DNA from: a virus | Lineage: Duplodnaviria > Caudoviricetes | Length of the DNA: 55,341 nt | Reading direction: 5' to 3' (one strand) | Virus record (IMG/VR): IMGVR_UViG_3300032213_001903 | Location: 1 to 55,341 of that record | Shown here: piece by piece, positions 1-55,341 of the stretch | How positions within the stretch are numbered: the first letter of the stretch is position 1 | Layout: every line of letters begins with the position of its first letter | The notes under the pieces: model-generated | What the model saw: the letters and a program-made list of their open reading frames with translations, nothing else | What the model was told of the DNA's origin: nothing | Database searches by the model: none | Position numbers and translations under genes: made by a program

Positions 1-1269
1 ATCATAGGTAGTTATTCAGGTACTGCTGGATTGCAAAACATGATTCACTTAAGAGCAGGTACTAACTGCTTGCAGGTATGTGGTAGTGGATGTTTAACAG
101 TAAATGGTGTTGCCGTCGGAGGCGGTGGTGCTGGCGCGTTCAATGTATGTGGCACAAGAAATATTGTAAGTTGTATAGGTGGTACAGGCGGTAGTGGAAA
201 TGATAACTTCTTTGCTGGTCAATCTGCTGGCGCCTGCAGCACCACTGGCTGCAATAATAACTTTATCGGTTATTATGCCGGCCGTGCAAACACTTTCGGA
301 TCCCATAACAACTTTATCGGTAATGCTGCTGGTCGCTACAACACCACTGGCTGCAATAATAACTTTATTGGCTTCTGTGCTGGTTGCAGTAACACTTCTG
401 GCTGCTATAATAATTTCTTTGGTCGATGTGCTGGTTTCAGAAACACCACTGGCAACTACAACAATTTCTTTGGTTTTAGGGCTGGGTTATGCAACACCAC
501 TGGCTGCAGCAACAATTTCTTTGGAAACAGTGCCGGTTGCTGCAACACCACCGGCTGCAACAACAACTTTATTGGTCGGCAAGCTGGTGAATATAACACG
601 GTCGGTAATCACAACAACTTCTTTGGAATGTATGCTGGTAAGAGAAATACTTTTGGCTGCATGAATAACTTCTTTGGTCGCTATACTGGATGCAGGAATA
701 CCACTGGTAATAACAACATTTTCATGGGTTTTTGTGCTGGTCGATACAACACATGTGGTTCCTTCAATATCTTCATTGGTTGTAGTGCTGGTAACTACAG
801 CAACGGCAGCAACAATTTGTTACTTGGTTGTGGTGCCGGTACTTCAGGAGTTGGATTAGCATTCATCACCTCAGAAAGCAATCGTATCATTATGGGCAAC
901 AATGCTCACACTTGTGCTCAAATACAAATTGCCTGGACTGCTGTTTCCGATTGTAGAGATAAGTGTATATTTGGAAGAGTTCCGCATGGTCGAGGATTCT
1001 TGCAGAATCTTGAAACAATTGAATATGCATTTAAAGACCGTGCGACAGGATGTTTAACTGATATTCAAGGTAAAAGAAGATACGGATTTAGTGCTCAAAA
1101 TGTTCTATCCGCTGAAGGTGATAGTCCAGTTATTGTATCTGCGGATGATCCGGAAAAATTGCAATTAACTAGCGACTATATTATTCCAGTATTAGTTAAT
1201 GCAGTCAATGAATTATCCCAAGAAGTAGACAACTTAAAATCAAGAATAGAAGCATTGGAAGCAAGATAA
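1..1269 (+). CDS. Tail fibre/adhesin-like protein with (N/C)TTGxxNNFxGxxAG repeats and C-terminal intramolecular chaperone (peptidase S74-like); 5' truncated
   Basis: Frame open from base 1; many 14-aa Gly/Asn/Cys repeats; C-terminal SDCRDK...YGFSAQ...DYIIPVLVNAVNEL plus coiled coil typical of S74 chaperones. Confidence 0.75.
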   Translation: MIGSYSGTAGLQNMIHLRAGTNCLQVCGSGCLTVNGVAVGGGGAGAFNVCGTRNIVSCIGGTGGSGNDNFFAGQSAGACSTTGCNNNFIGYYAGRANTFGSHNNFIGNAAGRYNTTGCNNNFIGFCAGCSNTSGCYNNFFGRCAGFRNTTGNYNNFFGFRAGLCNTTGCSNNFFGNSAGCCNTTGCNNNFIGRQAGEYNTVGNHNNFFGMYAGKRNTFGCMNNFFGRYTGCRNTTGNNNIFMGFCAGRYNTCGSFNIFIGCSAGNYSNGSNNLLLGCGAGTSGVGLAFITSESNRIIMGNNAHTCAQIQIAWTAVSDCRDKCIFGRVPHGRGFLQNLETIEYAFKDRATGCLTDIQGKRRYGFSAQNVLSAEGDSPVIVSADDPEKLQLTSDYIIPVLVNAVNELSQEVDNLKSRIEALEAR

Positions 1270-1322
1270 TTTTTATTATATGTCGTAGGATTGATATATA
1301 CTTCAATCTCACTATCGTTTTT

Positions 1323-1967
1323 ATGAAAAATATTCTTATTGCCACACCTTGTCTCGACCAAAAAGTAGATGCTTATTTTGTCCATAGTTTATGTGAATCT
1401 ATTAAATTAGGATTACAAAATGATTTGAATATTCGCTGTGTCTTTTTGGCTAATGAAAGTATTTTACCAATGGCAAGAAATGAATTGTTTGCACTAGCCT
1501 ACAAAGAAAACTATGACTCAATGATTTTTATTGACGATGATGAATATTGGGATGCTAACACTTTAATTGAAATTATCAAATCAGATAAAGATGTTATTAC
1601 AGTACCAGTAGTAAATAAAGGTGACAAAGAAATTACATTTAATGTTTGGTTAACTGAAAATTTTGAAAAAGATTACCAAGATGGTTACATTAAAATAGAA
1701 AAATGTGGTACGGGATTTTTAAAATTATCTAAAAAAGTTATCGTAGATTTGTGGGAATCTAATACCGAACTTACATTTAGGAATAAAAAACTAAAAAATA
1801 TTTGCGAGTATACTTACAAAAACGGTGACTTTATTGGCGAAGATATCACACTAAGTAGTAAAATAAAAGAATTGAATTACAATATTTGGCTTAATCCTAA
1901 TCACACTGTATCACACATTGGAAACAAAATGTATAAAGGTGATTTTAAATTAAAAAATAATTTATGA
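1323..1967 (+). CDS. GT-A fold glycosyltransferase-like protein
   Basis: ILIATP start, ARN..FIDDD (DxD), GTGF and GED motifs. Confidence 0.7.
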   Translation: MKNILIATPCLDQKVDAYFVHSLCESIKLGLQNDLNIRCVFLANESILPMARNELFALAYKENYDSMIFIDDDEYWDANTLIEIIKSDKDVITVPVVNKGDKEITFNVWLTENFEKDYQDGYIKIEKCGTGFLKLSKKVIVDLWESNTELTFRNKKLKNICEYTYKNGDFIGEDITLSSKIKELNYNIWLNPNHTVSHIGNKMYKGDFKLKNNL

Positions 1968-3235
1968 TAGATGTTGTTATCCCCACAATGTGGATGAGTA
2001 ATAATTTTACAGATAGTTTAGAAACTTATACAAATCACCCACAAATTAATAAAATTATTATCATAGATAATAATAAATCACATAGACCCAACGCAAACAT
2101 ACTAAATCATCACAAAATAGATTTAGTTTCATATAACAAAAACATTTATGTAAATCCAGCATGGAACGAAGGATATTATAGATCAACATCTAAAATATTG
2201 TCATTAATTAATGATGATATTACGGTGTCAGATAGTGTATTTGATATGGTTATTGATTTTGATATACAACCCAATGATATTATTGGAGTGAATCTTAGAG
2301 GTCGTCAAAACAACTATAAGATTGATGATTTCATAGCAACTGAAGAAAAGATTGTAAAATTAAATTATGATATAAATAAACCCATTGGTGGACAAGCTTG
2401 GGCTTTTGGTATTTGTATGTTCATGTTAAGAGAATCATATAATGTTATTCCTAGTTTATACCAAATTTGGTACGGTGATGATTATTTGATACAACGGTCA
2501 AAAAATGTATACGCAATAAATTCAAATAAAATTAAGGGAACAATTTCTGAAACTATCAAGAAACTTGATTCTCATAGTGAGATAGCTAAAAGAATTGAAT
2601 TAGATTCAAAGAATTTTATTAGATTCAACCATTTTAAAGATAGCGAACACTGGGATCTTCCTAGACAAATAGTAGCAAAGAATCAAAATACAGAAACTAA
2701 AAATATGTTTGAAATAGAATATAAACGAGCAACACAGACACCTAGCGATATCAATGAAAATGTACATATTTTATATGACTTAGCTAAAGAATGTAAAACG
2801 GTAGTTGAAATGGGTGTAAGAACGGGTGTTAGTACCAGAGCTTTTTTAAATACTGATGTTCAATTATTATCATTTGATATTTTTATAGATGAACATGTAA
2901 AAAAACTGTTTGATTTAGCGAAACAACAGGGAAAAAATGTAAACTACATTAAAGAAAATGTACTCAACATAGAAATAGATGAGACTGATTTATTGTTTAT
3001 CGACACACTTCATACATATAACCAATTAAAGCAAGAGTTAACATTACATGGAAACAAAGCACAAAAATACATAGCATTCCATGACACATATACTTTTGGG
3101 TTAAGGGGAGAGGACAATGTTGATAAAAAGGGATTGATGACAGCAATTATAGAGTTTATGACAGAAAACTCACATTGGAAATTTAAAATACACAAAACTA
3201 ACAACAATGGTTTTACTGTACTAGAACGAACATAA
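1964..3235 (+). CDS. Glycosyltransferase family 2 fused to SAM-dependent methyltransferase
   Basis: N-term VVIPT..IIIDN..NPAWN..INDD..YGDD; C-term VEMGVRTGVST..LLFIDTLH..IAFHD. Confidence 0.75.
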   Translation: MIDVVIPTMWMSNNFTDSLETYTNHPQINKIIIIDNNKSHRPNANILNHHKIDLVSYNKNIYVNPAWNEGYYRSTSKILSLINDDITVSDSVFDMVIDFDIQPNDIIGVNLRGRQNNYKIDDFIATEEKIVKLNYDINKPIGGQAWAFGICMFMLRESYNVIPSLYQIWYGDDYLIQRSKNVYAINSNKIKGTISETIKKLDSHSEIAKRIELDSKNFIRFNHFKDSEHWDLPRQIVAKNQNTETKNMFEIEYKRATQTPSDINENVHILYDLAKECKTVVEMGVRTGVSTRAFLNTDVQLLSFDIFIDEHVKKLFDLAKQQGKNVNYIKENVLNIEIDETDLLFIDTLHTYNQLKQELTLHGNKAQKYIAFHDTYTFGLRGEDNVDKKGLMTAIIEFMTENSHWKFKIHKTNNNGFTVLERT

Positions 3236-3262
3236 ATAAATGTCTCTCAAAGAAAGAATTAT

Positions 3263-4162
3263 ATGAAGTATTGTATTTTTCATGTGCAGGGTGGAATAGG
3301 CAAACATGTTGCCTCAACTGCTGTTGCTCAAGTAATTAAAAATAATAACCCAGATAGAAAATTAATTATAGTTTGTGCTTATCCAGAAATATTCAACAAT
3401 TTAGACTTTGTTGACAGAGTTTATCAATTGGGCAACACTAGTTACTTTTATCAAAATTATGTCCATGAAAAAGACTCGTTGATTTTTCATCACGAACCAT
3501 ACTATACTACAGATCATATACATAAAAAATTACCACTAATTCAAAACTGGTCTAAGCTATATAATTTAGAATATAAAGGTGAAATGCCCGTAGTTAAATT
3601 TAATAAATTACAGTATGATATTTCTAAAAAGTTTTGGGTTAAAGGAAATAAGCCAATAATGGTATTGCATACTAACGGTGGCATGATGACTACCGATGCT
3701 AAACCCTATGCATGGACTAGAGATATGCCAGAAAATGTAGGGCAAGCACTAGTAGATCATTATAAAAAAGATTATACAATTTATCAAGTTACTAAACTAA
3801 ATTCACCTAAACTAAAAGGTGCTAATCATATTTTTGCAACACAGCAACAATCATTGACAACCATGGAATTGTTTAGTGTATTGTTACATAGTGAAAAAAG
3901 AATTTTAATTGATTCTTGCTTGCAACATACAGCAGCCGCAATGAATAGACCTGCTACAGTATTGTGGAATGGTACTAGTCCTAAAGTATTTGGTTACGAT
4001 ATGCATACAAATATTACCACTAAAATACCATATGAATTTAAGTTGCCTGGAAGCTATTTATTTGATTTTGACTTCAATGGTAACGAAATCGAATATCCAT
4101 TCGAAGAAGAACAAGAGTTATTCAATGTTAATGAAATCATACAATCAGTGGATTCACAATAA
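3263..4162 (+). CDS. GT-B (family 9-like) glycosyltransferase
   Basis: GGIGK start, IDSCLQH.AAA..PATVLW..T.P..FGY motif. Confidence 0.65.
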   Translation: MKYCIFHVQGGIGKHVASTAVAQVIKNNNPDRKLIIVCAYPEIFNNLDFVDRVYQLGNTSYFYQNYVHEKDSLIFHHEPYYTTDHIHKKLPLIQNWSKLYNLEYKGEMPVVKFNKLQYDISKKFWVKGNKPIMVLHTNGGMMTTDAKPYAWTRDMPENVGQALVDHYKKDYTIYQVTKLNSPKLKGANHIFATQQQSLTTMELFSVLLHSEKRILIDSCLQHTAAAMNRPATVLWNGTSPKVFGYDMHTNITTKIPYEFKLPGSYLFDFDFNGNEIEYPFEEEQELFNVNEIIQSVDSQ

Positions 4163-4171
4163 GGAACAAAA

Positions 4172-5110
4172 ATGACACAATCAAAGAAAAAATATTATTT
4201 TATGGCTGGGCTTCCACGAAGCGGAAGTACAATGTTATCTGCTATATTAAATCAAAATCCAAGATTTTATTGTGGTCCAAGCTCTCCTGTAGTACCTACA
4301 ATGTTAACAATAGAAAACTCATTAAAACAAGATGAACTATTTTTGGCATATCCTAAGTATGATTTTGGTAAAAATTTAATTGCATCTGTTATTGACCAGT
4401 ACTATTATGATATCGAAAAGCCTGTAATTTTTGAAAAAAATCGCAGTTGGGTTCATAGAATGAATTATATTCAAGGATATTTTGAAATTGAGCATCCAAA
4501 AATACTTTATCCTGTGCGTGATGTTGCTGAAATTTTAGCATCATTTATTTCTATGATTAATAGAAATCCTGTTATTGTTAATGAAAGATTAAATTTTATC
4601 GATCAATCATTAGTGCAACAAGGAATTCCTATAAATGATGAAAACAGATGCAGAGCTATTGCGGGTCCGGGTATTCTTGGACAATCGTTTGATGGGTTGA
4701 AAAAAGCATTAGCTGAAGGCTATCGTGCAAACATACATTTTGTAGAATATAAAGATTTAGTAAATAAACCTAAAGAAACAATGAAAAAGATTTACGAGTT
4801 CTTAAAAGAACCTGAGTATAATCATGATTTTAAAAATCTAGTAAATGTTCACAGAGAAGATGATGCTAGTATTTATGGGTTCACTGACATGCATGAAGTG
4901 CGTTCTGAAGTAAAATCAACCGCACTTCCACCAGAAGAGGTGTTACATAAAAACATCTTAGATATGTGTAAAGATTCTGAATTTTGGAGACAAATTGATG
5001 ATGTACCGTTGACAGATGAAACAGTAGACACTATTTCAAAAGTTAAACCCAAAGAAAGCTTTTTTGGACATACTGTAGACGAAGATAGTGATGATGTTAG
5101 ATTGATTTAA
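4172..5110 (+). CDS. Sulfotransferase family protein
   Basis: GLPRSGSTML PAPS-binding loop, VRD..EILAS, VEYKDL. Confidence 0.85.
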   Translation: MTQSKKKYYFMAGLPRSGSTMLSAILNQNPRFYCGPSSPVVPTMLTIENSLKQDELFLAYPKYDFGKNLIASVIDQYYYDIEKPVIFEKNRSWVHRMNYIQGYFEIEHPKILYPVRDVAEILASFISMINRNPVIVNERLNFIDQSLVQQGIPINDENRCRAIAGPGILGQSFDGLKKALAEGYRANIHFVEYKDLVNKPKETMKKIYEFLKEPEYNHDFKNLVNVHREDDASIYGFTDMHEVRSEVKSTALPPEEVLHKNILDMCKDSEFWRQIDDVPLTDETVDTISKVKPKESFFGHTVDEDSDDVRLI

Positions 5111-5145
5111 AACGGTATAAATATACTATAAGATAGGAGAAACTT

Positions 5146-5415
5146 ATGGCAAGAGAACCAAGAACACTTGAACAAATTCAAGCAACAATTCGTGCAGCAC
5201 GAGATAGTGTTTGGGTAATAAATGATGAAATTCAAAAACTTACTAACGGACAACCTGCTAATGATGAACGCAAAGGTAATATTGAAAGAAATGTTGCACA
5301 TTTAAAACTGATAGTTCCAAATTCAGAAATAATTGATTCTGGTGAAGATATTTCTGATTTACATACTGCTATTACGGTTGGTGAAGCAAAATTGGCTGAA
5401 AATATTTGGTCTTAA
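5146..5415 (+). CDS. Hypothetical protein
   Basis: ORF with AGGAG RBS and upstream TATAAATA late-promoter-like motif. Confidence 0.7.
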   Translation: MAREPRTLEQIQATIRAARDSVWVINDEIQKLTNGQPANDERKGNIERNVAHLKLIVPNSEIIDSGEDISDLHTAITVGEAKLAENIWS

Positions 5416-5441
5416 CTATAACCAAAAATTAAAAAAAATTT

Positions 5442-5473
5442 AAACCTTTATGATATAATCATAAGGGTTTTTA
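5442..5473 (+). terminator. Rho-independent terminator
   Basis: AAACCTTTATGAT/ATCATAAGGGTTT hairpin then T-run. Confidence 0.6.
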
Positions 5474-5537
5474 ATTTTACTACATCAAACCAATCATAAA
5501 TTATATTGCAACAACTTAATATTTAAAGGAAAACAAA

Positions 5538-5732
5538 ATGGAAAATCAAGAATTAGTTTTTAACATACAACTAAATTTAGATCAGGTAAATGTGATACTA
5601 GCTACTATGGGCAAACTTCCATATGAGTCAATTGCTCCGCTAATGAATTCAATTCAAATGCAAGCAAGTTCACAAATGCAACAATATCAAGCAGCAAATA
5701 GCGTCAACGATTCAGACAGTTCTATTCAATAA
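5538..5732 (+). CDS. Hypothetical small protein
   Basis: ORF with AAGGA RBS. Confidence 0.65.
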   Translation: MENQELVFNIQLNLDQVNVILATMGKLPYESIAPLMNSIQMQASSQMQQYQAANSVNDSDSSIQ

Positions 5733-5741
5733 GAGGTGAAA

Positions 5742-6602
5742 ATGTCAAAAAGAATACTTGTTATGGGCCTTCCTGGCTCAGGGAAAACCTATTTTGCGGA
5801 AAGATTGAAAAAATATCTTGAAGACAATGGAGATATTTTTAAAGTAAATCCAGATAGATTGTTAAATTATGAGGGAATTCCTGATCATAAATTAATGAAA
5901 GTTTCAGTTGATTGGTTTAACGCCGATGAAATAAGAAAGCGTTTTAACGATTGGGATTTTAGTCGTGAAGGTAGAATTCGTCAAAGTCTTAGAATGTTTG
6001 AGTTTGCGGTAAAATGTTCGGGAGAATTTGTAATTTGTGATTTTGTCGCGCCGTTACCAGAAATGCGTCATAATTTTAAAGCAGACTGGACAATTTGGAT
6101 GGACACAATTGACGCAGGAAGATACGAAGATACTAATAAGGCATTTGTACCACCCGATCTATATGATTTTAGAGTTACTGAAAAGAACGCAGAGCATTGG
6201 GTCGAATTCGTAGGTAATCATATTTTAGAAGATCGTCGTAGACCTAAATTTGATTGGCAGAAAGAAACTGTTCAAATGTTAGGTCGTTGGCAACCTTGGC
6301 ACCCAGGTCATCGCAAATTGTTTGAACGAGCAATTGCTAAGACAGGACAAGTCTGTATTATGATTCGTGACTGTCAGGGGTGGAATAATTCAAATCCGTT
6401 TGCAGTAGAACAAGTTAAATCTTTCATTCGTAGAGATTTAGATCCTATCTACCAAGGACAGTACGATATTCAAGTTGTACCTAATATTGTGAACATTACA
6501 TATGGTCGTGATGTTGGTTATAAAATTGAACAAGAAGTATTTGATGATGCAACTCATAGTATAAGTGCAACTAAGATCCGCAAAGAAATGGGATTAGAGT
6601 GA
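5742..6602 (+). CDS. Adenylylsulfate kinase (CysC-like) fused to HxGH nucleotidyltransferase
   Basis: GLPGSGKT P-loop, NADEIR..DFSREGRIRQ; C-term GRWQPWHPGH and SISATKIR. Confidence 0.8.
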   Translation: MSKRILVMGLPGSGKTYFAERLKKYLEDNGDIFKVNPDRLLNYEGIPDHKLMKVSVDWFNADEIRKRFNDWDFSREGRIRQSLRMFEFAVKCSGEFVICDFVAPLPEMRHNFKADWTIWMDTIDAGRYEDTNKAFVPPDLYDFRVTEKNAEHWVEFVGNHILEDRRRPKFDWQKETVQMLGRWQPWHPGHRKLFERAIAKTGQVCIMIRDCQGWNNSNPFAVEQVKSFIRRDLDPIYQGQYDIQVVPNIVNITYGRDVGYKIEQEVFDDATHSISATKIRKEMGLE

Positions 6603-6823
6603 ACAAATACCACATTAGATTTAATACCAAACATAATGGTTCTAAATTAGTGTGGCGTATATTCGAAAATGGAGTCGAACATCTAGCCGAAGATGTTCGA
6701 CTTATTGGAGAAACCTTTACAGAATGCACTCATGAACACGGTGAAACCAAATGGAATATAGCGTGTTTAGGTAGAATGATTTGGGTTGATAAAGTAGCAG
6801 TAATAGTTACTGATAAAGATTGA
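6599..6823 (+). CDS. Hypothetical protein
   Basis: ORF overlapping the previous stop codon. Confidence 0.6.
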   Translation: MNKYHIRFNTKHNGSKLVWRIFENGVEHLAEDVRLIGETFTECTHEHGETKWNIACLGRMIWVDKVAVIVTDKD

Positions 6824-7004
6824 TGACCTAACACAGTGTTAGGAGTCTTGCCAAAGTAATAAGTTGGCGAGCAAATAGTTACCACAACACTTTATTAGTC
6901 CATATCAATAATGTAAAATATGTATGTAATTACTGTTTTAGTTGATTCTAAATAACTATCTACGCAAATGTTACACAAAATAAAAATAAAAATATAGGTT
7001 AATC

Positions 7005-9326
7005 ATGCAAATATTAGTCACAAAACGAAACGGAACAAAAGAGACACTCACACTAGAAAAATGGCAATCTCAGGTGGCAAAAGTGTGCAATGGGATAGCT
7101 GATGTAAGTCCATCAATGATTGAAATTCGCAGTAATCCGCACTTTTACGATGGTATTAGTACACGAGAAATCGATGAAATTACATTACGAGCAATAGTTG
7201 ATTTAATTGATGTAGAGTCTAATCCAGACTTGGGTCATATTAATTATCAATATGTTGCTGGTAAAATGCGTTTAGGAATGCTGCGCAAAGATGTTTACGG
7301 GAAATATGAACCGCTAACTCTATACGAAATTGTAAAAAAGAATGTTAGTATTGGATTGTATACCAAAGAATTACTAGAATGGTATACTGAAGATGATTGG
7401 AACAAGATGAACGATATGCTTGATCATTCTAAAGATGAACAATATAGTTACGCAGCAATCGAACAACTGATTGAAAAATATCTAGTAAGAAATCGCTCAA
7501 CAAAGGAAATTTATGAAACTCCACAAATTAGATACATGGTCGCAGCAGCTACTGTCTTTCATAAAGAGGAACCCAACAGTGCTAGAATGCGATATATCAA
7601 AGAATATTATAACGCCGCTAGTGACGGTTTATTTACTTTGGCTACTCCTGTGCTTGCTGGTCTCGGTACTCCTACCAAGCAGTTTAGTTCCTGTGTTCTC
7701 ATTCGCAGTGATGATGACCTTGATAGCATTTTTGCTAGCGGGGAAATGATGGCTAAATATGCCAGTAAACGCGCTGGCATAGGTTTAGAGATCGGTAGAT
7801 TAAGACCTCTTGGTAGTCCCATCAGGGGCGGAGAGATCATGCACACTGGCATGATCCCTTTTCTAAAAAAATGGTTTGGTGATTTACGCAGTTGTTCACA
7901 AGGGGGAATTCGCAATGCTAGTGCTACTGTATTTTATCCTATTTGGCATCATCAGTTTGATGATCTTATCGTCCTTAAGAACAATCAAGGAACAGAAGAA
8001 ACCCGAGTCCGTCATATGGATTATGGGGTTGTGCTTAGTGCTTTCTTCTGGAGAAGATTCAAAAACAAAGAAAACATAACATTCTTTGATCCTAATGAGG
8101 TACCCGATCTTTATGAAGCTTTTTATAGCAACACAAAACTTTTTGAAGAACTTTATGTTAAGTACGAAAAACAAAAAGGACTTAGAAAAAAAGTCATAGC
8201 TGCTGAAGAAGTTTTTAAAGGGGGAGTTCTAAAAGAAAGAACCGACACTGGTCGTATATATCTAGTGTTCATTGATAATGTAATGAATCAAGGCCCATTT
8301 GATTCAGAATATCATACCATTTATCAGAGTAACTTATGCTGTGAAATACTATTGCCCACTAAACCATTCAAGAGACTTGATGATCCAGAAGGAAGAATTG
8401 CATTATGTACACTTGGATCAATCAACTGGGGAGCTTTCCGTAATCCAGAAGACATGCGCCGCGCTTGCAGGATTCTTCATCGCAGTCTTAATAACATTTT
8501 AGACTATCAAGATTTCTTGAGCATTCAAAGTAAATTATCTAACGATGAAATTCGCCCATTAGGTATAGGTGTTACTAACTTAGCATACTGGCATGCTAAA
8601 CGCAATTTTAAATACGGAGAAAAAGACTCACTACAAGAAGTTAAAAGTTGGATGGAACATCAGGCGTTTTATCTTACAGAGGCTAGTACAGAACTAGCGC
8701 AAGAACGCGGCCGTTGTATTGATAGTGATAATACTTATTATGGTAAGGGTATATTTCCTTGGGAACGAAGAGCCAATGGAGTAAATGAACTCGCAGATTT
8801 TACACCTGACTCAAGTTTAAATTGGGAAAATCTTCGTAATCAGATGAAAACATACGGTGTCAGAAATGCTACACAAATGGCTATTGCTCCTGTAGAATCT
8901 AGTAGTGTAGTGATTAATTCAACGAATGGTATTGAAATGCCAATGAGTTTGATTTCCGTGAAAGAAAGTAAAGCAGGATCATTTGTACAAGTTGTACCTG
9001 AATATCAAAAATTAAAAAACAAATATCAATTAATGTGGGAACAAAAAGATTGTGATGCATATTTGAAAACCAGTGCTGTGTTACAGGTATATGTAGATCA
9101 AAGTATTTCTACCAATACATTCTATAATCCTGCACACTTTAATGATCGTAAAGTTCCTACAACTCTTATTGCTAAAAACTTAATGAATTTTTATTACTGG
9201 GGAGGTAAAACATTGTACTACTCATTAATAAATAAACAAGGTTCTAAATCAGAGGATCCAATAAATTCACCATTACAAGAAATTAATTATGATGAAGAAG
9301 AAGCTTGCGAAGCTTGCACACTTTGA
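7005..9326 (+). CDS. nrdA: Ribonucleotide reductase class Ia alpha subunit
   Basis: ATP-cone VTKRNG, FSSC, SNLCCEI, APVESSS, C-terminal CEAC. Confidence 0.97.
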   Translation: MQILVTKRNGTKETLTLEKWQSQVAKVCNGIADVSPSMIEIRSNPHFYDGISTREIDEITLRAIVDLIDVESNPDLGHINYQYVAGKMRLGMLRKDVYGKYEPLTLYEIVKKNVSIGLYTKELLEWYTEDDWNKMNDMLDHSKDEQYSYAAIEQLIEKYLVRNRSTKEIYETPQIRYMVAAATVFHKEEPNSARMRYIKEYYNAASDGLFTLATPVLAGLGTPTKQFSSCVLIRSDDDLDSIFASGEMMAKYASKRAGIGLEIGRLRPLGSPIRGGEIMHTGMIPFLKKWFGDLRSCSQGGIRNASATVFYPIWHHQFDDLIVLKNNQGTEETRVRHMDYGVVLSAFFWRRFKNKENITFFDPNEVPDLYEAFYSNTKLFEELYVKYEKQKGLRKKVIAAEEVFKGGVLKERTDTGRIYLVFIDNVMNQGPFDSEYHTIYQSNLCCEILLPTKPFKRLDDPEGRIALCTLGSINWGAFRNPEDMRRACRILHRSLNNILDYQDFLSIQSKLSNDEIRPLGIGVTNLAYWHAKRNFKYGEKDSLQEVKSWMEHQAFYLTEASTELAQERGRCIDSDNTYYGKGIFPWERRANGVNELADFTPDSSLNWENLRNQMKTYGVRNATQMAIAPVESSSVVINSTNGIEMPMSLISVKESKAGSFVQVVPEYQKLKNKYQLMWEQKDCDAYLKTSAVLQVYVDQSISTNTFYNPAHFNDRKVPTTLIAKNLMNFYYWGGKTLYYSLINKQGSKSEDPINSPLQEINYDEEEACEACTL

Positions 9327-9335
9327 GGTAAACAC

Positions 9336-10448
9336 ATGTCACACGCACAGTATAATTTAAAAACAAAAACAGACTACTTATCAAGAAAAATGTTCTTGGA
9401 TCCAGCTGGACCAGTAACTATTCAACGATTTGAAGAAGTTAAGTATAACAAGCTAGTAAAATACGAACAGACCGCTCGTGGATTTTTCTGGGTACCAGAA
9501 GAAATATCATTAACTAAAGATGCACAAGATTTTAAAGATGCAAGTGAAACTGTTAAGCACATTTTTACAAGTAATTTATTAAGACAAACCGCTCTTGATA
9601 GTTTGCAAGGGCGCGGCCCAAGTCAAATCTTTACGCCTGTTGTAAGTTTACCTGAACTAGAAGCATTAGTCTATAACTGGACCTTCTTTGAAACTAATAT
9701 TCATAGTCGCAGTTACAGTCACATTATTCGTAACATCTATAATGTTCCCAAAGAAGTATTCAATACAATTCACGACACTAACGAAATTGTTGATATGGCA
9801 AGTAGTGTAGGTAAATATTACGATGATTTACATAGACTAAACTCTTTGAAAGAAATTAGTGACCTTACAAAAGAAACAGTATTAGAAACGGCACACATTA
9901 AAGCAATTTATCTAGCACTACACGCAAGCTATGCCTTAGAAGCATTCCGTTTCATGGTATCATTCGCTACAAGTTTAGCAATGGTTGAAAACAAAATCTT
10001 TATCGGTAATGGCAACATTATCAGCTTAATTTTACAAGATGAAATACTGCACAAAGAATGGACAGCTTTCTTGATTAACCAAGTAGTTAAAGAAGATAGT
10101 CGTTTTGCTAAAGTTGCAGAAGAATGCAAACAAGAAGTTTATAACATTTATATGGATGTTATCCGTGAAGAAAAAGAATGGGCTAAGTATCTATTCAAGT
10201 TTGGTCCTGTTATTGGGCTAAATGCAAATATATTATGTGATTTTGTAGACTATACTGCAAAAAATGCACTTCATGAAATAGGCATTAAATATAGTCAGCC
10301 GGCCCCTAAGTCTACCCCTATTCCATGGTTCAATAAGCATACTAATTCTTCTAATAAACAATCCGCTCTACAAGAAACTGAGAGTACGAATTATGTTATA
10401 GGAGTTATGTCTGCTGATTTGAATTACGATGAATTACCCAACTTATAA
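9336..10448 (+). CDS. nrdB: Ribonucleotide reductase class Ia beta subunit
   Basis: FFWVPEE, ETNIHSRSY, DEILH, QETE..Y motifs. Confidence 0.97.
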   Translation: MSHAQYNLKTKTDYLSRKMFLDPAGPVTIQRFEEVKYNKLVKYEQTARGFFWVPEEISLTKDAQDFKDASETVKHIFTSNLLRQTALDSLQGRGPSQIFTPVVSLPELEALVYNWTFFETNIHSRSYSHIIRNIYNVPKEVFNTIHDTNEIVDMASSVGKYYDDLHRLNSLKEISDLTKETVLETAHIKAIYLALHASYALEAFRFMVSFATSLAMVENKIFIGNGNIISLILQDEILHKEWTAFLINQVVKEDSRFAKVAEECKQEVYNIYMDVIREEKEWAKYLFKFGPVIGLNANILCDFVDYTAKNALHEIGIKYSQPAPKSTPIPWFNKHTNSSNKQSALQETESTNYVIGVMSADLNYDELPNL

Positions 10449-10459
10449 GAAAGAATAAT

Positions 10460-10687
10460 ATGACTACAGCAATTATTTGGAGCAAATATCATTGTCCCTA
10501 TTGCGATCAAGCAAAACAGTTGTTAAAACAAAAAGGTATACCGTTCGAAGAACGAAAAATTGGAGATGGATATACCAAAGAAGAATTATTAGAAGCAGTT
10601 CCAACTGCCAGAACAGTCCCACAAATTATATTAGATGGCGAATTAATTGGTGGATTCACAGAGTTAAAACAAAAACTATTAGGTTAA
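10460..10687 (+). CDS. Glutaredoxin
   Basis: CPYC, TVPQI, IGGF. Confidence 0.95.
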   Translation: MTTAIIWSKYHCPYCDQAKQLLKQKGIPFEERKIGDGYTKEELLEAVPTARTVPQIILDGELIGGFTELKQKLLG

Positions 10688-10697
10688 AGGAAATAAA

Positions 10698-10997
10698 ATG
10701 AATATTGAAACAGGAACAGTGTGGACTTTTAAATTAAATTCTGGTGAAGAAATGATTGCAAAAGTAACTAAAATAGAAGGTGATTATTTAATAATTGAAG
10801 AACCAGTTAGTGTAGCCCCAGGCCCACAGGGAATGGGTTTAGTACCGAGTTTATTTACTGCTGATCCAAGCAGTACTACAAAGCTAAATACTAATAGTAT
10901 TGCGGTATTTGCACCAACCGAAGATAATGTTAAAATGAAATACATTGAAGCTACAACTGGAATTAAAATACCCGAGAAAAAATTAATTTTAGGTTAA
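10698..10997 (+). CDS. Hypothetical phage protein (Sm-like fold suspected)
   Basis: KLNSGEEMIA motif common in T4-like phages. Confidence 0.6.
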   Translation: MNIETGTVWTFKLNSGEEMIAKVTKIEGDYLIIEEPVSVAPGPQGMGLVPSLFTADPSSTTKLNTNSIAVFAPTEDNVKMKYIEATTGIKIPEKKLILG

Positions 10998-11001
10998 ATA
11001 T

Positions 11002-11286
11002 ATGGCAAAATTAAGTCGTGTGGGGGATAGTAATCAAGCTGGTGGTACAATAATGAACGGCGCGTCTACTGTATTTGCTAATGGGCAAAAAGTAGGATTG
11101 CACACCAGTCAAATATCCCCACATGCACCTTGGAGTAAAAAGGCTCACCCACCACACAAAAATGCCACTACTACAAATGGAAGTCCTACGGTATTCTGCG
11201 AGGGTAAGCCTGTACTAAGAATTGGTTCAGGAAATACTTGCGGTCATTCTATTGCTAGTGGTAGTCCTAATATCGAGGTACCATGA
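11002..11286 (+). CDS. PAAR-domain spike tip protein
   Basis: SRVGD, GSPTVF.EGKPVLRIG, CGH..GS. Confidence 0.88.
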   Translation: MAKLSRVGDSNQAGGTIMNGASTVFANGQKVGLHTSQISPHAPWSKKAHPPHKNATTTNGSPTVFCEGKPVLRIGSGNTCGHSIASGSPNIEVP

Positions 11287-12626
11287 GTAATTCAGGAGTT
11301 CAAAGTCCACTTGGAGTAAATGTTTTAGGCTCTGTATTATCAAATCAGGGTTTAGGAATTAACCCAGTAGAAACTCAAATTATAGGTGAAAGTCAAACTT
11401 TATCTACTTATACTCCTGGTACTATTATTAATAATACTTGTCTAAATTACCTAGTACAGGCTATAAACGAAGCATGGACTATAGGAATCGATTCTGCTAC
11501 ATATGACAATTTAATTAGCATAGGTTCTAGTTCTATACCTGCATTAGGAGATGCAAAAGCATCTACATACACATATGTAGGCAATAATATAGGACCCTTG
11601 GGTAATCAATCTGCTTGGGGAGGTGTTAACTATTCTGCTAGTAATGAATGCACACGATATGGTTATATAAGATTATTTGCGTTGCAAGCATATGATGAAT
11701 TAAATTATAACGATTCATTACCTGAATATAAAGATTTTTTAAACAGCATTCAAATATCTCAATCATATATGAATGCTCAAAATGGTACTATTCAAACACT
11801 TCAAAACAGTAAGACATTCTTAAATGGTACATATAGCAACATCAATGATTTGATAACAGGTGATATCACTGGAGTAAATTTAGCTACATTAGCGTTTGGT
11901 AAAGACCTGCAAAATTTAGGTAAAGCTATAGATTTGTCTAGTATTGCGACATTTGGGTTACCTTCGAATTTGTTACTAACACTTCAAAAATACAATGCTA
12001 TAACAAAATCACTTAGTATTGCACTAATCTCATGTGGATTAACTACTAATGAAATAAATCAGATTTTATCAGGCTTAATCGGGGTAAGTAAAGACCAGGA
12101 GAAAAAGTTATATCAAGCCTTTTCAATTATTTTGGGACAAGATTTATTAGATATACTAATCCCTTTAAATTGCAAAACTAGCAATCTAGATTCATTAGTA
12201 GATTTATTAAATCCGCTTAAACTATTTCCAAACAGTTATCAATCATTAACTGTGCCTGTTTATAATTTAACACAGACTACTACAAATAGCAAAACATATT
12301 ATTTAATCTATACTAATGAAGGGGTCAACTCTCAGTTGAATCAACCATCAGTTGCAGATCAAATAGGAACTATAACCCCTGCAGGTCCTCCTCCTATAGC
12401 ATCTGTTACTCCTACTGACACTGTGATTAATGCATTCATAGGATTATCTGATATCAAGCAAGCAGAAATAGTTCGCCAATACAATGAATATATATATGGT
12501 CCTAAATATAATGGGATAATAGACGAAATAAAAATTAATCCAGACTTTTCAATAACTGGTGGGTCAGCGCAAATATCGTTTGATACATACTTAAGAACTG
12601 TTTGGTTTGCAAATGGAATAGTATAA
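11283..12626 (+). CDS. Probable virion structural protein
   Basis: Long ORF coupled to the PAAR gene; S/T/N/G-rich. Confidence 0.5.
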   Translation: MSNSGVQSPLGVNVLGSVLSNQGLGINPVETQIIGESQTLSTYTPGTIINNTCLNYLVQAINEAWTIGIDSATYDNLISIGSSSIPALGDAKASTYTYVGNNIGPLGNQSAWGGVNYSASNECTRYGYIRLFALQAYDELNYNDSLPEYKDFLNSIQISQSYMNAQNGTIQTLQNSKTFLNGTYSNINDLITGDITGVNLATLAFGKDLQNLGKAIDLSSIATFGLPSNLLLTLQKYNAITKSLSIALISCGLTTNEINQILSGLIGVSKDQEKKLYQAFSIILGQDLLDILIPLNCKTSNLDSLVDLLNPLKLFPNSYQSLTVPVYNLTQTTTNSKTYYLIYTNEGVNSQLNQPSVADQIGTITPAGPPPIASVTPTDTVINAFIGLSDIKQAEIVRQYNEYIYGPKYNGIIDEIKINPDFSITGGSAQISFDTYLRTVWFANGIV

Positions 12627-13825
12627 TGGCTACAGATCAAAATATAGTATTTCAACAACCAGCAGTGGGATTTGGATCTTACTTAGATGGTATATTACCT
12701 AGTGATATAGCTACTGCCGCAGGTGCATTTAGCTTTTCAATGCAGCAAATTAAAAATATAACTAATATACCTATAGAAAAATTTGCACAAGTAGTAAGCA
12801 CATTAGAAACTACTAAGGAACTTAATATCAATGGAACTTCAGTGCCAGTAGATGTATCTGGCACAGATGCTGCTATAGCGGCGATTGCCTTAGGAAGTGG
12901 ACCAAACGGAACATATACTTTAAGTGACTTCTTTGGGTGCATGAGCAGTTTGCCATATGACTGGACACAAATTAAAACACTTATAAACGAGTTAGAAACT
13001 AATAAAGCAGGCTCACCTGGTAATAGGGGCTTATATCAAATTTACGAAGCTTTATATAATGCGGTAGTAGCTAATGATCCATCTACACCTTCAGGTGAAG
13101 CAGCTATTCAATTATTAATAGATGAAGCTAATACAGAAATTCAAAATATACAAAACAACAATTCTGAAAAAGCAACAAAATTGAATAGTTTATGGGAAAT
13201 AACAGGATCACAGTTAACAAAAGAACAACAAGCTAGGGGAGCAGCATTGTTTCCGGTACCAGTTCCTAGAGATAGTACATTAACAAAATTCCCCGATACT
13301 CAGATTTCTTTTGTGAATGCATTGCCTTCAATGGCTTCTGATACCAGACCTCATATGTATGCACAAACACTTGAGGCTATTGTAGATTTATCAACTGCTG
13401 GTGGGCAGTCATTAGTGGGAATGTTACGAGAAACTAGAAATCAGACTAGACTATCTATTATTGGTGTACCATTAGATAACAATATTTCCCAAACTCTCAC
13501 CGAAAGACAAAATAAAGAATTAGTAGCAAATGGAGTTTTACCCGGAACAATACCCGCGGTATTAAAACAACTTGATCAAAATGGCAATTTAATAGAGCCA
13601 GAACGATATGGGGTGTACAACCCTAGTACTAATACATACGATTCAGTATATAGACAGAACAAAGTTCTTGTCCCAGGTAGCTTGGCAGATCCTGAAAATA
13701 TTGATATAATACCAGAACTAGACCCAGTTTATTTTTCTGATATCACCTTACCTTCGACACCTAGTGTGAGCGAAGCAATTGACGAAGTTATTAGATGCAA
13801 TTGTGATTGCTGGGATAACTTGTAA
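12626..13825 (+). CDS. Probable virion structural protein
   Basis: TAATG-coupled to previous ORF; ends RCNCDCWD. Confidence 0.5.
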   Translation: MATDQNIVFQQPAVGFGSYLDGILPSDIATAAGAFSFSMQQIKNITNIPIEKFAQVVSTLETTKELNINGTSVPVDVSGTDAAIAAIALGSGPNGTYTLSDFFGCMSSLPYDWTQIKTLINELETNKAGSPGNRGLYQIYEALYNAVVANDPSTPSGEAAIQLLIDEANTEIQNIQNNNSEKATKLNSLWEITGSQLTKEQQARGAALFPVPVPRDSTLTKFPDTQISFVNALPSMASDTRPHMYAQTLEAIVDLSTAGGQSLVGMLRETRNQTRLSIIGVPLDNNISQTLTERQNKELVANGVLPGTIPAVLKQLDQNGNLIEPERYGVYNPSTNTYDSVYRQNKVLVPGSLADPENIDIIPELDPVYFSDITLPSTPSVSEAIDEVIRCNCDCWDNL

Positions 13826-13855
13826 AAACGCTTTTAGTTAAGCAGGAGGACAAAT

Positions 13856-14419
13856 ATGAGTTTGAGTGTTTTGAATAAACTCTTTGCCGCATCCTTGGTG
13901 TTGGTTTTACTGTTGACAACAAGAGAGATAGATGAAAATCAGCATGTGGTACCTACACCGCCAAAAATCAATGAATTACCGCCCTCACAATTAGCGCAAT
14001 TAAAATGTATGGCAAAGAATATTTTTTATGAAGCTAGTGGAGAAAGTTTATTGGGTCAAGCAGCAGTTGCTAGAGTGGTAATGAACCGTGTTGCATATGG
14101 TTTCGCCAACAACCCATGTAATGTTGTATATCAAAAAACTAAAATCAATGATAGAATAATTTGTCAATTTAGTTGGGTATGTGAAAATAAACCAGAGCCT
14201 AATAGGAATAATTGGAATTATAAAGTTGCAGAACAGGTAGCATATGAAGTCATGGTTTTAGGAAAGCACAAAGATGTTGTACCTAAATCAACTTTATTCT
14301 TCCATAGTATAAATATAGATCCGTTATGGCCATATAAGCAAGTAGCTACTATCGGTGGGCATGTGTTTTATTCTAAAACAAAAACAAACCAACAATCTAA
14401 AAACAAATCCAATGAGTAA
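13856..14419 (+). CDS. Cell wall hydrolase, SleB/Hydrolase_2 family
   Basis: CMAKNIFYEA.GE..GQ.AVA.VVMNR, CQFSW, IGGHVFY; N-terminal hydrophobic anchor. Confidence 0.9.
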   Translation: MSLSVLNKLFAASLVLVLLLTTREIDENQHVVPTPPKINELPPSQLAQLKCMAKNIFYEASGESLLGQAAVARVVMNRVAYGFANNPCNVVYQKTKINDRIICQFSWVCENKPEPNRNNWNYKVAEQVAYEVMVLGKHKDVVPKSTLFFHSINIDPLWPYKQVATIGGHVFYSKTKTNQQSKNKSNE

Positions 14420-15002
14420 TATGAATAATCCTACTAAAATGGCAAGTAGCCTGGAGCGAGGATCGTTCCAAATTGAATGTGAACTAAAACAAGTCGAAGA
14501 AGGTAAAAAGACTATTGAAGAAGCACAGGGCATGATTGATTTTTTTAAATCATTGCATGATCGACGCAAAGAACTAGAACAAGATCCTGAATGGCAAAAA
14601 GACAACATGGAATATGACCTTCGTTCTACTAAATGGATTTGTGATAAAGTAAAAGAAAATGAATATTACGCACAAAATCTATATGCTGCAATATGCAATA
14701 ATGATTTTATTAAAAATGATGTGTGGCCATTACTACAAGAAAAGACTTGGAGTGCAAGTTGGCGTAGTGCTGGGGGGATAGTTGCTAATATGCGAGAACG
14801 AGGAGATTATATGGATTGGTATTGTTCTGGAATAAGAGGCGAGTTATCAGATGAAGAATATAATCAACTTACTAAAGAAGAACAAGAAAATTATCTTTAC
14901 ATGAAAACTAAGTTTGCTAGTGAAAGTGAAGTTACTGATGAAATCCGAGAAGATTTATTGAAATTAGGTTGGATAGTAATCGATGAAGTAGATAATGAAT
15001 AA
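14412..15002 (+). CDS. Hypothetical phage protein
   Basis: YAQNLYAA.CNN, SWRSAGGIVA, GDYMDWYCSG segments. Confidence 0.65.
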   Translation: MSNMNNPTKMASSLERGSFQIECELKQVEEGKKTIEEAQGMIDFFKSLHDRRKELEQDPEWQKDNMEYDLRSTKWICDKVKENEYYAQNLYAAICNNDFIKNDVWPLLQEKTWSASWRSAGGIVANMRERGDYMDWYCSGIRGELSDEEYNQLTKEEQENYLYMKTKFASESEVTDEIREDLLKLGWIVIDEVDNE

Positions 15003-15010
15003 ATAAACAT

Positions 15011-15397
15011 ATGTCTTACAGTACACAAGTTGTTAATCATTATGAAAACCCCCGCAATGTTGGAAAAATGAACCCAGATGATATAGATGTGGGAACTGGT
15101 CTTGTAGGAGCCCCGGCATGTGGGGATGTCCTAAGATTGCAAATCAAAGTTAATGAACATGGATTGATTGAAGATGCAAAATTTAAAACATACGGTTGTG
15201 GATCGGCAATCGCAAGCTCAAGTCTTATCACAGAATGGGTCAAAGGAAAAACTTTGGACGAAGCGGGAAGTATTAAAAACTCTGATATCGCCAAAGAGTT
15301 GGCTCTTCCACCTGTTAAAATCCACTGCTCAATCCTCGCAGAAGATGCAATAAAAGCAGCAATACAAGATTATAAATCTAAACAACAAAATATATAA
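15011..15397 (+). CDS. iscU: Fe-S cluster scaffold protein IscU
   Basis: HYENPRNVG, GAPACGD, FKTYGCGSAIASSS, LPPVKIHCSILAEDA. Confidence 0.96.
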   Translation: MSYSTQVVNHYENPRNVGKMNPDDIDVGTGLVGAPACGDVLRLQIKVNEHGLIEDAKFKTYGCGSAIASSSLITEWVKGKTLDEAGSIKNSDIAKELALPPVKIHCSILAEDAIKAAIQDYKSKQQNI

Positions 15398-15398
15398 T

Positions 15399-15572
15399 AT
15401 GGCAAATTTAAAAAATATGGGTGTAGGTAAAAAACTACTAGATCAGGTTTTGTCATTGACTGGACCAAAAGTAAAGCATTGGTATAATCAACAAAATTTA
15501 ACCGCTAGTAAATCTATCTCTAATCAATTAAAAGAACAATCAAAGTACAATATTCATCGATCCACAAAATAA
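15399..15572 (+). CDS. Hypothetical small protein (57 aa)
   Basis: ATG right after iscU stop, open to TAA; not in ORF track. Confidence 0.45.
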   Translation: MANLKNMGVGKKLLDQVLSLTGPKVKHWYNQQNLTASKSISNQLKEQSKYNIHRSTK

Positions 15573-15600
15573 GCAACTCAATCATATGAAGGGATACAGT

Positions 15601-15897
15601 ATGAGCAATGAGACAGCAAAATTTTTGAATAGTAGACGAAGACATAAAACAGATATTGCAGTTGCAAGGCAAATTAAAATTGCCAAACAACATGGTGCAG
15701 GTGATAAAATAACGAAACAACCTCATCGTCTAGCAAAACATCACGCAATGGATTGTGGTAATCCTAAATGCGGTCTTTGCGGCAACCCACGCAAGACACA
15801 TAAAGATAAATTAACAGCACAAGAAAAAAGATTGTTTCAAGATATGGAACATATTAGTGACAAACATAGTAATGGTTTGTTACCTGAAGATACTTGA
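15601..15897 (+). CDS. Hypothetical basic protein with CxxxxCxxC motif
   Basis: HHAMDCGNPKCGLCGNPR. Confidence 0.65.
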   Translation: MSNETAKFLNSRRRHKTDIAVARQIKIAKQHGAGDKITKQPHRLAKHHAMDCGNPKCGLCGNPRKTHKDKLTAQEKRLFQDMEHISDKHSNGLLPEDT

Positions 15898-15968
15898 TTA
15901 CCATTTTTGTAGTATAAATATTAATGAGTATGTTATACTCAAACAGACTGTACACACAAGGAGAAAAT

Positions 15969-16523
15969 ATGAAAACAGTAGGACAGAAACTAGAAAAATT
16001 TGCCGTTACCGGCGTCAACCCAGGTAAAGATGATTTCTTTACTATCACAGAAGAATCATTTCAAGGTAAGTGGAAAGTAATTGTCTATTACCCAAAGGAC
16101 TTTACATTTGTATGCCCAACTGAAATTGTTGCATATGATAAGTTATTCCAAGACTTTGCTGACCGTGATGCAGTATTGCTAACTGGTTCTACAGACAACG
16201 AGTTTTGTAAACTAGCATGGCAAAAAGCACACCCTGATCTTTCTAAGATTAAGCACATTCAATTTGCTGATACTGCCCGTCATCAAAGTGGTGAAGAGCG
16301 TGGTGGTGTAAGTTTGATTGAACAACTTGGTGTATTCTATGCGCCAGCAGGCGCTGCACTCCGTGCAACATTTATTGTTGACCCAAATAATGAAATTCAA
16401 CATGTAACTGTTAACAACTTGAATGTTGGTCGCAGTCCAGAAGAAACATTGCGTATTCTTGACGCATTACAAACTGGTGAACTATGCCCATGCAGTCGTC
16501 CAATAGGTGGCGATACACTGTAA
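15969..16523 (+). CDS. ahpC: Peroxiredoxin AhpC
   Basis: YPKDFTFVCPTE, GELCP; AGGAG RBS. Confidence 0.95.
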   Translation: MKTVGQKLEKFAVTGVNPGKDDFFTITEESFQGKWKVIVYYPKDFTFVCPTEIVAYDKLFQDFADRDAVLLTGSTDNEFCKLAWQKAHPDLSKIKHIQFADTARHQSGEERGGVSLIEQLGVFYAPAGAALRATFIVDPNNEIQHVTVNNLNVGRSPEETLRILDALQTGELCPCSRPIGGDTL

Positions 16524-16533
16524 TAGGCATACA

Positions 16534-17682
16534 ATGATAGATCCAAGACTTGAAATTGCTTTGCTCAATGAGAGTATTAGACAAACTAACACAATTGAAC
16601 TAATTGCTAGCGAAAACTATACCAGTCAAGCAGTTATGGATCTATGTGGTAGTATACTGACTAATAAGTATGCCGAAGGCCTTCCGGGTCGTCGGTATTA
16701 CAATGGTTGCACTAATGTAGATGAAATTGAAAACATTGCCATTGAGTATGCTACTAAGTTGTTCGGCTGCAAGTTTGCTAATGTACAACCACATTCAGGT
16801 GCTAATGCTAATTTAGCAGTACTCAAAGCTTTTTTGAACATGGGTGACACTGTGGTGGGGATGGACTTAGCATCAGGAGGACATTTGAGTCATGGTGCTA
16901 AAGTTAATATCAGTGGTAGCTGGTTTTTTAGTCATAGCTATGGAGTTAATTCACATGGTTTTATTGACTACGATAAAGTAGCACAGTTAGTTTGGGAAAC
17001 AAGACCTAAACTAGTTATTGCTGGAGCCAGTGCATATAGTCAAGTAATTGATTGGGCTAAGTTTGAAGAAATTGCTGCCAGTGTAGGTGCTATTCTATTA
17101 GCTGATATTGCTCATTACTCAGGATTGATTGTAGGCGGTGAGTATCCAAATCCGTTCCCACACGCAGATGTAGTCACTACCACAACACACAAAGGCTTGC
17201 GTGGCCCCAGGGGCGGATTAATATTATGGAATGATCCTGATCATACCAAGCGTATAAACAGTGCTGTGTTTCCTGGTACTCAAGGCGGACCATTAATGCA
17301 TATTATTGCAGGTAAAGCACAATGTTTTTACGAAGCACTACAGCCTGAGTTTAAACAATATGCTAAACAGATACGAATTAATGCTGACGCAATGGCAGAT
17401 GCTTTCATTCAATCAGGTGTTAATGTAGTAAGTGGTGGAACTAAATGCCATATGTTTACTATAGACTTGACTAATGAAAGACTTAGTGGTCGTGAATATG
17501 CTGACCGTCTAGAACAAAATGGTATCATAGCTAATAAAAATGGTGTTCCGGGTGAGAAACGCAGCTTTGCTGAAACATCGGGTGTGCGTATCGGAGTAGC
17601 CGCGGAAACAACTCGTGGTCATGATGAACAATGGTTTCGTGAGTTAGCCACCCGAATGATATCTATTTTAAGGGCTGTATAA
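16534..17682 (+). CDS. glyA: Serine hydroxymethyltransferase
   Basis: LIASEN, NKYAEG, GGHLSHG, TTTHKGLRGPRGG. Confidence 0.96.
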   Translation: MIDPRLEIALLNESIRQTNTIELIASENYTSQAVMDLCGSILTNKYAEGLPGRRYYNGCTNVDEIENIAIEYATKLFGCKFANVQPHSGANANLAVLKAFLNMGDTVVGMDLASGGHLSHGAKVNISGSWFFSHSYGVNSHGFIDYDKVAQLVWETRPKLVIAGASAYSQVIDWAKFEEIAASVGAILLADIAHYSGLIVGGEYPNPFPHADVVTTTTHKGLRGPRGGLILWNDPDHTKRINSAVFPGTQGGPLMHIIAGKAQCFYEALQPEFKQYAKQIRINADAMADAFIQSGVNVVSGGTKCHMFTIDLTNERLSGREYADRLEQNGIIANKNGVPGEKRSFAETSGVRIGVAAETTRGHDEQWFRELATRMISILRAV

Positions 17683-18302
17683 TGCTAGAAACCATTTGCG
17701 ACACATTGGTTGAAGCATATAGACGCAACTGGATTACCAGTCGTGATGGCAATGTTTCAATTCGCCATCACGACCGTGATCATTTTTACATCACACCCAG
17801 TGGTGTCCGTAAGCAGACACTACAGCCTGATCAATTTAAAAAGATTAGTATTCATGGATTGCTATGGCAGGAAGAATACTATACTGATATCAGTAAAAAC
17901 TTAAAGCCCTCAGGCGAGATTCCCCTACATTTTGGGTTACAAAGAGCAATGGGTCAGCACAGTAATGATGTTAGAGTTGTAGTTCATTTACATCCAACTT
18001 ATTGTGTTGCGGCCATGCATGCCGGAATTGATCTAAGCACTATTGTCAATGATTTTCCTGAACTTAGTCGTTATACGCGAGTAGCACCCAATGTCCCAGA
18101 TGTACCACCGATCAGTCAAGAACTTGCTGATCGTTGTCATGAAAACTTGCAACTAGATGACTACGGTAATATTGCCTACGACATTGTGGGTATCAAAGGT
18201 CATGGTGTTGTTGCTATTGACACCAGTCCATGGCGTGCGTTTGAACATATTGAACGATTAGAACATATTTGTCAAATTGTATTGGCATCAGGGAAATATT
18301 GA
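17682..18302 (+). CDS. Class II aldolase/adducin family protein
   Basis: DGNVSIR, ITPSG, PSGE..LH, VHLHP, KGHGV. Confidence 0.88.
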   Translation: MLETICDTLVEAYRRNWITSRDGNVSIRHHDRDHFYITPSGVRKQTLQPDQFKKISIHGLLWQEEYYTDISKNLKPSGEIPLHFGLQRAMGQHSNDVRVVVHLHPTYCVAAMHAGIDLSTIVNDFPELSRYTRVAPNVPDVPPISQELADRCHENLQLDDYGNIAYDIVGIKGHGVVAIDTSPWRAFEHIERLEHICQIVLASGKY

Positions 18303-18303
18303 T

Positions 18304-18711
18304 ATGTTAGAATGTATGATTATTGGAGATAGCATTGCTGTAGGAGTCAGCCAAATTCGCAAAGAATGCACTGCTATTGCTAAAAGTGGAATTAATTCTA
18401 AAGATTGGAATACCCAGCATTTAGACAAATTAAAACCTACTAAAACACTGATAATTAGTTTAGGTGCAAACGATTATAAAGGAATTGATACTGAAGCTAA
18501 CATTCGAAAACTTAGAACAAAAGTACAAGCTGAAAAAGTGTTTTGGCTGTTGCCCAGTAACAAACTGAAGCCCCTTCAGGTCAAAGTTGTTGAACAAGTG
18601 GCTAAAGAATACGGAGATAACATTATCAATAGACCTGAAACAGATATTAGTAATGATGGAGTTCACCCTACTTATACTGGATATAAAAAATTAGCAGAAA
18701 AAACAAAATGA
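18304..18711 (+). CDS. SGNH/GDSL hydrolase-like protein
   Basis: IGDSIA, SLGAND, DGVHP. Confidence 0.8.
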   Translation: MLECMIIGDSIAVGVSQIRKECTAIAKSGINSKDWNTQHLDKLKPTKTLIISLGANDYKGIDTEANIRKLRTKVQAEKVFWLLPSNKLKPLQVKVVEQVAKEYGDNIINRPETDISNDGVHPTYTGYKKLAEKTK

Positions 18712-18753
18712 TATTTAAAAAACAATTTGAACACAACACACAAGGAGAAAAAA

Positions 18754-19272
18754 ATGAGTTGGGTTGATGAAGTAAAAGAAAGTATTCCTGATCACGCAAA
18801 GGATATTCGTCTTAATTTAGATGCTGTTATAAATCGCAGCGGATTAGACGAAATTGATACTCATGCATGTGCATATGTTGCTGCAATTGCTGCTGGCAAC
18901 GGCAGACTAGCACACGAAATAGAAATGAATGGGCCTTTGTTCGAAGCAAAGGCAGAACGAGAGGCTGCTAAAACTGCGGCTGCTCTTATGGGTATGAACA
19001 ATGTTTGGTATCCATTTGTAGAAATGGCAGATGACAGTAGCATGAAAGGACTTCCTGCAGGATTGCGTATGAATGCATATGCTACTCATGGTGGCGTTTC
19101 AAAAAAGAAATTTGAAATGTATGCACTAGCGGCAAGTATTGTTGGTAAGTGCCATTTTTGTGTAAAGTCTCATTATGACTTACTCAAAAAAGAAGGTATG
19201 ACTACACAAGAATTGATGGCGGTTGGTAGGATTGCAGCAGTAATTCATAGTATAGGCAAAGTGGCAATTTAA
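18754..19272 (+). CDS. ahpD: Alkyl hydroperoxide reductase AhpD
   Basis: PDHAKDIRLNL, MGMNNVWYPF, CHFCVKSH. Confidence 0.92.
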   Translation: MSWVDEVKESIPDHAKDIRLNLDAVINRSGLDEIDTHACAYVAAIAAGNGRLAHEIEMNGPLFEAKAEREAAKTAAALMGMNNVWYPFVEMADDSSMKGLPAGLRMNAYATHGGVSKKKFEMYALAASIVGKCHFCVKSHYDLLKKEGMTTQELMAVGRIAAVIHSIGKVAI

Positions 19273-19273
19273 C

Positions 19274-19298
19274 AAAAAGAGTCTAAGGACTCTTTTTA
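19274..19298 (+). terminator. Rho-independent terminator
   Basis: AAAAAGAGTC-TAAG-GACTCTTTTT. Confidence 0.8.
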
Positions 19299-19347
19299 AT
19301 ATATACTTAAAATTATAACTTTGTGGTTAATGTATATAATAAATATT

Positions 19348-20100
19348 ATGATGTTAACTGCAAAAAATCTTTTTTTGATTCAACTAATCGCACATATCTT
19401 AGCGTTAGTTTGGATACTTTCATTACCTCCTTTAACTGATATACTACTAGTTTTTTTGGTATATTTTTTTACAGGTTGTATTGGAATGAGCATTACATAC
19501 CATCGGTTATTAACTCATCGAAGTTTCAAAACAAATAAATTTTTTGAATATTTTGGAACATTGTGTGCCACAGTAGGATTGACTGGCAGTTCTATTGCAT
19601 GGACAGCGGCACATCGCTCACACCATGCAAATGCTGATAAAAACGGCGACCCTCATAGTCCAATGATGTTTGGTTATTTTCGCTCTCAGTTTTTATCAAT
19701 GTTTAGTCCGGTAAATATCAAAAAAAGTCCCGTAGTAACTTATAAAGCTCATCAATTTTTTCACAAGTATTACTTGCACATTAATTTAGTTTGGGCTATG
19801 ATATTATTTTTAATGGGTGGTGTTTGGGCAGTGTTAACTTTATATATTGTACCTGCTGTTCTTTTGTGGAATGCAGGTAGTTTAATCAATACAGTATGTC
19901 ATACTAGATACTTAGGGTATCGTAGATATAATGTACCTGATAATAGTGTTAATAATCCTATTTTAGGATTATTAATGTGGGGTGAAGGATGGCATAATAA
20001 TCATCATAGATTTCAATCTAGACCTAATATCGGTGAGCGTTGGTATGAAATTGACATTGGATATCAAATAATAAAATTAATACAAACTAAAACAACATGA
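19348..20100 (+). CDS. Membrane fatty acid desaturase (delta-9-like)
   Basis: His boxes HRLLTH, HRSHH, GEGWHNNHH. Confidence 0.92.
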   Translation: MMLTAKNLFLIQLIAHILALVWILSLPPLTDILLVFLVYFFTGCIGMSITYHRLLTHRSFKTNKFFEYFGTLCATVGLTGSSIAWTAAHRSHHANADKNGDPHSPMMFGYFRSQFLSMFSPVNIKKSPVVTYKAHQFFHKYYLHINLVWAMILFLMGGVWAVLTLYIVPAVLLWNAGSLINTVCHTRYLGYRRYNVPDNSVNNPILGLLMWGEGWHNNHHRFQSRPNIGERWYEIDIGYQIIKLIQTKTT

Positions 20101-21194
20101 TAGAAATTTATAGCATCGGTGAGATCAAAGAAGAATTGACCGCAATGCCTAAATATTTTGAAAGACTAGATACAATGGGAGGAGTCAACAACAGACATAT
20201 ACCCAAACTAGAAAAAAAATTTAGTAAGTTAACAAACCGTTCAGCTACACTAGTCAATAGTTGTACTAACGGTGTTTACTTAGCATTGAAACACTTGAAC
20301 CTAAATAATGACCCTGTAATTGTGCCACCCATCACATTTTTTGGCATAGGTAGTAGTATTATTAAAGCAGGTGGAATACCTATATATAGTAGATCCGACA
20401 AGCATGGTTTAATGGATGTTGATAGTGTCTTAGAAATACTAGATACTAAATTTTATGGTAAAAAACCAAAAGCTGTAATTCCCTGCCACATCAATAGTAG
20501 ACATAATGATGTTGAACGATTGCAAGGGTTAATAGACATAATAGAAGATGCTGCCCCGGCTTATGGCGTAAAAGATAAAAACGGTAACTGCATCGTCAGT
20601 AATACTGAAAATGTAAGCATTATTAGTTTTAGCTATGGTAAACCACTGACAGCAGGTGAAGGCGGAGTCATCTTTAGTAATGAAGAAACTACTCAATGGA
20701 TAAAGGGACATCGATATTGCGGATTAGAAAATCTAGATGGTCAATATGGTTATGGAGTGTTCAATGTAACCGAACCTGATCTAAAATTCCCCTTTCATGC
20801 ATTGGGTGCTATGCTTGTCACGGAAAAACTAAAACGATTTGACGAACAATTGCTACGCAGAACACAGATTGGTTTATATTATAATGATAAATTGGGTAAA
20901 AATAATGATGCAGACTTTTATGTTAATGGAAATCATGTGACATATATGCTTCTTGCAAAAGATACCGAACATAGAAATAGAATACAAAAAACTTTATTAG
21001 ATGCTAAGATTCGCAGCTACTATAATCATAGACCTATGTATCTATTAGATGCGTTTAGAAATTACCCCGGTGCATCGGAGTATATACAATCAACTAATAA
21101 GTATTTTGATAGAGTTTTGCATATTCCATGTAGACATGATTTATCTGATAATGAAGTCGACCATATTGTTAACACTACAAAGGCAATACTATGA
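20097..21194 (+). CDS. DegT/DnrJ/EryC1/StrS PLP aminotransferase
   Basis: NSCTNG, IIEDAA, SFSYGKPLTAGEGG. Confidence 0.88.
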   Translation: MIEIYSIGEIKEELTAMPKYFERLDTMGGVNNRHIPKLEKKFSKLTNRSATLVNSCTNGVYLALKHLNLNNDPVIVPPITFFGIGSSIIKAGGIPIYSRSDKHGLMDVDSVLEILDTKFYGKKPKAVIPCHINSRHNDVERLQGLIDIIEDAAPAYGVKDKNGNCIVSNTENVSIISFSYGKPLTAGEGGVIFSNEETTQWIKGHRYCGLENLDGQYGYGVFNVTEPDLKFPFHALGAMLVTEKLKRFDEQLLRRTQIGLYYNDKLGKNNDADFYVNGNHVTYMLLAKDTEHRNRIQKTLLDAKIRSYYNHRPMYLLDAFRNYPGASEYIQSTNKYFDRVLHIPCRHDLSDNEVDHIVNTTKAIL

Positions 21195-21925
21195 TCAAAG
21201 ATTATAACAGAGATTTATTTGACCGTGAATGGTTTGAAGTAAGCAAACCACAATTAATTAATGCATTTGAAGAATTTACTCCAAGATCCGCATATCTAAG
21301 TGATAAGAAAAATATTGAGCGTATCAACCGGTTAGCACTAGATAACACAGAGCAACCAAATATTGTAAGTTATCCTACACGATTTGCACCAAACAAAACT
21401 CCAGGTATAGAAAGTTTTGATATATTATTCAACGATAATCCAAAATTCGATGTAATGAAAGATAAGTTTAACAAGGTAGAAGAATATATTTCACAATATG
21501 TTGAATCAGTACATACTACTTTTTTAACTTTTAGCACAAATGTTACAGGAGCAGAATTAGGAGTAAAACATTTACATCCTAAGTTAAATGCTGATAGATG
21601 TAATGTTTGGAGTTTTGGTATTCCATTGTACATTGATATAAATTGTAATGACAATCCTGAGTTTTGTTATACTAGTCAAGAGGAATTGTTTCCCGCACGA
21701 TGGTACCTAGATTATGATAGAATCAAAGCCAAGAATTATAACTACGGTAGTTTCAAAGTTCCATTGGATAATAAAATTTTTAGTATAAGATTTGATGGTT
21801 CTAGAAGCCCGCATTATATTAATTACAAAAATCATGTATTTGTTTGGTTTGTGTTTGACGGGGTAATATACAAAGATATCAAATATCAACCAGAAGGAAT
21901 TCAGTTTATAACGGAGTTAATATGA
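21191..21925 (+). CDS. Hypothetical protein (possible cupin/2OG-oxygenase-like)
   Basis: HLH..D and FDGS..PH segments; coupled to neighbours. Confidence 0.5.
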   Translation: MIKDYNRDLFDREWFEVSKPQLINAFEEFTPRSAYLSDKKNIERINRLALDNTEQPNIVSYPTRFAPNKTPGIESFDILFNDNPKFDVMKDKFNKVEEYISQYVESVHTTFLTFSTNVTGAELGVKHLHPKLNADRCNVWSFGIPLYIDINCNDNPEFCYTSQEELFPARWYLDYDRIKAKNYNYGSFKVPLDNKIFSIRFDGSRSPHYINYKNHVFVWFVFDGVIYKDIKYQPEGIQFITELI

Positions 21926-22662
21926 CATATAAATTAAAACGCACACAGATTTATATTAGACCAAATACTGATATACCATTTCATATTGATATAGATCCTA
22001 CATGGGTAGATAAGATGCGAGCTACTACTAAAGAATTTAGTGATAATTGTAAAGTTACTTCAGGGTACTATAATGATAATATATTTTATTGCTCATTTTG
22101 GTTACCTGAATATGAAGATTATGTAAGAATGACAGATTGTTTATATGATAAGGGTCAAATTAAAGAAGTATTCAAAGATGCAATGCGGCATTCAAAACCC
22201 AATTGTATTGCATTGGCTATGCCAAGTGTATGGGTGCATAAACGATCAATAGACGGAACTTATATTAAAGAGTGGTATACTAATAAAAAAACACGACCTG
22301 ACGGTAAGTTTCTAGAAGAAGTCAAAGAAACATTACCTGCAAGACAGTATGCACTTAAAGGATATATGGGAGTAACTGATTGTGTATTGAATAGTACTAT
22401 ATACGATTATACACATAGTATTAAGCATAGTTACTTTTTGTATACAAAAAGAGACCAAGATACTGAACTAGAAATTGATGATATTAGAAAAAATGCTAGT
22501 GAAAATTTTGCATATAAAAAGATCCACAACCAAAAAAATGGAATTGAATATCTTATTAGTAAAGATACCTGCACTTGTATAGAATATCATGATTTTTCTA
22601 GTGTACCTGACGGAATTTTTCCTCCGGGGTTTACAGATTTAAAAGTACCCATACTACTATAA
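21922..22662 (+). CDS. Hypothetical protein
   Basis: 246-aa ORF with ATGA overlap. Confidence 0.6.
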   Translation: MTYKLKRTQIYIRPNTDIPFHIDIDPTWVDKMRATTKEFSDNCKVTSGYYNDNIFYCSFWLPEYEDYVRMTDCLYDKGQIKEVFKDAMRHSKPNCIALAMPSVWVHKRSIDGTYIKEWYTNKKTRPDGKFLEEVKETLPARQYALKGYMGVTDCVLNSTIYDYTHSIKHSYFLYTKRDQDTELEIDDIRKNASENFAYKKIHNQKNGIEYLISKDTCTCIEYHDFSSVPDGIFPPGFTDLKVPILL

Positions 22663-22670
22663 ATACAATT

Positions 22671-23441
22671 ATGCTAAACAGAAAACAATTACCACTAGTT
22701 GCTAAATTAAACAATATCAAAGTTGATATAAATGCTATTTTAGAGCATTGTAGAAATAATGACCTATTAGACGGTAGTAAATATAACGATATCAAATATA
22801 GCGCAAATAGTAAGCATCAGGCTTTTCTTATCAGTAATGAATATTGCAAGACTAACTTTTTCACTGAAACAGACGCACAAGTGATGGAAGGTGAAAGGTA
22901 TAAGCAACTGTACTTAACTGATTTTGATGAAACTAAATTAAGTGGTAAAGTTAATCTGCATGGTACTAATATATTTGAACGGACTAAACGACTTGATCCT
23001 AATGATCCTAGATATCTACCAGAAGCAGACGAATTAAATTATGGAGTCAGGAACAAATTTGTCACTGGTCCGTTTGAAGATATACTTAACCAATTTAAAA
23101 GTCAAGTAACAAGAGTGCGTTTAGCGTACTTGACTTCAGGATTTTCTATCAAACAACATGTTGATTACGACCCGTCTTATATCGTAAGATATCATATACC
23201 ATTAATTACTAATAATGGTGTCGTCATGGGTTTTAAAAAAAGTGATAGAGATTATTTGTATCATATGTCCGCAGATGGATCAGTATATTTCTTTAATAGC
23301 GGAATAAAGCATTGGGTTGACAATAATGGAACTGAGGCAAGATTGCACTTAATTATTGATACTCACGGTCAAAATGATTTAACAGACTACACAGAGATAC
23401 CAGAGATATCATTTGTACAAGAGCTTAACTCTTACAACTAA
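22671..23441 (+). CDS. Aspartyl/asparaginyl beta-hydroxylase-like 2OG-Fe(II) oxygenase
   Basis: RVRLA..I.QHVD..RYHIPL.TN..H.V.N....RLHLIID. Confidence 0.82.
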   Translation: MLNRKQLPLVAKLNNIKVDINAILEHCRNNDLLDGSKYNDIKYSANSKHQAFLISNEYCKTNFFTETDAQVMEGERYKQLYLTDFDETKLSGKVNLHGTNIFERTKRLDPNDPRYLPEADELNYGVRNKFVTGPFEDILNQFKSQVTRVRLAYLTSGFSIKQHVDYDPSYIVRYHIPLITNNGVVMGFKKSDRDYLYHMSADGSVYFFNSGIKHWVDNNGTEARLHLIIDTHGQNDLTDYTEIPEISFVQELNSYN

Positions 23442-23450
23442 TAATATTAT

Positions 23451-24035
23451 TCATAAAGACCACTCTATTACAGTTTGCTTGGTGTTGTTAAGTGTTACTT
23501 CACCTAAAAATTTAGAAGTAGAAATCAATCTATCGTTTTCCTCATACATTATATTATTTCGCTTGTGTTTTTTATTGCTATTGAATTCTTTAACAATCCA
23601 TGTATTATATAGATGTACATTATATGAGTTAAATGTAGTCCATGCTTTTTTGTATCCATGTTCTTTTGCAATCTCTAAGTGAAATGGAAGCAACAAACCA
23701 TAACTCATGGGTTTTACAGTAAAAAAACAAAATAATCTTGCTAATACCAATGCAATATCATCCGTATGTTTGCGAACTCCTGCAAAGGCCCAGGCTTTGT
23801 CATTGACTGCCAGTATAGAATAACCATGAGCAAAGCCGTTGTTTAGTAGCATAGGACCAAGTGACCAAGGCTTAGCATCTTCACCAAACTGATAGTTTTC
23901 AATACTGTTATTTTTTCCTGCAGTAGCCCAATATTTCTCAGCCTCTTCTTTGACTATATGATAACATTCTTCTCCGTCATCGTAGTGATTTATAGTATAT
24001 GTTGCTGATCCTATGATTTTGGTCACTGATCTCAT
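23451..24035 (-). CDS. Hypothetical protein, GNAT-like fold suspected
   Basis: AFAGVR..VLARLF..AKEHGYKKAWTTFN. Confidence 0.5.
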   Translation of the reverse strand: MRSVTKIIGSATYTINHYDDGEECYHIVKEEAEKYWATAGKNNSIENYQFGEDAKPWSLGPMLLNNGFAHGYSILAVNDKAWAFAGVRKHTDDIALVLARLFCFFTVKPMSYGLLLPFHLEIAKEHGYKKAWTTFNSYNVHLYNTWIVKEFNSNKKHKRNNIMYEENDRLISTSKFLGEVTLNNTKQTVIEWSL

Positions 24036-24069
24036 TATAATATTTGTATGGTAAAGACAATAACAATTT

Positions 24070-25824
24070 TCAAAAATTCAAGAAATCTTTAGCATAGTTA
24101 TATTCACTCCATGTCTCTAGAAATTTTTCTTTATCTGGACAATCTTTCATAGTGTCTTCGACTATACCCCAATTTCTTGCTACTAGACTATGCATATCAG
24201 CCGAGCCAACTAAAATTTTTCCACTCGCACTATCCATAGCGTTTATTCTGTATTTTGAAAAATTTGATATTCTTGTTTCTAAAATAATTTTAAAATCATT
24301 AGTTTCAACTAATCTGTCTATTAATGCTTTTAAATATTTCCAGTTAACATCTATCCAACCCCAAGCCGGCCATTTAGTTCTACTTAACAATGCTCGATAT
24401 AATTGGTCAAACACCATCATTGTCACGATATCTCGTTCACTGGCAGTGCTAGTAGAAAGAACCATTTCAGTCATTATCTCTGGGTCACTCGCATTATAAA
24501 CATCTAGTACTGAGTTTTGTTTTGGCTTCATATCAATGATATCAAATACCACTCCGCTTTCTACTTTGTATTTTTCTTTATAATCTGCATCATATGCTAC
24601 AGGAGCATTGACTAAAATATGAAATGAGTAACTTCTAGGTACAAATCCATTACTATAAATTTCATTTAATGTTTCTAAATATGATTTTAGTGATTGTCCT
24701 GGTAACCCAACTATAATTTCTACATAAATCTTTTTTAATCCATGTGATTCATTATATTTTCTATACATTGAATGCGCAAAGTTTTTCTGATCTTCCCAGC
24801 TTCCTGGTCTGTGTATCGCATCAAGTACATCTTTATTAACATCCTGTGCGCTTAATTTTATCCACCAGCGGGATAATTTATACTTAATGATTAGTTCTAA
24901 TATTTCTTTAGTAGTGTTACTAAAATTTTTGTTTAAGTTATAAAGATAGTATTTAAATTCATGTCCATTTTGATTATGTTCGATTACTCTTTTAGTTATA
25001 GCTAGATCATCTTCCCACATACCAAAATTAGCATCTGCTAGATATAAATTATACATCTGATGTTTGGCCATAAAATCAATATCGTCTAAAAAATTTATTT
25101 TCCTCTTCTGTGTTTTATTACTTTGCCCACCATTCCAATCACAGAATGTACAGTGAAACGGACAACCTCTACTAGTCTCATATATCCAGGCTAGACTAAC
25201 ATTTGGTTTGGTTTTATAAAATTCTATTAATTCTACCACTAAATCTTCACATTCACGATATGGGCTAAAATGAATACCACGAACAAATTCATAGTTGTAT
25301 GATGTTTGAGTAGATTTAATATCATCCTTATTTTTTATGAAATGAACTATGTTTGAATCTTCCGAAGAAATTTGACGGGCGCCAATAAAGTCTAGTGCTA
25401 AACTAGCCCAAGCTTTCTCCCCCTGTCCAATGACATAGTGATCTATAAAAGGATATTTAGTATACCAGTCTTGATTGACAGCATCACAACTTGGTCCTCC
25501 AGCTACTATTTTGATTGAATCCTGAAAGTAGTCTTTAACTGCCTTAATTTGATCAAAAATACTTCTAACATTCCATAAATACAAGCTTACACAGAGTATA
25601 TTTGCATTTTGTTCTTTGATATAACTTATTAATTCTTGGTTTGTAGCAGTATGTATAATACTAGGTGCCCACTGAACCATATCTTTGTACAATGGATAAT
25701 TTACTTTGAAATAACTATGCAAATAATATGGAGTTGGATTTACGAATATATTCTCATTATTTAATGCTGAATAGTTAGCACTGTTACCTGGCGGAGAATA
25801 AAATACAACTTTTATAGTTTTCAT
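24070..25824 (-). CDS. B12-binding radical SAM protein
   Basis: SLYLWN..IVAGGP..GQGE cobalamin-binding domain; ETSRGCPFHCTFCDW; DANFG; GLPGQ. Confidence 0.9.
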   Translation of the reverse strand: MKTIKVVFYSPPGNSANYSALNNENIFVNPTPYYLHSYFKVNYPLYKDMVQWAPSIIHTATNQELISYIKEQNANILCVSLYLWNVRSIFDQIKAVKDYFQDSIKIVAGGPSCDAVNQDWYTKYPFIDHYVIGQGEKAWASLALDFIGARQISSEDSNIVHFIKNKDDIKSTQTSYNYEFVRGIHFSPYRECEDLVVELIEFYKTKPNVSLAWIYETSRGCPFHCTFCDWNGGQSNKTQKRKINFLDDIDFMAKHQMYNLYLADANFGMWEDDLAITKRVIEHNQNGHEFKYYLYNLNKNFSNTTKEILELIIKYKLSRWWIKLSAQDVNKDVLDAIHRPGSWEDQKNFAHSMYRKYNESHGLKKIYVEIIVGLPGQSLKSYLETLNEIYSNGFVPRSYSFHILVNAPVAYDADYKEKYKVESGVVFDIIDMKPKQNSVLDVYNASDPEIMTEMVLSTSTASERDIVTMMVFDQLYRALLSRTKWPAWGWIDVNWKYLKALIDRLVETNDFKIILETRISNFSKYRINAMDSASGKILVGSADMHSLVARNWGIVEDTMKDCPDKEKFLETWSEYNYAKDFLNF

Positions 25825-25993
25825 AGATTTTTAATACTTGTTATATTCTATTTATTAGATATTTATCCTTAAATGATGTTTTTTTTGGCTTGTTGTATAA
25901 ATACAACACAACAAAGATTGACATTAAAATCAAACTTTGTTAAAGTAGAGGATCACTTAGTTTGCAATTGGGTATATTTAAAAATACAAGTCA

Positions 25994-26022
25994 TTGACAA
26001 GATATGATAAATAAACTACAAT
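25994..26022 (+). promoter_or_regulatory. Sigma70-type promoter of the RNA island
   Basis: TTGACA-17 nt-TACAAT. Confidence 0.75.
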
Positions 26023-26065
26023 GCAATCTAGGCACTGAAAAAACAGAATAGAAAACTTATTGAAA

Positions 26066-26239
26066 ATGAAAACAAAGGTAAATCATCAATTTAGCACACT
26101 GCCCAAGCAGACAAGATCACCTATGTCTAGCCAGTGGCAAGCTTTATCGACATTTACGATTTGTGCCAGTGGCAATAGCATTAAAAATGATCGCCCAGAG
26201 TATAAGTCAGGGTTCCTAGAAGGAGCAGATTACAAATAA
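26066..26239 (+). CDS. Putative attenuator leader peptide (57 aa, all 20 amino acids)
   Basis: MKTKVNHQFSTLPKQTRSPMSSQWQALSTFTICASGNSIKNDRPEYKSGFLEGADYK*; contains the antiterminator strand; weak RBS. Confidence 0.65.
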   Translation: MKTKVNHQFSTLPKQTRSPMSSQWQALSTFTICASGNSIKNDRPEYKSGFLEGADYK

Positions 26240-26262
26240 ATTTATTAGTAATCTAAACATCT

Positions 26263-26298
26263 AAGAACCCTGAGAAACTAAAAAGTCTCAGGGTTTTT
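26263..26298 (+). terminator. Attenuator terminator
   Basis: AAGAACCCTGAGA/TCTCAGGGTTTTT hairpin; 5' arm can alternatively pair with 26207-26220. Confidence 0.8.
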
Positions 26299-26315
26299 CG
26301 TTAAGTGGATAGAAA

Positions 26316-26504
26316 ATGAAAAGGGTTGACAAAAAATATAAAGATGATGTAAGATTCGAAACTTGTGACAAACCAGATTGGTTGAAGAATCATACATTGT
26401 CAGAGGATCAAGTAAAGCATCTGATGTATAACAAATATCAGAGGGCTTTGAAGGATCAGAAAATTCTAGAAAAGATCAAATATCTTGATAGGTTTACTGA
26501 TTAA
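26316..26504 (+). CDS. Hypothetical small protein
   Basis: 62-aa ORF after the attenuator. Confidence 0.45.
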   Translation: MKRVDKKYKDDVRFETCDKPDWLKNHTLSEDQVKHLMYNKYQRALKDQKILEKIKYLDRFTD

Positions 26505-26724
26505 CAGTGTTAAAATGAGGGAACGTGGCCCTCGCAACACACTATAATAAGTTGTAAACGGGCGGACTGCTAGATGAAATGATGGCGATAACATCAGAGT
26601 ACAAACAGCAGGCTAGGGTATAGCTCTAGCATAGCGTAGAAATACGCTATTCACTAGTGTATTGAAGAAAATACGCCCTTAGCCCCTGACGCTAAGACAA
26701 GCATTCAGTACATTAATGAATAGC
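26505..26724 (+). ncRNA. Structured leader/ncRNA region
   Basis: Hairpins GAGGG/CCCTC, TGATG/CATCA, GCTAGG/TCTAGC, ATAGCGTA-GAAA-TACGCTAT, long GCTATTCA..TGAATAGC stalk. Confidence 0.45.
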
Positions 26725-26731
26725 AATTTAT

Positions 26732-26809
26732 TGGGGTATAGCTTAGTTTGGCCTAAAGCAACGGTCTTTGAAATCGTGATCACTGGTTCGAATCCAGTTA
26801 CCTCTGCCA
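26732..26809 (+). tRNA. tRNA-Gln(TTG)
   Basis: Cloverleaf, loop CTTTGAA, TTCGAAT T-loop, CCA. Confidence 0.9.
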
Positions 26810-26814
26810 GTTTT

Positions 26815-26867
26815 AGGATCGGTTCAGCAATTAAAAAAACTTTATATGAAAAAATTAAAAGCGTCCT
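26815..26867 (+). ncRNA. CAGCAA-clamp RNA #1 (short, degenerate; overlaps 5' end of the tRNA-Arg-like gene)
   Basis: AGGATCG-GTT-CAGCAA ... CG-TCCT. Confidence 0.5.
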
Positions 26868-26940
26868 TATACCCTCTGGCTACGAACCAGTTGAAAGGTT
26901 AGTTGGATACATGGAGGTTCGAATCCTCCAGGGCGCGCCA
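26861..26940 (+). tRNA. Atypical 'rewired' tRNA-Arg(ACG)
   Basis: Acceptor GCGTCCT/AGGGCGC+GCCA, normal T-arm, CTGG-CTACGAA-CCAG arm, D-loop-like AGTTGGATA located after the anticodon arm. Confidence 0.7.
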
Positions 26941-26984
26941 AACATAAATATTCAACAACATATATGATGTTACTAAATAAAAAT

Positions 26985-27071
26985 GGAAGATAGATGGCTT
27001 GGAGCCTAACTGGACTTGAAATCCGGTCCACTCAGTGATGGGTGACAGTTCGATTCTGTTATCTTCCTCCA
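26985..27071 (+). tRNA. tRNA-Ser(TGA), tRNA-Sec/allo-tRNA-like
   Basis: GGAAGAT(A)/(T)ATCTTCC acceptor, CTGGA-CTTGAAA-TCCGG, long variable arm, short D-loop. Confidence 0.75.
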
Positions 27072-27078
27072 AACTAAT

Positions 27079-27152
27079 ATCTCGATAGTGTAATGGCAGC
27101 ATACCGGTCTCCAAAACCGTTAGTCTAGGTTCGAGTCCTAGTCGGGATGCCA
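27079..27152 (+). tRNA. tRNA-Trp(CCA)
   Basis: Cloverleaf, loop CTCCAAA, CCA end. Confidence 0.92.
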
Positions 27153-27163
27153 AATATTCATGT

Positions 27164-27238
27164 GCTGATATAACACAGGGGAAGTGTACTTTCTTGGTAA
27201 GAAAGAGGTCACTGGTTCGAATCCAGTTATCAGCACCA
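27164..27238 (+). tRNA. tRNA-Thr(GGT)
   Basis: Cloverleaf, loop TTGGTAA. Confidence 0.92.
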
Positions 27239-27245
27239 AAATTAT

Positions 27246-27321
27246 GTGGGTGTGACCCGAAAGGCTAGGGAACGGATTGCAAATCCGTTTTATGCAGGTT
27301 CGACTCCTGTCATCCACTCCA
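27246..27321 (+). tRNA. tRNA-Cys(GCA)
   Basis: Cloverleaf, loop TTGCAAA, U73. Confidence 0.92.
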
Positions 27322-27328
27322 ATATATT

Positions 27329-27352
27329 GGAAGTATAGCAAAGTGGTAGTGC
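27329..27352 (+). pseudogene. 5' fragment of a tRNA (acceptor strand + D-arm)
   Basis: GGAAGTA-TA-GCA-AAGTGGTAG-TGC, then breaks off before the endonuclease gene. Confidence 0.55.
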
Positions 27353-27384
27353 TTTTATTAAAAAGGCATAAATAATAGAAGAAG

Positions 27385-28062
27385 ATGCACTACCAAATGT
27401 TAACTTGTAAATTTTGTGGTAAAGAATGTAAGAATGAAAACTCATTGAGGAATCATCAAAGATTATGCAAGAGTAATCCTGAACGACAACAGAGTCCTTT
27501 TGAGAAGAAAGAAATTCAAGAAAATAGAAAAAGATCAAATCAATTTTTAAAAGCAAAATCTTTGGGTATTGACTATGTAATTTCAGACGAAACTAGGAAT
27601 AAATTTAAAGAATTAGCTGTTAGAACTTGGACCGATGAAAAGCGTAGGGAACATTCTGAGTGGATGAAAATACAAGCACAACGAAATTTGAATAATCACC
27701 CAGATTCATATCTATCCAAGAATATATTCGGTCGTTCTAAAAAAACACTGTACAAAAATGAATGGATGCATAGTTCATGGGAACTAGAATTTGCGATGTG
27801 GTTGGATTCGATTCAAGTTGAATGGACTAAAAAAGTTCCGTATTTTACTTATGATTGGGATGGCTCGGTTCGTAGATACTTTCCTGATTTCTATTTGAAA
27901 GAATTTGATTTATATGTAGAAATTAAAGGATATCAAACAGATCGTGATCTTGTTAAATGGAAATGTATTCCTAATTTAGCGATAGTTAAAGAAAAAGAAA
28001 TTAAGGCAATTAAAGAAAAAAAGTTTGAATTGTCGCAATTGTTAAATGGTAAGGTACCTTAA
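27385..28062 (+). CDS. Putative homing endonuclease: zinc finger + PD-(D/E)xK (TnsA-like) nuclease
   Basis: CKFC...H..LC; SSWE..FA..LD; YFPDFYL...YVEIKG; 3' end overlaps the next tRNA. Confidence 0.8.
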   Translation: MHYQMLTCKFCGKECKNENSLRNHQRLCKSNPERQQSPFEKKEIQENRKRSNQFLKAKSLGIDYVISDETRNKFKELAVRTWTDEKRREHSEWMKIQAQRNLNNHPDSYLSKNIFGRSKKTLYKNEWMHSSWELEFAMWLDSIQVEWTKKVPYFTYDWDGSVRRYFPDFYLKEFDLYVEIKGYQTDRDLVKWKCIPNLAIVKEKEIKAIKEKKFELSQLLNGKVP

Positions 28063-28123
28063 GAGGAAGAGGACATCCTTCATACGGATGAATGTGTGAT
28101 TTCGAGCATCACCCTTACCACCA
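28048..28123 (+). tRNA. tRNA-Met/Ile2(CAT)
   Basis: GGTAAGG/CCTTACC acceptor, loop TTCATAC. Confidence 0.8.
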
Positions 28124-28136
28124 TAGAGTATTTTGT

Positions 28137-28212
28137 GGTGCTATTAGTGTAGTGGTCTGCACATCATGTTGTGACCGTGAAAGTATGAGTTCAATCCTCA
28201 TATAGCACCCCA
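28137..28212 (+). tRNA. tRNA-His(GTG)
   Basis: G-1:C73, loop TTGTGAC. Confidence 0.9.
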
Positions 28213-28223
28213 AAGCATTTTAT

Positions 28224-28297
28224 GCCCCTTTAGTTAAAAAGTATAACACTGTGCTGATAACGCAGAGTCGGAGGAGCGTTACCTCCCGGGGGTACCA
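28224..28297 (+). tRNA. tRNA-Ile(GAT)
   Basis: Loop CTGATAA; atypical T-loop AGCGTTA. Confidence 0.85.
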
Positions 28298-28303
28298 AGT
28301 TTT

Positions 28304-28367
28304 AGGATGCGTTCAGCAACTTTAATACATTAGACTTTTAATCTAAACCGTAAAAAAGCATCCTGTT
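28304..28367 (+). ncRNA. CAGCAA-clamp RNA #2 carrying a Lys(UUU) anticodon stem-loop
   Basis: AGGATGC/GCATCCT-GTT clamp, GTTCAGCAA, internal TTAGA-CTTTTAA-TCTAA. Confidence 0.8.
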
Positions 28368-28380
28368 ATTTTTGACCTTT

Positions 28381-28498
28381 AGGTTCTTTTCAGCAATTTA
28401 AATAATCTTTCTGGAAAAAAGAGGGTCTGGGTTCGAATCCCAGCACTAGGTTGGTCTCTAGTGTGGTGTAATGGTAGCACGAAAAAAGAGAACCTGTT
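28381..28498 (+). ncRNA. CAGCAA-clamp RNA #3 carrying a circularly permuted tRNA (YrlA-like)
   Basis: AGGTTCT/AGAACCT-GTT clamp; anticodon arm TCTTT-CTGGAAA-AAAGA, T-arm CTGGG-TTCGAAT-CCCAG, loop-closed acceptor CACTAGG/TCTAGTG, D-arm GTGT-AATGGTA-GCAC. Confidence 0.85.
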
Positions 28499-28500
28499 AT

Positions 28501-28575
28501 ATTCCGTGAGGCAGCTGGAGTGGCCGATAGTCCTTCAAACTATTGAGATGGGATCAAAACCCATACGGAATACCA
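28501..28575 (+). tRNA. Atypical tRNA (loop CCTTCAA: Glu TTC, or shifted TCA)
   Basis: ATTCCGT/ACGGAAT acceptor, ATAGT/ACTAT stem, T-loop ATCAAAA, CCA. Confidence 0.65.
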
Positions 28576-28583
28576 AATTTTAT

Positions 28584-28661
28584 TGTGCATGAGCAAGCAA
28601 GGTGTATGCGTCTGGCTGTTAACCAGAAATGAGTGGGGTTCGATTCCTCAATGCACAGCCA
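28584..28661 (+). tRNA. tRNA-Asn(GTT)
   Basis: Loop CTGTTAA, G73 CCA. Confidence 0.88.
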
Positions 28662-28667
28662 ATTTAA

Positions 28668-28742
28668 GCCGAAGTGGTAGACTGGTAATGCAACGGATTG
28701 TCTATCCGTCCTATGCGGGTTCGATTCCCGTCTTCGGCGCCA
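28668..28742 (+). tRNA. tRNA-Asp(GTC)
   Basis: Loop TTGTCTA, G73 CCA. Confidence 0.88.
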
Positions 28743-28744
28743 AG

Positions 28745-28894
28745 TTTTGAGATAGACGATGAGATTGAGTCCCTTATATTCTAGTGCCCTATTTCTTGAG
28801 CATGACACACCAGTAGAATTGTATAAGGTAGTATAAACTCTCTCAATCGAGACAAGCCAATGAGTCCTTAAGAAAGATAGTTGGTCTCTCAAAA
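28745..28894 (+). ncRNA. Unknown structured RNA (~150 nt)
   Basis: TTTTGAGA/TCTCAAAA closing stem; nested CGAT.GAGA..GAGT/ACTC.TCTC.ATCG and CTTATA.TTCTA/TAGAA..TATAAG. Confidence 0.55.
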
Positions 28895-28903
28895 ACCTAT
28901 AAC

Positions 28904-28978
28904 GGGGGCAGTAGCGGGCTACGGCGATCCCTTGCAAGGATCGTGTCTAGAAGGGTTCAACTCCCTCGGCTTCCACCA
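28904..28978 (+). tRNA. Atypical tRNA-Ala(TGC) with minimal D-arm
   Basis: G3:U70, CGATCC-CTTGCAA-GGATCG, D region GTAG-CGGG-CTAC, ACCA. Confidence 0.7.
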
Positions 28979-28993
28979 AACAAAGGAGTAGTA

Positions 28994-29362
28994 ATGGTGA
29001 AACAATTTACTATCGATGAAAGTTTTATTTGTGAAGTTTCAATTATTGTAGAAACTGATTTTATTACTGACCGTAATAATCCTACACATGAAGACCTTAT
29101 AAAAATACTTAAAGGATATGACAAATCAATTAGTATATCTAGCAAAGACCATGATGAGTTTACAAAATTGCGTGACCAACTTGAAAGTGAAGGTTACATT
29201 GAATGTCAACGATCTTGGTATAATGGTGATAGAGTATTAAAAAGTTTTAAATTAAATGAATTCGTCCTGCGAAAAGGACACAAGTTTTTATGTGCTGTTG
29301 CAATGAAGAACAGTATTACATACGCAAGAAGTAAAGGTCGTAAAACGATTTCTTTCTTGTAA
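28994..29362 (+). CDS. Hypothetical protein
   Basis: AAGGAG RBS before ATG 28994. Confidence 0.7.
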   Translation: MVKQFTIDESFICEVSIIVETDFITDRNNPTHEDLIKILKGYDKSISISSKDHDEFTKLRDQLESEGYIECQRSWYNGDRVLKSFKLNEFVLRKGHKFLCAVAMKNSITYARSKGRKTISFL

Positions 29363-29369
29363 AAATTAA

Positions 29370-29445
29370 CTCTCTATAGCGTAACTTGGTAGCGTTCCTG
29401 GTTTGGGGCCAGGCGGTCGGGGTTCAAATCCTCGTGGGGAGACCA
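29370..29445 (+). tRNA. tRNA-Pro(TGG)
   Basis: Loop TTTGGGG, C1-G72, A73. Confidence 0.9.
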
Positions 29446-29449
29446 GTTT

Positions 29450-29566
29450 AGGGATACATACAGCAAATTCTATCCAAACGATAGGTAGTTGGTTCGATTC
29501 CAACATTACGCACATGCGTGATTAGCTCACTCGGTAGAGCATTCGTCTTAAAGACTGTATCCCGTT
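29450..29566 (+). ncRNA. CAGCAA-clamp RNA #4 carrying a circularly permuted tRNA (YrlA-like)
   Basis: GGGATACA/TGTATCCC-GTT clamp; CTATC-CAAAC-GATAG, T-arm GTTGG-TTCGATT-CCAAC, closed acceptor ATTACGC-ACAT-GCGTGAT, D-arm GCTC-ACTCGGTA-GAGC. Confidence 0.85.
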
Positions 29567-29572
29567 TTACAT

Positions 29573-29648
29573 AGTCGATTAGTTCAGTGGTATGAACGCT
29601 ACATTGACACTGTAGAGGTCAGTGGTTCGACTCCACTATCGACTACCA
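29573..29648 (+). tRNA. tRNA-Val(GAC)
   Basis: Loop TTGACAC. Confidence 0.93.
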
Positions 29649-29671
29649 ATTATCTTTTAAAGGAAATAAAA

Positions 29672-29845
29672 ATGAAAACAATTTATTTTGAAAACATTAG
29701 AAATAATGAAAAATTTTATTGTACCGATATTAAAGATATAAGGACAATTGATGGAATTGAATATCTTAGAGTATTCAAAATGGGAACTCAGCGTGATTGT
29801 CTTGTAAAGAAAGACACACTTAGAAAGATTCCTGAAAAGAAATAA
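29672..29845 (+). CDS. Hypothetical small protein (57 aa)
   Basis: AAGGA RBS; MKTIYFENIRNNEKFYC... Confidence 0.65.
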   Translation: MKTIYFENIRNNEKFYCTDIKDIRTIDGIEYLRVFKMGTQRDCLVKKDTLRKIPEKK

Positions 29846-29846
29846 T

Positions 29847-29924
29847 GCCCCCTTGGACAAATTGGCAAAGTCGCTTCTCTCAAAAGGAAGAGTTTTCTCG
29901 GTTCGACTCCGAGAGGGGGTACCA
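29847..29924 (+). tRNA. tRNA-Leu(CAA), short variable loop
   Basis: Leu-type D-arm, loop CTCAAAA. Confidence 0.88.
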
Positions 29925-29932
29925 CAATAAAT

Positions 29933-30009
29933 GCCCAAGTGGTGGAATTGGTATACACGCAATGTTGAGGTCGTTGTCACTGCAGGTTCGAGTCCTGTCT
30001 TGGGTACCA
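29933..30009 (+). tRNA. tRNA-Leu(GAG), short variable loop
   Basis: GTGGAATTGGTATACAC D-arm, loop TTGAGGT. Confidence 0.88.
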
Positions 30010-30049
30010 AATTTGACATAAATTAATTTTTATGTTATAGTAGTACTAT

Positions 30050-30126
30050 GGGTCGTTAGCTCAGTGGATAAGAGTGCTTGGCTTCGAACCAAGTGGTCAG
30101 GGGTTCGAATCCTCTACGACCCTCCA
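30050..30126 (+). tRNA. tRNA-Arg(TCG)
   Basis: Loop CTTCGAA. Confidence 0.92.
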
Positions 30127-30174
30127 AAACTAGTTAAATAGTTATAGTGGCAATAGCAGATAAAGGAGTAGAAA

Positions 30175-30735
30175 ATGGCTGTTCTAGCACTAGATATTTC
30201 GGGAGTTCCCCGGCAATGGATTTCGCATGATGATGCAATTACTTACCATGCAAAAAATGCAGTAGCATGGGCATTGGGTGAAGTAGTGGCTAAATATCGC
30301 GGCGGTGTTCAAAATGACGGAGAAATGAGTTATCTAGAAACTTCTAGCATAATTGCTATTAAAGGTCATGGTTTTAACCCACACAAACATGCTACTGTTG
30401 CATTGAGTAATAGAACATTGTTTGGTCGTGATCGTTATATTTGTGCATATTGCGGTGGGCATTTTCCTAATTATCACAATCTAAGCCGTGATCATATTAT
30501 GCCTAAAAGTCGCGGTGGTGAAAACATTTGGACAAATGTGGTAACCGCATGTAAGGATTGTAATGCTAAAAAAGGTCACAAACTTTTAAAAGAATGTAGC
30601 ATGGAATTGCTTTATGTTCCTTATGTGCCAAATCACTATGAAAATATGATTCTACAAAATCGTACAATCCTTGCAGATCAAATGGAATATTTGCTTGCTG
30701 GAGTACCAAAGCATAGTAGAATTTTATTGTCGTAA
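30175..30735 (+). CDS. HNH endonuclease (McrA-like)
   Basis: RDRYICAYCG, DHIMPKSRGG..W.NVVTACKDCN..KG. Confidence 0.9.
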   Translation: MAVLALDISGVPRQWISHDDAITYHAKNAVAWALGEVVAKYRGGVQNDGEMSYLETSSIIAIKGHGFNPHKHATVALSNRTLFGRDRYICAYCGGHFPNYHNLSRDHIMPKSRGGENIWTNVVTACKDCNAKKGHKLLKECSMELLYVPYVPNHYENMILQNRTILADQMEYLLAGVPKHSRILLS

Positions 30736-30796
30736 CGGGATATCATGCAGTTGACAAAAAATCTGCTGCATGATATACTAGCTAAATATTTTAAAC

Positions 30797-30872
30797 GCTC
30801 CTGAAGCATTGCTGGCGATGCGCCGGATTTGTAACCCGGAGATAATCTGTTCGATTCAGATCGGGAGCACCA
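30797..30872 (+). tRNA. tRNA-Thr(TGT)
   Basis: Loop TTTGTAA. Confidence 0.88.
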
Positions 30873-30881
30873 ACAACATAT

Positions 30882-30957
<76 letters not shown>

Positions 30958-30976
30958 AACATAGTATGGAGATTGT

Positions 30977-31171
30977 ATGTTAGTAAGTGAAAACGCAGGA
31001 TATAAACTATATTGTGAGGTTCGTAAACTAGATGTGCCCCCACAAAACAATTATGTTCGCATTTATACAACATATGATTGGGCTAAAAATCCAACTTACG
31101 AACAAAACAAACTAGAGTTGTTCCTCAGTGATGAAGAACTATCAACACTCAGGCAATCGTTAACGCTATAA
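30977..31171 (+). CDS. Hypothetical small protein
   Basis: GGAG RBS. Confidence 0.65.
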   Translation: MLVSENAGYKLYCEVRKLDVPPQNNYVRIYTTYDWAKNPTYEQNKLELFLSDEELSTLRQSLTL

Positions 31172-31179
31172 AAAATTCT

Positions 31180-31254
31180 CTGGCGTTAGTATAACGGATA
31201 ATACAGCGGCCTTCTAAGCCGTCAATAGAGGTTCGATTCCTCTACGCCGGACCA
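31180..31254 (+). tRNA. tRNA-Arg(TCT)
   Basis: Loop CTTCTAA. Confidence 0.92.
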
Positions 31255-31302
31255 AAAACAAAAGTAGTATAAAATTGTTGTAAAAATACAACATAAAAAG
31301 TT

Positions 31303-31385
31303 TTGACAATAAATCAAAACGGTAGTATACTACATGTATTGAAAGTGATAAAGCAATCTTGCTTATCATTAAGGTTCTTTAAAAA
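31303..31385 (+). promoter_or_regulatory. Sigma70 promoter + hairpin + boxA-like leader
   Basis: TTGACA-17-TATACT; TGATAA.GCAA/TTGC.TTATCA hairpin; GTTCTTTAAAAA. Confidence 0.7.
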
Positions 31386-31391
31386 ATTGTC

Positions 31392-31517
31392 AGACTGTTT
31401 CTAAGTGTGCTGTAGTATAGTGGGAAGTACGCAAGGGCCCTCACGATTCATATCGTACGGTGGGAATCGCCAGTGAAACGATGGTTCGACTCCATCTAGT
31501 ACACTTAAAAACAGTTT
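31392..31517 (+). ncRNA. tRNA-like RNA with extended stalk and no CCA
   Basis: D-arm GTAT-AGTGGGAA-GTAC, T-arm GATGG-TTCGACT-CCATC, AGACTGTTT.TAAGTGTGCTG/TAGTACACTTA.AAACAGTTT stalk. Confidence 0.65.
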
Positions 31518-31582
31518 GACAATAAATGCACTTGGTGCTATACTATGTGCATACGCTGAGAAATCAGCAAGTTCTTTAAAAA
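31516..31582 (+). promoter_or_regulatory. Sigma70 promoter + boxB/boxA-like leader
   Basis: TTGACA-17-TATACT; GCTGA-GAAA-TCAGC; GTTCTTTAAAAA. Confidence 0.75.
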
Positions 31583-31617
31583 ATTAATTTTGTATAGTCC
31601 CTGTTTAAGTTACAGGG

Positions 31618-31733
31618 TACTATATGTAAACACATTGTTATGCAGCACAGCCGAATCTGTGTGTAACTCCTAGGCGTAACCTATTATGAGAAATAGGGGA
31701 GTGCTATTCTCATCAGTGTGTTTTCATATAGTA
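31618..31733 (+). ncRNA. Stalk-enclosed structured RNA with probable pseudoknot
   Basis: TACTATATG.AAACACATTG/CAGTGTGTTT.CATATAGTA; loop ATGAGA can pair with downstream TCTCAT. Confidence 0.6.
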
Positions 31734-31737
31734 ATTT

Positions 31738-31812
31738 GCTCGGTTCGTCTATTGGTTAGGACGCTGGCCTTTCACGCCGGAAAGAGGGGTTCAATTCCCC
31801 TACCGAGTACCA
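31738..31812 (+). tRNA. tRNA-Glu(TTC)
   Basis: Loop CTTTCAC. Confidence 0.93.
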
Positions 31813-31948
31813 AGTAATAGGGAGAGTCGCTGCGAAGCGTATTCTTAAACGACCCGTAGAACTCCCGGGCGTCCCCAAGTAAGTTTTTGGTGACATGACA
31901 GATTTCAAATCTTACTTACAAATGATAAATACATTTAGGAGTAAGATT

Positions 31949-32374
31949 GTGAAACAAAACCATACTAACAAATTTACGGATGCTGATTTAATAGCACAAT
32001 ACAAGTTAACACCCACTTTAAGTAAACTTTCTCATTTTTTTAATGTACCTGATGTAACAGTCTGGCGCAGAGCAAAAAAATTAGGATTAGAATTTAAGAT
32101 AGGTGGTGCTAATGCTAAAATGCCTTTATCAGAGATTTTAGAAGGAAAGCATCCACAATATCAAAGTAATAAATTAAAAAACAGACTTATTAATGAAGGT
32201 ATAAAAGAAAATAAATGCGAAGAATGTGGTATTACTGAATATCAAGGTAAGCCTTTAGTGATGCAGTTAGATCACATAGACGGTAATACACATAATCATT
32301 TATACAGTAATTTAAAACTACTATGTCCAAACTGTCATTCTCAGACAGTAACATGGTGTGGTAAAAACAAATAA
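31949..32374 (+). CDS. HNH homing endonuclease
   Basis: CEECG, LDHIDGN..N...NLKLLCPNCHSQT; AGGAG before GTG 31949. Confidence 0.88.
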   Translation: MKQNHTNKFTDADLIAQYKLTPTLSKLSHFFNVPDVTVWRRAKKLGLEFKIGGANAKMPLSEILEGKHPQYQSNKLKNRLINEGIKENKCEECGITEYQGKPLVMQLDHIDGNTHNHLYSNLKLLCPNCHSQTVTWCGKNK

Positions 32375-32376
32375 TT

Positions 32377-32464
32377 GGGTGTTGCCCCCGTCGGCGGTCT
32401 GTAAAACCGTTACCTAAAGAGATGGGAAGTCAGGTTCGTGGAGCGTTACCATCAACACCCACCA
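32377..32464 (+). tRNA. Atypical 'rewired' tRNA-Tyr(GTA)
   Basis: GGGTGTTG/CAACACCC+ACCA, GCGGT-CTGTAAA-ACCGT arm directly after CCCC, then GGGA and D-loop-like AGTCAGGTT before the T-arm. Confidence 0.7.
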
Positions 32465-32471
32465 AGTTTAT

Positions 32472-32548
32472 GCACCGTTAGATCAGTTGGTTAGATCGCA
32501 TGCCTGTCACGCATGAGGCCAGGGGTTCAAGTCCCCTACGGTGCGCCA
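32472..32548 (+). tRNA. tRNA-Asp(GTC)
   Basis: Canonical, loop CTGTCAC. Confidence 0.95.
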
Positions 32549-32722
32549 AAATTCAAACATAAACAATATCTGGTATTTTGCTAGTATCTAGAAAATTAAG
32601 ATATTGTTTTATACTTTTGAAGTCGCTAGTAATCATTATTATTTTGTTCTGTTTATTAACAACAGTGTACATTTTGATATGATTATGCCAGGTAACTTCA
32701 ATAGTCATAGACATATTTATAT

Positions 32723-32792
32723 GCGCTGGAATGGTTTACTAGCTGGATTTGAAGCCAGAAGTAGACGGGTTCGATTCCCGTTAGGTGCGCCA
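32723..32792 (+). pseudogene. tRNA remnant lacking the 5' acceptor strand
   Basis: CTGG-ATTTGAAG-CCAG, ACGGG-TTCGATT-CCCGT, TAGGTGC-GCCA without a complementary 5' strand. Confidence 0.6.
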
Positions 32793-32801
32793 AATTTTTT
32801 T

Positions 32802-32877
32802 GCTGCTTTAGCTGATGTGGTCATAGCAACGGTCTGAAGAACCGATGAACGTGGTTCGATCCCACGAGGCAGCACCA
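32802..32877 (+). tRNA. tRNA-Phe(GAA)
   Basis: Loop CTGAAGA. Confidence 0.9.
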
Positions 32878-32880
32878 AGT

Positions 32881-33091
32881 TTTGTAAGTGTCAGCAAGAG
32901 AAAGTCACGCTATCTAGGTAAGTTCGAACTACCAAAATAGTAGAAGGTGACGGGTTCGACTCCCGGCCGATCGGAAGATCGGTGCAGATTGGTTGCTAAC
33001 TGGACCGGTATCCCAAGTGGCGTATCTTGACCCAGCCGGCTTAATTACATGGGAAAATGGTAGCGATATGAGGGACGCTACTACTTACAAA
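32881..33091 (+). ncRNA. CAGCAA-clamp RNA #5 (~210 nt) with permuted tRNA-like module
   Basis: TTTGTAAGT/ACTTACAAA clamp, GTCAGCAA; CGGG-TTCGACT-CCCG, GCCGATC-GGAA-GATCGGT, GCA-GATTGGT-TGC. Confidence 0.7.
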
Positions 33092-33119
33092 TTCATTTTT
33101 TAAGTTAAAATATAATATT

Positions 33120-33211
33120 GGAGATGTGGCCGAGTGGCCGAAGGCAGCAGGTTGCTAACCTGTCGTGTTTAGTAATAAGCACCGTGAGTTCGAATCTCAC
33201 CGTCTCCACCA
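33120..33211 (+). tRNA. tRNA-Ser(GCT)
   Basis: Loop TTGCTAA, long variable arm. Confidence 0.93.
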
Positions 33212-33220
33212 ATAACAATA

Positions 33221-33397
33221 AGTCCCGGCTATGCTTGTTGTCACGGTCCCTAGTGATTAGCAGCACACTTTGGTCGAGGCGGGTGTAAGTCCCGTCAACA
33301 AAAAATATGCGAGTGATAGCGGACTACGCATACGGACATCTAGGCTTGAGGACTGTCGTCCGATATCAAAAGACAATATGTTGCTAGTTTAGGGACT
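33221..33397 (+). ncRNA. Unknown structured RNA (~175 nt)
   Basis: AGTCCC/GGGACT closure; TGCT..TCAC/GTGA..AGCA, GCGGG-TGTAAGT-CCCGT, TATGCG/CGCATA, CGGAC/GTCCG helices. Confidence 0.6.
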
Positions 33398-33400
33398 AGC

Positions 33401-33554
33401 GCCATATTTTAACACATTTCTGTCTTATACGGGGTTTCAGGTTCCACGATAGGTATGCCAGAACGAGAATAGACTTGCAATGAAATACTCGGGGTAACAT
33501 ACTAATACTTACAGACGACATTGACAATCGTTTGGGAGTGTGTTAAAATATGGT
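33401..33554 (+). ncRNA. Stalk-enclosed structured RNA
   Basis: GCCATATTTTAACACATTT/GAGTGTGTTAAAATATGGT ~19-bp stalk. Confidence 0.6.
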
Positions 33555-33559
33555 AAATT

Positions 33560-33710
33560 ATTTGTTGAGGACCTGTGAGCAAAGTGCCTAACCAGCAGCC
33601 TGACTCTTAAGGTATATACCAACCCTGCCCTACTATTCACTATGGTGGTGAAAGCAATTCAGGGGGCCATTTTATTAGGTCTTAAACAGACAAGAGTGTC
33701 CTCAATAAAT
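33560..33710 (+). ncRNA. Stalk-enclosed structured RNA
   Basis: ATTTGTTGAGGAC/GTCCTCAATAAAT stalk; CTGT/ACAG, CCTAA/TTAGG, CCTGA/TCAGG inner helices. Confidence 0.55.
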
Positions 33711-33723
33711 AAATTTTTATAAA

Positions 33724-34191
33724 ATGAAAAAAATAATCATAACATTTATTATCAGCATAACTTCTATTGCCCATGCTTGTTCAGGATACATCATAGGTTT
33801 TAGAGGTAAGGATAATCAATTTGATCAACAGGCATTTAATTTATATGCTGATAGAGTTGGGTATTGTAGTAATGCTTACAACTGGCAGCAAGATAAAGAT
33901 GCAATTAAGTTAATCAAAACTCTATCAGTTCCATATCAATTATATGGATACAGTCAAGGTGCAGTTACTGTTGCTAATTTGTTAAAAATTAAAGATTTAA
34001 CTAAGCCTGAGTTTGTGATAACAATAGGTGCGTATAGAACAACTGATGTTAATTTTGATAGATATAAAATTAAATATATCAATTATTTTGACAATAGTGG
34101 TAAGGGGCAACGAAGCCCAGGAATATTTCTGAATGTACCTCATAATGAGATACAACGAGAAGTAAATAATTTTTTTAATAAAGGAGATTGA
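33724..34191 (+). CDS. Secreted alpha/beta-hydrolase-like protein
   Basis: Signal peptide-like N-terminus; GYSQG nucleophile elbow. Confidence 0.65.
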   Translation: MKKIIITFIISITSIAHACSGYIIGFRGKDNQFDQQAFNLYADRVGYCSNAYNWQQDKDAIKLIKTLSVPYQLYGYSQGAVTVANLLKIKDLTKPEFVITIGAYRTTDVNFDRYKIKYINYFDNSGKGQRSPGIFLNVPHNEIQREVNNFFNKGD

Positions 34192-34272
34192 CATGAAACC
34201 TGGTAAACGGTAAGTGTCATCTTAGATTCTGTATGGTCTAGGGTGGCACTATAAACAATATAGTACAATTCA

Positions 34273-34348
34273 CCCTGATTGGCGTTAACGGTAGCGTACC
34301 GGACTCTTAATCCGAGAGGTGTAGGTTCGAATCCTACATCAGGGACCA
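34273..34348 (+). tRNA. tRNA-Lys(CTT)
   Basis: Loop CTCTTAA. Confidence 0.9.
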
Positions 34349-34351
34349 TAT

Positions 34352-34428
34352 GGAAGTATAGCTCAACTGGCTAGAGCAACCGGCTTTTAACCGGTAGGTT
34401 CAGGGTTCAAGTCCCTGTGCTTCTACCA
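34352..34428 (+). tRNA. tRNA-Lys(TTT)
   Basis: Loop CTTTTAA. Confidence 0.94.
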
Positions 34429-34553
34429 TATAAAAACATTCTCGACGGAGCAAGTGCCGCGCATAAATTGCGGTAACTGCATCGGTGGCCCTGGCAGGCT
34501 GCGAAAATCTATTGTGCCAGCAGTAGAGAATTATCAAGAGTGTTTCTATATGG
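34426..34553 (+). ncRNA. Stalk-enclosed structured RNA
   Basis: CCATATA.AAACATTCT/AGAGTGTTT.TATATGG stalk; TGCCGCG/TGCGGTA and CTGGCA/TGCCAG helices. Confidence 0.6.
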
Positions 34554-34574
34554 TAAATAACAAATAAAAAGTAG

Positions 34575-34646
34575 TTGACAATAAATCAAGATACATATAC
34601 AATACATGTATTGTGACGCTGAGAAATCAGCGATGTTCTTTAAAAA
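34575..34646 (+). promoter_or_regulatory. Sigma70 promoter + boxB/boxA-like leader
   Basis: TTGACA-17-TACAAT; CGCTGA-GAAA-TCAGCG; TGTTCTTTAAAAA. Confidence 0.78.
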
Positions 34647-34665
34647 TAATGATTGTAAAAAATTT

Positions 34666-34752
34666 GCCCGGATGGTGAAATAGGTAGACACAAGAGACTT
34701 AAAATCTCTCGCTTTAATCGGTGTGCCGGTTCGATTCCGGCTCCGGGCACCA
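34666..34752 (+). tRNA. tRNA-Leu(TAA)
   Basis: Loop CTTAAAA, variable arm present. Confidence 0.94.
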
Positions 34753-34762
34753 AAAATAAATT

Positions 34763-34839
34763 GCCTCTATAGCACAATTGGTTAGTGCAAACGACTCATA
34801 ATCGTTAGGTTACTGGTTCGAGTCCAGTTGGAGGCACCA
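34763..34839 (+). tRNA. tRNA-Ile2/Met(CAT)
   Basis: Loop CTCATAA. Confidence 0.9.
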
Positions 34840-34916
34840 ATATATTGTAGAGTTTAGATGATCGTTTAAATAAAAATATTAAACAGGTTATCGGTAAATG
34901 CCCGATAAATAGTGTG

Positions 34917-35669
34917 ATGATAACCACACGCAATAAATTTTATTTTTTTCTGATCGCCTATTTGACTTTATTTACATATTCATTTGTTGTAGATTTTAGT
35001 TGGATATGGCTAATCATCGGAATTATTTTAGCAAGAATTTTTAGTATTATTGGAATTGATTTAGGGTTCCATAGATATTGGTCTCATAAAGCATTTAAAT
35101 CTACAAGATGGTTTGAATATCTAATGATGTTTTGTGGTATTGTTGTGTATAACGGTAGCAGCATTATGTATGCAGGTACCCATAGAATGCATCATGCATT
35201 TAGTGATACTGACAAAGACCCACATGGTAGTGTTTGGTGGAAAGTTTGTCTGTATATGTATGAAGTAAAAGATATACCTATGAAAGTTATTAGCGATTTA
35301 ATTCGCATTGATTACCATAGATGGTGCCACAAACATTATTTTAAAATACATACAGTAATTTTATTAATCTGTTTATTAGATCCTGTATTTTTTGGACATA
35401 CAATTGGTTCGATTGTGTTTGGTGGGTTTATATTTACAGGAGTAGTTAATGTTCTTGCACATAGAAATGTAGGTTATAGAAATTTTGAAACTAATGACTC
35501 TTCAACCAACATAAGATGGTTACAAATTTGGTCCTTGCACGAAGGATTACATAATAATCATCACTATAAAGCTAGTGCATATGATTTTGCAATGAAAACA
35601 GGTGAGTTAGATATTTCCGCAGTTATATTAAGATTTCTAGCACGATTTAATATTGTCAAATTAACATAA
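34917..35669 (+). CDS. Membrane fatty acid desaturase (second copy)
   Basis: HRYWSH, HRMHH, EGLHNNHH. Confidence 0.9.
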   Translation: MITTRNKFYFFLIAYLTLFTYSFVVDFSWIWLIIGIILARIFSIIGIDLGFHRYWSHKAFKSTRWFEYLMMFCGIVVYNGSSIMYAGTHRMHHAFSDTDKDPHGSVWWKVCLYMYEVKDIPMKVISDLIRIDYHRWCHKHYFKIHTVILLICLLDPVFFGHTIGSIVFGGFIFTGVVNVLAHRNVGYRNFETNDSSTNIRWLQIWSLHEGLHNNHHYKASAYDFAMKTGELDISAVILRFLARFNIVKLT

Positions 35670-35679
35670 TTAAACCAGA

Positions 35680-35844
35680 TTAAATGTTTTTTATAAATTG
35701 TTTTGCAGATTCAACATTTGTAAAAAATTTCATATTAAACTGTTGAGTATATATATCGAATATAAAAATATAACAAGCTTCCTGAACATTCATTGATAAA
35801 TGAATCAATAATCCAGTTTTTGTTATTGCATCATATGTATACAT
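35680..35844 (-). CDS. Hypothetical small protein
   Basis: MYTYDAITKTG... fills the gap between the desaturase and tRNA-Gly. Confidence 0.45.
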   Translation of the reverse strand: MYTYDAITKTGLLIHLSMNVQEACYIFIFDIYTQQFNMKFFTNVESAKQFIKNI

Positions 35845-35877
35845 AAATATATTTATACTGAATATTAAGTGTTTTAA

Positions 35878-35953
35878 GCATCCGTGGTGTAAGCGGAAAC
35901 ATAGCGTCCTTCCAAGTCGCAGTACCCGGTTCGATTTCCGGGCGGATGCTCCA
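35878..35953 (+). tRNA. tRNA-Gly(TCC)
   Basis: Loop CTTCCAA, U73. Confidence 0.88.
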
Positions 35954-35965
35954 ATGTAATATATT

Positions 35966-36042
35966 GCCCCGGTGATGGAATTGGTATACATGCCGGTCTT
36001 AGAAGCCGTATTTTGCGAGTTCGAGTCTCGCCTGGGGCACCA
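35966..36042 (+). tRNA. tRNA-Leu(TAG), short variable loop
   Basis: Loop CTTAGAA. Confidence 0.88.
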
Positions 36043-36100
36043 AGAAATTCTCCATAACACACGGAGTATAATAGGATAAATAGTGTGTTAATGAATATTT

Positions 36101-36175
36101 GGGCTGTTAGTGATAATGGGAGCACGAGGCCTTTGCACGGCTTAGGTGGGAGTTCGATTCTCCCACGGTCCACCA
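36101..36175 (+). tRNA. tRNA-Ala(TGC)
   Basis: G3:U70, loop TTTGCAC. Confidence 0.92.
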
Positions 36176-36182
36176 AGTATAT

Positions 36183-36258
36183 TGCGGCGTAGAGAAATGG
36201 CATCTCATCGGTCTCATAAGCCGAAGGTAGTTGGTTCGATTCCAACCGTTCGCAACCA
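36183..36258 (+). tRNA. tRNA-Met(CAT), initiator-like
   Basis: TGCGG../..CGCA-ACCA, GAG/CTC D-stem, loop CTCATAA. Confidence 0.85.
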
Positions 36259-36263
36259 GATAT

Positions 36264-36340
36264 CGGAGTGTAGCACAGCCTGGTAGTGCGCTGCGTTTGG
36301 GACGCAGAGGTCCAAGGTTCGAATCCTTGTACTCCGACCA
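36264..36340 (+). tRNA. tRNA-Pro(TGG)
   Basis: Canonical, loop TTTGGGA. Confidence 0.95.
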
Positions 36341-36359
36341 ATTTTAAAAGGATTAAATT

Positions 36360-36533
36360 ATGTCACCTTCAGTAGAACAAATGAAAAAAGGTACTTGTGG
36401 ATGCGGTCGCAGCCCTACAGGTAATTGCATCGGCTGGCATGCATTAAGTGAATCTGAGTTTCAAGCTAAACTAGAATCATATATTGCTGATGAAGAAGCC
36501 AAAGAATTCAATAGCAATCTACAAGGTGATTAA
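36360..36533 (+). CDS. Small CDGSH-like Fe-S/Zn-binding protein (57 aa)
   Basis: CGCGRSPTGNCIGWH = CxCxxS..CxGxH; AAGGA RBS; not in ORF track. Confidence 0.65.
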   Translation: MSPSVEQMKKGTCGCGRSPTGNCIGWHALSESEFQAKLESYIADEEAKEFNSNLQGD

Positions 36534-36543
36534 ATATAGTTAT

Positions 36544-36618
36544 GCCTGGATAGCTCAGGGGTAGAGCGTCTCCTTTACACGGAGAGGGTCCGCGGTTCGA
36601 AACCGTGTCCAGGTACCA
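36544..36618 (+). tRNA. tRNA-Val(TAC)
   Basis: Loop TTTACAC. Confidence 0.94.
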
Positions 36619-36625
36619 AGTTAAT

Positions 36626-36701
36626 GCGGGAATAGCTCAGTTGGTAGAGCGAGTGCTTGCCAAGCACTAGGTCGTCGGTTCGAACCCGATTTCCCGCTCC
36701 A
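36626..36701 (+). tRNA. tRNA-Gly(GCC)
   Basis: Canonical, loop TTGCCAA. Confidence 0.96.
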
Positions 36702-36715
36702 ATATTATTAATGTT

Positions 36716-37252
36716 ATGGCACATAAACAACAATTCGATTTCGTACAAAAAGTAAAATTAAAATACCCAACTTATTTTTTTCAAAAAAAGATTTTAGAAG
36801 TTGGTAGTTTAAATATCAATGGCACAGTTCGTGATTTTTTTAGTTACTGTGATTATTTAGGAATTGATGTTGGAGAAGGCCCAAGTGTTGATTTAGTATG
36901 TGAGGGTCAAACTTTAGATCACCCCGAAAATACATACGATACTACCGTGTCATGTGAATGTTTTGAACATAACCCATTTTGGGTAGAAACATTTAAAAAT
37001 ATGCACCGTATGACTAAATCGAATGGTTTAGTTTTTATGAGTTGTGCTACTACAGGTAGACCAGAACATGGTACCACTAGAACAAGTCCAAAAGATAGTC
37101 CATTAACTATTGGTAAAGGTTGGGATTATTATAAAAATTTAACTGAACAAGATTTCAGAGACAATTTAAACATTGACGATATGTTTTCTAGTTACATGTT
37201 TGAAGTAGGTCGTCCACATTGTGATTTGTATTTTTATGGAATAAAGAGGTAA
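36716..37252 (+). CDS. Class I SAM-dependent methyltransferase
   Basis: ILEVGS, YLGIDV..G..VD, ECFEH. Confidence 0.85.
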   Translation: MAHKQQFDFVQKVKLKYPTYFFQKKILEVGSLNINGTVRDFFSYCDYLGIDVGEGPSVDLVCEGQTLDHPENTYDTTVSCECFEHNPFWVETFKNMHRMTKSNGLVFMSCATTGRPEHGTTRTSPKDSPLTIGKGWDYYKNLTEQDFRDNLNIDDMFSSYMFEVGRPHCDLYFYGIKR

Positions 37253-37256
37253 TATT

Positions 37257-37457
37257 ATGCCACGCATTAGTAGTGAAAAAGCAGTGCAAGCAATTGGTAA
37301 CCGATATGATTTGGTTTTAATTGCGTCACTTAGAGCCAGAGAATTAAAAAATGGTAATTTGGCAAAAGTTAAAACTGAAAACGGACCAATTCTTACGGCT
37401 CTAAAAGAAATTGAAGATGGTCTTATCAAAAAAGATTATCTAAAACGAATTAGATAA
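37257..37457 (+). CDS. rpoZ: RNA polymerase omega subunit homolog
   Basis: MPRISSEKAV..IGNRYDLVLIASLRAREL...ALKEI.DG. Confidence 0.88.
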   Translation: MPRISSEKAVQAIGNRYDLVLIASLRARELKNGNLAKVKTENGPILTALKEIEDGLIKKDYLKRIR

Positions 37458-37471
37458 TTACCCAAAAATAA

Positions 37472-37510
37472 TAGACAACAAACAAATATTCATATACAAT
37501 ACATGTATTG
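37472..37510 (+). promoter_or_regulatory. Sigma70 promoter with CAATACATGTATTG palindrome
   Basis: TAGACA-17-TACAAT just upstream of clamp RNA #6. Confidence 0.7.
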
Positions 37511-37524
37511 AATGATTAAATTTT

Positions 37525-37697
37525 AGGATCGGTACAGCAACCATACTTATTACATGGACTGCTACACTTACCCTGTTACTAGCTGGAGCCTTAATTGGCT
37601 TTGAAGGTTGGTAACAATGCGCAAGCAAGGATCGTGTAGATAGAGGAGTTTCGATAAGTCTCCTCGATAAAAACAAAAAGTAGACAACGATCCTGTT
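37525..37697 (+). ncRNA. CAGCAA-clamp RNA #6 (~170 nt)
   Basis: AGGATCG-GTA-CAGCAA ... CGATCCT-GTT; inner CTACAC/GTGTAG, GTTACTAGC/GTTGGTAAC, GAGGAG/CTCCTC helices. Confidence 0.8.
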
Positions 37698-37703
37698 AAA
37701 CTT

Positions 37704-37936
37704 GGGATGTGTTCAGCATTTTAAACAACTTGATTACTGCTATTGAAGGTGGTCGAAGGACACAATAGAAATATTGTTCTAGTAATAGAAACTGATGGAA
37801 TAGATGACAGATTGGAAAGACAGCCTATGTTGTTAGTAGCAGACACAATTACTAACTAGACAACATGAATTGTTGGTATGGTCTGAGTAGCATAATTGGT
37901 CAGACCAGAAAATAAAAAAACTGCTACGAACATCCC
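37704..37936 (+). ncRNA. CAGCAA-clamp RNA #7 (~230 nt)
   Basis: GGGATGT-GTT-CAGCAT ... ACATCCC; inner ATGTTG.TTAGTA/TACTAA..CAACAT, TGGTCTGA/TCAGACCA helices. Confidence 0.75.
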
Positions 37937-37952
37937 GCTAACCCAAAACACA

Positions 37953-37981
37953 TTTACATTATATCTGAAATCAGTTATAAT
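37953..37981 (+). promoter_or_regulatory. Sigma70 promoter for clamp RNA #8 and the DUF2828-like gene
   Basis: TTTACA-17-TATAAT. Confidence 0.75.
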
Positions 37982-37989
37982 ACATTTTT

Positions 37990-38046
37990 AGGATGCATTC
38001 AGCAATCTTTAATACTTTTCATAATAGTAAAAAAGCGCATCCTGTT
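37990..38046 (+). ncRNA. CAGCAA-clamp RNA #8 carrying a CAU anticodon-like hairpin, in the 5' leader of the DUF2828-like gene
   Basis: AGGATGC-ATT-CAGCAA ... TACT-T-TTCATAA-T-AGTA ... GCATCCT-GTT. Confidence 0.8.
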
Positions 38047-38074
38047 GCATAACACACATAGAAAGGAGAGTACT

Positions 38075-39496
38075 ATGCAATTCGCCGAAGCAGTAATGAA
38101 CCAAGAAGTCCGTACTACTAATGGTATGAAGGCTCGCAAGTCAACAGCAAACGCCTGTGTTGATTTGTTTTATAACATCGGTGCAAGCCGAGGTAAAAAC
38201 ATCATCCCAGCATTTACTGCGGCATATGTAGAAAACTCTGATCTAGCATTGCGTATCGCCCAATGGGCGCGTGATGCGCGTGGGGGTTCAGGTGAACGAG
38301 AATTGTTCCGACAAATCTTGTCTTACTTGGAAGTAGCTAATCCAACAGACGCTAGCCGTCTATTGGCTAAGGTTCCTGAATTGGGACGCTACGATGACTT
38401 GTTTGTTTTTAAGACTAAGAATCTTAAAACACAGGCATACACTATGTTGGGCGATGCATTGCGTAACCGTAATGGATTGGCTGCAAAGTGGACCCCACGA
38501 AAGGGCGATGTTGCACGAGAAATTCGTGAATTCTTTGGTATGACTCCAAAGCAATATCGTAAGAGCCTTGTTGCATTGACCAATGTCGTTGAAACACAAA
38601 TGTGTGCCAACGATTGGGACAATATCAACTATAGTCATGTACCATCCGTGGCACATGCACGATACAAGAAGGCTTTTGGTCGTCATGGTACAACTTATGC
38701 AGAGTATGTAACCAAGTTGGTTAAGGGTGAAGCTGGTGTTAAAATTAACGCTGGTGCAGTATTCCCTTACGATGTATTGAAGGGTGCTATCAACAAGTAC
38801 AGCCGTAGTTCAATGACTAAGACTGAGTTGGATGCATTGCAAGCTCAATGGGACGCATTGCCGAACTTCATTGGTGATAGTAATGTTTTACCAATGGTTG
38901 ACAGTTCAGGTTCTATGACTTGTGCCGCAGGTGGACCTTCTTCAAAGAGTGGTTTGACTTGTTTGGATGTTGCAATCTCATTGGGATTGTATTTTGCAGA
39001 CAAGAACACTGGTAAGTTCAAGGATACTTTCTTGACTTTCAGTCGCACTCCTAAGTTGGTTAACCTTAAGGGTAATATCAATCAAAAGATTGATCAAATG
39101 AACACTGGTGAAGTTGCTAACACCGACTTGAACAAGGCGTTTGATTTGATCCTTAAGACTGCTGTAGATAACAGTGTGCCTCAAGCAGAAATGCCTGAAA
39201 CTCTTGTGATCTTCAGTGACATGCAGTTTGATCAAGGTGTTGACCATGATGACAGTGCTATCGAAATGATTGCACGAAAGTACAAGCTTGCAGGTTACGA
39301 ACTTCCAAAGGTCGTATTCTGGAACTTGAACGCCGCATACGGCAACAGTCCAGTTAAGTTTAACAAGGCAGGTGTTGCGCTAGTCTCAGGATTTAGCCCA
39401 GCAGTTGCACAAGGTATGCTTAGTGGTAACATGGATGACTTCACCCCAGAAGCAATCATGCTGAAGACCGTTATGAAGGATCGTTATTCAGTTTAA
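38075..39496 (+). CDS. DUF2828-like TROVE/vWA protein (Ro60/Rsr-related RNA-binding protein)
   Basis: T.NG..A, WARDARGGSGER, GRYDD, AAKWTPRKG, VETQMCAN.W..INYS.VPS; vWA MIDAS DSSGS..NTD..SDMQFD; VVFWNL, LVSGFSP; AAAGGAG RBS. Confidence 0.85.
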   Translation: MQFAEAVMNQEVRTTNGMKARKSTANACVDLFYNIGASRGKNIIPAFTAAYVENSDLALRIAQWARDARGGSGERELFRQILSYLEVANPTDASRLLAKVPELGRYDDLFVFKTKNLKTQAYTMLGDALRNRNGLAAKWTPRKGDVAREIREFFGMTPKQYRKSLVALTNVVETQMCANDWDNINYSHVPSVAHARYKKAFGRHGTTYAEYVTKLVKGEAGVKINAGAVFPYDVLKGAINKYSRSSMTKTELDALQAQWDALPNFIGDSNVLPMVDSSGSMTCAAGGPSSKSGLTCLDVAISLGLYFADKNTGKFKDTFLTFSRTPKLVNLKGNINQKIDQMNTGEVANTDLNKAFDLILKTAVDNSVPQAEMPETLVIFSDMQFDQGVDHDDSAIEMIARKYKLAGYELPKVVFWNLNAAYGNSPVKFNKAGVALVSGFSPAVAQGMLSGNMDDFTPEAIMLKTVMKDRYSV

Positions 39497-39519
39497 CCAC
39501 TGATAATGATACTATCTTA

Positions 39520-39549
39520 AAATAGCACCCTTAGTGGTGCTATTTTTTT
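39520..39549 (+). terminator. Rho-independent terminator
   Basis: AAATAGCACC-CTTAGT-GGTGCTATTTTTTT. Confidence 0.85.
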
Positions 39550-39601
39550 GGTTGATGAAAACCAAAAATATAGTATAATGATAAAACTATAAAGGTAAGA
39601 T

Positions 39602-39859
39602 ATGAAATTTAAGCGTTGGCAACTTGTTAGTAACGATTCAGTGTGGATGTTTCCTCCCGATGTTCAATTGAGTACAGTATCATTACACCCTGATATTTAT
39701 GAAGATACCCCTTTTGAATCATGTTTATTTTATAGTAACGGTGATAGTGATGTAATTTGCAGATACAAAACACAAGAAGAAGCTTTATTGGGTCATATTG
39801 AATTGGAAAAGAAATATGGTCTAAAGAGATGTACAGAATTAAAGATTTATAATACTTGA
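39602..39859 (+). CDS. Hypothetical protein
   Basis: ORF with upstream TATAAT; RYKTQEEALLGH segment. Confidence 0.65.
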   Translation: MKFKRWQLVSNDSVWMFPPDVQLSTVSLHPDIYEDTPFESCLFYSNGDSDVICRYKTQEEALLGHIELEKKYGLKRCTELKIYNT

Positions 39860-39911
39860 CAAATATAGAATTTGGGCATATAATAGTTCATTAAACAGAA
39901 AGGAGCATAGT

Positions 39912-40100
39912 ATGGGTTACAATACAAAACACTTTGACCATGAAGCACACTATGCTTCTAAGTCAACAAAGGAACTTGAGGCTCTGTTAAAGCAGGCCGA
40001 AGAGTTTGTCAAAGAACATCCTAAGTTTGAGCATGGTTGGCATAATGATTATCGCCAAATGTTGAAACTGAAAATTGCTGAAAGAATTGGAAGGAAATAA
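39912..40100 (+). CDS. Hypothetical protein
   Basis: AAGGAG RBS, upstream TTGACA/TATAAT promoter. Confidence 0.7.
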   Translation: MGYNTKHFDHEAHYASKSTKELEALLKQAEEFVKEHPKFEHGWHNDYRQMLKLKIAERIGRK

Positions 40101-40101
40101 T

Positions 40102-40701
40102 ATGCCAAGTGTTTTTCTTACAAGTGATACACACTTTGGACACCTCGGCGTTTGTAAGTTTACAGGCCCCGATGGTGTCGCAAAGCTCCGTCCTTGGGAT
40201 ACACCTGAGGAGATGGATGAAGAAATGGTTCGTCGTTGGAACGAAACAGTTCGCCCTGGCGACAAGGTTTATCATCTTGGTGATGTAGTGATCAACCGAA
40301 AGGCGCTTAAGATTCTTCATCGCCTTAATGGTGATAAGATTCTTATCAAGGGCAACCATGATATTTTTAAACTTGAGGACTATACTCCTTACTTTAGAGA
40401 TATCCGTGCATATCATGTGATGAACGGTTGTATTCTCAGTCACATCCCTATGCATGAAAGCAATCTTGGTCGCTTTGGTGTTAACATCCATGGTCATCTT
40501 CATGCACACCGTGTAACACAAAAAGTTCGTTGGGGAGATACAGCACACTTTGATGAGGTAATTGATCCTCGCTATCATTGTGTTTGTGTTGAACAAACTG
40601 ACTTTAGGCCAATTCTTCTTGAGGATGTATTTAAGAGAATTGTCAAAGAAGGTGGCTCAGTTGGAATGAAGAGCCGTGAAGAGGTCTATGGACCTAATTA
40701 A
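40102..40701 (+). CDS. Calcineurin-like metallophosphoesterase
   Basis: SDTHFGH, LGD, GNHD, SHIP, HGHLH. Confidence 0.92.
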   Translation: MPSVFLTSDTHFGHLGVCKFTGPDGVAKLRPWDTPEEMDEEMVRRWNETVRPGDKVYHLGDVVINRKALKILHRLNGDKILIKGNHDIFKLEDYTPYFRDIRAYHVMNGCILSHIPMHESNLGRFGVNIHGHLHAHRVTQKVRWGDTAHFDEVIDPRYHCVCVEQTDFRPILLEDVFKRIVKEGGSVGMKSREEVYGPN

Positions 40702-40727
40702 ATAGGGACTTCGGTCCCTATTTTTTT
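40701..40727 (+). terminator. Rho-independent terminator
   Basis: AATAGGGAC-TTCG-GTCCCTATTTTTTT. Confidence 0.9.
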
Positions 40728-40775
40728 GGATGGCTTTACTTTTATATTTTTAACAAAATACTAAATAAGATTATT

Positions 40776-41252
40776 ATGTTACAGTTTATAAAAGACTTAG
40801 GAAATAAAATATTAGAGTTTATCAAAGATGACCCTGTTCGTCCTGAGATACCTACTGACTTTAGAGTAAGTGATGGTAGAATGGTCGCTGCTTTAGTAGA
40901 AGATGATAAACCAGACGCTATTGTTTGTGTAAGTTTTCATGATTTTATTCCTGCTAGTGTTAATGATTTGAATACCGTAACTGAGGTGCCTACAACTGCT
41001 GTGTTCTATACTATTTGGAGTTACAAGGCAGGAAAAGGTCAAGAGTTATTGAGAGAAGCTGTTAAAGGGATACAATCACAATATCCTAGCATTACTAGAT
41101 TCGTTACACTAAGTCCTAAAACTAATATGGCTAGACGATTTCATTTAAAGAATGGTGCAATTGTTTTTAGAGAGAATATTGAATCAATAAATTATGAATA
41201 TCAAGTGATAACAGATCCAAGTTCGGAGAAAATAAAAAATGAGCAAAGTTAA
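40776..41252 (+). CDS. Hypothetical protein, GNAT-like
   Basis: DDPVRPEI, FYTIWSY..G.G..L, TLSP.T.MA.RFHLKNGA. Confidence 0.65.
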   Translation: MLQFIKDLGNKILEFIKDDPVRPEIPTDFRVSDGRMVAALVEDDKPDAIVCVSFHDFIPASVNDLNTVTEVPTTAVFYTIWSYKAGKGQELLREAVKGIQSQYPSITRFVTLSPKTNMARRFHLKNGAIVFRENIESINYEYQVITDPSSEKIKNEQS

Positions 41253-41508
41253 AGTTGCTAAATCCCTAGAAAATATACAGTATGAACTCAGCGCAGAAAT
41301 TGCATCAGATTTTTTAGAAGATGAAATACTAACAAAACTAGATGAATTTGAAAACAACAATGACGACAACTATATTTATGGAATGGCAACACATGGTTTG
41401 TTTGCTGAATGCATAGCTCGGTTGGGTGAAATGGGATACACTGAAAAAGAACTTAAAAAAGAAATAAAGATTTGGCTTAATACATCATTAGGTCAAGTTA
41501 TTCACTAA
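41239..41508 (+). CDS. Hypothetical protein
   Basis: Coupled ORF. Confidence 0.6.
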   Translation: MSKVKVAKSLENIQYELSAEIASDFLEDEILTKLDEFENNNDDNYIYGMATHGLFAECIARLGEMGYTEKELKKEIKIWLNTSLGQVIH

Positions 41509-41942
41509 TGCCTAAAATAAAATTTATATATCAAACTGATGTTTTGGATATTGCTCGTGAATTAATGTGCAAAAAGGTATGTGAATTTGTATCTACTAAA
41601 ATAGAACTTCCTAAAAACATAGAAATAGTATTCGCTAAAATGAATCCTAGTGAATATGGTAATACCATAGTAAATTCACGATTTCCAAATAGAATAAATG
41701 TAAATGAAAAACTAAAAGCAAAAGAAATGCCATATATTCTTGTGCATGAATTAATTCATTTAAATCAAATAAAAGAAGGCTTATTAGCATCAACCTCAAA
41801 TGGTATGTGCATTTGGCGAGGGAAAATTTATAGAATTGATAAAGATTTGGATTATAAATCTTATATGCAACTTCCATGGGAACAGGATGTTAATCAAAGA
41901 TATAAAGTTTTATTAGCAGAAACATTGAATTCATTTAGTTGA
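41508..41942 (+). CDS. Zincin-like metallopeptidase
   Basis: HELIH.NQ and Y..LPWE motifs. Confidence 0.75.
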   Translation: MPKIKFIYQTDVLDIARELMCKKVCEFVSTKIELPKNIEIVFAKMNPSEYGNTIVNSRFPNRINVNEKLKAKEMPYILVHELIHLNQIKEGLLASTSNGMCIWRGKIYRIDKDLDYKSYMQLPWEQDVNQRYKVLLAETLNSFS

Positions 41943-42008
41943 CAAATAATTATTTTATGTATATACTGTAATTACAGTAGATAGCAACCCCCGAGAAAGG
42001 ACTAGAAA

Positions 42009-42200
42009 ATGGCAGAAGTCAAACTAAATGGACTCTACAAAGTCACCATGACCGAGTACGAAAGTGGCTATGGTCAACGGGAAATAGGTGTCAAGTTTTT
42101 TGACAATGAGACAGAGGCTAAGGCTTTTGTCAGAGAATATAATAAAGATCCCGGCGACCCTGACTGCTTTTATAGAGCAGAGTTTAGAAAAGTAAACTAA
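42009..42200 (+). CDS. Hypothetical early protein
   Basis: AAGGA RBS; TEYESGYGQR. Confidence 0.7.
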   Translation: MAEVKLNGLYKVTMTEYESGYGQREIGVKFFDNETEAKAFVREYNKDPGDPDCFYRAEFRKVN

Positions 42201-42360
42201 AAGTACTCAAACCCAGACATGATTTTAGTCATTCTGGGTTTCTTTTTAAGTACTAAAGTATTACATTTTTTACCCCGGAACGCTAGGACCAATTCTGAAA
42301 ATTTTTATGCACTCTGACACACGACTAGAGAAATTAGGCCTAGTGAGTACTAACTAACAT

Positions 42361-42400
42361 AATACCAAAGTAAATTTCAGAACAATACCAAAGTAAATTT
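42361..42400. repeat. Direct repeat 2 x 17 bp (AATACCAAAGTAAATTT), 23-bp period
   Basis: Exact copies at 42361 and 42384, immediately upstream of a TTGACG promoter. Confidence 0.75.
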
Positions 42401-42463
42401 TTGGTTGACGATAAATGGGCATCCTGCTATACTATGGGAATAGTAAAGAAAAGGAGCAAAAAA

Positions 42464-42607
42464 ATGAAAGTAAAAGAATTGATAGAGTTGTTGTCTCAAT
42501 TAGACGGCGACATGGAAATATATTTGTCCCAAAACGGCGGCGAATATCAGGGCGATATGTCCGGTGAAGTTGAAGTTGTGGACGGTGTTGTGTGGTTTTT
42601 AGATTAA
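42464..42607 (+). CDS. Hypothetical early protein
   Basis: AAGGAG RBS; MKVKELIELL. Confidence 0.65.
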   Translation: MKVKELIELLSQLDGDMEIYLSQNGGEYQGDMSGEVEVVDGVVWFLD

Positions 42608-42618
42608 AGGAGAAAGTA

Positions 42619-42834
42619 GTGCGTTCGTATACATTTGATGTTTTGGTACGTGAGTCGGCTAGTGGCTACTCACGAATAACTGAAGGTGCTCACTGGTACC
42701 GTCTAGCAAGCAAAATGGCTCGCAAGGGTACTGCTACTTTAGTTCTCAATAGTAAGATGTTTGCAGGTTACGGTTCGTCTCCATACGTTGGATTCAATCG
42801 ACTTAATTACACAGTGAATGAAAAAGTAAACTAA
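42619..42834 (+). CDS. Hypothetical early protein
   Basis: AAGGAG RBS before GTG. Confidence 0.6.
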   Translation: MRSYTFDVLVRESASGYSRITEGAHWYRLASKMARKGTATLVLNSKMFAGYGSSPYVGFNRLNYTVNEKVN

Positions 42835-42887
42835 AGCACTATATGCTCAAATTTGACAATAAATCATTTTGGGCATATAATACTTAC

Positions 42888-43226
42888 ATGAACTCGAAAA
42901 TCATCCGCAAGCGTAGGACCGATAGGAACCAAGTGATTTACTACATCCAGGATGTTGTAACACTTGAGTACTACATTGGGCTGACTGCGGTTGAGTTTAA
43001 AGGTAATGTTCGCAAAACCCTCAACCGTCGTATGCAAAAGCATATGCAAAGGGCCCTTGCTGAAAACAAAAATTGGGGTCTGAGCCGTGCATTGCGTGAG
43101 CGTGGTGCCGAGCGTTTTGTCTATGGTGTTGTCGAGGTTGTGCGCGGCAAGCGCCCTGCACATAGCCGTGAAACTGAATTGATTAACACATTGCAACCAG
43201 CATTGAACACATTCGGTGTGAAATAA
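42888..43226 (+). CDS. GIY-YIG-like protein (probably leaderless mRNA)
   Basis: VIY..YYIG.T..R...H...E..LI...P.LN; ATG 7 nt after TATAAT. Confidence 0.7.
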   Translation: MNSKIIRKRRTDRNQVIYYIQDVVTLEYYIGLTAVEFKGNVRKTLNRRMQKHMQRALAENKNWGLSRALRERGAERFVYGVVEVVRGKRPAHSRETELINTLQPALNTFGVK

Positions 43227-43292
43227 AAGGTTGACAAATAATCGGTTTGGGTATATAATACAGTCATAGACAGTTAAATAACGGAGCACACA

Positions 43293-43427
43293 ATGAAACG
43301 ACAATTCAAAATGGGACACTACGCAAAGATGCGTAAGATCATGGCAGAATACGGCTTCCCCTTGCAACTGGTCATGTGCGGCTATATCATCAACGGTCGC
43401 TTCTATCTCACTCACCGCACCAAATAA
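43293..43427 (+). CDS. Hypothetical small early protein
   Basis: GGAG RBS after a TTGACA/TATAAT promoter. Confidence 0.55.
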   Translation: MKRQFKMGHYAKMRKIMAEYGFPLQLVMCGYIINGRFYLTHRTK

Positions 43428-43438
43428 GGAGCACTAAA

Positions 43439-43657
43439 ATGGACAAGGTAAAAGGTGTGGTAGAAGGTGTGGGTGAGTACGGTATCGACACTGAAGCCAG
43501 TCCTGGCAACGGTCGTTATTATGTTAAGACCTACGACGGCAGGTACGATGTAGCAGGCTACACTAAAAAAGAAGCTATTGAAATGCTTGACATATTTTCA
43601 AATATAGCAAAACGCAAAGCACTAGGAATTCCGTTTAACAAGCCTCTTCCAGAATAA
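43439..43657 (+). CDS. Hypothetical early protein
   Basis: TAAGGAG RBS. Confidence 0.65.
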   Translation: MDKVKGVVEGVGEYGIDTEASPGNGRYYVKTYDGRYDVAGYTKKEAIEMLDIFSNIAKRKALGIPFNKPLPE

Positions 43658-43667
43658 GGAGCAAAAC

Positions 43668-43919
43668 ATGCTGATTAATTATACTAGCGAGCCTCAAGAG
43701 TTTGAAGGCAATCTCTACGACCAACGACACGGCGGTCCCTTTGATCGCGGTGCCGCTGACAGTTACTACAATCGTGGCTATCACCCGCACTACTTCCGAG
43801 GTGACACCTACTCATCGGAGATGGTTACTTTGGCAGAAATGACTGCCGAGGAGATCACTGCCTACACCGCAGGCTATAACTACAATGAAAAATTTGGTGA
43901 CAAGAAGGATTGGGGTTGA
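43668..43919 (+). CDS. Hypothetical early protein
   Basis: HGGPFDRGAADSYY; TAAGGAG RBS. Confidence 0.7.
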   Translation: MLINYTSEPQEFEGNLYDQRHGGPFDRGAADSYYNRGYHPHYFRGDTYSSEMVTLAEMTAEEITAYTAGYNYNEKFGDKKDWG

Positions 43920-43922
43920 ACT

Positions 43923-44066
43923 ATGAAACACGCAATTGATAGAATCACTGGTAATGTCGTCACTATTCTCCGTGAGGCTAATACTGATGGCCGTCGGTGT
44001 GTAGTGATCCGTCATCCTGATGGCTCTGAACAAATTCAATTTAAATCCTTGCTGATTGGACTGTAA
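43923..44066 (+). CDS. Hypothetical small protein
   Basis: 47-aa ORF filling the gap. Confidence 0.45.
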   Translation: MKHAIDRITGNVVTILREANTDGRRCVVIRHPDGSEQIQFKSLLIGL

Positions 44067-44067
44067 A

Positions 44068-44484
44068 ATGAACAAACGAATAATGATTAGTGCTGTAACT
44101 CAAACACCTGCTGCTCCTAGCCAAATCGCCATAGAGCATTTTGAATCTGAATTTACTTTTGAAACCGACTGTTGGGATGTCAATGACGCAATGAACAAAG
44201 GCCCTGACTTTGTTTTATTAGATGTTCGCAGTCACGATTTATATGCAAAAGGTCACATTCGTGGAGCCATTAGCATGCCACACGGGAAAATTGTTGGATC
44301 TCTGTTGTCAAGATGGTCTCAAGACACGCTGTTTGTCACATATTGTGCTGGTCCGCATTGCAATGGAGCATCCAAGGCTGCGTTACGATTAGCAAAGTTA
44401 GGCAGACCTGTTAAAATTATGACAGGTGGTATTACAGGTTGGCTTGATGAAGGTTTTGTTTTAGATATCGGAGTTAAAGAATGA
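44068..44484 (+). CDS. Rhodanese-like sulfurtransferase
   Basis: LLDVRS..Y.KGHI.GA, YCAGPHCNGA, GGITGW. Confidence 0.92.
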   Translation: MNKRIMISAVTQTPAAPSQIAIEHFESEFTFETDCWDVNDAMNKGPDFVLLDVRSHDLYAKGHIRGAISMPHGKIVGSLLSRWSQDTLFVTYCAGPHCNGASKAALRLAKLGRPVKIMTGGITGWLDEGFVLDIGVKE

Positions 44485-44678
44485 ACGAACGAATCAAAGA
44501 ACTTGCTGACCAAATTCTGCCTAACGAAAAAGAATGGCACAAAGGTGACTCCAAGGACTGGGGATATTTCTTCTCCGGTGATGAACTGGAAAAGTTCGCC
44601 GAGTTGATTGTTCGGCAATGTGCTAAGTTCACAGATTATAAAGAAGAATTATATAAACATTTCGGAGTTGAAGAATGA
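44481..44678 (+). CDS. Hypothetical phage protein
   Basis: MNERIKELA..EKFAELIVR.C..HFGVEE. Confidence 0.7.
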   Translation: MNERIKELADQILPNEKEWHKGDSKDWGYFFSGDELEKFAELIVRQCAKFTDYKEELYKHFGVEE

Positions 44679-44920
44679 TTACCGCTGATAAAGTTAAAAC
44701 TCTTATTGAGTTTGGTCCTAAAGGACTTGCTGTAATTTTAGATAAGAGTGGTTATCACGGAGCATCATTTAAAACTGCTCAATTTGTAGGCATCACCAAC
44801 GGCGGGCAATTTGCTTATAAAGTAACATACTTTGACAAGGAAAATACCGGCAAAGATCAAGTGGGAAAAGTATTTATAACCTACAATTTTGAGACTGATT
44901 CCATTGTTGCTGACTATTGA
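44675..44920 (+). CDS. Hypothetical protein
   Basis: ATGA-coupled ORF. Confidence 0.65.
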   Translation: MITADKVKTLIEFGPKGLAVILDKSGYHGASFKTAQFVGITNGGQFAYKVTYFDKENTGKDQVGKVFITYNFETDSIVADY

Positions 44921-44956
44921 CAATAAATCCAAACCCTAATACAATACTTGTATTGA
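44917..44956 (+). promoter_or_regulatory. Early sigma70 promoter (repeated motif)
   Basis: TTGACAATAAATC-N-TACAATACTTGTATTGA. Confidence 0.85.
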
Positions 44957-44977
44957 GAATTTAACACAGGATCACAC

Positions 44978-47131
44978 ATGAAACTTCACAGTGCCGTTCA
45001 AAATGAAGCCATCGTTTCCAATGTAGGAGAGATTGGCGAGTTTAGAATTCGTAATTCGGCTAAAGCATTTAATATTCTATCTAGCGGTCTATATGCAAAT
45101 AAAATCCGTGCTATCATCCGTGAACTGAGTTGCAATGCCGTTGACAGCCATGTTGCCGCAGGTAAACAGGATACTCCCTTTGATGTTCATCTGCCTAACG
45201 CACTGGAACCTTATTTTTCTATCCGTGACTATGGTACTGGTCTAAGCCACAATCAAGTCACCAATATCTATACTACTTATTTTGAATCCACCAAGACCGA
45301 TAGTAATGAATTTATCGGTGCGCTTGGTCTGGGTTCTAAGAGTCCATTCAGTTACACCGACAATTTTACTGTGACCGCAGTCAAGGATGGTCGCAAAGGT
45401 GTCTACACCGCCTTCATTAACGACCAAGGTGTGCCCAGTATCGCCCTAATGATGGAAGAACAAACCACTGACCCTGCAGGTGTCGAAGTGCGGTTTGCTG
45501 TAGATAGTCGCTATGATTTTGATAAGTTTCGTCAAGAGGCTCGTTATGTCTATGAATATTTCAAATTGCGCCCGGTGATTAAAGGCAGCGCAGATTTTAA
45601 ATTCACTGATCCCGAATACAAAGAAAAAGATATTATTCCCGGCGTACATAACATTGCAGGCAATCGCAGTTATGCAGTGATGGGAAATATCAAGTATCCT
45701 ATTGAAATTCCTAATGCAGAAAATAGTCTCGGTAAACTGCATACCTTGCTAGGTTGCGGCCTCGTCATGGAATTTAATATTGGTGAACTTGATTTCCAAG
45801 CAAGTCGTGAAGGTCTGAGTTATATCCCCGAAACGATTCAATCTATTAAGCGTAAACTTGAGGCACTGAATGGACAATTGTCTATTCATATTGCTAATGA
45901 AGCCAACAAGATTGAAAATCTGTGGGATCGTGCAGTGTATCTGTCTGTTCGGCACAATGAAAATCTTTGGTCTAATGCAGTAATCAAGTATGTTGCTGAT
46001 ACCAAGTTTGAATTATTTGATCCTCACACTAGTCGTTGGCAATATCTCAAACAATTCAAACTGGATGTGAAGGATCTTGAAAGTAAGTACAACATTGTTA
46101 TCCGCGGTTTTTCAAAATCTCGTGGTGTTGCTACTTGTACTAACCTTAAGTTTCATACAGGTTATCAACAAACTGCCAATGGTCAAGTCTTGCAACAAGA
46201 GTGGCACATCACTGTGTCTGAGGATGTGAACTTTGTTATCACTGATACCAAAGTTGGTGCGTTGGAGCGCAGTAAGTATCATTGGAAGAATATTCAGTTG
46301 ACCAAACATCACAACCATGTGTATGTTATTGAGGCTGCTGACAAAAACAAACCAATGAAAACTGATCAGTTTTTCAATGATATCTACAATCCTCCTGCAA
46401 GTAAAATCTTTGTAGCAAGCGATCTCTTACTGAAGGATCGTGCTAGTAGTCTAGGAAAGAATGTCACTATCCTGCATTTGGTGGAGGGCGCACGCCGTGG
46501 TCGTTGGAGTAGTTCTACCCCAATGGTTTGGCACGATGCTGGAAAAGCTGATAATTTTGATAGTAATGAAACCTATTATTATCTACCGCTTAGTGGCTTC
46601 AAGTGTTTGGGTCTTGTTGAAGATGTTAAAAATCTTCACCTTAATCTACAAAAGAGTGGTATCTTTACTTACACCATCTATGGTGTGCGTAAGAATGATC
46701 TAGAGTGGGTAAAACTACAAAAGAACTGGGTTAACCTTAACGAACATATCAAGGACAAACTCAGCAAAATGGGTAACGCAGATGTGATGGGTTTGGTTAA
46801 ACAGGCTATTGACTGGAAAGACCTTTATCAGTATAATGCTATCAAGCATGTAACGAATCCGAATAGTCCTTATGTTGTCCTGTTCAATACTTTTAAAGAT
46901 GTAAAAGTAGAAGATGGTAGCCGCAAAGTTCATCTTGAATGGTTGTGCAAAATGTATTCGGTACAAACTCAAGCAAATGTTGATCCGTCACAATTGATTG
47001 ATAAGTACACTAAGATGGTCGGAGATATTTACAAGCGTTACCCACTGTTGAAGCATATCAGCCGATACAGCGTCCAAGCAAACGATATTGCTGAATACAT
47101 TAATTTGATTGATTCTCACAAAGGAGTTTAA
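44978..47131 (+). CDS. rIIA: RIIA-like lysis inhibition/anti-exclusion protein
   Basis: GHKL ATPase: IRELSCNAVDSH, RDYGTGL, STK..IGALGLGSKSPF; upstream of rIIB. Confidence 0.9.
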   Translation: MKLHSAVQNEAIVSNVGEIGEFRIRNSAKAFNILSSGLYANKIRAIIRELSCNAVDSHVAAGKQDTPFDVHLPNALEPYFSIRDYGTGLSHNQVTNIYTTYFESTKTDSNEFIGALGLGSKSPFSYTDNFTVTAVKDGRKGVYTAFINDQGVPSIALMMEEQTTDPAGVEVRFAVDSRYDFDKFRQEARYVYEYFKLRPVIKGSADFKFTDPEYKEKDIIPGVHNIAGNRSYAVMGNIKYPIEIPNAENSLGKLHTLLGCGLVMEFNIGELDFQASREGLSYIPETIQSIKRKLEALNGQLSIHIANEANKIENLWDRAVYLSVRHNENLWSNAVIKYVADTKFELFDPHTSRWQYLKQFKLDVKDLESKYNIVIRGFSKSRGVATCTNLKFHTGYQQTANGQVLQQEWHITVSEDVNFVITDTKVGALERSKYHWKNIQLTKHHNHVYVIEAADKNKPMKTDQFFNDIYNPPASKIFVASDLLLKDRASSLGKNVTILHLVEGARRGRWSSSTPMVWHDAGKADNFDSNETYYYLPLSGFKCLGLVEDVKNLHLNLQKSGIFTYTIYGVRKNDLEWVKLQKNWVNLNEHIKDKLSKMGNADVMGLVKQAIDWKDLYQYNAIKHVTNPNSPYVVLFNTFKDVKVEDGSRKVHLEWLCKMYSVQTQANVDPSQLIDKYTKMVGDIYKRYPLLKHISRYSVQANDIAEYINLIDSHKGV

Positions 47132-47133
47132 AA

Positions 47134-48114
47134 ATGTCATTTCCCTTCATTCTTCAAGGTAACAATGTTACCGTAGTTATTGGTTCTAAACCCCACACTA
47201 TCGCTAAGAGCCATATTACTTATCAAAAGGTAATTGATAGTATCAAGGCAGGCGATTGGGATAAAGTCAAGGACATTATCGAACCTAAACAAGTTGTTCT
47301 AAATTACGGCAAGGGTAATGTAAGTATCCAAGGTGAGGACCTTTACTGGAAGGGTAAGCTCATGCACAATGCATTGACCAGTCGCATGATTGCTATGCTG
47401 CAGGATGAGTTTCCCATTGAGCCTCTTGTTAACTTCATGGAAAACCTCATGAGTAACCCTTCTCGTCAAGCGGTTAATGAACTTTATGGTTTTCTTGAAA
47501 AGAATAGTCTGCCGATTACTCCTGATGGTCACTTCCTCGCATACAAGCGTGTGCGTGAGGACTACAAGGACATTCATAGTGGCACTATGGACAACAGTGT
47601 TGGTAAGATTGTTGAAATGGAACGCAATGAAGTTGATGACAACCGCAACCAAACTTGTTCTACTGGTTTGCATTTCTGCTCTCACAGTTACCTCGCACAC
47701 TTTAGTGGTGCTCGTACCGTGATTGTGAAAATCAATCCTCGTGATGTAGTGTCCATTCCTAGCGATTACAACGATGCTAAAGGTCGTGCATGTCGTTATG
47801 AAGTGGTCGGTGAAGTTGGTGTAAATCCTGATGACAATGCTGAATTCAGTAAGCCTGTACAGACTAACGCCAATAGTGTACCTGTCAAGCGTGAACCTAA
47901 ACTTGGTTCTACTCCGTTCTATCGCGGTTACAGCGACGGTTATAATTATCACTATAACAACAGTGACCACTTTACTAACTGGAAAGATCGTAACGATTAC
48001 GAAGAAGGTTATGACAAGGGTGATTGTGACCGTGAAGATGGCAATGATCCTCGATATAAGTATATTATTAAATCTACTACTAATTCGTGGCCACTACCTA
48101 AGAGTAGCTACTAA
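47134..48114 (+). CDS. rIIB: RIIB-like protein
   Basis: NPS..AV.ELY.FL, ITPDGHFLAYKRV, CSTGLHFC, INPRDVVSIP.DY...KGR.CRY.V. Confidence 0.92.
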   Translation: MSFPFILQGNNVTVVIGSKPHTIAKSHITYQKVIDSIKAGDWDKVKDIIEPKQVVLNYGKGNVSIQGEDLYWKGKLMHNALTSRMIAMLQDEFPIEPLVNFMENLMSNPSRQAVNELYGFLEKNSLPITPDGHFLAYKRVREDYKDIHSGTMDNSVGKIVEMERNEVDDNRNQTCSTGLHFCSHSYLAHFSGARTVIVKINPRDVVSIPSDYNDAKGRACRYEVVGEVGVNPDDNAEFSKPVQTNANSVPVKREPKLGSTPFYRGYSDGYNYHYNNSDHFTNWKDRNDYEEGYDKGDCDREDGNDPRYKYIIKSTTNSWPLPKSSY

Positions 48115-48115
48115 A

Positions 48116-48147
48116 CAAAATGGGCATTGCGCCCATTTTGTTTTTTT
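48116..48147 (+). terminator. Rho-independent terminator
   Basis: CAAAATGGGC/GCCCATTTTG then T-run. Confidence 0.8.
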
Positions 48148-48153
48148 GTAAGG

Positions 48154-48193
48154 TTGACAATAAATCCATTTTCTTATACAATACTTGTATTGA
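48154..48193 (+). promoter_or_regulatory. Early sigma70 promoter (repeated motif)
   Basis: TTGACAATAAATC-N-TACAATACTTGTATTGA. Confidence 0.85.
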
Positions 48194-48208
48194 AGATAAG
48201 GAACTGGA

Positions 48209-48349
48209 ATGAAATATACTCTGGTCACAGGTAAAGGTAAAATATTCACTTTCTTCATCAAATCCGTCGCCGAAACTTATCAAAAAGCATATGGCGGAAT
48301 AATCATCACAAACGAAATTTTTGAAAAGGAAACTTATGTCTCTAATTAA
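48209..48349 (+). CDS. Hypothetical small early protein
   Basis: TAAGGA RBS; MKYTLVTGKGKIFTFF. Confidence 0.6.
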   Translation: MKYTLVTGKGKIFTFFIKSVAETYQKAYGGIIITNEIFEKETYVSN

Positions 48350-48584
48350 TAAAGTCATGGACAAATATGAGAATTTGTCGGTTAGGAAAAAAGCATTTAT
48401 TGATATTGTTGGCATGTTTGCAGTTGCCATCACAGCCGGAATCGTTGTAAATATTATTGCTAGTTATAACTTGTGGATGGAAACTGCACTTGCATTAAGC
48501 ATCATTGTTCTAGTTGGTGTAACTAAAACAGCATATGATTTTCGAGTTTGGCAACACACCATCAGCAAGGAACTGAAAAAATAA
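48336..48584 (+). CDS. Hypothetical membrane protein
   Basis: Two hydrophobic segments. Confidence 0.65.
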   Translation: MSLINKVMDKYENLSVRKKAFIDIVGMFAVAITAGIVVNIIASYNLWMETALALSIIVLVGVTKTAYDFRVWQHTISKELKK

Positions 48585-48587
48585 AGA

Positions 48588-48627
48588 TTGACAATAAATC
48601 AGTTTGGGCTTACAATACTTGTATTGA
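48588..48627 (+). promoter_or_regulatory. Early sigma70 promoter (repeated motif)
   Basis: TTGACAATAAATC-N-TACAATACTTGTATTGA. Confidence 0.85.
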
Positions 48628-48648
48628 CACTGACACACAGGAGTTTTT

Positions 48649-48939
48649 ATGGCAACGATTCAGGAAATCAATAGCACTATCATTAGTGGTCAATTTACCA
48701 ATGAACAATTGGATTCTATTACAATGGCAATAAAATTTGCCCGTAATCAACTTGCACAAAAAAACAAGTTCACAATGGTTAGGGGTTCTAAGGTTAAGTT
48801 TGTGTCTAGTCGCAGTGGAAAGACCGTGCTCGGTACGGTTGAAAAGGTCAATCGTAAATTCATTATCGTGCGCGAGAACACCGGTAGCATGTTTGGCATG
48901 CAATGGCGAGTCCCTGCCAACATGCTAGAGGCTGCTTAA
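48649..48939 (+). CDS. Hypothetical early protein (SH3-like barrel suspected)
   Basis: AGGAG RBS; GSKVKF..GTVEKVNRK..WRVP. Confidence 0.7.
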   Translation: MATIQEINSTIISGQFTNEQLDSITMAIKFARNQLAQKNKFTMVRGSKVKFVSSRSGKTVLGTVEKVNRKFIIVRENTGSMFGMQWRVPANMLEAA

Positions 48940-48949
48940 GGAGTTAATC

Positions 48950-49165
48950 ATGGATCTTAGTAAAATATTTGTTACTGTCGTTTCTGGCATTTTGTTTTTG
49001 ATCTTTCTCAGTTTTGTACTGAGTTGGCCCGTCTACATGCTGTGGAACGGTTGTCTGGTTGGTGCTGTGACTGGTATCAATGAAGTGACCTGGCTACAAG
49101 CATGGGGTCTGAATATTCTTGCAGGTTTTCTGTTCAAACACACTGTCCTCCGTGTTAAGGAGTAA
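48950..49165 (+). CDS. Hypothetical membrane protein
   Basis: Hydrophobic; LWN...TWLQAWGL. Confidence 0.7.
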   Translation: MDLSKIFVTVVSGILFLIFLSFVLSWPVYMLWNGCLVGAVTGINEVTWLQAWGLNILAGFLFKHTVLRVKE

Positions 49166-49168
49166 ATT

Positions 49169-49351
49169 ATGAGTCAAATGTCAGAGTTGGATATTGATAT
49201 TAGAACAATGTTGGATAATAAAATTCATCCTACAAAAATCGCAAAACAACTACAAATTCCGCTTACTTGGGTGTATGATACCCTCGAAAACATGGACAAT
49301 TCAGAAAATAATACTGAAGTATTCAGTCCTTTTGAAACAATGAATTCTTAA
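49169..49351 (+). CDS. Small HTH-like protein
   Basis: PTKIAKQLQIPLTWVY. Confidence 0.55.
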   Translation: MSQMSELDIDIRTMLDNKIHPTKIAKQLQIPLTWVYDTLENMDNSENNTEVFSPFETMNS

Positions 49352-49356
49352 AAAGG

Positions 49357-49396
49357 TTGACAATAAATCGTTTTGGCTATATAATACTTGTATTGA
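49357..49396 (+). promoter_or_regulatory. Early sigma70 promoter (repeated motif)
   Basis: TTGACAATAAATC-N-TATAATACTTGTATTGA. Confidence 0.85.
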
Positions 49397-49418
49397 TAGT
49401 TAAGTAACGGAGCTTTTT

Positions 49419-49742
49419 ATGTTGTTTCAAGAAACTGAACATCAATCTGCTGGTCGTTTTGCATGGTTTGCAGCGCGGGACGCACGAATGAAAAGTTTAG
49501 TTAATGCTTCAAGATTTTCGGATAGCCAAAAATTGAAGGCTGAAAGGATGAAATTGGCTCTTGAATTGGTATATGCTTGCGAAGAAGTTAGTATTACCAA
49601 TTGCAAAAAGTGGATTCGTGTCAAGGTTCACAAAGCCAATATTCGTGACAAGAAACAATTGGCTCTCCTTGAGAAGGATTGGACCAAAGAAGGTATTACT
49701 AAAGTGTCCACTAACCAAGGTGTCATCTATCATGTCGCCTAA
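49419..49742 (+). CDS. Hypothetical early protein
   Basis: GGAG RBS. Confidence 0.7.
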   Translation: MLFQETEHQSAGRFAWFAARDARMKSLVNASRFSDSQKLKAERMKLALELVYACEEVSITNCKKWIRVKVHKANIRDKKQLALLEKDWTKEGITKVSTNQGVIYHVA

Positions 49743-49748
49743 AAAAGG

Positions 49749-49788
49749 TTGACAATAAATCATTTTGGATATATAATACTTGTATTGA
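49749..49788 (+). promoter_or_regulatory. Early sigma70 promoter (repeated motif)
   Basis: TTGACAATAAATC-N-TATAATACTTGTATTGA. Confidence 0.85.
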
Positions 49789-49810
49789 GTTTGAAACACA
49801 GGAGAAACAA

Positions 49811-50236
49811 ATGGCTTATATGTCTCAGGAACGCAAATCAGAAATCGCCCCTAAGGTCAAGGCTGTCTTGAAAAAATACGGTGTCAAGGGCACTCTTGCT
49901 GTCCGTAATCATTCTACCTTGGTCTTGAATATCAAGTCCGGTAAAATTGATTTTATTGAGAACTTTATTCAGACTGATGCCAATGTCATGCATGGTCGTA
50001 AAATGGATCAAAGTCAAATTGACTACATCCGCAAGAATCAATCAGTGGATGTTAATCCTTACTGGTACAAGGAACACTTTTCGGGTAAGGCTCTTGCTTT
50101 CTTGAAGGAACTGTTTCCGGTAATGAACAAAGGCAACCACGACAACTCCGATATTCAAACTGACTACTTTGATGTGGGTTGGTATGTTAGTGTCAACATT
50201 GGTAAGTGGAACAAGCCTTATACTTTGGAGAAATAA
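49811..50236 (+). CDS. Hypothetical phage protein
   Basis: MAYMSQERK..DNSDIQTDYFDVGWY..IGKWNKPY. Confidence 0.75.
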   Translation: MAYMSQERKSEIAPKVKAVLKKYGVKGTLAVRNHSTLVLNIKSGKIDFIENFIQTDANVMHGRKMDQSQIDYIRKNQSVDVNPYWYKEHFSGKALAFLKELFPVMNKGNHDNSDIQTDYFDVGWYVSVNIGKWNKPYTLEK

Positions 50237-50237
50237 A

Positions 50238-50717
50238 ATGTCTAAAATTGAAATGAAGCCTGTTAAAGGTTTTACTGGTTATTTTGTTACTAAGTCCGGA
50301 GAAGTTTATTCTACTCGGCGAAATGGTGAACCAGTAAAAATGACACCAAATGTTTTTAATGGATACGAACGAATTAAATTGACACGGAATGACGGTTCTA
50401 TTTCTAACACCACTGTTCATCGATTGGTTGCTGAAGTATATTTGAAAAAGCCTAAAGGAAAAAATATTGTCAACCATATTGACGGTGTAAAAAATAATAA
50501 TAAGGTTACTAATTTGGAATGGACCGATCATCGTGGTAATATGAAGCATTATGGTGAGAAGCTTGAAAAAGGTTATCGTATTCAACGAAACAAAATAAAA
50601 CAAGACCTTGATAAAGCAAAGCAATCTGTACTTAATCTTGCTTTTAGTCTTTATAAGGATCAAGCTCCTGAAGAATTTATTAAATTGTATGGTGTAACTT
50701 ATAACCTAAGCAAATAA
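50238..50717 (+). CDS. HNH homing endonuclease (NUMOD4/HNH_3 type)
   Basis: Y.VT.SGEVYS, VHRLVAE.YL, VNHIDG.K.NN...NLEW. Confidence 0.88.
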   Translation: MSKIEMKPVKGFTGYFVTKSGEVYSTRRNGEPVKMTPNVFNGYERIKLTRNDGSISNTTVHRLVAEVYLKKPKGKNIVNHIDGVKNNNKVTNLEWTDHRGNMKHYGEKLEKGYRIQRNKIKQDLDKAKQSVLNLAFSLYKDQAPEEFIKLYGVTYNLSK

Positions 50718-50718
50718 A

Positions 50719-50946
50719 ATGAACGATAAAGATAAATATAACCTACAGTTTATGTTGTCCTTGTCTACTAATGAATTTGCTGATTGGTATCAATCAATTA
50801 GTTTTACTGATAGGGAATATGCTAATGAACTACTAGATCAGGCTAAAAAAGAAATCACTGTGCAGGTTGCGTCAATGCATGATGATATATTAGATGTAAC
50901 TGATGCTAAAAAGTTGTTGAAAAAATTCACCCTTAAAGGAAATTAA
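50719..50946 (+). CDS. Hypothetical protein
   Basis: Coupled ORF. Confidence 0.65.
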   Translation: MNDKDKYNLQFMLSLSTNEFADWYQSISFTDREYANELLDQAKKEITVQVASMHDDILDVTDAKKLLKKFTLKGN

Positions 50947-50947
50947 A

Positions 50948-51100
50948 ATGAAATTTATGGTTCTTGTGCGTCTTAAAGATGAACCCGGTGCTGGTCTAAT
51001 GCGTGTTATGATCGAAGCCGATAATGGATATAATGCTTTGCAAATGGCTAAAGCACAATATGGACGACTGTTGTTGTCCGAGACTGCAATCCCTCAATAA
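50948..51100 (+). CDS. Hypothetical small protein
   Basis: AAGGA RBS; 50 aa. Confidence 0.6.
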   Translation: MKFMVLVRLKDEPGAGLMRVMIEADNGYNALQMAKAQYGRLLLSETAIPQ

Positions 51101-51210
51101 GAATTTTGGTAACACAAGTGGTTGACAATAACAGTTACTTGTGTTATCATTATAACTGTGTCGAAAGACATATTTTTATCAACTTAGTCTAACTGTAAAG
51201 GAAACACAAA

Positions 51211-51579
51211 ATGGCTAATCAAACTTTCAAAGTCGCTGGTATCACTGTTCACAATGGTAATGCCAAGGTTCGTTTCACTGATGACATGGTTCGCCGTGTT
51301 AAACAATTCACTAAAGGCGGCGCTGCTCGCTGTGACTTTATTGAGTTGCCCAGTGAGATGACTAAGGTAGAGGCACTCAAGTATATGCAGGCACATGACA
51401 TGTTCAAGTCTGCTGAGGATCAGGCAACTATCAGTGATAGTCTCGCCGATCGTGAAAAAGAAGTAAAGAAAGGCACCGTTAAGGTCAAAGCATCTAAGCC
51501 TAGCCTCGACGCTATTAAAGCTCGTGGTAAAAAAGCAGTAACTGAAACTGCACCCTCAACCGAAACTATTGCGGAGTAA
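51211..51579 (+). CDS. Hypothetical protein
   Basis: AAGGA RBS; FKVAGIT..KVRF..IELP..MTK.EA. Confidence 0.75.
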   Translation: MANQTFKVAGITVHNGNAKVRFTDDMVRRVKQFTKGGAARCDFIELPSEMTKVEALKYMQAHDMFKSAEDQATISDSLADREKEVKKGTVKVKASKPSLDAIKARGKKAVTETAPSTETIAE

Positions 51580-51611
51580 TAAATAGGACCACTAAGTGGT
51601 CCTTACTAATT

Positions 51612-51827
51612 ATGCAATATTTTCGTTTGACCGATGTAAATGCACGACGACTATTTGATCCTTCTAATGAGCAGGATTTGCGTGAGTTGCAACATTATAT
51701 CAAAACCAATCAATGGACCAAAAATTGTCCTTTCTATCTTGAAGAACACTGGGACAACATCCCTGCAATGTGTATGCAAAAATACACCGAGTTCATGTTA
51801 GATAGGACACTTCAACCATCGAAATAA
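51612..51827 (+). CDS. Hypothetical protein
   Basis: W...CPFYLE..W..IP motif. Confidence 0.65.
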   Translation: MQYFRLTDVNARRLFDPSNEQDLRELQHYIKTNQWTKNCPFYLEEHWDNIPAMCMQKYTEFMLDRTLQPSK

Positions 51828-51851
51828 AAAAGCCCCGCAAGGGGCTTTTTT
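51826..51851. terminator. Bidirectional terminator between convergent units
   Basis: AAAAAAGCCCC-GCAA-GGGGCTTTTTT. Confidence 0.9.
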
Positions 51852-51861
51852 GTGTTTTCTA

Positions 51862-52599
51862 TTAATATGGTTTAGTAGAAGTTTGTGTAACTGTATTGTT
51901 GTTAGTTACAGTTTGTGTACCTGAGGTGTCTGTAGTAACTGCCGCACCCAACATCAGGTACTTAGTGTTAGCCAAACTAGTCAATGGTGCCGACGGTGCT
52001 GTCACCGTACTACTGGTGCTGTTATACACTGCTGAGCCCACAGTGATTCTAAGGTTGGTTATAAAGCCAGACCAATATCCGCCATAGAATCTGCCTATCC
52101 AGTTACAAACACCCGTGTAATCAAGATTGTTGACTTGTGTGCCACCGCTAACACTGGTTCCGCCTGCGGCACCGGTAGCACGACTACAAGTGACATAAGC
52201 ACTGGTATTGACAAAAGTGCCTATCCACATTGTTTCTACTTGAGTACTAGCATTACGATTTAATATGATATACTGCCACTTATTGACTTGTAAGGTGTTA
52301 CTGGGAAAGGTATAAGTCCTAGCACCACCGCCACCATATTTGTCCAGGGTCAATGACTGTGCATCAGTGTTGAATAGACTTAGAGCACCTCCCTGATCTG
52401 TAGCAACAAATGCCTTTTGAGTAGCATAGGTACTATTGTTGTAGAACCAACCTTCTATGGTGTAAGCACCGGTACCTAATGCGGCGCCTGGCGACATACT
52501 AAGATACTGACTGCTTCCGTTAAACTGTAGGCTACCAGCAAGTGCAGTATAGCTTACACCTGCTACATTATTCATCATAGCCAACATTGCGCCTGCCAT
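51862..52599 (-). CDS. LamG/concanavalin A-like virion protein
   Basis: SLQFNGSSQYL, YTIEGWFY, WQYI.L.R, G.ITNLRIT.G.AVY. Confidence 0.8.
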   Translation of the reverse strand: MAGAMLAMMNNVAGVSYTALAGSLQFNGSSQYLSMSPGAALGTGAYTIEGWFYNNSTYATQKAFVATDQGGALSLFNTDAQSLTLDKYGGGGARTYTFPSNTLQVNKWQYIILNRNASTQVETMWIGTFVNTSAYVTCSRATGAAGGTSVSGGTQVNNLDYTGVCNWIGRFYGGYWSGFITNLRITVGSAVYNSTSSTVTAPSAPLTSLANTKYLMLGAAVTTDTSGTQTVTNNNTVTQTSTKPY

Positions 52600-55341
52600 T
52601 ATGCTACTCCTGCACCGTTAATGAACCAAGTATCACTTGCTACTTTCATTAGTGTTGCCATACCATAACCACCAACTACACGATTAGCCGCTGTACTGTT
52701 GCCTGCCATATACAATGTAACACCACTTGCCGCATTCACTAATATGTTACCTGCCGCTTGAACAACAATACTGATTGCTGTACCAGTAGTGAATGGAACT
52801 GTTGAGTTCAATGGAATAGTCAATGTCAAGTTACCAGCAGTAGTTGAGTAGTAATGTTTACCTGCATCGGTTGCAGCCAATGTAACGTTGCCAGCAGCCA
52901 CTTGAGGAATATCTCTATAACCTATTGCAGTGCCACCACCAGCCGGGCTATTAGCAATATCTATTGATAAGCCTCTTGCAGTTCCACCTTGCTCAAACAT
53001 TCGCAATGTATTTTGATATGCATCAATAGTAATACCACCTAATAAATTTCCATTTGGTGGTTGTGCCAATGAAATCTCACCGCCTTCATTACCCGAAGCA
53101 TTGGTTGATATTAGATATGATCCGGTAACATTACCTGTAGCATTAAATGTACCAGTAACATTAGCACCGGTGCTTGTAACTACTAATTCAACGTTGCTCC
53201 CGGCTGATTGAATTGAAACATTGCCGTTACTAGTAATAGTGATGTTTGAGTTACCATTCTGTAATAGACCGCTATTGATAGTAGTGATGTTACCTGTTGT
53301 AATGTTTGCTGTATTAGCAGTTACAACACCAGTAGTTGAGATGTTGCCACCAGCGATGTTGCCAGTACTTGGTTCAACTGTAGCATAGTTTACATATTTT
53401 AGATTACCATCATATGTCATTATACTCATAGCACCGTTAGAACTGATATCTTGTGCTACTGTTGGCGCTGGTATATTAGTCCAACTTGGAGCACTGTTTT
53501 CACCTGCGCTGGTTAATACTTGTCCAACATTACCAAAATTACCTTGTGTTAGATTGCCATTATAACTAGCACCCCATCCAATAGCCCCGTGCTCATTAAG
53601 TTCTAATGCGTAAGAGCCACTACTGTAGGTAAAGAACATTCTAGATTCACCAGATTCGGCGCTCTGCGGTCCCATCACTTGGTTGGTACTGTGACTAACA
53701 TAGCCAGCATCAGGTATTTCAAATAGAGTATTGTAGAATGGAGTAAAATTACTTGAATTGACTCCGACAGCCATGTAAACATTACCAGGATCGTTGTTGA
53801 CAAGAACTATGTTCATCGAGGCGTTACCGCCAGCATTTTGATTCTGTGCTATGATATCCGCAAAACCATCTTTGTTTTCTACTACTATTAGATTTGCACT
53901 TTCTGCATAATTTAAATTGCCACCAATATGAACTTGACCAAACAATGCTAAACCGTTGCCTGTGATATTATGTAAAGCTGTTGTTCCGTTTGCCGGGAAT
54001 GTTGCGTTGCCGGTTGTGTCAAATGTCCATTGTGCTGAGTTTCCATTGGCATCATCACTGCCGATCACAACATTGCCGGTATTAGCCAGTTTTACATACT
54101 TGCCGTCATCACCAAAGTATTGGTCAAAATAAGCGTTGTTGCCTGTATCAAGGTGAATGTGTGTGGCAACATCACCTCCACGCACTCTTAAATATTGTAC
54201 TGCACTATTAGCAATACTAGCATTTCCAGGGGCCAAATACAATCCACCACTGCCATCATTGCTGCCAGTGCCTATTACAATTTGGTCGCTAAATGTTACA
54301 TTGCCTGTGTTAACACCGCCACCGCCGTATGGACTACCGTTAGCATAGTTAATACTTGAGTAATTATTTGGTAATGTTATGTTACCGTCAACGCCGAATG
54401 TCCAATCAGTCGGAGCAGTATTATTATTACCGGCATTGGCAGCAGTATTATATTTGGTTATTACAAATGTTGCCCCACCATTACCAGCAGTCATAGTCAA
54501 TACATCACCTTCGGAATAACCTGTGCCCGGATCAGTTACACCAACGTTAACAACCTGACCACTTAAACCATAACCGTAACCTACTATCATACCTGTACCT
54601 GTGCCTCCGGAAATAGCAGAAGAACTTCCGCCACCACCGTAACCACTGCCACCAGTTAGTAATGTACAGATATTATATTGACCTGTTACTCGTAGTGTCA
54701 AGTCGTTTACATTCGGTGCAATGATAGTAGCACTGTTGGGTAGTGTTAAGTTACCAGAACCACCAAAATTCCATTGATTTGTTCCGGTGTTCAAAGTTAT
54801 TGCGCCAGGAGCAGTTGGGCCAGCACCACTATATATTGCAACATTGCCACCTACATATGGCCCTGTGCTATTTCCACTTCTTAGTGTGAGGTCTCCGCCT
54901 ACTTCTCCCCAACTCTGATTACCAATATTGGAACCTGCATCACCTGCAGTGATTGTTAGATCACCACCTGCTCCAGAATTAAGACTAGTTGCTGCAACAC
55001 CACCTGTACCAGCAGTAATCGTTAACGGAGCACCGGCTGCACCAGGTGTACCGGGGGACACTGCGTTGGCACCGTTAGGAGTTATAATATCGCCCGGTAA
55101 TGTTAGAGTACCATTTACGTTAAACGTCCAAGTACGACCATTGGCTGTGATATTAGTGCCAACATTGGCAGTTTCACTTATTTGGCTACCTTGAGGCAAT
55201 GTTAATGTACCTGCATTGTCAAATGTCCAACTGTATTCAGTATTGCCGCCCGAGTTAGCCCAAATCTGAAGATTTGCTGTTGAACTAATTTCACCATCAT
55301 CAGGATAAATCTTAATTGCGTCCCCAGTGAAACCAGTGAAT
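52599..55341 (-). CDS. Long tail fibre/structural protein (start beyond window)
   Basis: G/N/T-rich, repeated WTF...G.LTLP motifs, C-terminal IGYRDIPQ..DAGKH..TWFI.GAG. Confidence 0.75.
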   Translation of the reverse strand, partial: FTGFTGDAIKIYPDDGEISSTANLQIWANSGGNTEYSWTFDNAGTLTLPQGSQISETANVGTNITANGRTWTFNVNGTLTLPGDIITPNGANAVSPGTPGAAGAPLTITAGTGGVAATSLNSGAGGDLTITAGDAGSNIGNQSWGEVGGDLTLRSGNSTGPYVGGNVAIYSGAGPTAPGAITLNTGTNQWNFGGSGNLTLPNSATIIAPNVNDLTLRVTGQYNICTLLTGGSGYGGGGSSSAISGGTGTGMIVGYGYGLSGQVVNVGVTDPGTGYSEGDVLTMTAGNGGATFVITKYNTAANAGNNNTAPTDWTFGVDGNITLPNNYSSINYANGSPYGGGGVNTGNVTFSDQIVIGTGSNDGSGGLYLAPGNASIANSAVQYLRVRGGDVATHIHLDTGNNAYFDQYFGDDGKYVKLANTGNVVIGSDDANGNSAQWTFDTTGNATFPANGTTALHNITGNGLALFGQVHIGGNLNYAESANLIVVENKDGFADIIAQNQNAGGNASMNIVLVNNDPGNVYMAVGVNSSNFTPFYNTLFEIPDAGYVSHSTNQVMGPQSAESGESRMFFTYSSGSYALELNEHGAIGWGASYNGNLTQGNFGNVGQVLTSAGENSAPSWTNIPAPTVAQDISSNGAMSIMTYDGNLKYVNYATVEPSTGNIAGGNISTTGVVTANTANITTGNITTINSGLLQNGNSNITITSNGNVSIQSAGSNVELVVTSTGANVTGTFNATGNVTGSYLISTNASGNEGGEISLAQPPNGNLLGGITIDAYQNTLRMFEQGGTARGLSIDIANSPAGGGTAIGYRDIPQVAAGNVTLAATDAGKHYYSTTAGNLTLTIPLNSTVPFTTGTAISIVVQAAGNILVNAASGVTLYMAGNSTAANRVVGGYGMATLMKVASDTWFINGAGVA

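Follow-up and report, generated by a model that had tools for sequence, protein, structure and literature searches.

The gap between the tRNA-Pro (29370-29445) and tRNA-Val (29573-29648) genes of this viral DNA is occupied by an RNA element, here called E2, which by its sequence belongs to a large virus RNA family. E2 is probably a YrlA-type phage Y RNA, the handle of which would dock a predicted Ro60-like partner and the tRNA-shaped cargo of which would be shown to enzymes, tethering or gating that partner. This explanation is based on the fold and covariation of the RNA, the handle common to its relatives, the Ro60 fold predicted for a protein encoded nearby and the linkage between RNA and gene in phages that are distant from one another. 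Throughout, the window denotes the whole 55,341-nucleotide stretch that was analysed. A first-pass annotation of the window had interpreted E2 as a selected, YrlA-like permuted tRNA with a shrunken anticodon loop that cannot decode. The fold, the architecture, the inability to decode and the comparison with YrlA stand and the shrunken loop does not; that interpretation was also made without the conserved CAGCAA tag, the shared handle and the Ro60-like gene in the window, which together most likely give E2 its meaning.

The E2 fold exceeds chance: the unconstrained minimum free-energy (MFE) structure has -38.0 kcal/mol vs -22.3 +/- 2.9 kcal/mol for 200 shuffles (z = -5.35), with 0/200 shuffles as good. 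It comprises exactly the helices listed at first pass, every one of which is present in the sequence, and together with the strong family-wide covariation it bears out the selected fold that had been proposed. The clamp is an uninterrupted 8-bp helix, the 5' strand of which is followed by UACAGCAAAU, and the parts inside it come in the order that circular permutation of a tRNA between D arm and anticodon arm would give (Table 1). The E2 sequence has the T-loop TTCGATT and the D-loop GG that an elbow requires, and E2 may mimic the tRNA elbow, as had been proposed. The hairpin loop of 5 nt agrees with the view that E2 is not an ordinary decoding tRNA, and no tRNA was called at E2 by ARAGORN (32 genes in the window) or by Rfam at the gathering threshold (32 matches, all tRNA). 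This loop is not freshly shrunken, since in the closest relatives the loops have 4-6 nt and end in AAAC (CTATC-ATAAAC-GATAG; CTAAC-ATAAAC-GTTAG, a compensatory change; one form with a 4-nt loop) and the site is that of the YrlA 'V arm' in the part of Chen et al. (2014) used here. The arm order is shared with the 28381-28495 element (E1), the sequence of which is different, as had been noted; the fold signal of E1 is weaker (z = -2.22, 4/200 shuffles). Seven sequencing runs match the window, all with small shares, and in the four that were examined metatranscriptome cover of E2 is absent (the sole E2 contig comes from a probably-DNA run), no RNA ends or joints are seen in the contigs, and one metatranscriptome contig matches 28241-28367 exactly, spanning the handle RNA E0.

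Table 1. Positions of E2, its parts and the associated features of the window.
Feature	Positions	Strand	Basis or remark
Probable handle RNA, lower confidence, AGGA(T)CG ... CGTCCT, CAGCAA at 26825	26815-26867	+	R1 19.1 bits, E 0.088; by eye
E0 handle RNA, hairpin-only cargo TTAGA-CTTTTAA-TCTAA	28304-28364	+	RF01414 20.1 bits
E1 handle RNA, permuted tRNA cargo, 7-nt loop CU-GGA-AA	28381-28495	+	R1 126.2 bits
E2 RNA	29451-29563	+	8-bp terminal clamp around ACAGCAA, small hairpin, T arm, loop-closed acceptor stem, D arm
E2 clamp, 5' strand GGGATACA	29451-29458	+	Pairs with 29556-29563 in MFE fold
E2 CAGCAA tag (ACAGCAA including A29460)	29461-29466	+	Predicted single-stranded; 2 nt past clamp
E2 hairpin CTATC-CAAAC-GATAG, V-arm or anticodon-arm position	29470-29484	+	MFE fold
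E2 T arm GTTGG-TTCGATT-CCAAC	29488-29504	+	MFE fold and Rfam YrlA alignment
E2 loop-closed acceptor-like stem ATTACGC-ACAT-GCGTGAT	29505-29522	+	MFE fold
E2 D arm GCTC-ACTCGGTA-GAGC, preceded by TA at tRNA 8/9 position	29525-29540	+	MFE fold and Rfam YrlA alignment
E2 3' linker with small hairpin GTC-TTAAA-GAC	29542-29555	+	MFE fold
E2 clamp, 3' strand TGTATCCC, then GUUUU	29556-29563	+	MFE fold
Handle RNA, larger cargo with T arm and closed stem GCCGATC-GGAA-GATCGGT	32881-33091	+	10-bp clamp TTTGTAAGTG/TACTTACAAA, CAGCAA at 32892
Handle RNA, ~170-nt cargo, AGGATCG ... CGATCCT, CAGCAA at 37535	37525-37694	+	
Handle RNA, ~233-nt cargo, GGGATGT ... ACATCCC, variant tag CAGCAT at 37714	37704-37936	+	By eye
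Promoter-like site TTTACA-17-TATAAT	37953-37981	+	11/12 matches
Handle RNA AGGATGC ... GCATCCT, CAGCAA at 38000	37990-38043	+	R1 33.0 bits; 32 nt before Ro60-like gene
Predicted Ro60-like protein gene, 473 aa, DUF2828 and DUF7788, vWA with MIDAS	38075-39496	+	
Terminator-like hairpin past Ro60-like gene	39519-39546	+	11-bp stem, then T run

Compensatory changes occur at 20 of the 24 pairs of the family alignment A1 (26 sequences), in which 95.2% of cells are paired vs 63.1% when shuffled and 37-45% when slid. All 26 sequences had passed a filter that demanded 7 bp or more in the clamp and 6 bp or more in the closed acceptor, a selection in favour of helices 1 and 3. Compensatory changes are present at 8/8 pairs of the clamp, 7/7 of the acceptor-like stem and 3/5 of the T stem; the T and D stems are both 100% paired. 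In a filter-free check, where loci were chosen solely via the protein gene, a T arm followed by a loop-closed acceptor was found in 20/24 places with an upstream CAGCAA vs 1/51 without. Within the E2 subfamily the acceptor stem takes forms that include AGTTGGC/GCCAATT, TTTACGC/GCGTGAA, ATTTCGC/GCGAGAT and ATTTTCC/GGAAGAT, and the linker hairpin has the counterparts TTCG-TCAAA-CGAA or ATTC-GTCAA-GAAT in relatives.

All members of the family have a handle in common, in which the clamp is combined with a single-stranded (U/A)CAGCAA and with a 3' linker rich in A; GUU is near-universal as the 3' flank. CAGCAA is invariant in A1, but the search pattern demanded it; 18 of the 19 R1 matches of at least 57 bits that had escaped the pattern also carry it, a count biased by the reward that the R1 model gives to CAGCAA. 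The pattern scan of viral contigs gave at least 119 stretches, from which at least 52 non-redundant full elements passed the filter, and the R1 model gave 116 matches in 100 loci. E2 itself scores 102.6 bits with R1 (E 4.6e-20), vs at most 33.6 bits for ordinary tRNA-tRNA junctions in the window. Close relatives of E2 surfaced only through the structure-based pattern scan; BLASTN of E2 against phages returned 390 records, none with more than 44% query coverage and, among those listed, tRNAs or tRNA junctions. The same pattern applied to bacterial and archaeal genomes gave 120 stretches, with 0 real members and 0 with a Ro60-like gene. A crude handle finder (CAGCAA and any helix of 7-8 bp or longer within 320 nt) gave 344 matches on the + strand vs 65-120 for control hexamers, and was left out of the counts because it is too noisy. 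The T4 stable RNAs rnaC and rnaD were considered as relatives and rejected, having by eye another layout, no clamp with CAGCAA and no permuted order. This family of phage handle RNAs appears to be undescribed: the literature searched describes no CAGCAA-type phage RNAs, some of the RNAs of the 22 phages in Chen et al. (2014) may already be of that type, and no RNA partners of DUF2828 proteins were met, the DUF2828 literature found concerning neither phages nor RNA.

A 7-nt loop is present in 41/64 family hairpins with at least 4/5 stem pairs, many of them of the form YU-NNN-RA. Among 20 distinct sequences of the E1 subfamily, the middle triplet is GAA in 7, GTA in 4, GGA in 4, GCG in 2 and GCA, ACG and TAG in 1 each, and it differs between near-identical copies.

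At least eight handle RNAs with differing cargos lie in the window. E1 has homologues in Enterococcus phages VRE9 and in BUCT-ZZ01, a Synechococcus phage; the latter also carries a homologue of E0, the clamp of which covaries (AGGATGC/GCATCCT vs AGGATGT/ACATCCT). The 32881-33091 element has a weak fold (z = -1.72) and scores 16.1 bits with the YrlA model, and automated pairing gave the 5' arm of the 37704 element a different 3' arm. The promoter-like site before the Ro60-like gene is of a kind no commoner in the whole region than in shuffles (51 vs 46.9), and a similar site is visible upstream in many relatives.

The protein encoded at 38075-39496 is predicted to have the Ro60 fold, a helical-repeat ring with a vWA domain carrying a MIDAS. 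The ORF matches Pfam DUF2828 (2.8e-26) and DUF7788 (2.7e-42) as well as phrog_850 (1.2e-141), and its AF2 model has a pLDDT of 82.3 and a pTM of 0.83. In a Foldseek search against the PDB, the 13 best matches were all Ro60/TROVE structures aligned at full length (E 1.2e-8 to 1.1e-5; 503-569 aligned columns), and the next ones were vWA-only, at E 3.8e-3 or worse. The MIDAS motif DxSxS is invariant (D276, S278, S280). The TROVE HMM PF05731 matched 0/5 records (the window, BUCT-ZZ01, VRE9_3, Snenia and HY02), the controls D. radiodurans and B. thetaiotaomicron being positive; the conclusion of no Ro link that this negative had suggested was reversed by the Pfam, PHROG and fold searches. Furthermore, a single ORF in phage ET08 matches both phrog_850 (4.8e-140) and the TROVE HMM (9.6e-23, passing the cut-off), and through it the ORF in the window is linked at the sequence level to an accepted Ro60 ortholog. 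By tblastn, the ORF shares 33-34% identity with genes of mycobacteriophages that carry the annotation 'Ro-like RNA binding protein'. No NCBIfam family for the Ro60-like protein was found, and a PDB sequence search with the single protein gave 0 matches.

The gene and the RNA travel together, and the handle RNAs most likely partner with the nearby Ro60-like protein. phrog_850 was found in 3/3 records consisting of the window and two complete phages found via the RNA, and overall in 711/50,697 phage records, which include phages of E. coli K-12 (Felixounavirus), Mycobacterium smegmatis, Listeria, Enterococcus and cyanobacteria. Conversely, the Ro60-like gene is present in 24/119 listed RNA-derived loci, often less than 0.5 kb away on the same strand. 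In the 79 gene-derived loci, 88/88 R1 matches are on the strand of the gene; a CAGCA[AT] handle lies at most 140 nt from the start codon in 88/98 loci with enough upstream sequence, a proportion that overstates the independent cases because close relatives (protein identity of 78-95%) make up many of the gene-derived loci. The co-occurrence extends to the distant phages BUCT-ZZ01, VRE9_3, Snenia and HY02: in mycobacteriophage Snenia three CAGCAA handle RNAs and then a terminator lie downstream of the Ro-like gene, and E. coli phage HY02 has an R1 match of 96.6 bits. E2 is on the strand of the gene, 8.5 kb upstream, the rule of Chen et al. (2014) being about 4 kb; other handles in the window are 32 nt to 0.5 kb from the gene, and E2-type RNAs in relatives are 0.3-1.3 kb from it (L027, L045, L136).

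In the proposed mechanism, E2 would be transcribed with the tRNA array and then cut back to its terminal clamp. The clamp and the adjacent single-stranded (U/A)CAGCAA would form the handle, on which the Ro60-like ring protein of the same phage is proposed to dock, with CAGCAA presumably taking the place of the Ro-binding motif GNCGAA(N)G. The cargo would be a tRNA body with a loop-sealed acceptor end, D and T arms able to form an elbow and a non-decoding hairpin, offered to enzymes that recognize tRNA shape. Because this module would face such enzymes, E2 would tether or gate the Ro60-like protein, as is supposed for YrlA and Yrl RNAs with Rsr/Ro60 and PNPase. The complex may serve RNA quality control or repair, or may oppose attacks of the host on tRNA. 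A scan of 40 window ORFs revealed no RNA-repair or PNPase gene (the record is only ~16% of the genome).

Y RNAs and Ro60 have been studied mostly in animals and in few bacteria. If the proposed explanation is true, there is a second, sequence-divergent branch of Ro60 with its own RNA tag in those 711 sequenced phage records, and tractable phages would be available for asking what the Ro-Y particle does during infection. In addition, tRNA-like cargos with a varying triplet at the anticodon position might reveal the cellular targets of the particle, and the handle RNAs would be RNA genes in phage tRNA arrays that tRNA finders and Rfam leave unannotated.

Other explanations were weighed against a Y RNA docked on a Ro60-like protein. 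A tRNA decoy or sponge acting without that protein, in which a sealed, anticodon-less body misleads host enzymes that attack or process tRNA (defence nucleases, RNase P, the CCA-adding enzyme) and the clamp only guards the ends, is unlikely. The position of E2 within a 32-tRNA array would suit such a role, as would the sister RNAs with real-looking 7-nt loops CU-NNN-AA, the variable triplet of the E1 subfamily and the resemblance of the E0 cargo to a lysine anticodon arm. However, the decoy leaves unexplained both the invariant CAGCAA on cargos that are not tRNA-like and the tight linkage to the Ro60-like gene, and no anticodon is mimicked by E2, since its hairpin loop has 4-6 nt in 9/9 subfamily sequences. 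It is very unlikely that the clamps are processing or regulatory signals punctuating a polycistronic tRNA transcript, with the copy before the Ro60-like gene as an autoregulatory leader. A pure cleavage signal would have no need of a conserved, covarying T arm, sealed acceptor and D arm, although the elements do adjoin tRNAs with spacers of 4-9 nt and one handle is flanked by the promoter-like site and the gene's ribosome-binding site; the leader idea suits the 37990 element rather than E2, and it still implies that the protein binds the handle.

The part order of E2, exactly that of a tRNA permuted between the D and anticodon arms, raises the question of a permuted tRNA gene that matures into a working tRNA, either as two clamp-held pieces after RNase P opens the acceptor loop or by being cut and re-joined at 26/27. 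The frequent 7-nt loops of the family and their YU-NNN-RA form point the same way, as does M. smegmatis YrlA, which according to the part of Chen et al. (2014; PMC4201824) drawn on is cut by RNase P and receives CCA. This outcome is nevertheless highly improbable for E2: its loop has 5 nt, no CCA is encoded past the 3' acceptor strand, bulge-helix-bulge features are missing from the clamp, which is a plain helix, the same handle bears non-tRNA cargos, and the literature searched holds no permuted tRNA genes in phages. Finally, the 3' part of one tRNA copy joined to the 5' part of the next would also give the E2 arm order, and such junctions are, in the portion of the same paper used here (PMC4201824), known false positives of YrlA models. 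That E2 is a functionless, decaying remnant of a tandem tRNA duplication is, however, extremely improbable and is already contradicted by the covariation, with compensatory changes seen in each of the four helices among phages that infect cyanobacteria, enterococci, mycobacteria and E. coli, and by the distance between the R1 score of E2 and those of the junctions.

The explanation as a YrlA-type RNA invites comparison with YrlA (Y RNA-like A, Rfam RF02553; Chen et al., 2014, PMC4201824) and with the Yrl1 and Yrl2 RNAs of Thermus phage phiLo (PMC12135203), phage examples being already known; the likenesses and differences given here draw on parts of these two papers. YrlA proved to be the right comparison, as the only non-tRNA Rfam family with E < 0.01 in the scan of E2, at 27.5 bits, which is no real edge over tRNA-tRNA junctions in the window (25.6, 24.1 and 23.5 bits), and in a partial alignment (RF02553 positions 27-81). 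The RF02553 gathering score of 69 is reached neither by E2 nor by the published phage YrlA of ET08 (37.4 bits) nor in Snenia (39.3 bits). YrlA and Yrl RNAs likewise have a terminal stem formed from both ends, a short single-stranded motif right after its 5' strand and then a succession of hairpin ('V' arm), T arm, acceptor stem sealed by a loop and D arm; T arm, closed acceptor and D arm inside an end stem are found in E2 by the MFE fold, the alignment and the covariation. Their genes and that of a Ro60-type ring protein likewise share a strand, and a shorter sister RNA that lacks a cargo (YrlB-like) often accompanies them. The phage motif, in contrast, is (U/A)CAGCAA and not GNCGAA(N0-1)G or CGAA; GNCGAA(N0-1)G, the presumed Ro/Rsr contact in the source consulted, is absent from E2. 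ET08 has GCCGAGAG and GCCGAAGG after the terminal stem's 5' strand, in exactly the place that CAGCAA takes in E2. Unlike YrlA and Yrl RNAs, the handle RNAs have a predicted partner from the DUF2828/DUF7788 branch that the TROVE HMM misses, are embedded in large tRNA arrays as far as 11 kb from the gene, and reach eight or more per window, with cargos that vary; a canonical 7-nt anticodon-like loop is kept by many sisters.

Like the Ro60/Rsr/TROVE proteins (PDB entries 1yvp, 2i91, 2nvo, 9l5y and 9nen), the phage protein has a predicted helical-repeat ring and a C-terminal vWA domain with an intact MIDAS; it differs in being only 11-16% identical to them, in giving no PF05731 match and in its length of 473 aa vs about 500-540. 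The DUF2828/DUF7788 branch also occurs in eukaryotes (an alga and fungi).

Permuted tRNA genes are known from red and green algae and from Thermofilum, with the 3' half encoded before the 5' half and a short spacer between the acceptor strands, and they mature into decoding tRNAs via bulge-helix-bulge cutting and ligation. E2 also encodes the tRNA 3' half ahead of the 5' half, but has neither a bulge-helix-bulge nor a 7-nt anticodon loop and stands in the context of a bacterial virus.

A likeness of the handle to the Class I RNAs of dictyostelid amoebae (RF01414; 42-65 nt, starting with AAG and ending with CUGU; Kjellin et al., 2021, PMC7919456) is a speculative lead. In the part of that source drawn on, these RNAs have a short covarying terminal stem (6 bp), a motif ending in ACAGCAA right after its 5' strand and a variable middle; phage handles start with AGG, AAG or AGA and end with CUGU(U), and hairpin-only handles have 54-61 nt. 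The same text places Class I RNAs only in Dictyostelia and gives them their own promoters, no known Ro-like partner and the RRM protein Rnp1A as reported binder, whereas the carrier here is a phage and E2 is twice as long, with a tRNA-like cargo. Between 6 and 7 of the 11 letters of the Class I motif CCUUACAGCAA (Rfam consensus) are common to phage handles; the RF01414 gathering score of 41.5 is not reached by the hairpin-only handles (17-29.3 bits), and E2 gives no RF01414 match at E <= 10. Avesson and co-workers are said to have found, in 2011, four proteins associated with Class I RNA. A wider and rather unlikely conjecture is that the handle might be the recognition module of the whole DUF2828/DUF7788 Ro60-like branch, with the abundant Class I RNAs as eukaryotic Y-like members and the phage handle as a general adaptor that would let one ring protein carry many cargos, including triplet-swapped tRNA bodies.

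The element under study, E2 (29451-29563), lies in an array of 32 tRNA genes at 26.7-36.7 kb (ARAGORN, window) of a virus record of 55,341 bases, with an estimated completeness of ~16%. Every helix assigned to E2 by the first-pass annotation was found in place, and the unconstrained minimum free energy (MFE) fold agrees; its energy is -38.0 kcal/mol, compared with -22.3 ± 2.9 kcal/mol for shuffled sequences (z = -5.35), and was equalled by none of 200 shuffles. The observation is real, as is the reported identity of arm order with the sister element E1 (28381-28495), the stems of which are unrelated in sequence and the fold signal of which is weaker (z = -2.22). Neither element was detected by ARAGORN, and neither passed an Rfam gathering threshold.

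Coordinates of E2, the handle-bearing elements and the Ro60-like gene (window unless stated)
Feature	Position	Remark
E2 gap, 127 nt	between tRNA-Pro 29370-29445 and tRNA-Val 29573-29648	
E2 clamp	29451-29458 / 29556-29563	unconstrained MFE fold
E2 hairpin	29470-29484	unconstrained MFE fold
E2 T arm	29488-29504	unconstrained MFE fold
E2 loop-closed acceptor stem	29505-29522	unconstrained MFE fold
E2 D arm	29525-29540	unconstrained MFE fold
E2 3' linker, small additional hairpin		unconstrained MFE fold
Handle with plain hairpin cargo	28304-28364	
Handle with plain hairpin cargo	37990-38043	
Probable handle with plain hairpin cargo	26815-26867	
Handle with larger fold	32881-33091	cargo also has T arm and sealed stem
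Handle with larger fold	37525-37694	
Handle with larger fold	37704-37936	variant tag CAGCAT
Promoter-like site	37953-37981	consensus match, weak evidence by itself
Ro60-like ORF, 473 aa	38075-39496	starts 32 nt after handle 37990-38043
Terminator-like hairpin	39519-39546	consensus match, weak evidence by itself
Snenia handle RNAs	L333 3934-3988, 3996-4127, 4137-4195	

Other features of the window were also recorded. By eye, the stretch 28497-28583 is tRNA-like: its acceptor has 8 bp (TATTCCGT ... ACGGAATA), CCA comes next, and the anticodon region, CCTTCAA, is odd. It received no ARAGORN or Rfam call, and two Rfam tRNAs (28224-28294, 41.4 bits; 36184-36254, 51.2 bits) are absent from the ARAGORN list. 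Two HNH endonuclease genes and one PHROG 'endonuclease' lie within the array (30175-30735, 31895-32374, 27385-28062). Auxiliary metabolic genes, at 24070-25824 (-), 16507-17682, 7005-10448 and elsewhere, encode a B12-binding radical SAM protein, serine hydroxymethyltransferase, both ribonucleotide reductase subunits, two fatty-acid desaturase-like proteins, a sulfotransferase and a peroxiredoxin.

Synechococcus phage BUCT-ZZ01 and Enterococcus phages VRE9_1-3 and H1 also contain the element pair of 28.3-28.5 kb (BLASTN), with covarying stems and an invariant CAGCAA directly 3' of the 5' clamp strand. A pattern scan of IMG/VR (CAGCAA - gap - GGTTCGA - gap - GGTAG) gave at least 119 stretches; among the matches listed, 52 non-redundant elements, including the two in the window and those of BUCT-ZZ01 and VRE9_3, combine a clamp of 7 bp or more with a closed acceptor, 6 bp or longer, directly 3' of the T stem. 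The selected fold previously proposed from covariation was upheld by an alignment of 26 of these elements, in which 20 of 24 predicted pairs show compensatory changes (RNAalifold); this covariation rules against a dead duplication remnant. Paired cells amounted to 95.2%, against 63.1% with 3' partners shuffled (0/500 shuffles as high) and 37-45% with partners slid by 1-3 columns, and double changes occur in 8/8 clamp and 7/7 acceptor pairs, the two helices toward which the pre-filter is biased. Loci picked via the Ro60-like protein gene alone provide a check on the acceptor that is independent of this filter: a closed acceptor follows the T arm at 20/24 places with an upstream CAGCAA and at 1/51 without it. 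Under a covariance model of the family, R1, E1 reaches 126.2 bits and E2 102.6 bits, against at most 33.6 bits for tRNA-tRNA junctions in the window; the model has 116 matches (E <= 0.001) in 100 loci, frequently two or more per contig. CAGCAA is present in 18/19 R1 matches of at least 57 bits outside the search pattern, a count somewhat biased by the model rewarding the motif. The pattern scan of one genome per bacterial or archaeal species gave 120 stretches, with no real members and none near the protein gene; as sampled, the family is viral.

All members have a 5' flank (U)UUA and a purine-start clamp (AGG, AAG or AGA), the 5' strand of which is followed by 0-3 nt, CAGCAA, a U/A-rich linker and the cargo; the 3' side consists of an A-rich stretch, the other clamp strand and GUU. 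A handle-like arrangement (AGGACAA, 3 nt, CAGCAA ... TTGTCCT GTT) at 46752-46881, inside the 717-aa ORF 44978-47131, may be due to chance. In two other loci (L100:6596-6703 (-) and L059:7693-7804 (+)) the cargo seemingly follows unpermuted tRNA order, with a D arm, an anticodon arm with CUUCUAA and a T arm, the clamp replacing the acceptor stem.

In tRNA-type members, the hairpin 5' of the T arm often resembles a true anticodon arm; loops of 7 nt, many of the form YU-NNN-RA, occur in 41 of the 64 hairpins with at least 4/5 stem pairs. The E1 subfamily (L130, L020, L045, L054, L059, L066, L136, L137, L169, L173, L176-L181, L185, L194, L201, L202 and L009) has the loop CU-NNN-AA, the triplet of which varies among otherwise almost identical copies, with a strong preference for G at its first position (GAA 7, GTA 4, GGA 4, GCG 2, GCA 1, ACG 1 and TAG 1 in 20 distinct sequences). 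This variation may reflect relaxed constraint and neutral drift; alternatively, switching of the anticodon-like triplet may be under selection. The E2 subfamily (nine distinct sequences) has loops of 4-6 nt with an AAAC end, and its hairpin and acceptor stems vary in a compensatory manner; the 5-nt loop in the window, earlier termed shrunken, is therefore normal within this subfamily and not a recent accident.

Two Pfam families, DUF2828 and DUF7788, were identified in the protein encoded at 38075-39496, which also matches PHROG 850 'RNA-binding protein' (1.2e-141) and gave no match to the TROVE HMM. The MIDAS motif is invariant. With a profile of 18 diverse homologues, the best PDB sequence matches were Ro60 vWA domains (E 0.0055). 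The 13 best structural matches of its AlphaFold model (pLDDT 82.3, pTM 0.83) are all Ro60/TROVE (503-569 columns, E 1.2e-8 to 1.1e-5, TM ~0.4-0.6), comprising Xenopus and human Ro60, D. radiodurans Rsr, Thermus phage phiLo Ro60 and a 'Trove domain' entry; only isolated vWA domains follow (E >= 3.8e-3). Furthermore, one ORF of mycobacteriophage ET08, the phage example in Chen et al. (2014; PMC4201824), matches both PHROG 850 (4.8e-140) and the TROVE HMM above cut-off, and mycobacteriophage homologues with 33-34% identity are annotated as 'Ro-like RNA binding protein'. On these lines of evidence, the protein is a divergent Ro60. A metagenomic protein, P0121 (1148 aa), has DUF2828/DUF7788 fused with RecQ-type helicase domains (PF00270, PF00271, PF00570 and PF16124).

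RNA and gene are linked. PHROG 850 is present in 3/3 records, namely the window and both complete phages found via the RNA, while the protein occurs in 711 of 50,697 phage records (tblastn). It is also encoded in 24 of the 119 RNA-derived viral loci listed, the flanks of which span only a few kb; here the gene is often a few hundred bases away on the same strand, with protein identities of 24% to 93%. The reverse search, from the protein, used the best 80 loci from 330 viral stretches; in the 79 new loci among them, 88/88 R1 matches lie on the strand of the gene, and 23 loci contain full tRNA-type members. Of the 98 loci whose upstream sequence is at least 140 nt long, 88 have a CAGCA[AT] handle right before the ribosome-binding site. 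Many of them are close relatives, but the arrangement is shared by the divergent loci BUCT-ZZ01 (48% identity), VRE9_3 (35%), L097, L085, L027, L130, L101 and L068. Mycobacteriophage Snenia (L333, 2453-4250) has a compact unit in which three CAGCAA handle RNAs and then a terminator-like hairpin come after the Ro-like gene, the middle RNA being tRNA-type (R1 79.9 bits, Rfam YrlA 39.3 bits). E. coli phage HY02 has a tRNA-type member (R1 96.6 bits) in its tRNA array, downstream of the gene by 0.9 kb.

E2 is best placed in a large family of predicted phage Y-like RNAs, which carry a distinct tag and have a divergent Ro60 as their probable partner. The family appears to be undescribed in the literature searched. 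That E2 is a permuted or two-piece decoding tRNA is unlikely given the 5-nt loop, the lack of an encoded CCA and of a bulge-helix-bulge, and the presence of the same handle on non-tRNA cargos. E2 may act as a decoy independently of Ro, although both the tag and the gene linkage would then be left unexplained. The handle copy preceding the Ro60-like gene may have a processing or leader role, but such a role offers no explanation for the covarying tRNA body.

Dictyostelium Class I RNA is the only other Rfam family that repeatedly matched these elements, with 20.1 and 17.0 bits in the window, 24.4 bits in HY02 and 27.1-29.3 bits on gene-preceding handles of three other loci, against a gathering threshold of 41.5. 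In its Rfam consensus, a 6-bp stem encloses CCUUACAGCAA and, after it, a U/A-rich and an A-rich part; UG follows the stem. According to Kjellin et al. (2021; PMC7919456), Class I RNAs are 42-65 nt long, with a covarying stem, an AAG start, a CUGU end and an 11-nt motif adjoining the 5' strand of the stem. Eukaryotic DUF2828 + DUF7788 proteins occur in Trebouxia, Vanrija, Cutaneotrichosporon and Fusarium. A relation between the handle and Class I RNA is speculative, the likeness being one of resemblance.

The earlier comparison with YrlA was apt; E2 has the YrlA arms and terminal stem. The criteria of Chen et al. (2014; PMC4201824) for YrlA comprise the motif GNCGAA(N0-1)G close to the 5' end, the 'V', T, closed 'AS' and D arms, and a position on the same strand within 4 kb of a TROVE gene, with a warning that tandem tRNAs mimic the model. 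E2 does not contain this motif. It lies 8.5 kb from the Ro60-like gene and scores 27.5 bits on RF02553 (gathering threshold 69), no better than tRNA junctions, and the published ET08 RNA itself scores only 37.4 bits. As pointers to function, Chen et al. (2014) describe Y RNA as tethering Ro60 to PNPase and gating the Ro60 cavity, phiLo Ro60, Yrl RNA and host PNPase are described as a RYPER-like complex damping PNPase (PMC12135203), and an RNA-repair role with a tRNA-like partner is proposed for some jumbo phages (PMC7824862). A scan of 40 window ORFs revealed no RNA-repair gene. In ET08, GCCGAGAG and GCCGAAGG lie directly 3' of the 5' strand of the terminal stem, the exact position of CAGCAA. 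Because of this position and the RNA-gene linkage, CAGCAA would take the place of the Ro-binding motif in an RNA and a protein that diverged together.

What the first reader, a model, noticed from the sequence alone, without database searches (positions are those of the whole stretch)
32377..32464. Second 'rewired' tRNA, Tyr(GTA), with the same swapped architecture
Seen: acceptor GGGTGTTG/CAACACCC (8 bp) with a 4-bp T-stem, then CCCC, the anticodon arm (loop CTGTAAA), a linker, GGGA (pairs with CCC) and a D-loop-like AGTCAGGTT just before the T-arm. It is the only Tyr-anticodon gene in an otherwise complete 20-amino-acid set. A second independent case of the same layout argues for a real structural class over decay.
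Basis: partly seen in the sequence, partly recalled or inferred. Interest (0 to 1): 0.85.

Follow-up and report, generated by a model that had tools for sequence, protein, structure and literature searches.

The report
Pseudoknotted, strand-swapped tyrosine tRNA of phages
This 88-base gene looks like a working tyrosine tRNA whose core is wired differently from the universal cloverleaf, and it belongs to a large family that standard tRNA finders miss in phages, including the cultured phage crAss001.

Summary
The element at 32377-32464 is real and is not decay. ARAGORN and Rfam's tRNA model both miss it. Pattern scans and a covariance model found more than 100 homologues in viral contigs and in bacterial tRNA arrays.

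Compensatory changes support these helices:
- an 8-bp acceptor stem;
- a 4-bp T stem;
- a normal anticodon arm carrying GTA;
- helix X/X' (nt 11-16 with 45-50), 100% paired, with changes on both sides in 5 of 6 pairs;
- helix Y/Y' (nt 36-39 with 56-59), 99.4% paired, with changes in 4 of 4 pairs.

X/X' and Y/Y' cross, so the core is a pseudoknot. The D-stem equivalent forms between the 5' segment and the loop of the long variable arm. The short loop after X' changes together with the T loop: AAGT goes with AGCGTTA, and TGG goes with TTCGAWT. It therefore acts as the D loop.

In a relative rated 100% complete, 26 ordinary tRNAs cover 19 amino acids and only Tyr is missing. No phage TyrRS was found.

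A 7/5 version lies unannotated in Bacteroides phage crAss001. I found no published description. Expression and charging are untested.

The parts
32377..32384 (+). Acceptor stem, 5' strand (GGGTGTTG), 8 nt
   Evidence: Pairs with 32453-32460. 98.5% of cells paired and 5 of 8 pairs changed on both sides in 42 distinct sequences. The 8th pair is G-C in 41 of 42.
32385..32386 (+). Linker l1 (CC) between the acceptor and X
   Evidence: CC in 41, AT in 19, TT in 5 and TC in 2 of 67 distinct family sequences.
32387..32392 (+). X (CCCGTC): 5' strand of the D-stem-equivalent helix, running straight into the anticodon arm
   Evidence: Pairs with 32421-32426. 100% of 252 cells paired and 5 of 6 pairs changed on both sides. 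26 distinct X sequences, 6/6 paired in 62 of 67.
32393..32411 (+). Anticodon arm: G (position-26-like), 5-bp stem GCGGT/ACCGT, loop CTGTAAA (anticodon GTA at 32401-32403), T (position-44-like)
   Evidence: Stem pairs change together, U-A 25 and A-U 17 at the loop-closing pair. The 26/44-like pair is G.U in 26, A-U in 1 and non-standard in 15, mostly A.C.
32412..32415 (+). Y (ACCT): 5' strand of the variable-arm stem
   Evidence: Pairs with 32432-32435. 99.4% of cells paired and 4 of 4 pairs changed on both sides. 100% paired in the structure-blind alignment A2.
32416..32420 (+). L2 (AAAGA): variable linker from Y to X'
   Evidence: Length 4-10 nt and sequence not conserved across the family.
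32421..32426 (+). X' (GATGGG): 3' strand of the D-stem-equivalent helix, lying inside the variable-arm loop
   Evidence: It crosses Y/Y', which makes a pseudoknot.
32427..32431 (+). L3 (AAGTC): D-loop analogue
   Evidence: AAGT follows X' in all 24 distinct rewired sequences of scan 1, which did not specify it. It changes with the T loop: TGG-containing L3 in all 53 fitted members with T loop TTCGAWT. The same AAG/AGCGTTA link holds in cloverleaf tRNAs of these arrays.
32432..32435 (+). Y' (AGGT): 3' strand of the variable-arm stem
32436..32437 (+). Link (TC) to the T stem
   Evidence: 2-3 nt across the window's AGCGTTA subfamily; 2-4 nt in the fitted TTCGAWT members.
32438..32452 (+). T arm: 4-bp stem GTGG/CCAT with 7-nt loop AGCGTTA
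   Evidence: Stem 100% paired; G.U is replaced by C-G in 1 sequence and G-C in 2. The loop sequence was fixed by my search patterns. The same loop occurs in the window's tRNA-Ile(GAT) at 28224-28297.
32453..32460 (+). Acceptor stem, 3' strand (CAACACCC)
32461..32464 (+). Discriminator A plus encoded CCA
   Evidence: Discriminator A in 67 of 67 and ACCA in 63 of 67 distinct sequences. The next tRNA (Asp) starts 7 nt downstream at 32472.

Best explanation
It is a functional tyrosine tRNA (anticodon GUA) with a non-cloverleaf, pseudoknotted core.

Shown by sequence comparison:
- An 8-bp acceptor stem stacked on a 4-bp T stem, giving the usual 12-bp acceptor branch.
- A standard anticodon arm.
- No D hairpin. 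Only 8 nt separate the acceptor from the anticodon arm.
- Six of those nt (X) pair with six nt (X') that lie inside the loop of the long variable arm. The stem of that arm (Y/Y') starts right after position 44, as in bacterial class II tRNAs.
- The loop after X' (AAGT) changes together with the T loop.

Inferred:
- X/X' stacks on the anticodon stem and stands in for the D stem, with its two strands in swapped order along the chain.
- The G of AAGT pairs with the C of the AGCGUUA T loop to form the elbow, so the molecule still folds into an L shape.
- It is transcribed within the tRNA array and trimmed like its neighbours.
- The host TyrRS charges it through A73, G34/U35 and the variable-arm stem.
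- EF-Tu carries it, and it reads UAU and UAC.

Why phages keep this form is unknown. Escape from host nucleases that destroy tRNA-Tyr is one guess.
For: 1. Family. Model R1 gave 84 hits of at least 62 bits, one in the window (114.6 bits) and one in each of 83 of 88 viral loci. The next best hit was 29.8 bits. A further 27 loci came from bacterial genome contigs.

2. Helices (42 distinct sequences).
- X/X': 6 pairs, 5 changed on both sides, 100% paired.
- Acceptor: 98.5% paired.
- T stem: 100% paired.
- Y/Y': 4 of 4 pairs changed on both sides, 99.4% paired.
- In the structure-blind gapless alignment A2, 100% of cells paired, against 34-57% when partners are slid.
- 0 of 500 shuffles reached the observed covariation score on any of the three alignments, or any of the five measures on A4 and A5.
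- Across 67 distinct sequences there are 26 different X sequences. X/X' is 6/6 paired in 62 and 5/6 in 5. Y/Y' has at least 3 bp in 67 of 67.

3. Elbow.
- T loop AGCGTTA goes with AAGT after X' in all 24 distinct rewired sequences of scan 1, which left that loop free.
- T loop TTCGAWT goes with a TGG-containing loop in all 53 fitted members.
- L181 and L223 share the window's Y/Y' and T stem but carry TGGTCA with TTCGATT.
- Cloverleaf tRNAs of the same arrays follow the same rule. 39 of 44 with AGCGTTA lack GG in the D loop, while 748 of 757 with TTCRANT have it.

4. Role as the Tyr tRNA.
- The window has 19 amino acids without it.
- Relative G159 (169,497 bp, CheckV 100%) has 26 ARAGORN tRNAs for 19 amino acids and lacks only Tyr.
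- Arrays L003, L004 and L021 (25-27 tRNAs) also lack only Tyr.
- A canonical Tyr tRNA was found in 2 of the 49 scan-1 loci in which ARAGORN found tRNAs.
- Discriminator A in 67 of 67, G1-C72 in 65 of 67 and encoded CCA in 63 of 67.
- Spacing to neighbouring tRNAs is like theirs.
- No TyrRS/TrpRS family member (PF00579) in 5 phage records, 3 of them rated 100% complete.

5. A layout descriptor over 1.04 Mb found 91 GTA hits plus 1 other, and 0 in reversed sequence.
Against: - There are no expression, processing or charging data. No RNA run was on record as holding the stretch.
- Standard finders reject it.
- Single-sequence folding is unremarkable (z = -1.44; z = -0.95 for crAss001).
- The constancy of the GTA loop, of GAAGT in scans 2 and 3, and of the T loop was imposed by my search patterns. 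It is not evidence of selection.
- Alignments A4 and A5 were fitted to the structures they test.
- The five Verrucomicrobiota genomes tested all hold a canonical tRNA-Tyr elsewhere, and 2 phage loci hold both forms. The rewired copy is therefore not always needed.
- In some members only 3-4 nt join X' to Y'. That may be too short for the G to reach the T loop. The 3D model is inference only.
- A long arm plus an 8/4 branch could also attract SerRS or LeuRS.
Confidence: 0.75

Rival explanations
1. A tRNA-like decoy or regulator that is not used in translation. For example, a sponge for a host nuclease that attacks tRNA-Tyr, or a TyrRS-binding RNA that keeps only the anticodon arm and acceptor end of a tRNA.
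For: - Phages are reported to counter tRNA-Tyr-degrading defence with their own tRNA-Tyr (PMC11555353, abstract read).
- The Verrucomicrobiota genomes and 2 phage loci also carry a canonical tRNA-Tyr.
- RtcB, an RNA repair ligase, lies in the chromosomal array of G001.
Against: - A decoy does not explain why full arrays and a complete phage genome lack only Tyr.
- A decoy would not need the 12-bp acceptor branch, A73, the encoded CCA and a co-varying elbow.
Confidence: 0.12
2. A tRNA that reads Tyr codons but is charged with another amino acid. SerRS charges known 8/4 long-arm tRNAs, and LeuRS uses A73.
For: - The 8/4 branch and the long extra arm resemble the 8/4 tRNAs of Mukai et al. (PMC5389517, abstract and passages read).
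- From my own knowledge, not from a call: SerRS and LeuRS ignore the anticodon.
Against: - Discriminator A in 67 of 67. By recalled identity rules this fits TyrRS and not SerRS.
- The arrays already hold Ser and Leu tRNAs and lack only Tyr.
- Nothing seen here suggests recoding of Tyr codons.
Confidence: 0.05
3. A decayed or scrambled tRNA pseudogene, or a precursor that is cut and rejoined into a normal cloverleaf.
For: - Standard finders reject it.
- The window's other odd element (26861-26940) does look like a one-off rearrangement of a canonical tRNA-Arg.
- HNH endonuclease genes sit in the array.
Against: - More than 100 homologues carry compensatory changes in five helices, which a pseudogene would not keep.
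- Turning it into a cloverleaf would need three cuts and three ligations.
- The acceptor ends already lie at the termini, so it is not a permuted gene.
Confidence: 0.03

Closest known systems
Bacterial class II tRNA-Tyr (canonical cloverleaf with a long variable arm)
   Same: Anticodon loop CUGUAAA, discriminator A73, G1-C72, a helix starting right after position 44 and ending 2-3 nt before the T stem, and an encoded CCA. Canonical-D-arm relatives sharing the same anticodon arm and T arm exist in L032, L036, L046 and L050.
   Different: There is no D hairpin. The variable-arm loop supplies one strand of the D-stem equivalent, which makes a pseudoknot. The acceptor branch is 8/4 and not 7/5. 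The T loop is AGCGUUA. RF00005 and ARAGORN do not detect it.
8/4 and 9/3 tRNAs (allo-tRNAs; phage 8/4 tRNA-Ser and tRNA-His) of Mukai et al., NAR 2017, PMC5389517 (abstract and passages read)
   Same: A 12-bp acceptor branch split 8/4 (9/3 in some relatives), a long extra arm, and occurrence in phage tRNA clusters.
   Different: The passages I read describe cloverleaves and mention no Tyr species and no pseudoknot. Their supplements were not available to me. The His and Ser tRNAs of this window are ordinary 7/5.
tRNA-Sec (Rfam RF01852)
   Same: 8-bp acceptor, a 6-bp D-stem-like helix and a long extra arm (the features of tRNA-Sec are recalled, not from a call).
   Different: No Rfam hit to this element. 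The anticodon is GUA. The T stem is 4 bp. The D helix is not a hairpin.
D-armless and armless mitochondrial tRNAs (review PMC7609411, passages read)
   Same: They lack a D hairpin yet act in translation.
   Different: Those tRNAs are truncated. Here the D stem is rebuilt from a distant strand and the RNA is longer than normal. ARAGORN's mitochondrial mode does not find it.
Pseudoknotted tRNA-like structures of plant RNA viruses, e.g. the tyrosine-accepting BMV TLS (PMC11791061, search listing only)
   Same: A pseudoknot inside a tRNA mimic that accepts tyrosine.
   Different: Those are 3' UTR elements of RNA viruses, with the pseudoknot in the acceptor arm (recalled) and no decoding role. This is a free-standing gene in a DNA phage tRNA array with a normal acceptor stem.
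Permuted and split tRNA genes of algae and archaea (PMC3218864, search listing only)
   Same: The gene order of tRNA segments differs from the cloverleaf order.
   Different: From my own knowledge, those are processed into canonical tRNAs through bulge-helix-bulge splicing. Here both acceptor strands are at the ends and the rearrangement would persist in the mature RNA.

Membership tests
Canonical tRNA (Rfam RF00005 / cloverleaf) | Detected by the family model or by standard tRNA finders | tested here: not met
   No RF00005 hit at E up to 10 over 32377-32464. ARAGORN misses it in default, relaxed and mitochondrial modes. The crAss001 homologue is missed too.
Canonical tRNA (Rfam RF00005 / cloverleaf) | D-arm hairpin between the acceptor and the anticodon arm | tested here: not met
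   Only 8 nt lie there. Six of them pair with nt 45-50, downstream of the anticodon arm.
Canonical tRNA (Rfam RF00005 / cloverleaf) | 12-bp acceptor/T branch, 5-bp anticodon stem with 7-nt loop (U33, purine 37), discriminator plus CCA end | tested here: met
   8+4 bp, anticodon arm and ACCA are present and supported by covariation.
Canonical tRNA (Rfam RF00005 / cloverleaf) | D-loop/T-loop elbow contact | tested here: inconclusive
   The loop after X' changes with the T loop, which fits such a contact. No 3D model or probing was possible.
Bacterial tRNA-Tyr (identity set recalled: A73, G34/U35, long variable arm) | Anticodon GUA and discriminator A73 | tested here: met
   GTA at 32401-32403. 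A73 in 67 of 67. Across the family, GTA was imposed by the search patterns.
Bacterial tRNA-Tyr (identity set recalled: A73, G34/U35, long variable arm) | Long variable arm as a free stem-loop | tested here: not met
   The stem Y/Y' is present, but its loop is tied up in helix X/X'.
Bacterial tRNA-Tyr (identity set recalled: A73, G34/U35, long variable arm) | Aminoacylation by TyrRS | not testable with these tools
   Needs a charging assay. No phage TyrRS was found in 5 records, so a host enzyme would be required.
8/4 allo-tRNA group (PMC5389517) | 8/4 or 9/3 acceptor branch | tested here: met
   The 8th acceptor pair is G-C in 41 of 42 and the T stem has 4 bp. My layout-fitting script assigned 9/3 or 8/3 splits to many fitted relatives.
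8/4 allo-tRNA group (PMC5389517) | Cloverleaf with a D hairpin, and serine identity | tested here: not met
   No D hairpin. The discriminator is A and the arrays lack only Tyr. Serine charging itself was not tested.
tRNA-Sec (RF01852) | Match to the family model, anticodon UCA | tested here: not met
   No RF01852 hit here at E up to 10. The anticodon is GTA.
Permuted tRNA gene | 3' half encoded upstream of the 5' half, so the acceptor strands are not at the gene ends | tested here: not met
   The acceptor strands are the first 8 nt and nt 77-84, followed by ACCA.

The most novel reading that the evidence does not exclude
Phages of several bacterial phyla, and some bacterial tRNA arrays, use a translationally active tRNA-Tyr with a non-cloverleaf topology. 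The strands of the D stem are swapped in order, one of them lies in the variable-arm loop, and the core is a pseudoknot. If so, the L shape needed by synthetase, EF-Tu and ribosome can be built from a different wiring. The form may persist because it escapes host enzymes that recognise the canonical tRNA-Tyr core.
Probability: 0.65. Interest if true: 0.93.

Novelty: new variant of a known kind. Interest (0 to 1): 0.88.

Why it matters
- **Textbook rule.** The cloverleaf is treated as universal outside mitochondria. [quoted passage not shown] A widespread, selected, pseudoknotted tRNA would be a natural exception.
- **Annotation gap.** Phage tRNA sets that appear to lack Tyr may not lack it. 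crAss001's copy sits in an unannotated 170-nt gap.
- **Engineering.** It offers a natural scaffold for building orthogonal tRNAs.
- **Testability.** crAss001 and its host are in culture, so the idea can be tested directly.
- **Defence.** It may bear on the arms race over tRNA-targeting defence systems (PMC11555353, abstract).

Tried and rejected
- **GenBank phage collection.** No match near the window. Only 3 short chance-level matches to the element. No match to subfamily-ii member L154.
- **RNA evidence.** No RNA holder was listed for window:31000-34000.
- **Earlier findings of this scan.** Nothing returned.
- **MAFFT alignment A1** misaligned X' and Y. I replaced it with a gapless subset A2 and two model-fitted alignments, A4 and A5.
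- **Loose GTA-loop pattern on complete phage records.** It hit as often as its control and was useless. I replaced it with ARAGORN on the whole of G159.
- **Model R1 on 151 genomes of G001's phylum.** Only G001 itself matched. Only 29 candidates per genome were scored, so this is a weak negative.
- **A shared B12/radical-SAM neighbour** in the window and in G001 as a linked modification enzyme. Rejected: the two proteins share only the domain family.
- **Homologues of the L100 Arg(TCT)-like rewired element.** 2 viral hits, neither of the same kind.
- **GAAGT combined with a canonical T loop.** 11 loci, of which only L147 was rewired. This led to the broader scan.
- **Literature.** Nine searches found no description of this topology or of the AGCGUUA T loop. 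Those of PMC5389517 might show phage tRNA clusters that bear on priority.

Full report
**Setting.** The window is a whole IMG/VR virus record of 55,341 bp, rated 16% complete, so it is a fragment of a large phage. It carries a + strand tRNA array from about 26.7 to 36.7 kb. ARAGORN finds 32 tRNAs by default and 35 when relaxed. Rfam adds matches at 28224-28294 and 36184-36254, which are among the tRNAs that relaxed ARAGORN adds, and at 31406-31504. HNH endonuclease genes sit between the tRNAs. One of them ends 2 nt upstream of the element.

**Observation.** The 88 nt at 32377-32464 read:

GGGTGTTG-CC-CCCGTC-G-GCGGT-CTGTAAA-ACCGT-T-ACCT-AAAGA-GATGGG-AAGTC-AGGT-TC-GTGG-AGCGTTA-CCAT-CAACACCC-ACCA

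- ARAGORN misses it in default, relaxed and mitochondrial modes. Rfam RF00005 and RF01852 give no hit at E up to 10.
- The minimum-energy fold pairs nt 11-16 with 45-50 around the anticodon arm. Its z-score is only -1.44, so one sequence alone proves little.
- No other GTA tRNA exists in the window. The other 19 amino acids are covered.

**A large family.**
- A pattern built only from the anticodon arm and the T arm found 50 viral loci. Of these, 46 have the same layout and 4 (L032, L036, L046, L050) have a normal D arm.
- A second pattern that excluded the first set found 38 more loci, 37 of the same kind.
- A covariance model built from 14 gapless sequences scored 84 places at 62 bits or more, one per source, over 837 kb. 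The next best score was 29.8 bits.
- A genome-contig scan found 27 more loci.

**Helices.** The counts below come from 42 distinct sequences.
- X/X' (nt 11-16 with 45-50) is paired in 100% of cells. Five of its 6 pairs change on both sides, with up to 5 pair types per position.
- The acceptor is 98.5% paired, and the 8th pair is G-C in 41 of 42.
- The T stem is 100% paired.
- Y/Y' (nt 36-39 with 56-59) is 99.4% paired, and all 4 pairs change on both sides.
- In the structure-blind alignment A2, with the pseudoknot written in, 100% of cells pair. Only 34-57% pair when partners are slid by 1-3 columns.
- No shuffle out of 500 reached the observed covariation score on any of the three alignments. 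On A4 and A5 none reached any of the five measures. On A2, two of the five measures were reached by some shuffles (10 and 221 of 500).
- My own segment parse of 67 distinct sequences (110 loci) found 26 different X strands. X/X' was 6/6 paired in 62 and 5/6 in 5. Y/Y' had at least 3 contiguous pairs in 67 of 67.
- Because 11 < 36 < 50 < 59, the two helices cross. The core is an H-type pseudoknot.
- Nucleotides 17 and 35 behave like the canonical 26/44 pair: G.U in 26, A-U in 1 and non-standard in 15, mostly A.C.

**Topology.** A class II tRNA has five helices: acceptor, D, anticodon, variable and T. This RNA has the same five, joined differently: acceptor 5' - linker - X - 26 - anticodon arm - 44 - Y - L2 - X' - L3 - Y' - link - T arm - acceptor 3'.
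- X runs without a break into the anticodon stem. It therefore takes the place and polarity of the 3' strand of a D stem.
- X' sits in the variable-arm loop. It takes the place of the 5' strand and is followed by L3, where a D loop would begin.
- Y starts right after position 44 and Y' ends 2-3 nt before the T stem, as in bacterial long-arm tRNAs.
- The stacking and the L shape are inference.
- A tandem duplication followed by loss could swap the two blocks. That is speculation.

**Elbow covariation.** L3 is AAGT in all 24 distinct rewired sequences of scan 1, which did not specify it. A scan that required a canonical T loop at the longer spacing of the rewired layout returned 108 viral stretches. 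Of these, 80 were held as loci, giving 72 distinct sequences.
- Of the 69 with enough flank, 53 fit a strict all-paired layout. Only 60 of 1380 fit when the middle was shuffled, and 2 of 1380 when the 5' part was shuffled.
- All 53 have a TGG-containing L3, and none has AAGT.
- L181 and L223 share the window's ACCT/AGGT and GTGG/CCAT helices but carry TGGTCA with TTCGATT.
- Ordinary cloverleaf tRNAs in these arrays obey the same rule. Of 44 with T loop AGCGTTA, 39 lack GG in the D loop and 40 have AAG there. Of 757 with TTCRANT, 748 have GG.
- L3 therefore behaves as the D-loop partner of the T loop.
- Subfamilies differ in the acceptor branch (8/4, 9/3, 8/3 with a mismatch, or 7/5). Nearly all 7/5 members (6 of 7) have a 5-bp X/X'.

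**Function.**
- In G159, a relative rated 100% complete (169,497 bp), ARAGORN finds 26 tRNAs for 19 amino acids and lacks only Tyr.
- Arrays L003, L004 and L021 (25-27 tRNAs) also lack only Tyr.
- Only 2 of the 49 scan-1 loci in which ARAGORN found tRNAs also hold a canonical Tyr tRNA.
- The discriminator is A in 67 of 67, G1-C72 occurs in 65 of 67, and CCA is encoded in 63 of 67.
- No TyrRS/TrpRS-family gene was found in 5 phage records, 3 of them rated complete. The same search found the family in all 14 control genomes. A host TyrRS would therefore have to charge it, which is inference.
- The layout descriptor found 91 GTA hits, one TCT hit, and none in reversed sequence. The relaxed version found 105 GTA, one TCT and one AT-rich TGT hit. 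The loci were chosen for holding GTA members. The informative point is that almost no other isotype among about 1,600 array tRNAs is rewired.

**Distribution.**
- Most of the genome-contig hits are Verrucomicrobiota MAGs, including a 5.9-Mb chromosome. The element always lies inside a dense tRNA array.
- Five of 5 such genomes also have a canonical tRNA-Tyr elsewhere.
- The G001 array is flanked and interrupted by host-like genes, including RtcB. It is not obviously a prophage.
- A 7/5 member matches 31 GenBank phage records, among them Bacteroides phage crAss001, at 75-76% identity. No feature is annotated under the match in any of the 25 listed rows.
- In NC_049977.1 the element lies at about 4141-4237, in a 170-nt gap between tRNA-Lys and tRNA-Phe. 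The 23 tRNAs annotated in the stretch shown cover 18 amino acids, without Tyr or Cys. Rfam misses it there too.

The likely candidate is 26861-26940, which has an Arg ACG loop. A 3-bp X/X' is followed by a GG-containing, D-loop-like run and a canonical T arm.
- Four related arrays carry a canonical tRNA-Arg(ACG) whose T arm and 3' acceptor match it.
- A viral scan for its layout found nothing.
- It fits the same strand-swap idea but is a single, unvalidated case. It cannot support the class. The Tyr family stands on its own evidence.

**Comparison and novelty.**
- The nearest known relatives by shape are the 8/4 and 9/3 tRNAs of Mukai et al. (PMC5389517). The passages I read report 8/4 Ser and His tRNAs in phage clusters, and mention neither Tyr nor a pseudoknot.
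- A review of non-canonical tRNAs does not mention phages (PMC7609411).
- Nine literature searches found no description. Supplements were closed.
- I file it as a new variant of a known kind: a tRNA with an undescribed core topology.

**Caveats.**
- There are no expression or charging data.
- The 3D arrangement is inferred.
- Several invariant motifs were fixed by my search patterns.
- A4 and A5 are fitted alignments.
- In members with only 3-4 nt between X' and Y', the proposed elbow contact may be strained.

**Verdict.**
- It is almost certainly a real, selected, structured RNA (about 0.95).
- It most likely works as the phage's tRNA-Tyr (about 0.75).

Noticed in passing
window 26861-26940: Arg(ACG)-like element. 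It has a canonical 7/5 acceptor and T arm, but a D-stem 3'-like strand (TACC) lies before the anticodon arm, and GGTT plus a GG-containing D-loop-like run lies after it. Related arrays carry a canonical tRNA-Arg(ACG) instead. A viral scan for this layout found 0 hits.
   Followed up: partly
window 28224-28297 (tRNA-Ile GAT) and 44 of 1233 distinct array tRNAs in the loci: An alternative elbow module in otherwise normal cloverleaves. T loop AGCGTTA goes with a GG-less D loop of the form AAAAGYA, mostly in Ile-GAT (16), Ala-TGC (12) and Ile-TAT (4). I found no description of it.
   Followed up: partly
L100, about 4889-4971 (- strand): A single Arg(TCT)-like element in a Verrucomicrobiales MAG array. 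It has the same rewired layout (8/4, 6-bp X/X', GGC/GCC Y/Y', T loop TGCAACT) and ARAGORN misses it. No homologues were found.
   Followed up: partly
window 31406-31504: Rfam tRNA match of 34.1 bits spanning 99 nt, so a tRNA-like gene with a long insertion. Default and relaxed (-ps) ARAGORN do not report it, and the loci held no homologue.
   Followed up: no
L258 (NC_049977.1) 4132-4301: The tRNA array of cultured phage crAss001 has an unannotated 170-nt gap holding a 7/5 rewired GTA element. The annotated tRNAs in this stretch lack Tyr and Cys.
   Followed up: yes
L138/L139 (G001:C1:340001-380000); L093, L107, L115: Verrucomicrobiota chromosomes carry long, phage-like tRNA arrays interspersed with host-like genes, including RtcB RNA ligase. 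Three genome-contig loci also hold a TTA-anticodon (ochre suppressor-like) tRNA.
   Followed up: partly
L142 and L146 (viral contigs): A GTA tRNA-like gene with a normal D arm but a stretch of about 40 nt between the anticodon arm and a canonical T arm. This may be a different kind of expanded tRNA-Tyr.
   Followed up: no
window 38045-39496, and weak Rfam YrlA matches in the array: An ORF with DUF2828/DUF7788 domains lies next to the array. Several sub-threshold Y-RNA-like (YrlA) matches (18-27.5 bits, gathering score 69) fall among the tRNAs.
   Followed up: no

What the first reader, a model, noticed from the sequence alone, without database searches (positions are those of the whole stretch)
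37953..38075. Clamp RNA with a CAU anticodon-like loop forms the 5' leader of the DUF2828-like mRNA
Seen: promoter TTTACA/TATAAT, clamp RNA starting about 9 nt later with TACT-T-TTCATAA-T-AGTA, ending about 30 nt before the ATG. Inference: co-transcribed partner RNA, possibly an autoregulatory site, or a cleavage sensor for tRNA-Met-targeting toxins such as VapC.
Basis: partly seen in the sequence, partly recalled or inferred. Interest (0 to 1): 0.72.

Follow-up and report, generated by a model that had tools for sequence, protein, structure and literature searches.

The report
Phage Ro60-like gene's RNA partner leader
The start of this phage messenger RNA is a small folded RNA belonging to a previously undescribed family that travels with a Ro60-like RNA-binding protein in many tRNA-rich phages and copies parts of tRNAs, so it is probably that protein's own binding site.

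Summary
A near-consensus promoter (37953-37981) is followed 8 nt later by a 54-nt element (37990-38043): a 7-bp stem joining its two ends, the motif CAGCAA, and an inner hairpin with the loop UUCAUAA. It ends 31 nt before the ATG of a DUF2828/DUF7788 gene.

The element is not a chance fold:
- It is present in 76 of 77 orthologous leaders, with compensatory changes in the stem.
- A covariance model built only from non-leader copies in other contigs finds it at 52.6 bits (E about 3e-11).
- All 141 model matches in 1.05 Mb lie on the gene's strand.

The protein model (pLDDT 92.8) matches Ro60/TROVE structures over its full length. The family includes about 55-60-nt anticodon-arm mimics, about 115-nt circularly permuted tRNA mimics that resemble YrlA, and larger forms. 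It recurs in cultured phages (BUCT-ZZ01, S13, Milchi, nt-1, a Felixounavirus).

Best reading: a Y-RNA-like partner module made in cis as the mRNA's 5' end. Binding by the protein is inferred, and autoregulation is plausible but untested.

The tRNA-Met/VapC idea is not supported, because CAU occurs in only 29 of 45 leader variants. The element also resembles dictyostelid Class I RNAs, but scores below the Rfam threshold.

The parts
37953..37981 (+). sigma-70-type promoter TTTACA-17-TATAAT for the leader and the Ro60-like gene
   Evidence: Sequence. 11 of 12 matches, the best in 36600-39700. A promoter scoring at least 10/12 and ending 7-9 nt (11 nt in one) before the clamp is present in 56 of 76 orthologous leaders; the gap is 8 nt in 48 of them.
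37990..37996 (+). clamp 5' arm AGGATGC; probable 5' end of the transcript
   Evidence: Covaries with the 3' arm across 24 distinct arm pairs. Helix 99.8% paired, with 4 of 7 pairs showing changes on both sides.
37997..38005 (+). conserved junction motif N3-CAGCAA (ATT CAGCAA)
   Evidence: CAGCA is invariant in 48 aligned leaders and in 16 non-leader copies.
38007..38035 (+). inner hairpin: CTTT/AAAG, then TACT/AGTA closing U-UUCAUAA-U (CAU at 38020-38022)
   Evidence: Fold. The stem covaries among orthologues (TACT/AGTA, TCTT/AAGA, TTTCA/TGAAA, TTAGA/TCTAA, TTTGA/TCAAA). The loop is variable.
38037..38046 (+). clamp 3' arm GCATCCT plus the conserved tail GTT
   Evidence: The tail G[TC]T follows 255 motif-plus-stem elements on the + strand against 2 on the - strand.
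38062..38077 (+). Shine-Dalgarno AAAGGAG and start codon ATG (38075)
   Evidence: Predicted mostly unpaired (mean 0.74 over 52 leader variants).
38075..39496 (+). Ro60-like protein gene (DUF2828 helical ring plus DUF7788 vWA domain)
   Evidence: Pfam. PHROG 850 'RNA-binding protein', 1.2e-141. AF2 pLDDT 92.8. The Foldseek top 13 hits are all Ro60/TROVE.
39519..39546 (+). terminator-like hairpin followed by a T-run, closing the unit
37704..37936 (+). 233-nt clamp RNA paralogue (GGGATGT ... ACATCCC GCT) immediately upstream
37525..37694 (+). 170-nt clamp RNA paralogue (AGGATCG ... CGATCCT GTT); a promoter-like site lies at 37472-37500
28304..28364 (+). 61-nt mini clamp RNA with an anticodon-arm mimic, TTAGA-CUUUUAA-TCTAA (UUU)
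   Evidence: R1 score 84.6 bits.
28381..28495 (+). 115-nt clamp RNA enclosing a circularly permuted tRNA mimic: anticodon arm, T arm, closed acceptor, D arm
   Evidence: Weak Rfam tRNA (22 bits) and YrlA (20.8 bits) matches.
29451..29563 (+). 113-nt clamp RNA, a second tRNA-like type
   Evidence: Rfam YrlA 27.5 bits inside it. Orthologues match the whole YrlA model at 30.8 bits against a gathering score of 69.
26815..26867 (+). degenerate mini clamp (bulged stem) that abuts an odd tRNA-like sequence
   Evidence: R1 39.7 bits, E 8.5e-8; sequence.

Best explanation
The element is the smallest member of a family of Y-RNA-like 'clamp' RNAs that phages encode together with a Ro60-like ring protein (DUF2828/DUF7788). 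Here it forms the very 5' end of that protein's own mRNA. Transcription from the promoter at 37953-37981 starts at or within about 2 nt of A37990. The first 54 nt therefore fold at once into a 7-bp stem that joins the two ends, a single-stranded CAGCAA junction facing an A-run, and a variable hairpin that is a loosened copy of an anticodon arm.

Shown: the element exists, is conserved with covariation, belongs to the family, and is linked to the gene. The protein model is Ro60-like.

Inferred: the stem plus the CAGCAA/A-run junction is the protein's binding site. The shared part of all family members is exactly this; everything else is swappable. The protein would then bind its own leader in cis. 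Two consequences are possible and not exclusive. (i) Feedback on translation or stability, because a roughly 50-kDa ring would sit 21 nt from the SD on a 5'-terminal stem. (ii) Release of a roughly 57-nt RNP after cleavage behind CCUGUU, as must happen for the paralogues embedded in the tRNA array.
For: Family membership
- R1 was built from 16 non-leader copies of other contigs. It gives 52.6 bits, E 2.9e-11, for 37986-38047.
- All 141 R1 matches in 1.05 Mb are on the + strand, although both strands were searched.
- 225 of 276 5' motifs have a complementary partner plus G[TC]T; with shuffled arms the figure is 4 of 276.
- 96.7% of cells are paired; 0 of 500 shuffles reach the covariation score; slid controls give 36-47% paired (note the alignment was fitted to the model).
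- G-U pairs are tolerated on this strand only (AGGATGT/GCATCCT occurs 10 times).

Leader position
- Present in 76 of 77 orthologous leaders.
- The -10 hexamer ends 8 nt before the clamp in 48 of the 56 promoter-bearing leaders.
- The clamp forms with mean probability 0.92.
- The same layout, three tandem clamp RNAs with the last one 22 nt before the ATG, occurs in Synechococcus phage BUCT-ZZ01, whose protein is only 48% identical.
- KVP40 and nt-1 keep a 5' half (arm plus CAGCAA-TTAAT) just before the SD.

Protein
- AF2 pLDDT 92.8, pTM 0.92.
- The Foldseek top 13 hits are Ro60/TROVE chains, including Thermus phage phiLo Ro60 and Deinococcus Rsr, at E 1e-8 to 2e-6.
- Homologues are named 'Ro-like RNA binding protein' in mycobacteriophage records.

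Linkage
- R1 matches 4 of 5 named genomes that carry the gene, always on the gene's strand, and 0 of 4 genomes without it (T4, T5, phiKZ, SPO1).
- The fifth genome (UAB_Phi87) has four clamp RNAs within 1.2 kb of the gene by pattern scan.

Precedent (from the literature read here)
- Y RNAs are encoded beside Ro60 genes and include tRNA mimics (PMC4201824, passages).
- Two Yrl RNAs upstream of the phage phiLo Ro60 gene bind it in gel-shift assays (EMSA) (PMC12135203, abstract and section 17).
Against: - No binding, RNA ends or regulation were measured. The metatranscriptome contigs cannot show RNA ends.
- The stem has only 7 bp and shows no recognisable Ro60-binding helix. Rfam Y RNA/YrlA models do not match the leader, and they match the tRNA-like paralogues far below the gathering score: 20.8-30.8 bits against 69.
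- Pfam TROVE does not hit the protein at E up to 0.01, and a PDB sequence search finds nothing.
- The leader position is not universal. S13, Serratia BF, Ahp1, Milchi and UAB_Phi87 leaders have no clamp, and L066 lacks the mini clamp. A cis role is therefore dispensable for the protein.
- The SD is predicted to be free whether or not the clamp forms, so any feedback must be steric, at 21 nt distance.
- The 9-genome presence/absence control is small.
Confidence: 0.55

Rival explanations
1. The element is a stand-alone small RNA only. It is one more trans-acting clamp RNA that happens to be the last of a tandem array. It is cut off behind CCUGUU, and its place in front of the gene serves co-expression, not regulation.
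For: - Identical flanks (U-run before AGG, GUU after CCU) surround the paralogues in the tRNA array, which must be excised.
- 20 of 76 leaders have no promoter of their own. In at least 13 of these the previous clamp RNA's 3' arm lies 8-15 nt upstream, so there the element is made from a longer transcript.
- In other phages the clamp RNAs lie downstream of the gene or kilobases away.
- Recalled precedent: Y RNAs in the Salmonella rsr-yrlBA-rtcBA operon are co-transcribed with rsr.
Against: - Constant position 27-33 nt before the ATG in 76 of 77 leaders, while the sequence upstream is reshuffled.
- In L066, which lacks the mini clamp, the 3' arm of the larger clamp RNA takes the same place before GCATAA-SD.
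- The layout is conserved in BUCT-ZZ01 at 48% protein identity.
- Leader hairpins have drifted away from anticodon geometry, unlike the free paralogues. This suggests a different constraint.
Confidence: 0.2
2. The element is an anticodon-nuclease decoy or sensor. The hairpin would mimic the tRNA-Met/fMet anticodon arm and be cut or bound by a host tRNA-targeting toxin such as VapC, coupling attack to expression of the Ro60-like protein.
For: - The window copy can be drawn as a 7-nt loop U-U-CAU-A-A on a 4-bp stem plus a U.U pair. CAU is the commonest triplet in leaders, 29 of 45 variants.
- Family paralogues are very good anticodon-arm mimics: 17 of 18 have 7-nt loops, all 17 with U33 and 15 with R37.
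- In the tRNA-like type with arms AGGTTCT/AGGTTCA, the stem and the C-U...A-A frame are identical in all 16 variants listed, while the triplet takes 6 values (GAA, GGA, GCG, GUA, ACG, GCA).
- A Ro60-like protein of Bas63 is reported to counter the Ppl defence (PMC11482910, passage).
Against: - For the leader itself, loop size varies from 6 to 9 nt and only 8 of 20 seven-nt loops have U at position 2. 16 of 45 variants lack CAU, and BUCT-ZZ01 has a GC-rich hairpin instead.
- Nothing links the family to VapC or to tRNA-Met in particular.
- No cleavage data exist.
Confidence: 0.1
3. The element is a generic 5'-terminal stabiliser or processing hairpin that the protein does not recognise. A stem at the +1 position would protect the mRNA from 5'-end-dependent decay, and the shared motifs would be RNase recognition signals common to the phage's stable RNAs.
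For: - The stem begins at the predicted transcription start.
- The flanks are conserved in all family members.
- That 5' stem-loops stabilise bacterial mRNAs is established knowledge (recalled).
Against: - This does not explain why the same stem-plus-CAGCAA module encloses tRNA mimics.
- It does not explain why the module occurs as a closed hairpin inserted into normal-order tRNA-like genes of S13, Ahp1 and BUCT-ZZ01.
- It does not explain why it is found with the Ro60-like gene and not in T4, T5, phiKZ or SPO1.
Confidence: 0.08
4. The element is a DNA-level repeat, such as a miniature mobile element, a recombination site or a protein-binding palindrome, and not an RNA.
For: - It is repeated, has inverted-repeat ends, and lies in a region rich in HNH and GIY-YIG homing-endonuclease genes.
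Against: - Strict strand polarity: 141 of 141 matches on the + strand.
- G-U wobble pairs that would be A-C mismatches on the other strand.
- Compensatory changes in two nested helices.
- tRNA-type arms inside the larger members.
- No target-site duplications were noticed.
Confidence: 0.02

Closest known systems
Bacterial and phage Y RNAs of the YrlA type with Ro60/Rsr (Chen et al. 2014, PMC4201824; Rfam RF02553)
   Same: - Encoded next to a Ro60-type ring protein, in several paralogues.
- The 5' and 3' ends pair into a stem.
- At least one member per genome carries a T arm, a closed acceptor stem and a D arm in the YrlA order. Partial or whole-model YrlA alignments score 20.8-30.8 bits.
   Different: - All matches lie far below the gathering score (69).
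- The stem has only 7 bp, with a CAGCAA/A-run junction of its own.
- Members exist that carry only an anticodon arm (about 55-60 nt).
- The tRNA-like members keep an anticodon arm, so they are full permuted tRNAs.
- The same module also occurs as a closed hairpin inside normal-order tRNA-like genes.
- The protein is the DUF2828/DUF7788 branch, not Pfam TROVE.
- One member is an mRNA leader.
Thermus phage phiLo Ro60 with Yrl1/Yrl2 (Hu et al. 2025, PMC12135203; PDB 9l5y, 9kop)
   Same: - A phage Ro60-type protein with two small RNAs encoded directly upstream of its gene.
- The structure is among the top Foldseek matches of this protein's model.
   Different: - No sequence-level similarity of the proteins.
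- The Yrls were defined by a CGAA motif in a large bulge (section 17 of that paper), not by CAGCAA next to a short terminal stem.
- No anticodon-arm modules are described there.
Bas63 (Felixounavirus) gp130, a Ro60-like counter-defence protein against Ppl (PhageMaP preprint, PMC11482910, passage read)
   Same: - The authors note structural similarity to Ro60 and a position next to the tRNA genes, and guess that some 'tRNA genes' are Y RNAs.
- Felixounavirus proteins are about 41% identical to this one over 97% of its length.
- UAB_Phi87 carries four unannotated clamp RNAs just downstream of the gene.
   Different: - I did not examine Bas63 itself. That its gp130 is the DUF2828 homologue is inferred from genus-level relatives.
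- No RNA partner was identified in that work.
- The arms differ (AGACCNN/NNGGTCT-GG).
- There is no clamp in the Felixounavirus leader.
Class I RNAs of dictyostelid social amoebas (Rfam RF01414; Kjellin et al. 2021, PMC7919456)
   Same: - Same architecture: about 42-65 nt, a 6-bp stem joining the 5' and 3' ends, an 11-nt motif (model consensus CUUACAGCAAU) directly after the 5' arm, a variable middle, an A-rich stretch before the 3' arm, and ends (A)AG...CUGU.
- The leader aligns end to end at 29.8 bits, E 2.9e-4 in a 121-nt search.
   Different: - Below the gathering score of 41.5. Other family members score 16.4-21.4 bits or give no hit at all, as in Milchi.
- Eukaryotic genes with a DUSE promoter. 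The known direct binder is an RRM protein (Rnp1A).
- The paper reports no Class I RNA outside Dictyostelia.
- Convergence on a short AU-rich design is the simpler reading.
Autoregulatory operators that mimic the protein's RNA ligand (ribosomal-protein leaders; the E. coli thrS operator with anticodon-arm mimics; recalled)
   Same: - A copy of the protein's presumed natural RNA ligand placed in its own 5' UTR close to the ribosome-binding site.
   Different: - No regulation has been shown here.
- The element ends 21 nt before GGAG and does not overlap it.
- The element is also a likely stand-alone RNA.

Membership tests
Phage clamp RNA family (defined here; model R1) | 7-bp stem pairing the first and last bases, with covariation | tested here: met
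   AGGATGC/GCATCCT. 24 distinct arm pairs in the family. Helix 99.8% paired, with 4 of 7 pairs compensatory.
Phage clamp RNA family (defined here; model R1) | N3-CAGCA(A) directly after the 5' arm, an A-run before the 3' arm, and G[TC]T after it | tested here: met
   37997-38005, 38030-38034 and 38044-38046. With the tail the count is 255 on the + strand against 2 on the - strand.
Phage clamp RNA family (defined here; model R1) | Significant score with a model that was not trained on it | tested here: met
   52.6 bits, E 2.9e-11, with R1 built from 16 non-leader copies of other contigs. E-values are rough.
Phage clamp RNA family (defined here; model R1) | Same strand as, and linked to, a DUF2828/DUF7788 gene | tested here: met
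   141 of 141 matches on the gene's strand. 4 of 5 genomes with the gene against 0 of 4 without it.
Y RNA / YrlA (RF02553) | Encoded beside a Ro60 orthologue | tested here: inconclusive
   The neighbour is Ro60-like by predicted fold. It has no Pfam TROVE hit and no sequence match to solved Ro60 structures.
Y RNA / YrlA (RF02553) | Reaches the Rfam gathering score (69 bits) | tested here: not met
   No YrlA match on the leader. Paralogues and orthologues score 20.8-30.8 bits.
Y RNA / YrlA (RF02553) | tRNA-like domain (T arm, closed acceptor, D arm) | tested here: not met
   The leader has only one hairpin. The feature is present in paralogues 28381-28495 and 29451-29563.
Y RNA / YrlA (RF02553) | Physically bound by the Ro60 protein | not testable with these tools
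   Needs RIP/CLIP or a gel-shift assay (EMSA).
Dictyostelid Class I RNA (RF01414) | Short stem joining the ends, 11-nt motif next to the 5' arm, length 42-65 nt, ends AAG...CUGU (features from PMC7919456) | tested here: inconclusive
   Stem, length, CAGCAAU core and CCUGU tail are present at the sequence level. The motif has one deletion and differs in its first bases. The RNA ends have not been mapped.
Dictyostelid Class I RNA (RF01414) | Reaches the Rfam gathering score (41.5 bits) | tested here: not met
   29.8 bits for the leader. 20.1, 17.0, 21.4 and 16.4 bits for other members. No hit in Milchi or in the 62-kb search at E up to 1.
Ro60/TROVE-vWA proteins (the ORF) | Helical-repeat ring plus a C-terminal vWA domain | tested here: met
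   AF2 model pLDDT 92.8. Full-length Foldseek matches to 13 Ro60/TROVE chains, TM 0.42-0.62. The next hits are vWA domains.
Ro60/TROVE-vWA proteins (the ORF) | Pfam TROVE (PF05731) match | tested here: not met
   Only DUF7788 and DUF2828 appear at E up to 0.01.
Ro60/TROVE-vWA proteins (the ORF) | MIDAS-type D-x-S-x-S in the vWA domain (motif recalled) | tested here: met
   D276, S278, S280, T350 and D382 are invariant in 81 aligned homologues.
Ligand-mimic translational operator | Protein-dependent repression through the leader | not testable with these tools
   Only geometry is available: the clamp ends 21 nt before GGAG, and the SD is predicted free.

The most novel reading that the evidence does not exclude
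The clamp RNAs would be interchangeable tRNA-part baits displayed on a Ro60-like ring. The constant stem plus CAGCAA junction docks onto the protein. The variable module (an anticodon arm alone, or a whole permuted tRNA) lures host factors that read anticodons, such as anticodon nucleases of anti-phage systems. The triplet would change fast in an arms race while the loop frame C-U...A-A stays fixed. In this reading the leader copy ties production of the ring protein to the same bait. The Ppl counter-defence reported for the Bas63 Ro60-like protein would be one instance of the mechanism.
Probability: 0.15. Interest if true: 0.9.

Novelty: new variant of a known kind. Interest (0 to 1): 0.74.

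Why it matters
Homologues of this Ro60-like protein occur in 711 phage records, including Felixounavirus, KVP40-like, Listeria, Staphylococcus, Campylobacter and mycobacterial phages. In the one functional study I found, the protein is a counter-defence factor whose RNA partner was only guessed at.

The family described here supplies concrete, testable partner RNAs in cultured phages. Some are currently unannotated. Others are labelled 'tRNA-Ser' (121 nt), 'tRNA-OTHER' or 'tRNA-Pseudo'.

It also extends the Ro60/Y-RNA theme in several ways:
- a minimal 54-nt form;
- anticodon-arm-only mimics;
- natural circular permutations of the same RNA;
- placement in the protein's own mRNA leader, which makes feedback control of a Ro60-type RNP directly testable.

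My literature searches found no description of these RNAs. The library lacks most subscription journals, and supplements were closed, including the phage tables of Chen et al. 2014.

Tried and rejected
- Megablast of 37700-39600 against phage records found no match.
- The 15-nt motif with up to 3 mismatches is not enriched: 25 found, 17.5 expected. Only the combined stem-plus-motif test is informative.
- PDB sequence search with the protein gave 0 hits at E up to 10.
- An SD-hiding alternative fold appeared in the first MFE but is not conserved. Over 52 leader variants the clamp forms with mean probability 0.92 and the SD is unpaired at 0.74.
- A pseudoknot between CAGCAAC and the GUUGC that follows the 3' arm was rejected. 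There would be no linker to cross a 7-bp stem, and GTTGC/GCTTC does not covary with the motif class.
- The candidate at 46752-46881 lies inside a 717-aa ORF and is not matched by R1.
- Metatranscriptome contigs of 4 runs cannot show RNA ends or strand.
  - The bins over the leader have little or no cover.
  - One 269-nt contig with 1 mismatch spans 37833-38101.
  - One run's contigs on the 233-nt clamp RNA have word depths of 265-325 against 3-6 on the ORF.
  - I treat none of this as evidence of transcription units, because DNA carry-over is possible.
- Dictyostelium link:
  - Rfam scores are below threshold and inconsistent.
  - Avesson et al. 2011 is not held.
  - DDB_G0281243 is mentioned only in the preprint.
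  - The protein atlas returned only viral DUF2828 clusters.
  - Whether dictyostelids have a DUF2828-type protein therefore remains unchecked.
- No RNA-repair gene lies beside the element in this window. The neighbours are a methyltransferase, an Rpb6-like protein, a phosphoesterase (PHROG 547), HNH and GIY-YIG endonucleases, and a desaturase.
- Earlier scan notes held nothing near this place or like this sequence.
Full report
**What is in the sequence**

- Promoter: TTTACA (37953-37958), 17 nt, TATAAT (37976-37981).
- Eight nucleotides later AGGATGC (37990-37996) begins. Its complement GCATCCT lies at 38037-38043.
- Between the arms lie ATT-CAGCAA (37997-38005), a hairpin TACT-T-TTCATAA-T-AGTA (38013-38029, CAT at 38020-38022) and an A-run.
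- The Shine-Dalgarno (SD) sequence AAAGGAG is at 38062-38068 and the ATG at 38075.
- The ORF 38075-39496 carries DUF7788 (2.7e-42) and DUF2828 (2.8e-26). A terminator-like hairpin follows at 39519-39546.
- The promoter is the best match in the region, 11 of 12.

Energetics alone are weak evidence. The 54-mer by itself folds into exactly this structure (z -2.41, 3 of 200 shuffles as good). With its flanks it is indistinguishable from shuffles (z -0.39).

**The element is one of a family**

A self-search found a second copy at 28300-28367, inside the array of 32 tRNA genes. I then scanned for a 7-nt arm, three bases, CAGCA, a complementary arm within 400 nt, and G[TC]T. In the window this returned:
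- 28304-28364
- 28381-28495
- 29451-29563
- 37525-37694
- 37704-37936
- 37990-38043

There is also a degenerate copy near 26815. A false hit at 46752 lies inside an ORF.

In 80 related viral contigs (protein 78-95% identical) plus the window, 1.05 Mb in all:
- The pattern occurs 255 times on the gene's strand and twice on the other strand.
- Of 276 5' motifs, 225 have a partner. With shuffled arms only 4 do.
- There are 24 different arm pairs.
- Covariance model R1, built from 16 non-leader mini copies (none from the window), scores the leader at 52.6 bits, E 2.9e-11 with rough calibration.
- R1 finds 141 matches, all on the gene's strand.
- On those matches the two helices are 96.7% paired, and 9 of 12 pairs show changes on both sides. 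None of 500 shuffles reaches the covariation score, and slid controls give 36-47% paired. The alignment was fitted to the model, which favours it.
- Wobble pairs occur on this strand only.

This is an RNA, not a DNA repeat.

**What the family looks like**

Size classes are about 50-63, 110-119, 160-170 and 230-246 nt. What is constant is the terminal stem, the CAGCA(A) strand after the 5' arm, the A-run before the 3' arm, a U-run before AGG and GU(U) after CCU. What varies is the cargo.
- The non-leader minis carry a textbook anticodon arm. 17 of 18 distinct sequences have a 7-nt loop, all 17 have U at the second loop position, and 15 have a purine at the sixth. The triplets are UUU, UCU, UGU, GUA, GUC and CAA.
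- The 110-119-nt class is a complete tRNA in circularly permuted order: anticodon arm, T arm, acceptor stem closed by a loop, D arm. It resembles YrlA, but Rfam gives only 20.8-30.8 bits against a gathering score of 69.
- In one tRNA-like type the stem TCTTT/AAAGA and the loop frame C-U...A-A are identical in all 16 variants listed. The triplet takes six values.

**The leader among its orthologues**

Of 77 upstream regions long enough to judge, 76 have the mini clamp, in 45 distinct versions, always 27-33 nt before the ATG. This count is the window plus 76 loci. Three loci were too short, and one locus whose match starts at residue 60 was left out.
- The exception, L066, has the 3' arm of the larger clamp RNA in the same place.
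- The clamp covaries: AGGATGC/GCATCCT, AGGATAC/GTATCCT, GGGATAC/GTATCCC.
- The inner stem covaries as well.
- The loop is loose. It is 6-9 nt long, CAU is present in 29 of 45 versions, and only 8 of 20 seven-nt loops have U at position 2.
- 56 of 76 leaders have a promoter scoring at least 10/12. Its -10 ends 8 nt before the clamp in 48 of them, so the transcript would begin at the clamp.
- The other 20 have no such promoter, and in many the previous clamp RNA abuts the leader clamp.
- Thermodynamically the clamp forms (mean probability 0.92) and the SD stays free (0.74) in 52 variants. No RNA switch is conserved.

**The protein**

- Sequence searches of solved structures find nothing.
- An AlphaFold model built from 81 diverse homologues (pLDDT 92.8, pTM 0.92) matches Ro60/TROVE proteins over its full length. 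The 13 best Foldseek hits include Xenopus and human Ro60, Deinococcus Rsr and Thermus phage phiLo Ro60, at E 1e-8 to 2e-6. Isolated vWA domains come next.
- PHROG 850 is named 'RNA-binding protein', and mycobacteriophage records say 'Ro-like RNA binding protein'.
- Homologues occur in 711 phage records.

**Beyond this clade**

Several named phages carry the family, and several do not.
- In Synechococcus phage BUCT-ZZ01 (48% identity) three tandem clamp RNAs precede the gene. The last ends 22 nt before the ATG, the same layout as here.
- Pseudomonas phage Milchi has four minis between tRNA genes. Cronobacter phage S13 has a 135-nt permuted form.
- S13, Aeromonas phage Ahp1 and BUCT-ZZ01 also have the module in the opposite permutation. 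This is a normal-order tRNA-like gene with an open acceptor stem, and with the clamp as a closed hairpin (A-run, 6-7 bp, 4-nt loop, AUUC[A/U]GCA) inserted between the D arm and the anticodon arm. These are annotated as a 121-nt 'tRNA-Ser', 'tRNA-OTHER' or 'tRNA-Pseudo'.
- Felixounavirus UAB_Phi87 (41% identity) has four clamp RNAs within 1.2 kb downstream of the gene, with arms AGACCNN/NNGGTCT.
- KVP40 and nt-1 keep only the 5' half (arm plus CAGCAA-TTAAT) just before the SD.
- R1 matches 4 of 5 whole genomes that have the gene, always on its strand, and 0 of 4 that lack it (T4, T5, phiKZ, SPO1). This is a small control.
- Leaders of S13, BF, Ahp1, Milchi and UAB_Phi87 have no clamp, so the leader position is specific to some lineages.

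**How it most likely works**

The only part shared by every member, in either permutation, is the stem with its CAGCAA/A-run junction. That is the natural docking site for the co-inherited Ro60-like protein. This step is inferred, not shown.

The leader copy would then be bound in cis at the 5' end of the protein's own mRNA. It could give steric or stability feedback. It could also be released as a small RNP by the cut that must free the paralogues.

Known precedents, from the parts of each paper that I read:
- Y RNAs are encoded beside Ro60 genes and mimic tRNA (PMC4201824, passages).
- Two RNAs upstream of the phiLo Ro60 gene bind it (PMC12135203, abstract and section 17).
- A Ro60-like protein of Bas63 counters the Ppl defence, with its RNA partner only guessed at (PMC11482910, passage).

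The tRNA-Met/VapC reading is not supported for the leader. A broader bait-for-anticodon-readers idea remains open for the family.

**An unexpected resemblance**

Rfam's model of dictyostelid Class I RNAs aligns end to end with the leader. The alignment covers the stem, the CUUACAGCAAU motif, the A-run and the CUG tail, at 29.8 bits against a gathering score of 41.5. The published features also fit: a 6-bp stem joining the ends, an 11-nt motif after the 5' arm, about 60 nt, and ends AAG...CUGU (PMC7919456, passages).

Other family members score only 16-21 bits or are not matched at all. I rate common descent as unlikely, roughly 1 in 20, and could not check whether dictyostelids have a DUF2828-type protein.

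**Limits**

- No RNA ends, binding or regulation were measured.
- The metatranscriptome data were contigs only.
- Supplements of the papers were closed.
- E-values from R1 are rough.

Noticed in passing
L084 5875-5995 and 6005-6117 (Cronobacter phage S13); L088 8322-8435 (Aeromonas phage Ahp1); L083 5702-5815 (Synechococcus phage BUCT-ZZ01): Genes annotated as a 121-nt 'tRNA-Ser', 'tRNA-OTHER' or 'tRNA-Pseudo' (the BUCT-ZZ01 one is unannotated) are normal-order tRNA-like RNAs. They carry the clamp module as a closed hairpin between the D arm and the anticodon arm. This is the circular permutation of the window's 115-nt class.
   Followed up: partly
window 28381-28495 and its orthologues in L005-L072: In the permuted tRNA mimic with arms AGGTTCT/AGGTTCA, the anticodon stem and the C-U...A-A loop frame are invariant in 16 variants. 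The central triplet takes six values (GAA, GGA, GCG, GUA, ACG, GCA).
   Followed up: partly
window 37991-38044: End-to-end sub-threshold match to Rfam Dicty_Class_I_RNA (29.8 bits, gathering score 41.5), sharing the stem, the CAGCAAU core, the A-run and the CUG(U) tail. Class I RNAs are reported as unique to dictyostelids.
   Followed up: partly
window 26815-26950: A degenerate mini clamp (bulged stem) whose 3' arm overlaps the 5' acceptor strand of an odd tRNA-like sequence ending GGTTCGAATCC...GCCA. ARAGORN does not call it.
   Followed up: no
window 31406-31504, 28224-28294, 36184-36254: Rfam finds tRNA matches that ARAGORN missed. The first is 99 nt long with a large internal insertion (34.1 bits).
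   Followed up: no
window 37257-37457: A 66-aa ORF just upstream of the clamp RNA array matches the RNA polymerase Rpb6/omega domain (8.2e-12), which is unusual for a phage.
   Followed up: no
window 34914-35669: A fatty-acid desaturase domain gene (4.8e-11) sits in the middle of the tRNA array, alongside HNH endonuclease genes at 30175-30735 and 31895-32374.
   Followed up: no
L094 3090-3200 (KVP40) and L087 3890-4000 (nt-1): The leaders of the homologous gene hold only the 5' half of a clamp (arm plus CAGCAA-TTAAT) a few bases before the SD. They follow a TTTACA/TATAAT promoter whose spacer is a palindrome.
   Followed up: partly
L086 2256-3515 and 8811-9455 (Serratia phage BF): An RNA ligase gene lies two genes upstream of the Ro60-like gene and a tRNA nucleotidyltransferase gene lies nearby. 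This hints at an RNA-repair neighbourhood in that lineage that the window lacks.
   Followed up: no
window 37684-37935: In one metatranscriptome run the contigs on the 233-nt clamp RNA have word depths of 265-325, against 3-6 on the ORF. Contig depths are a poor measure, so this is only a hint that the large clamp RNA is abundant.
   Followed up: no
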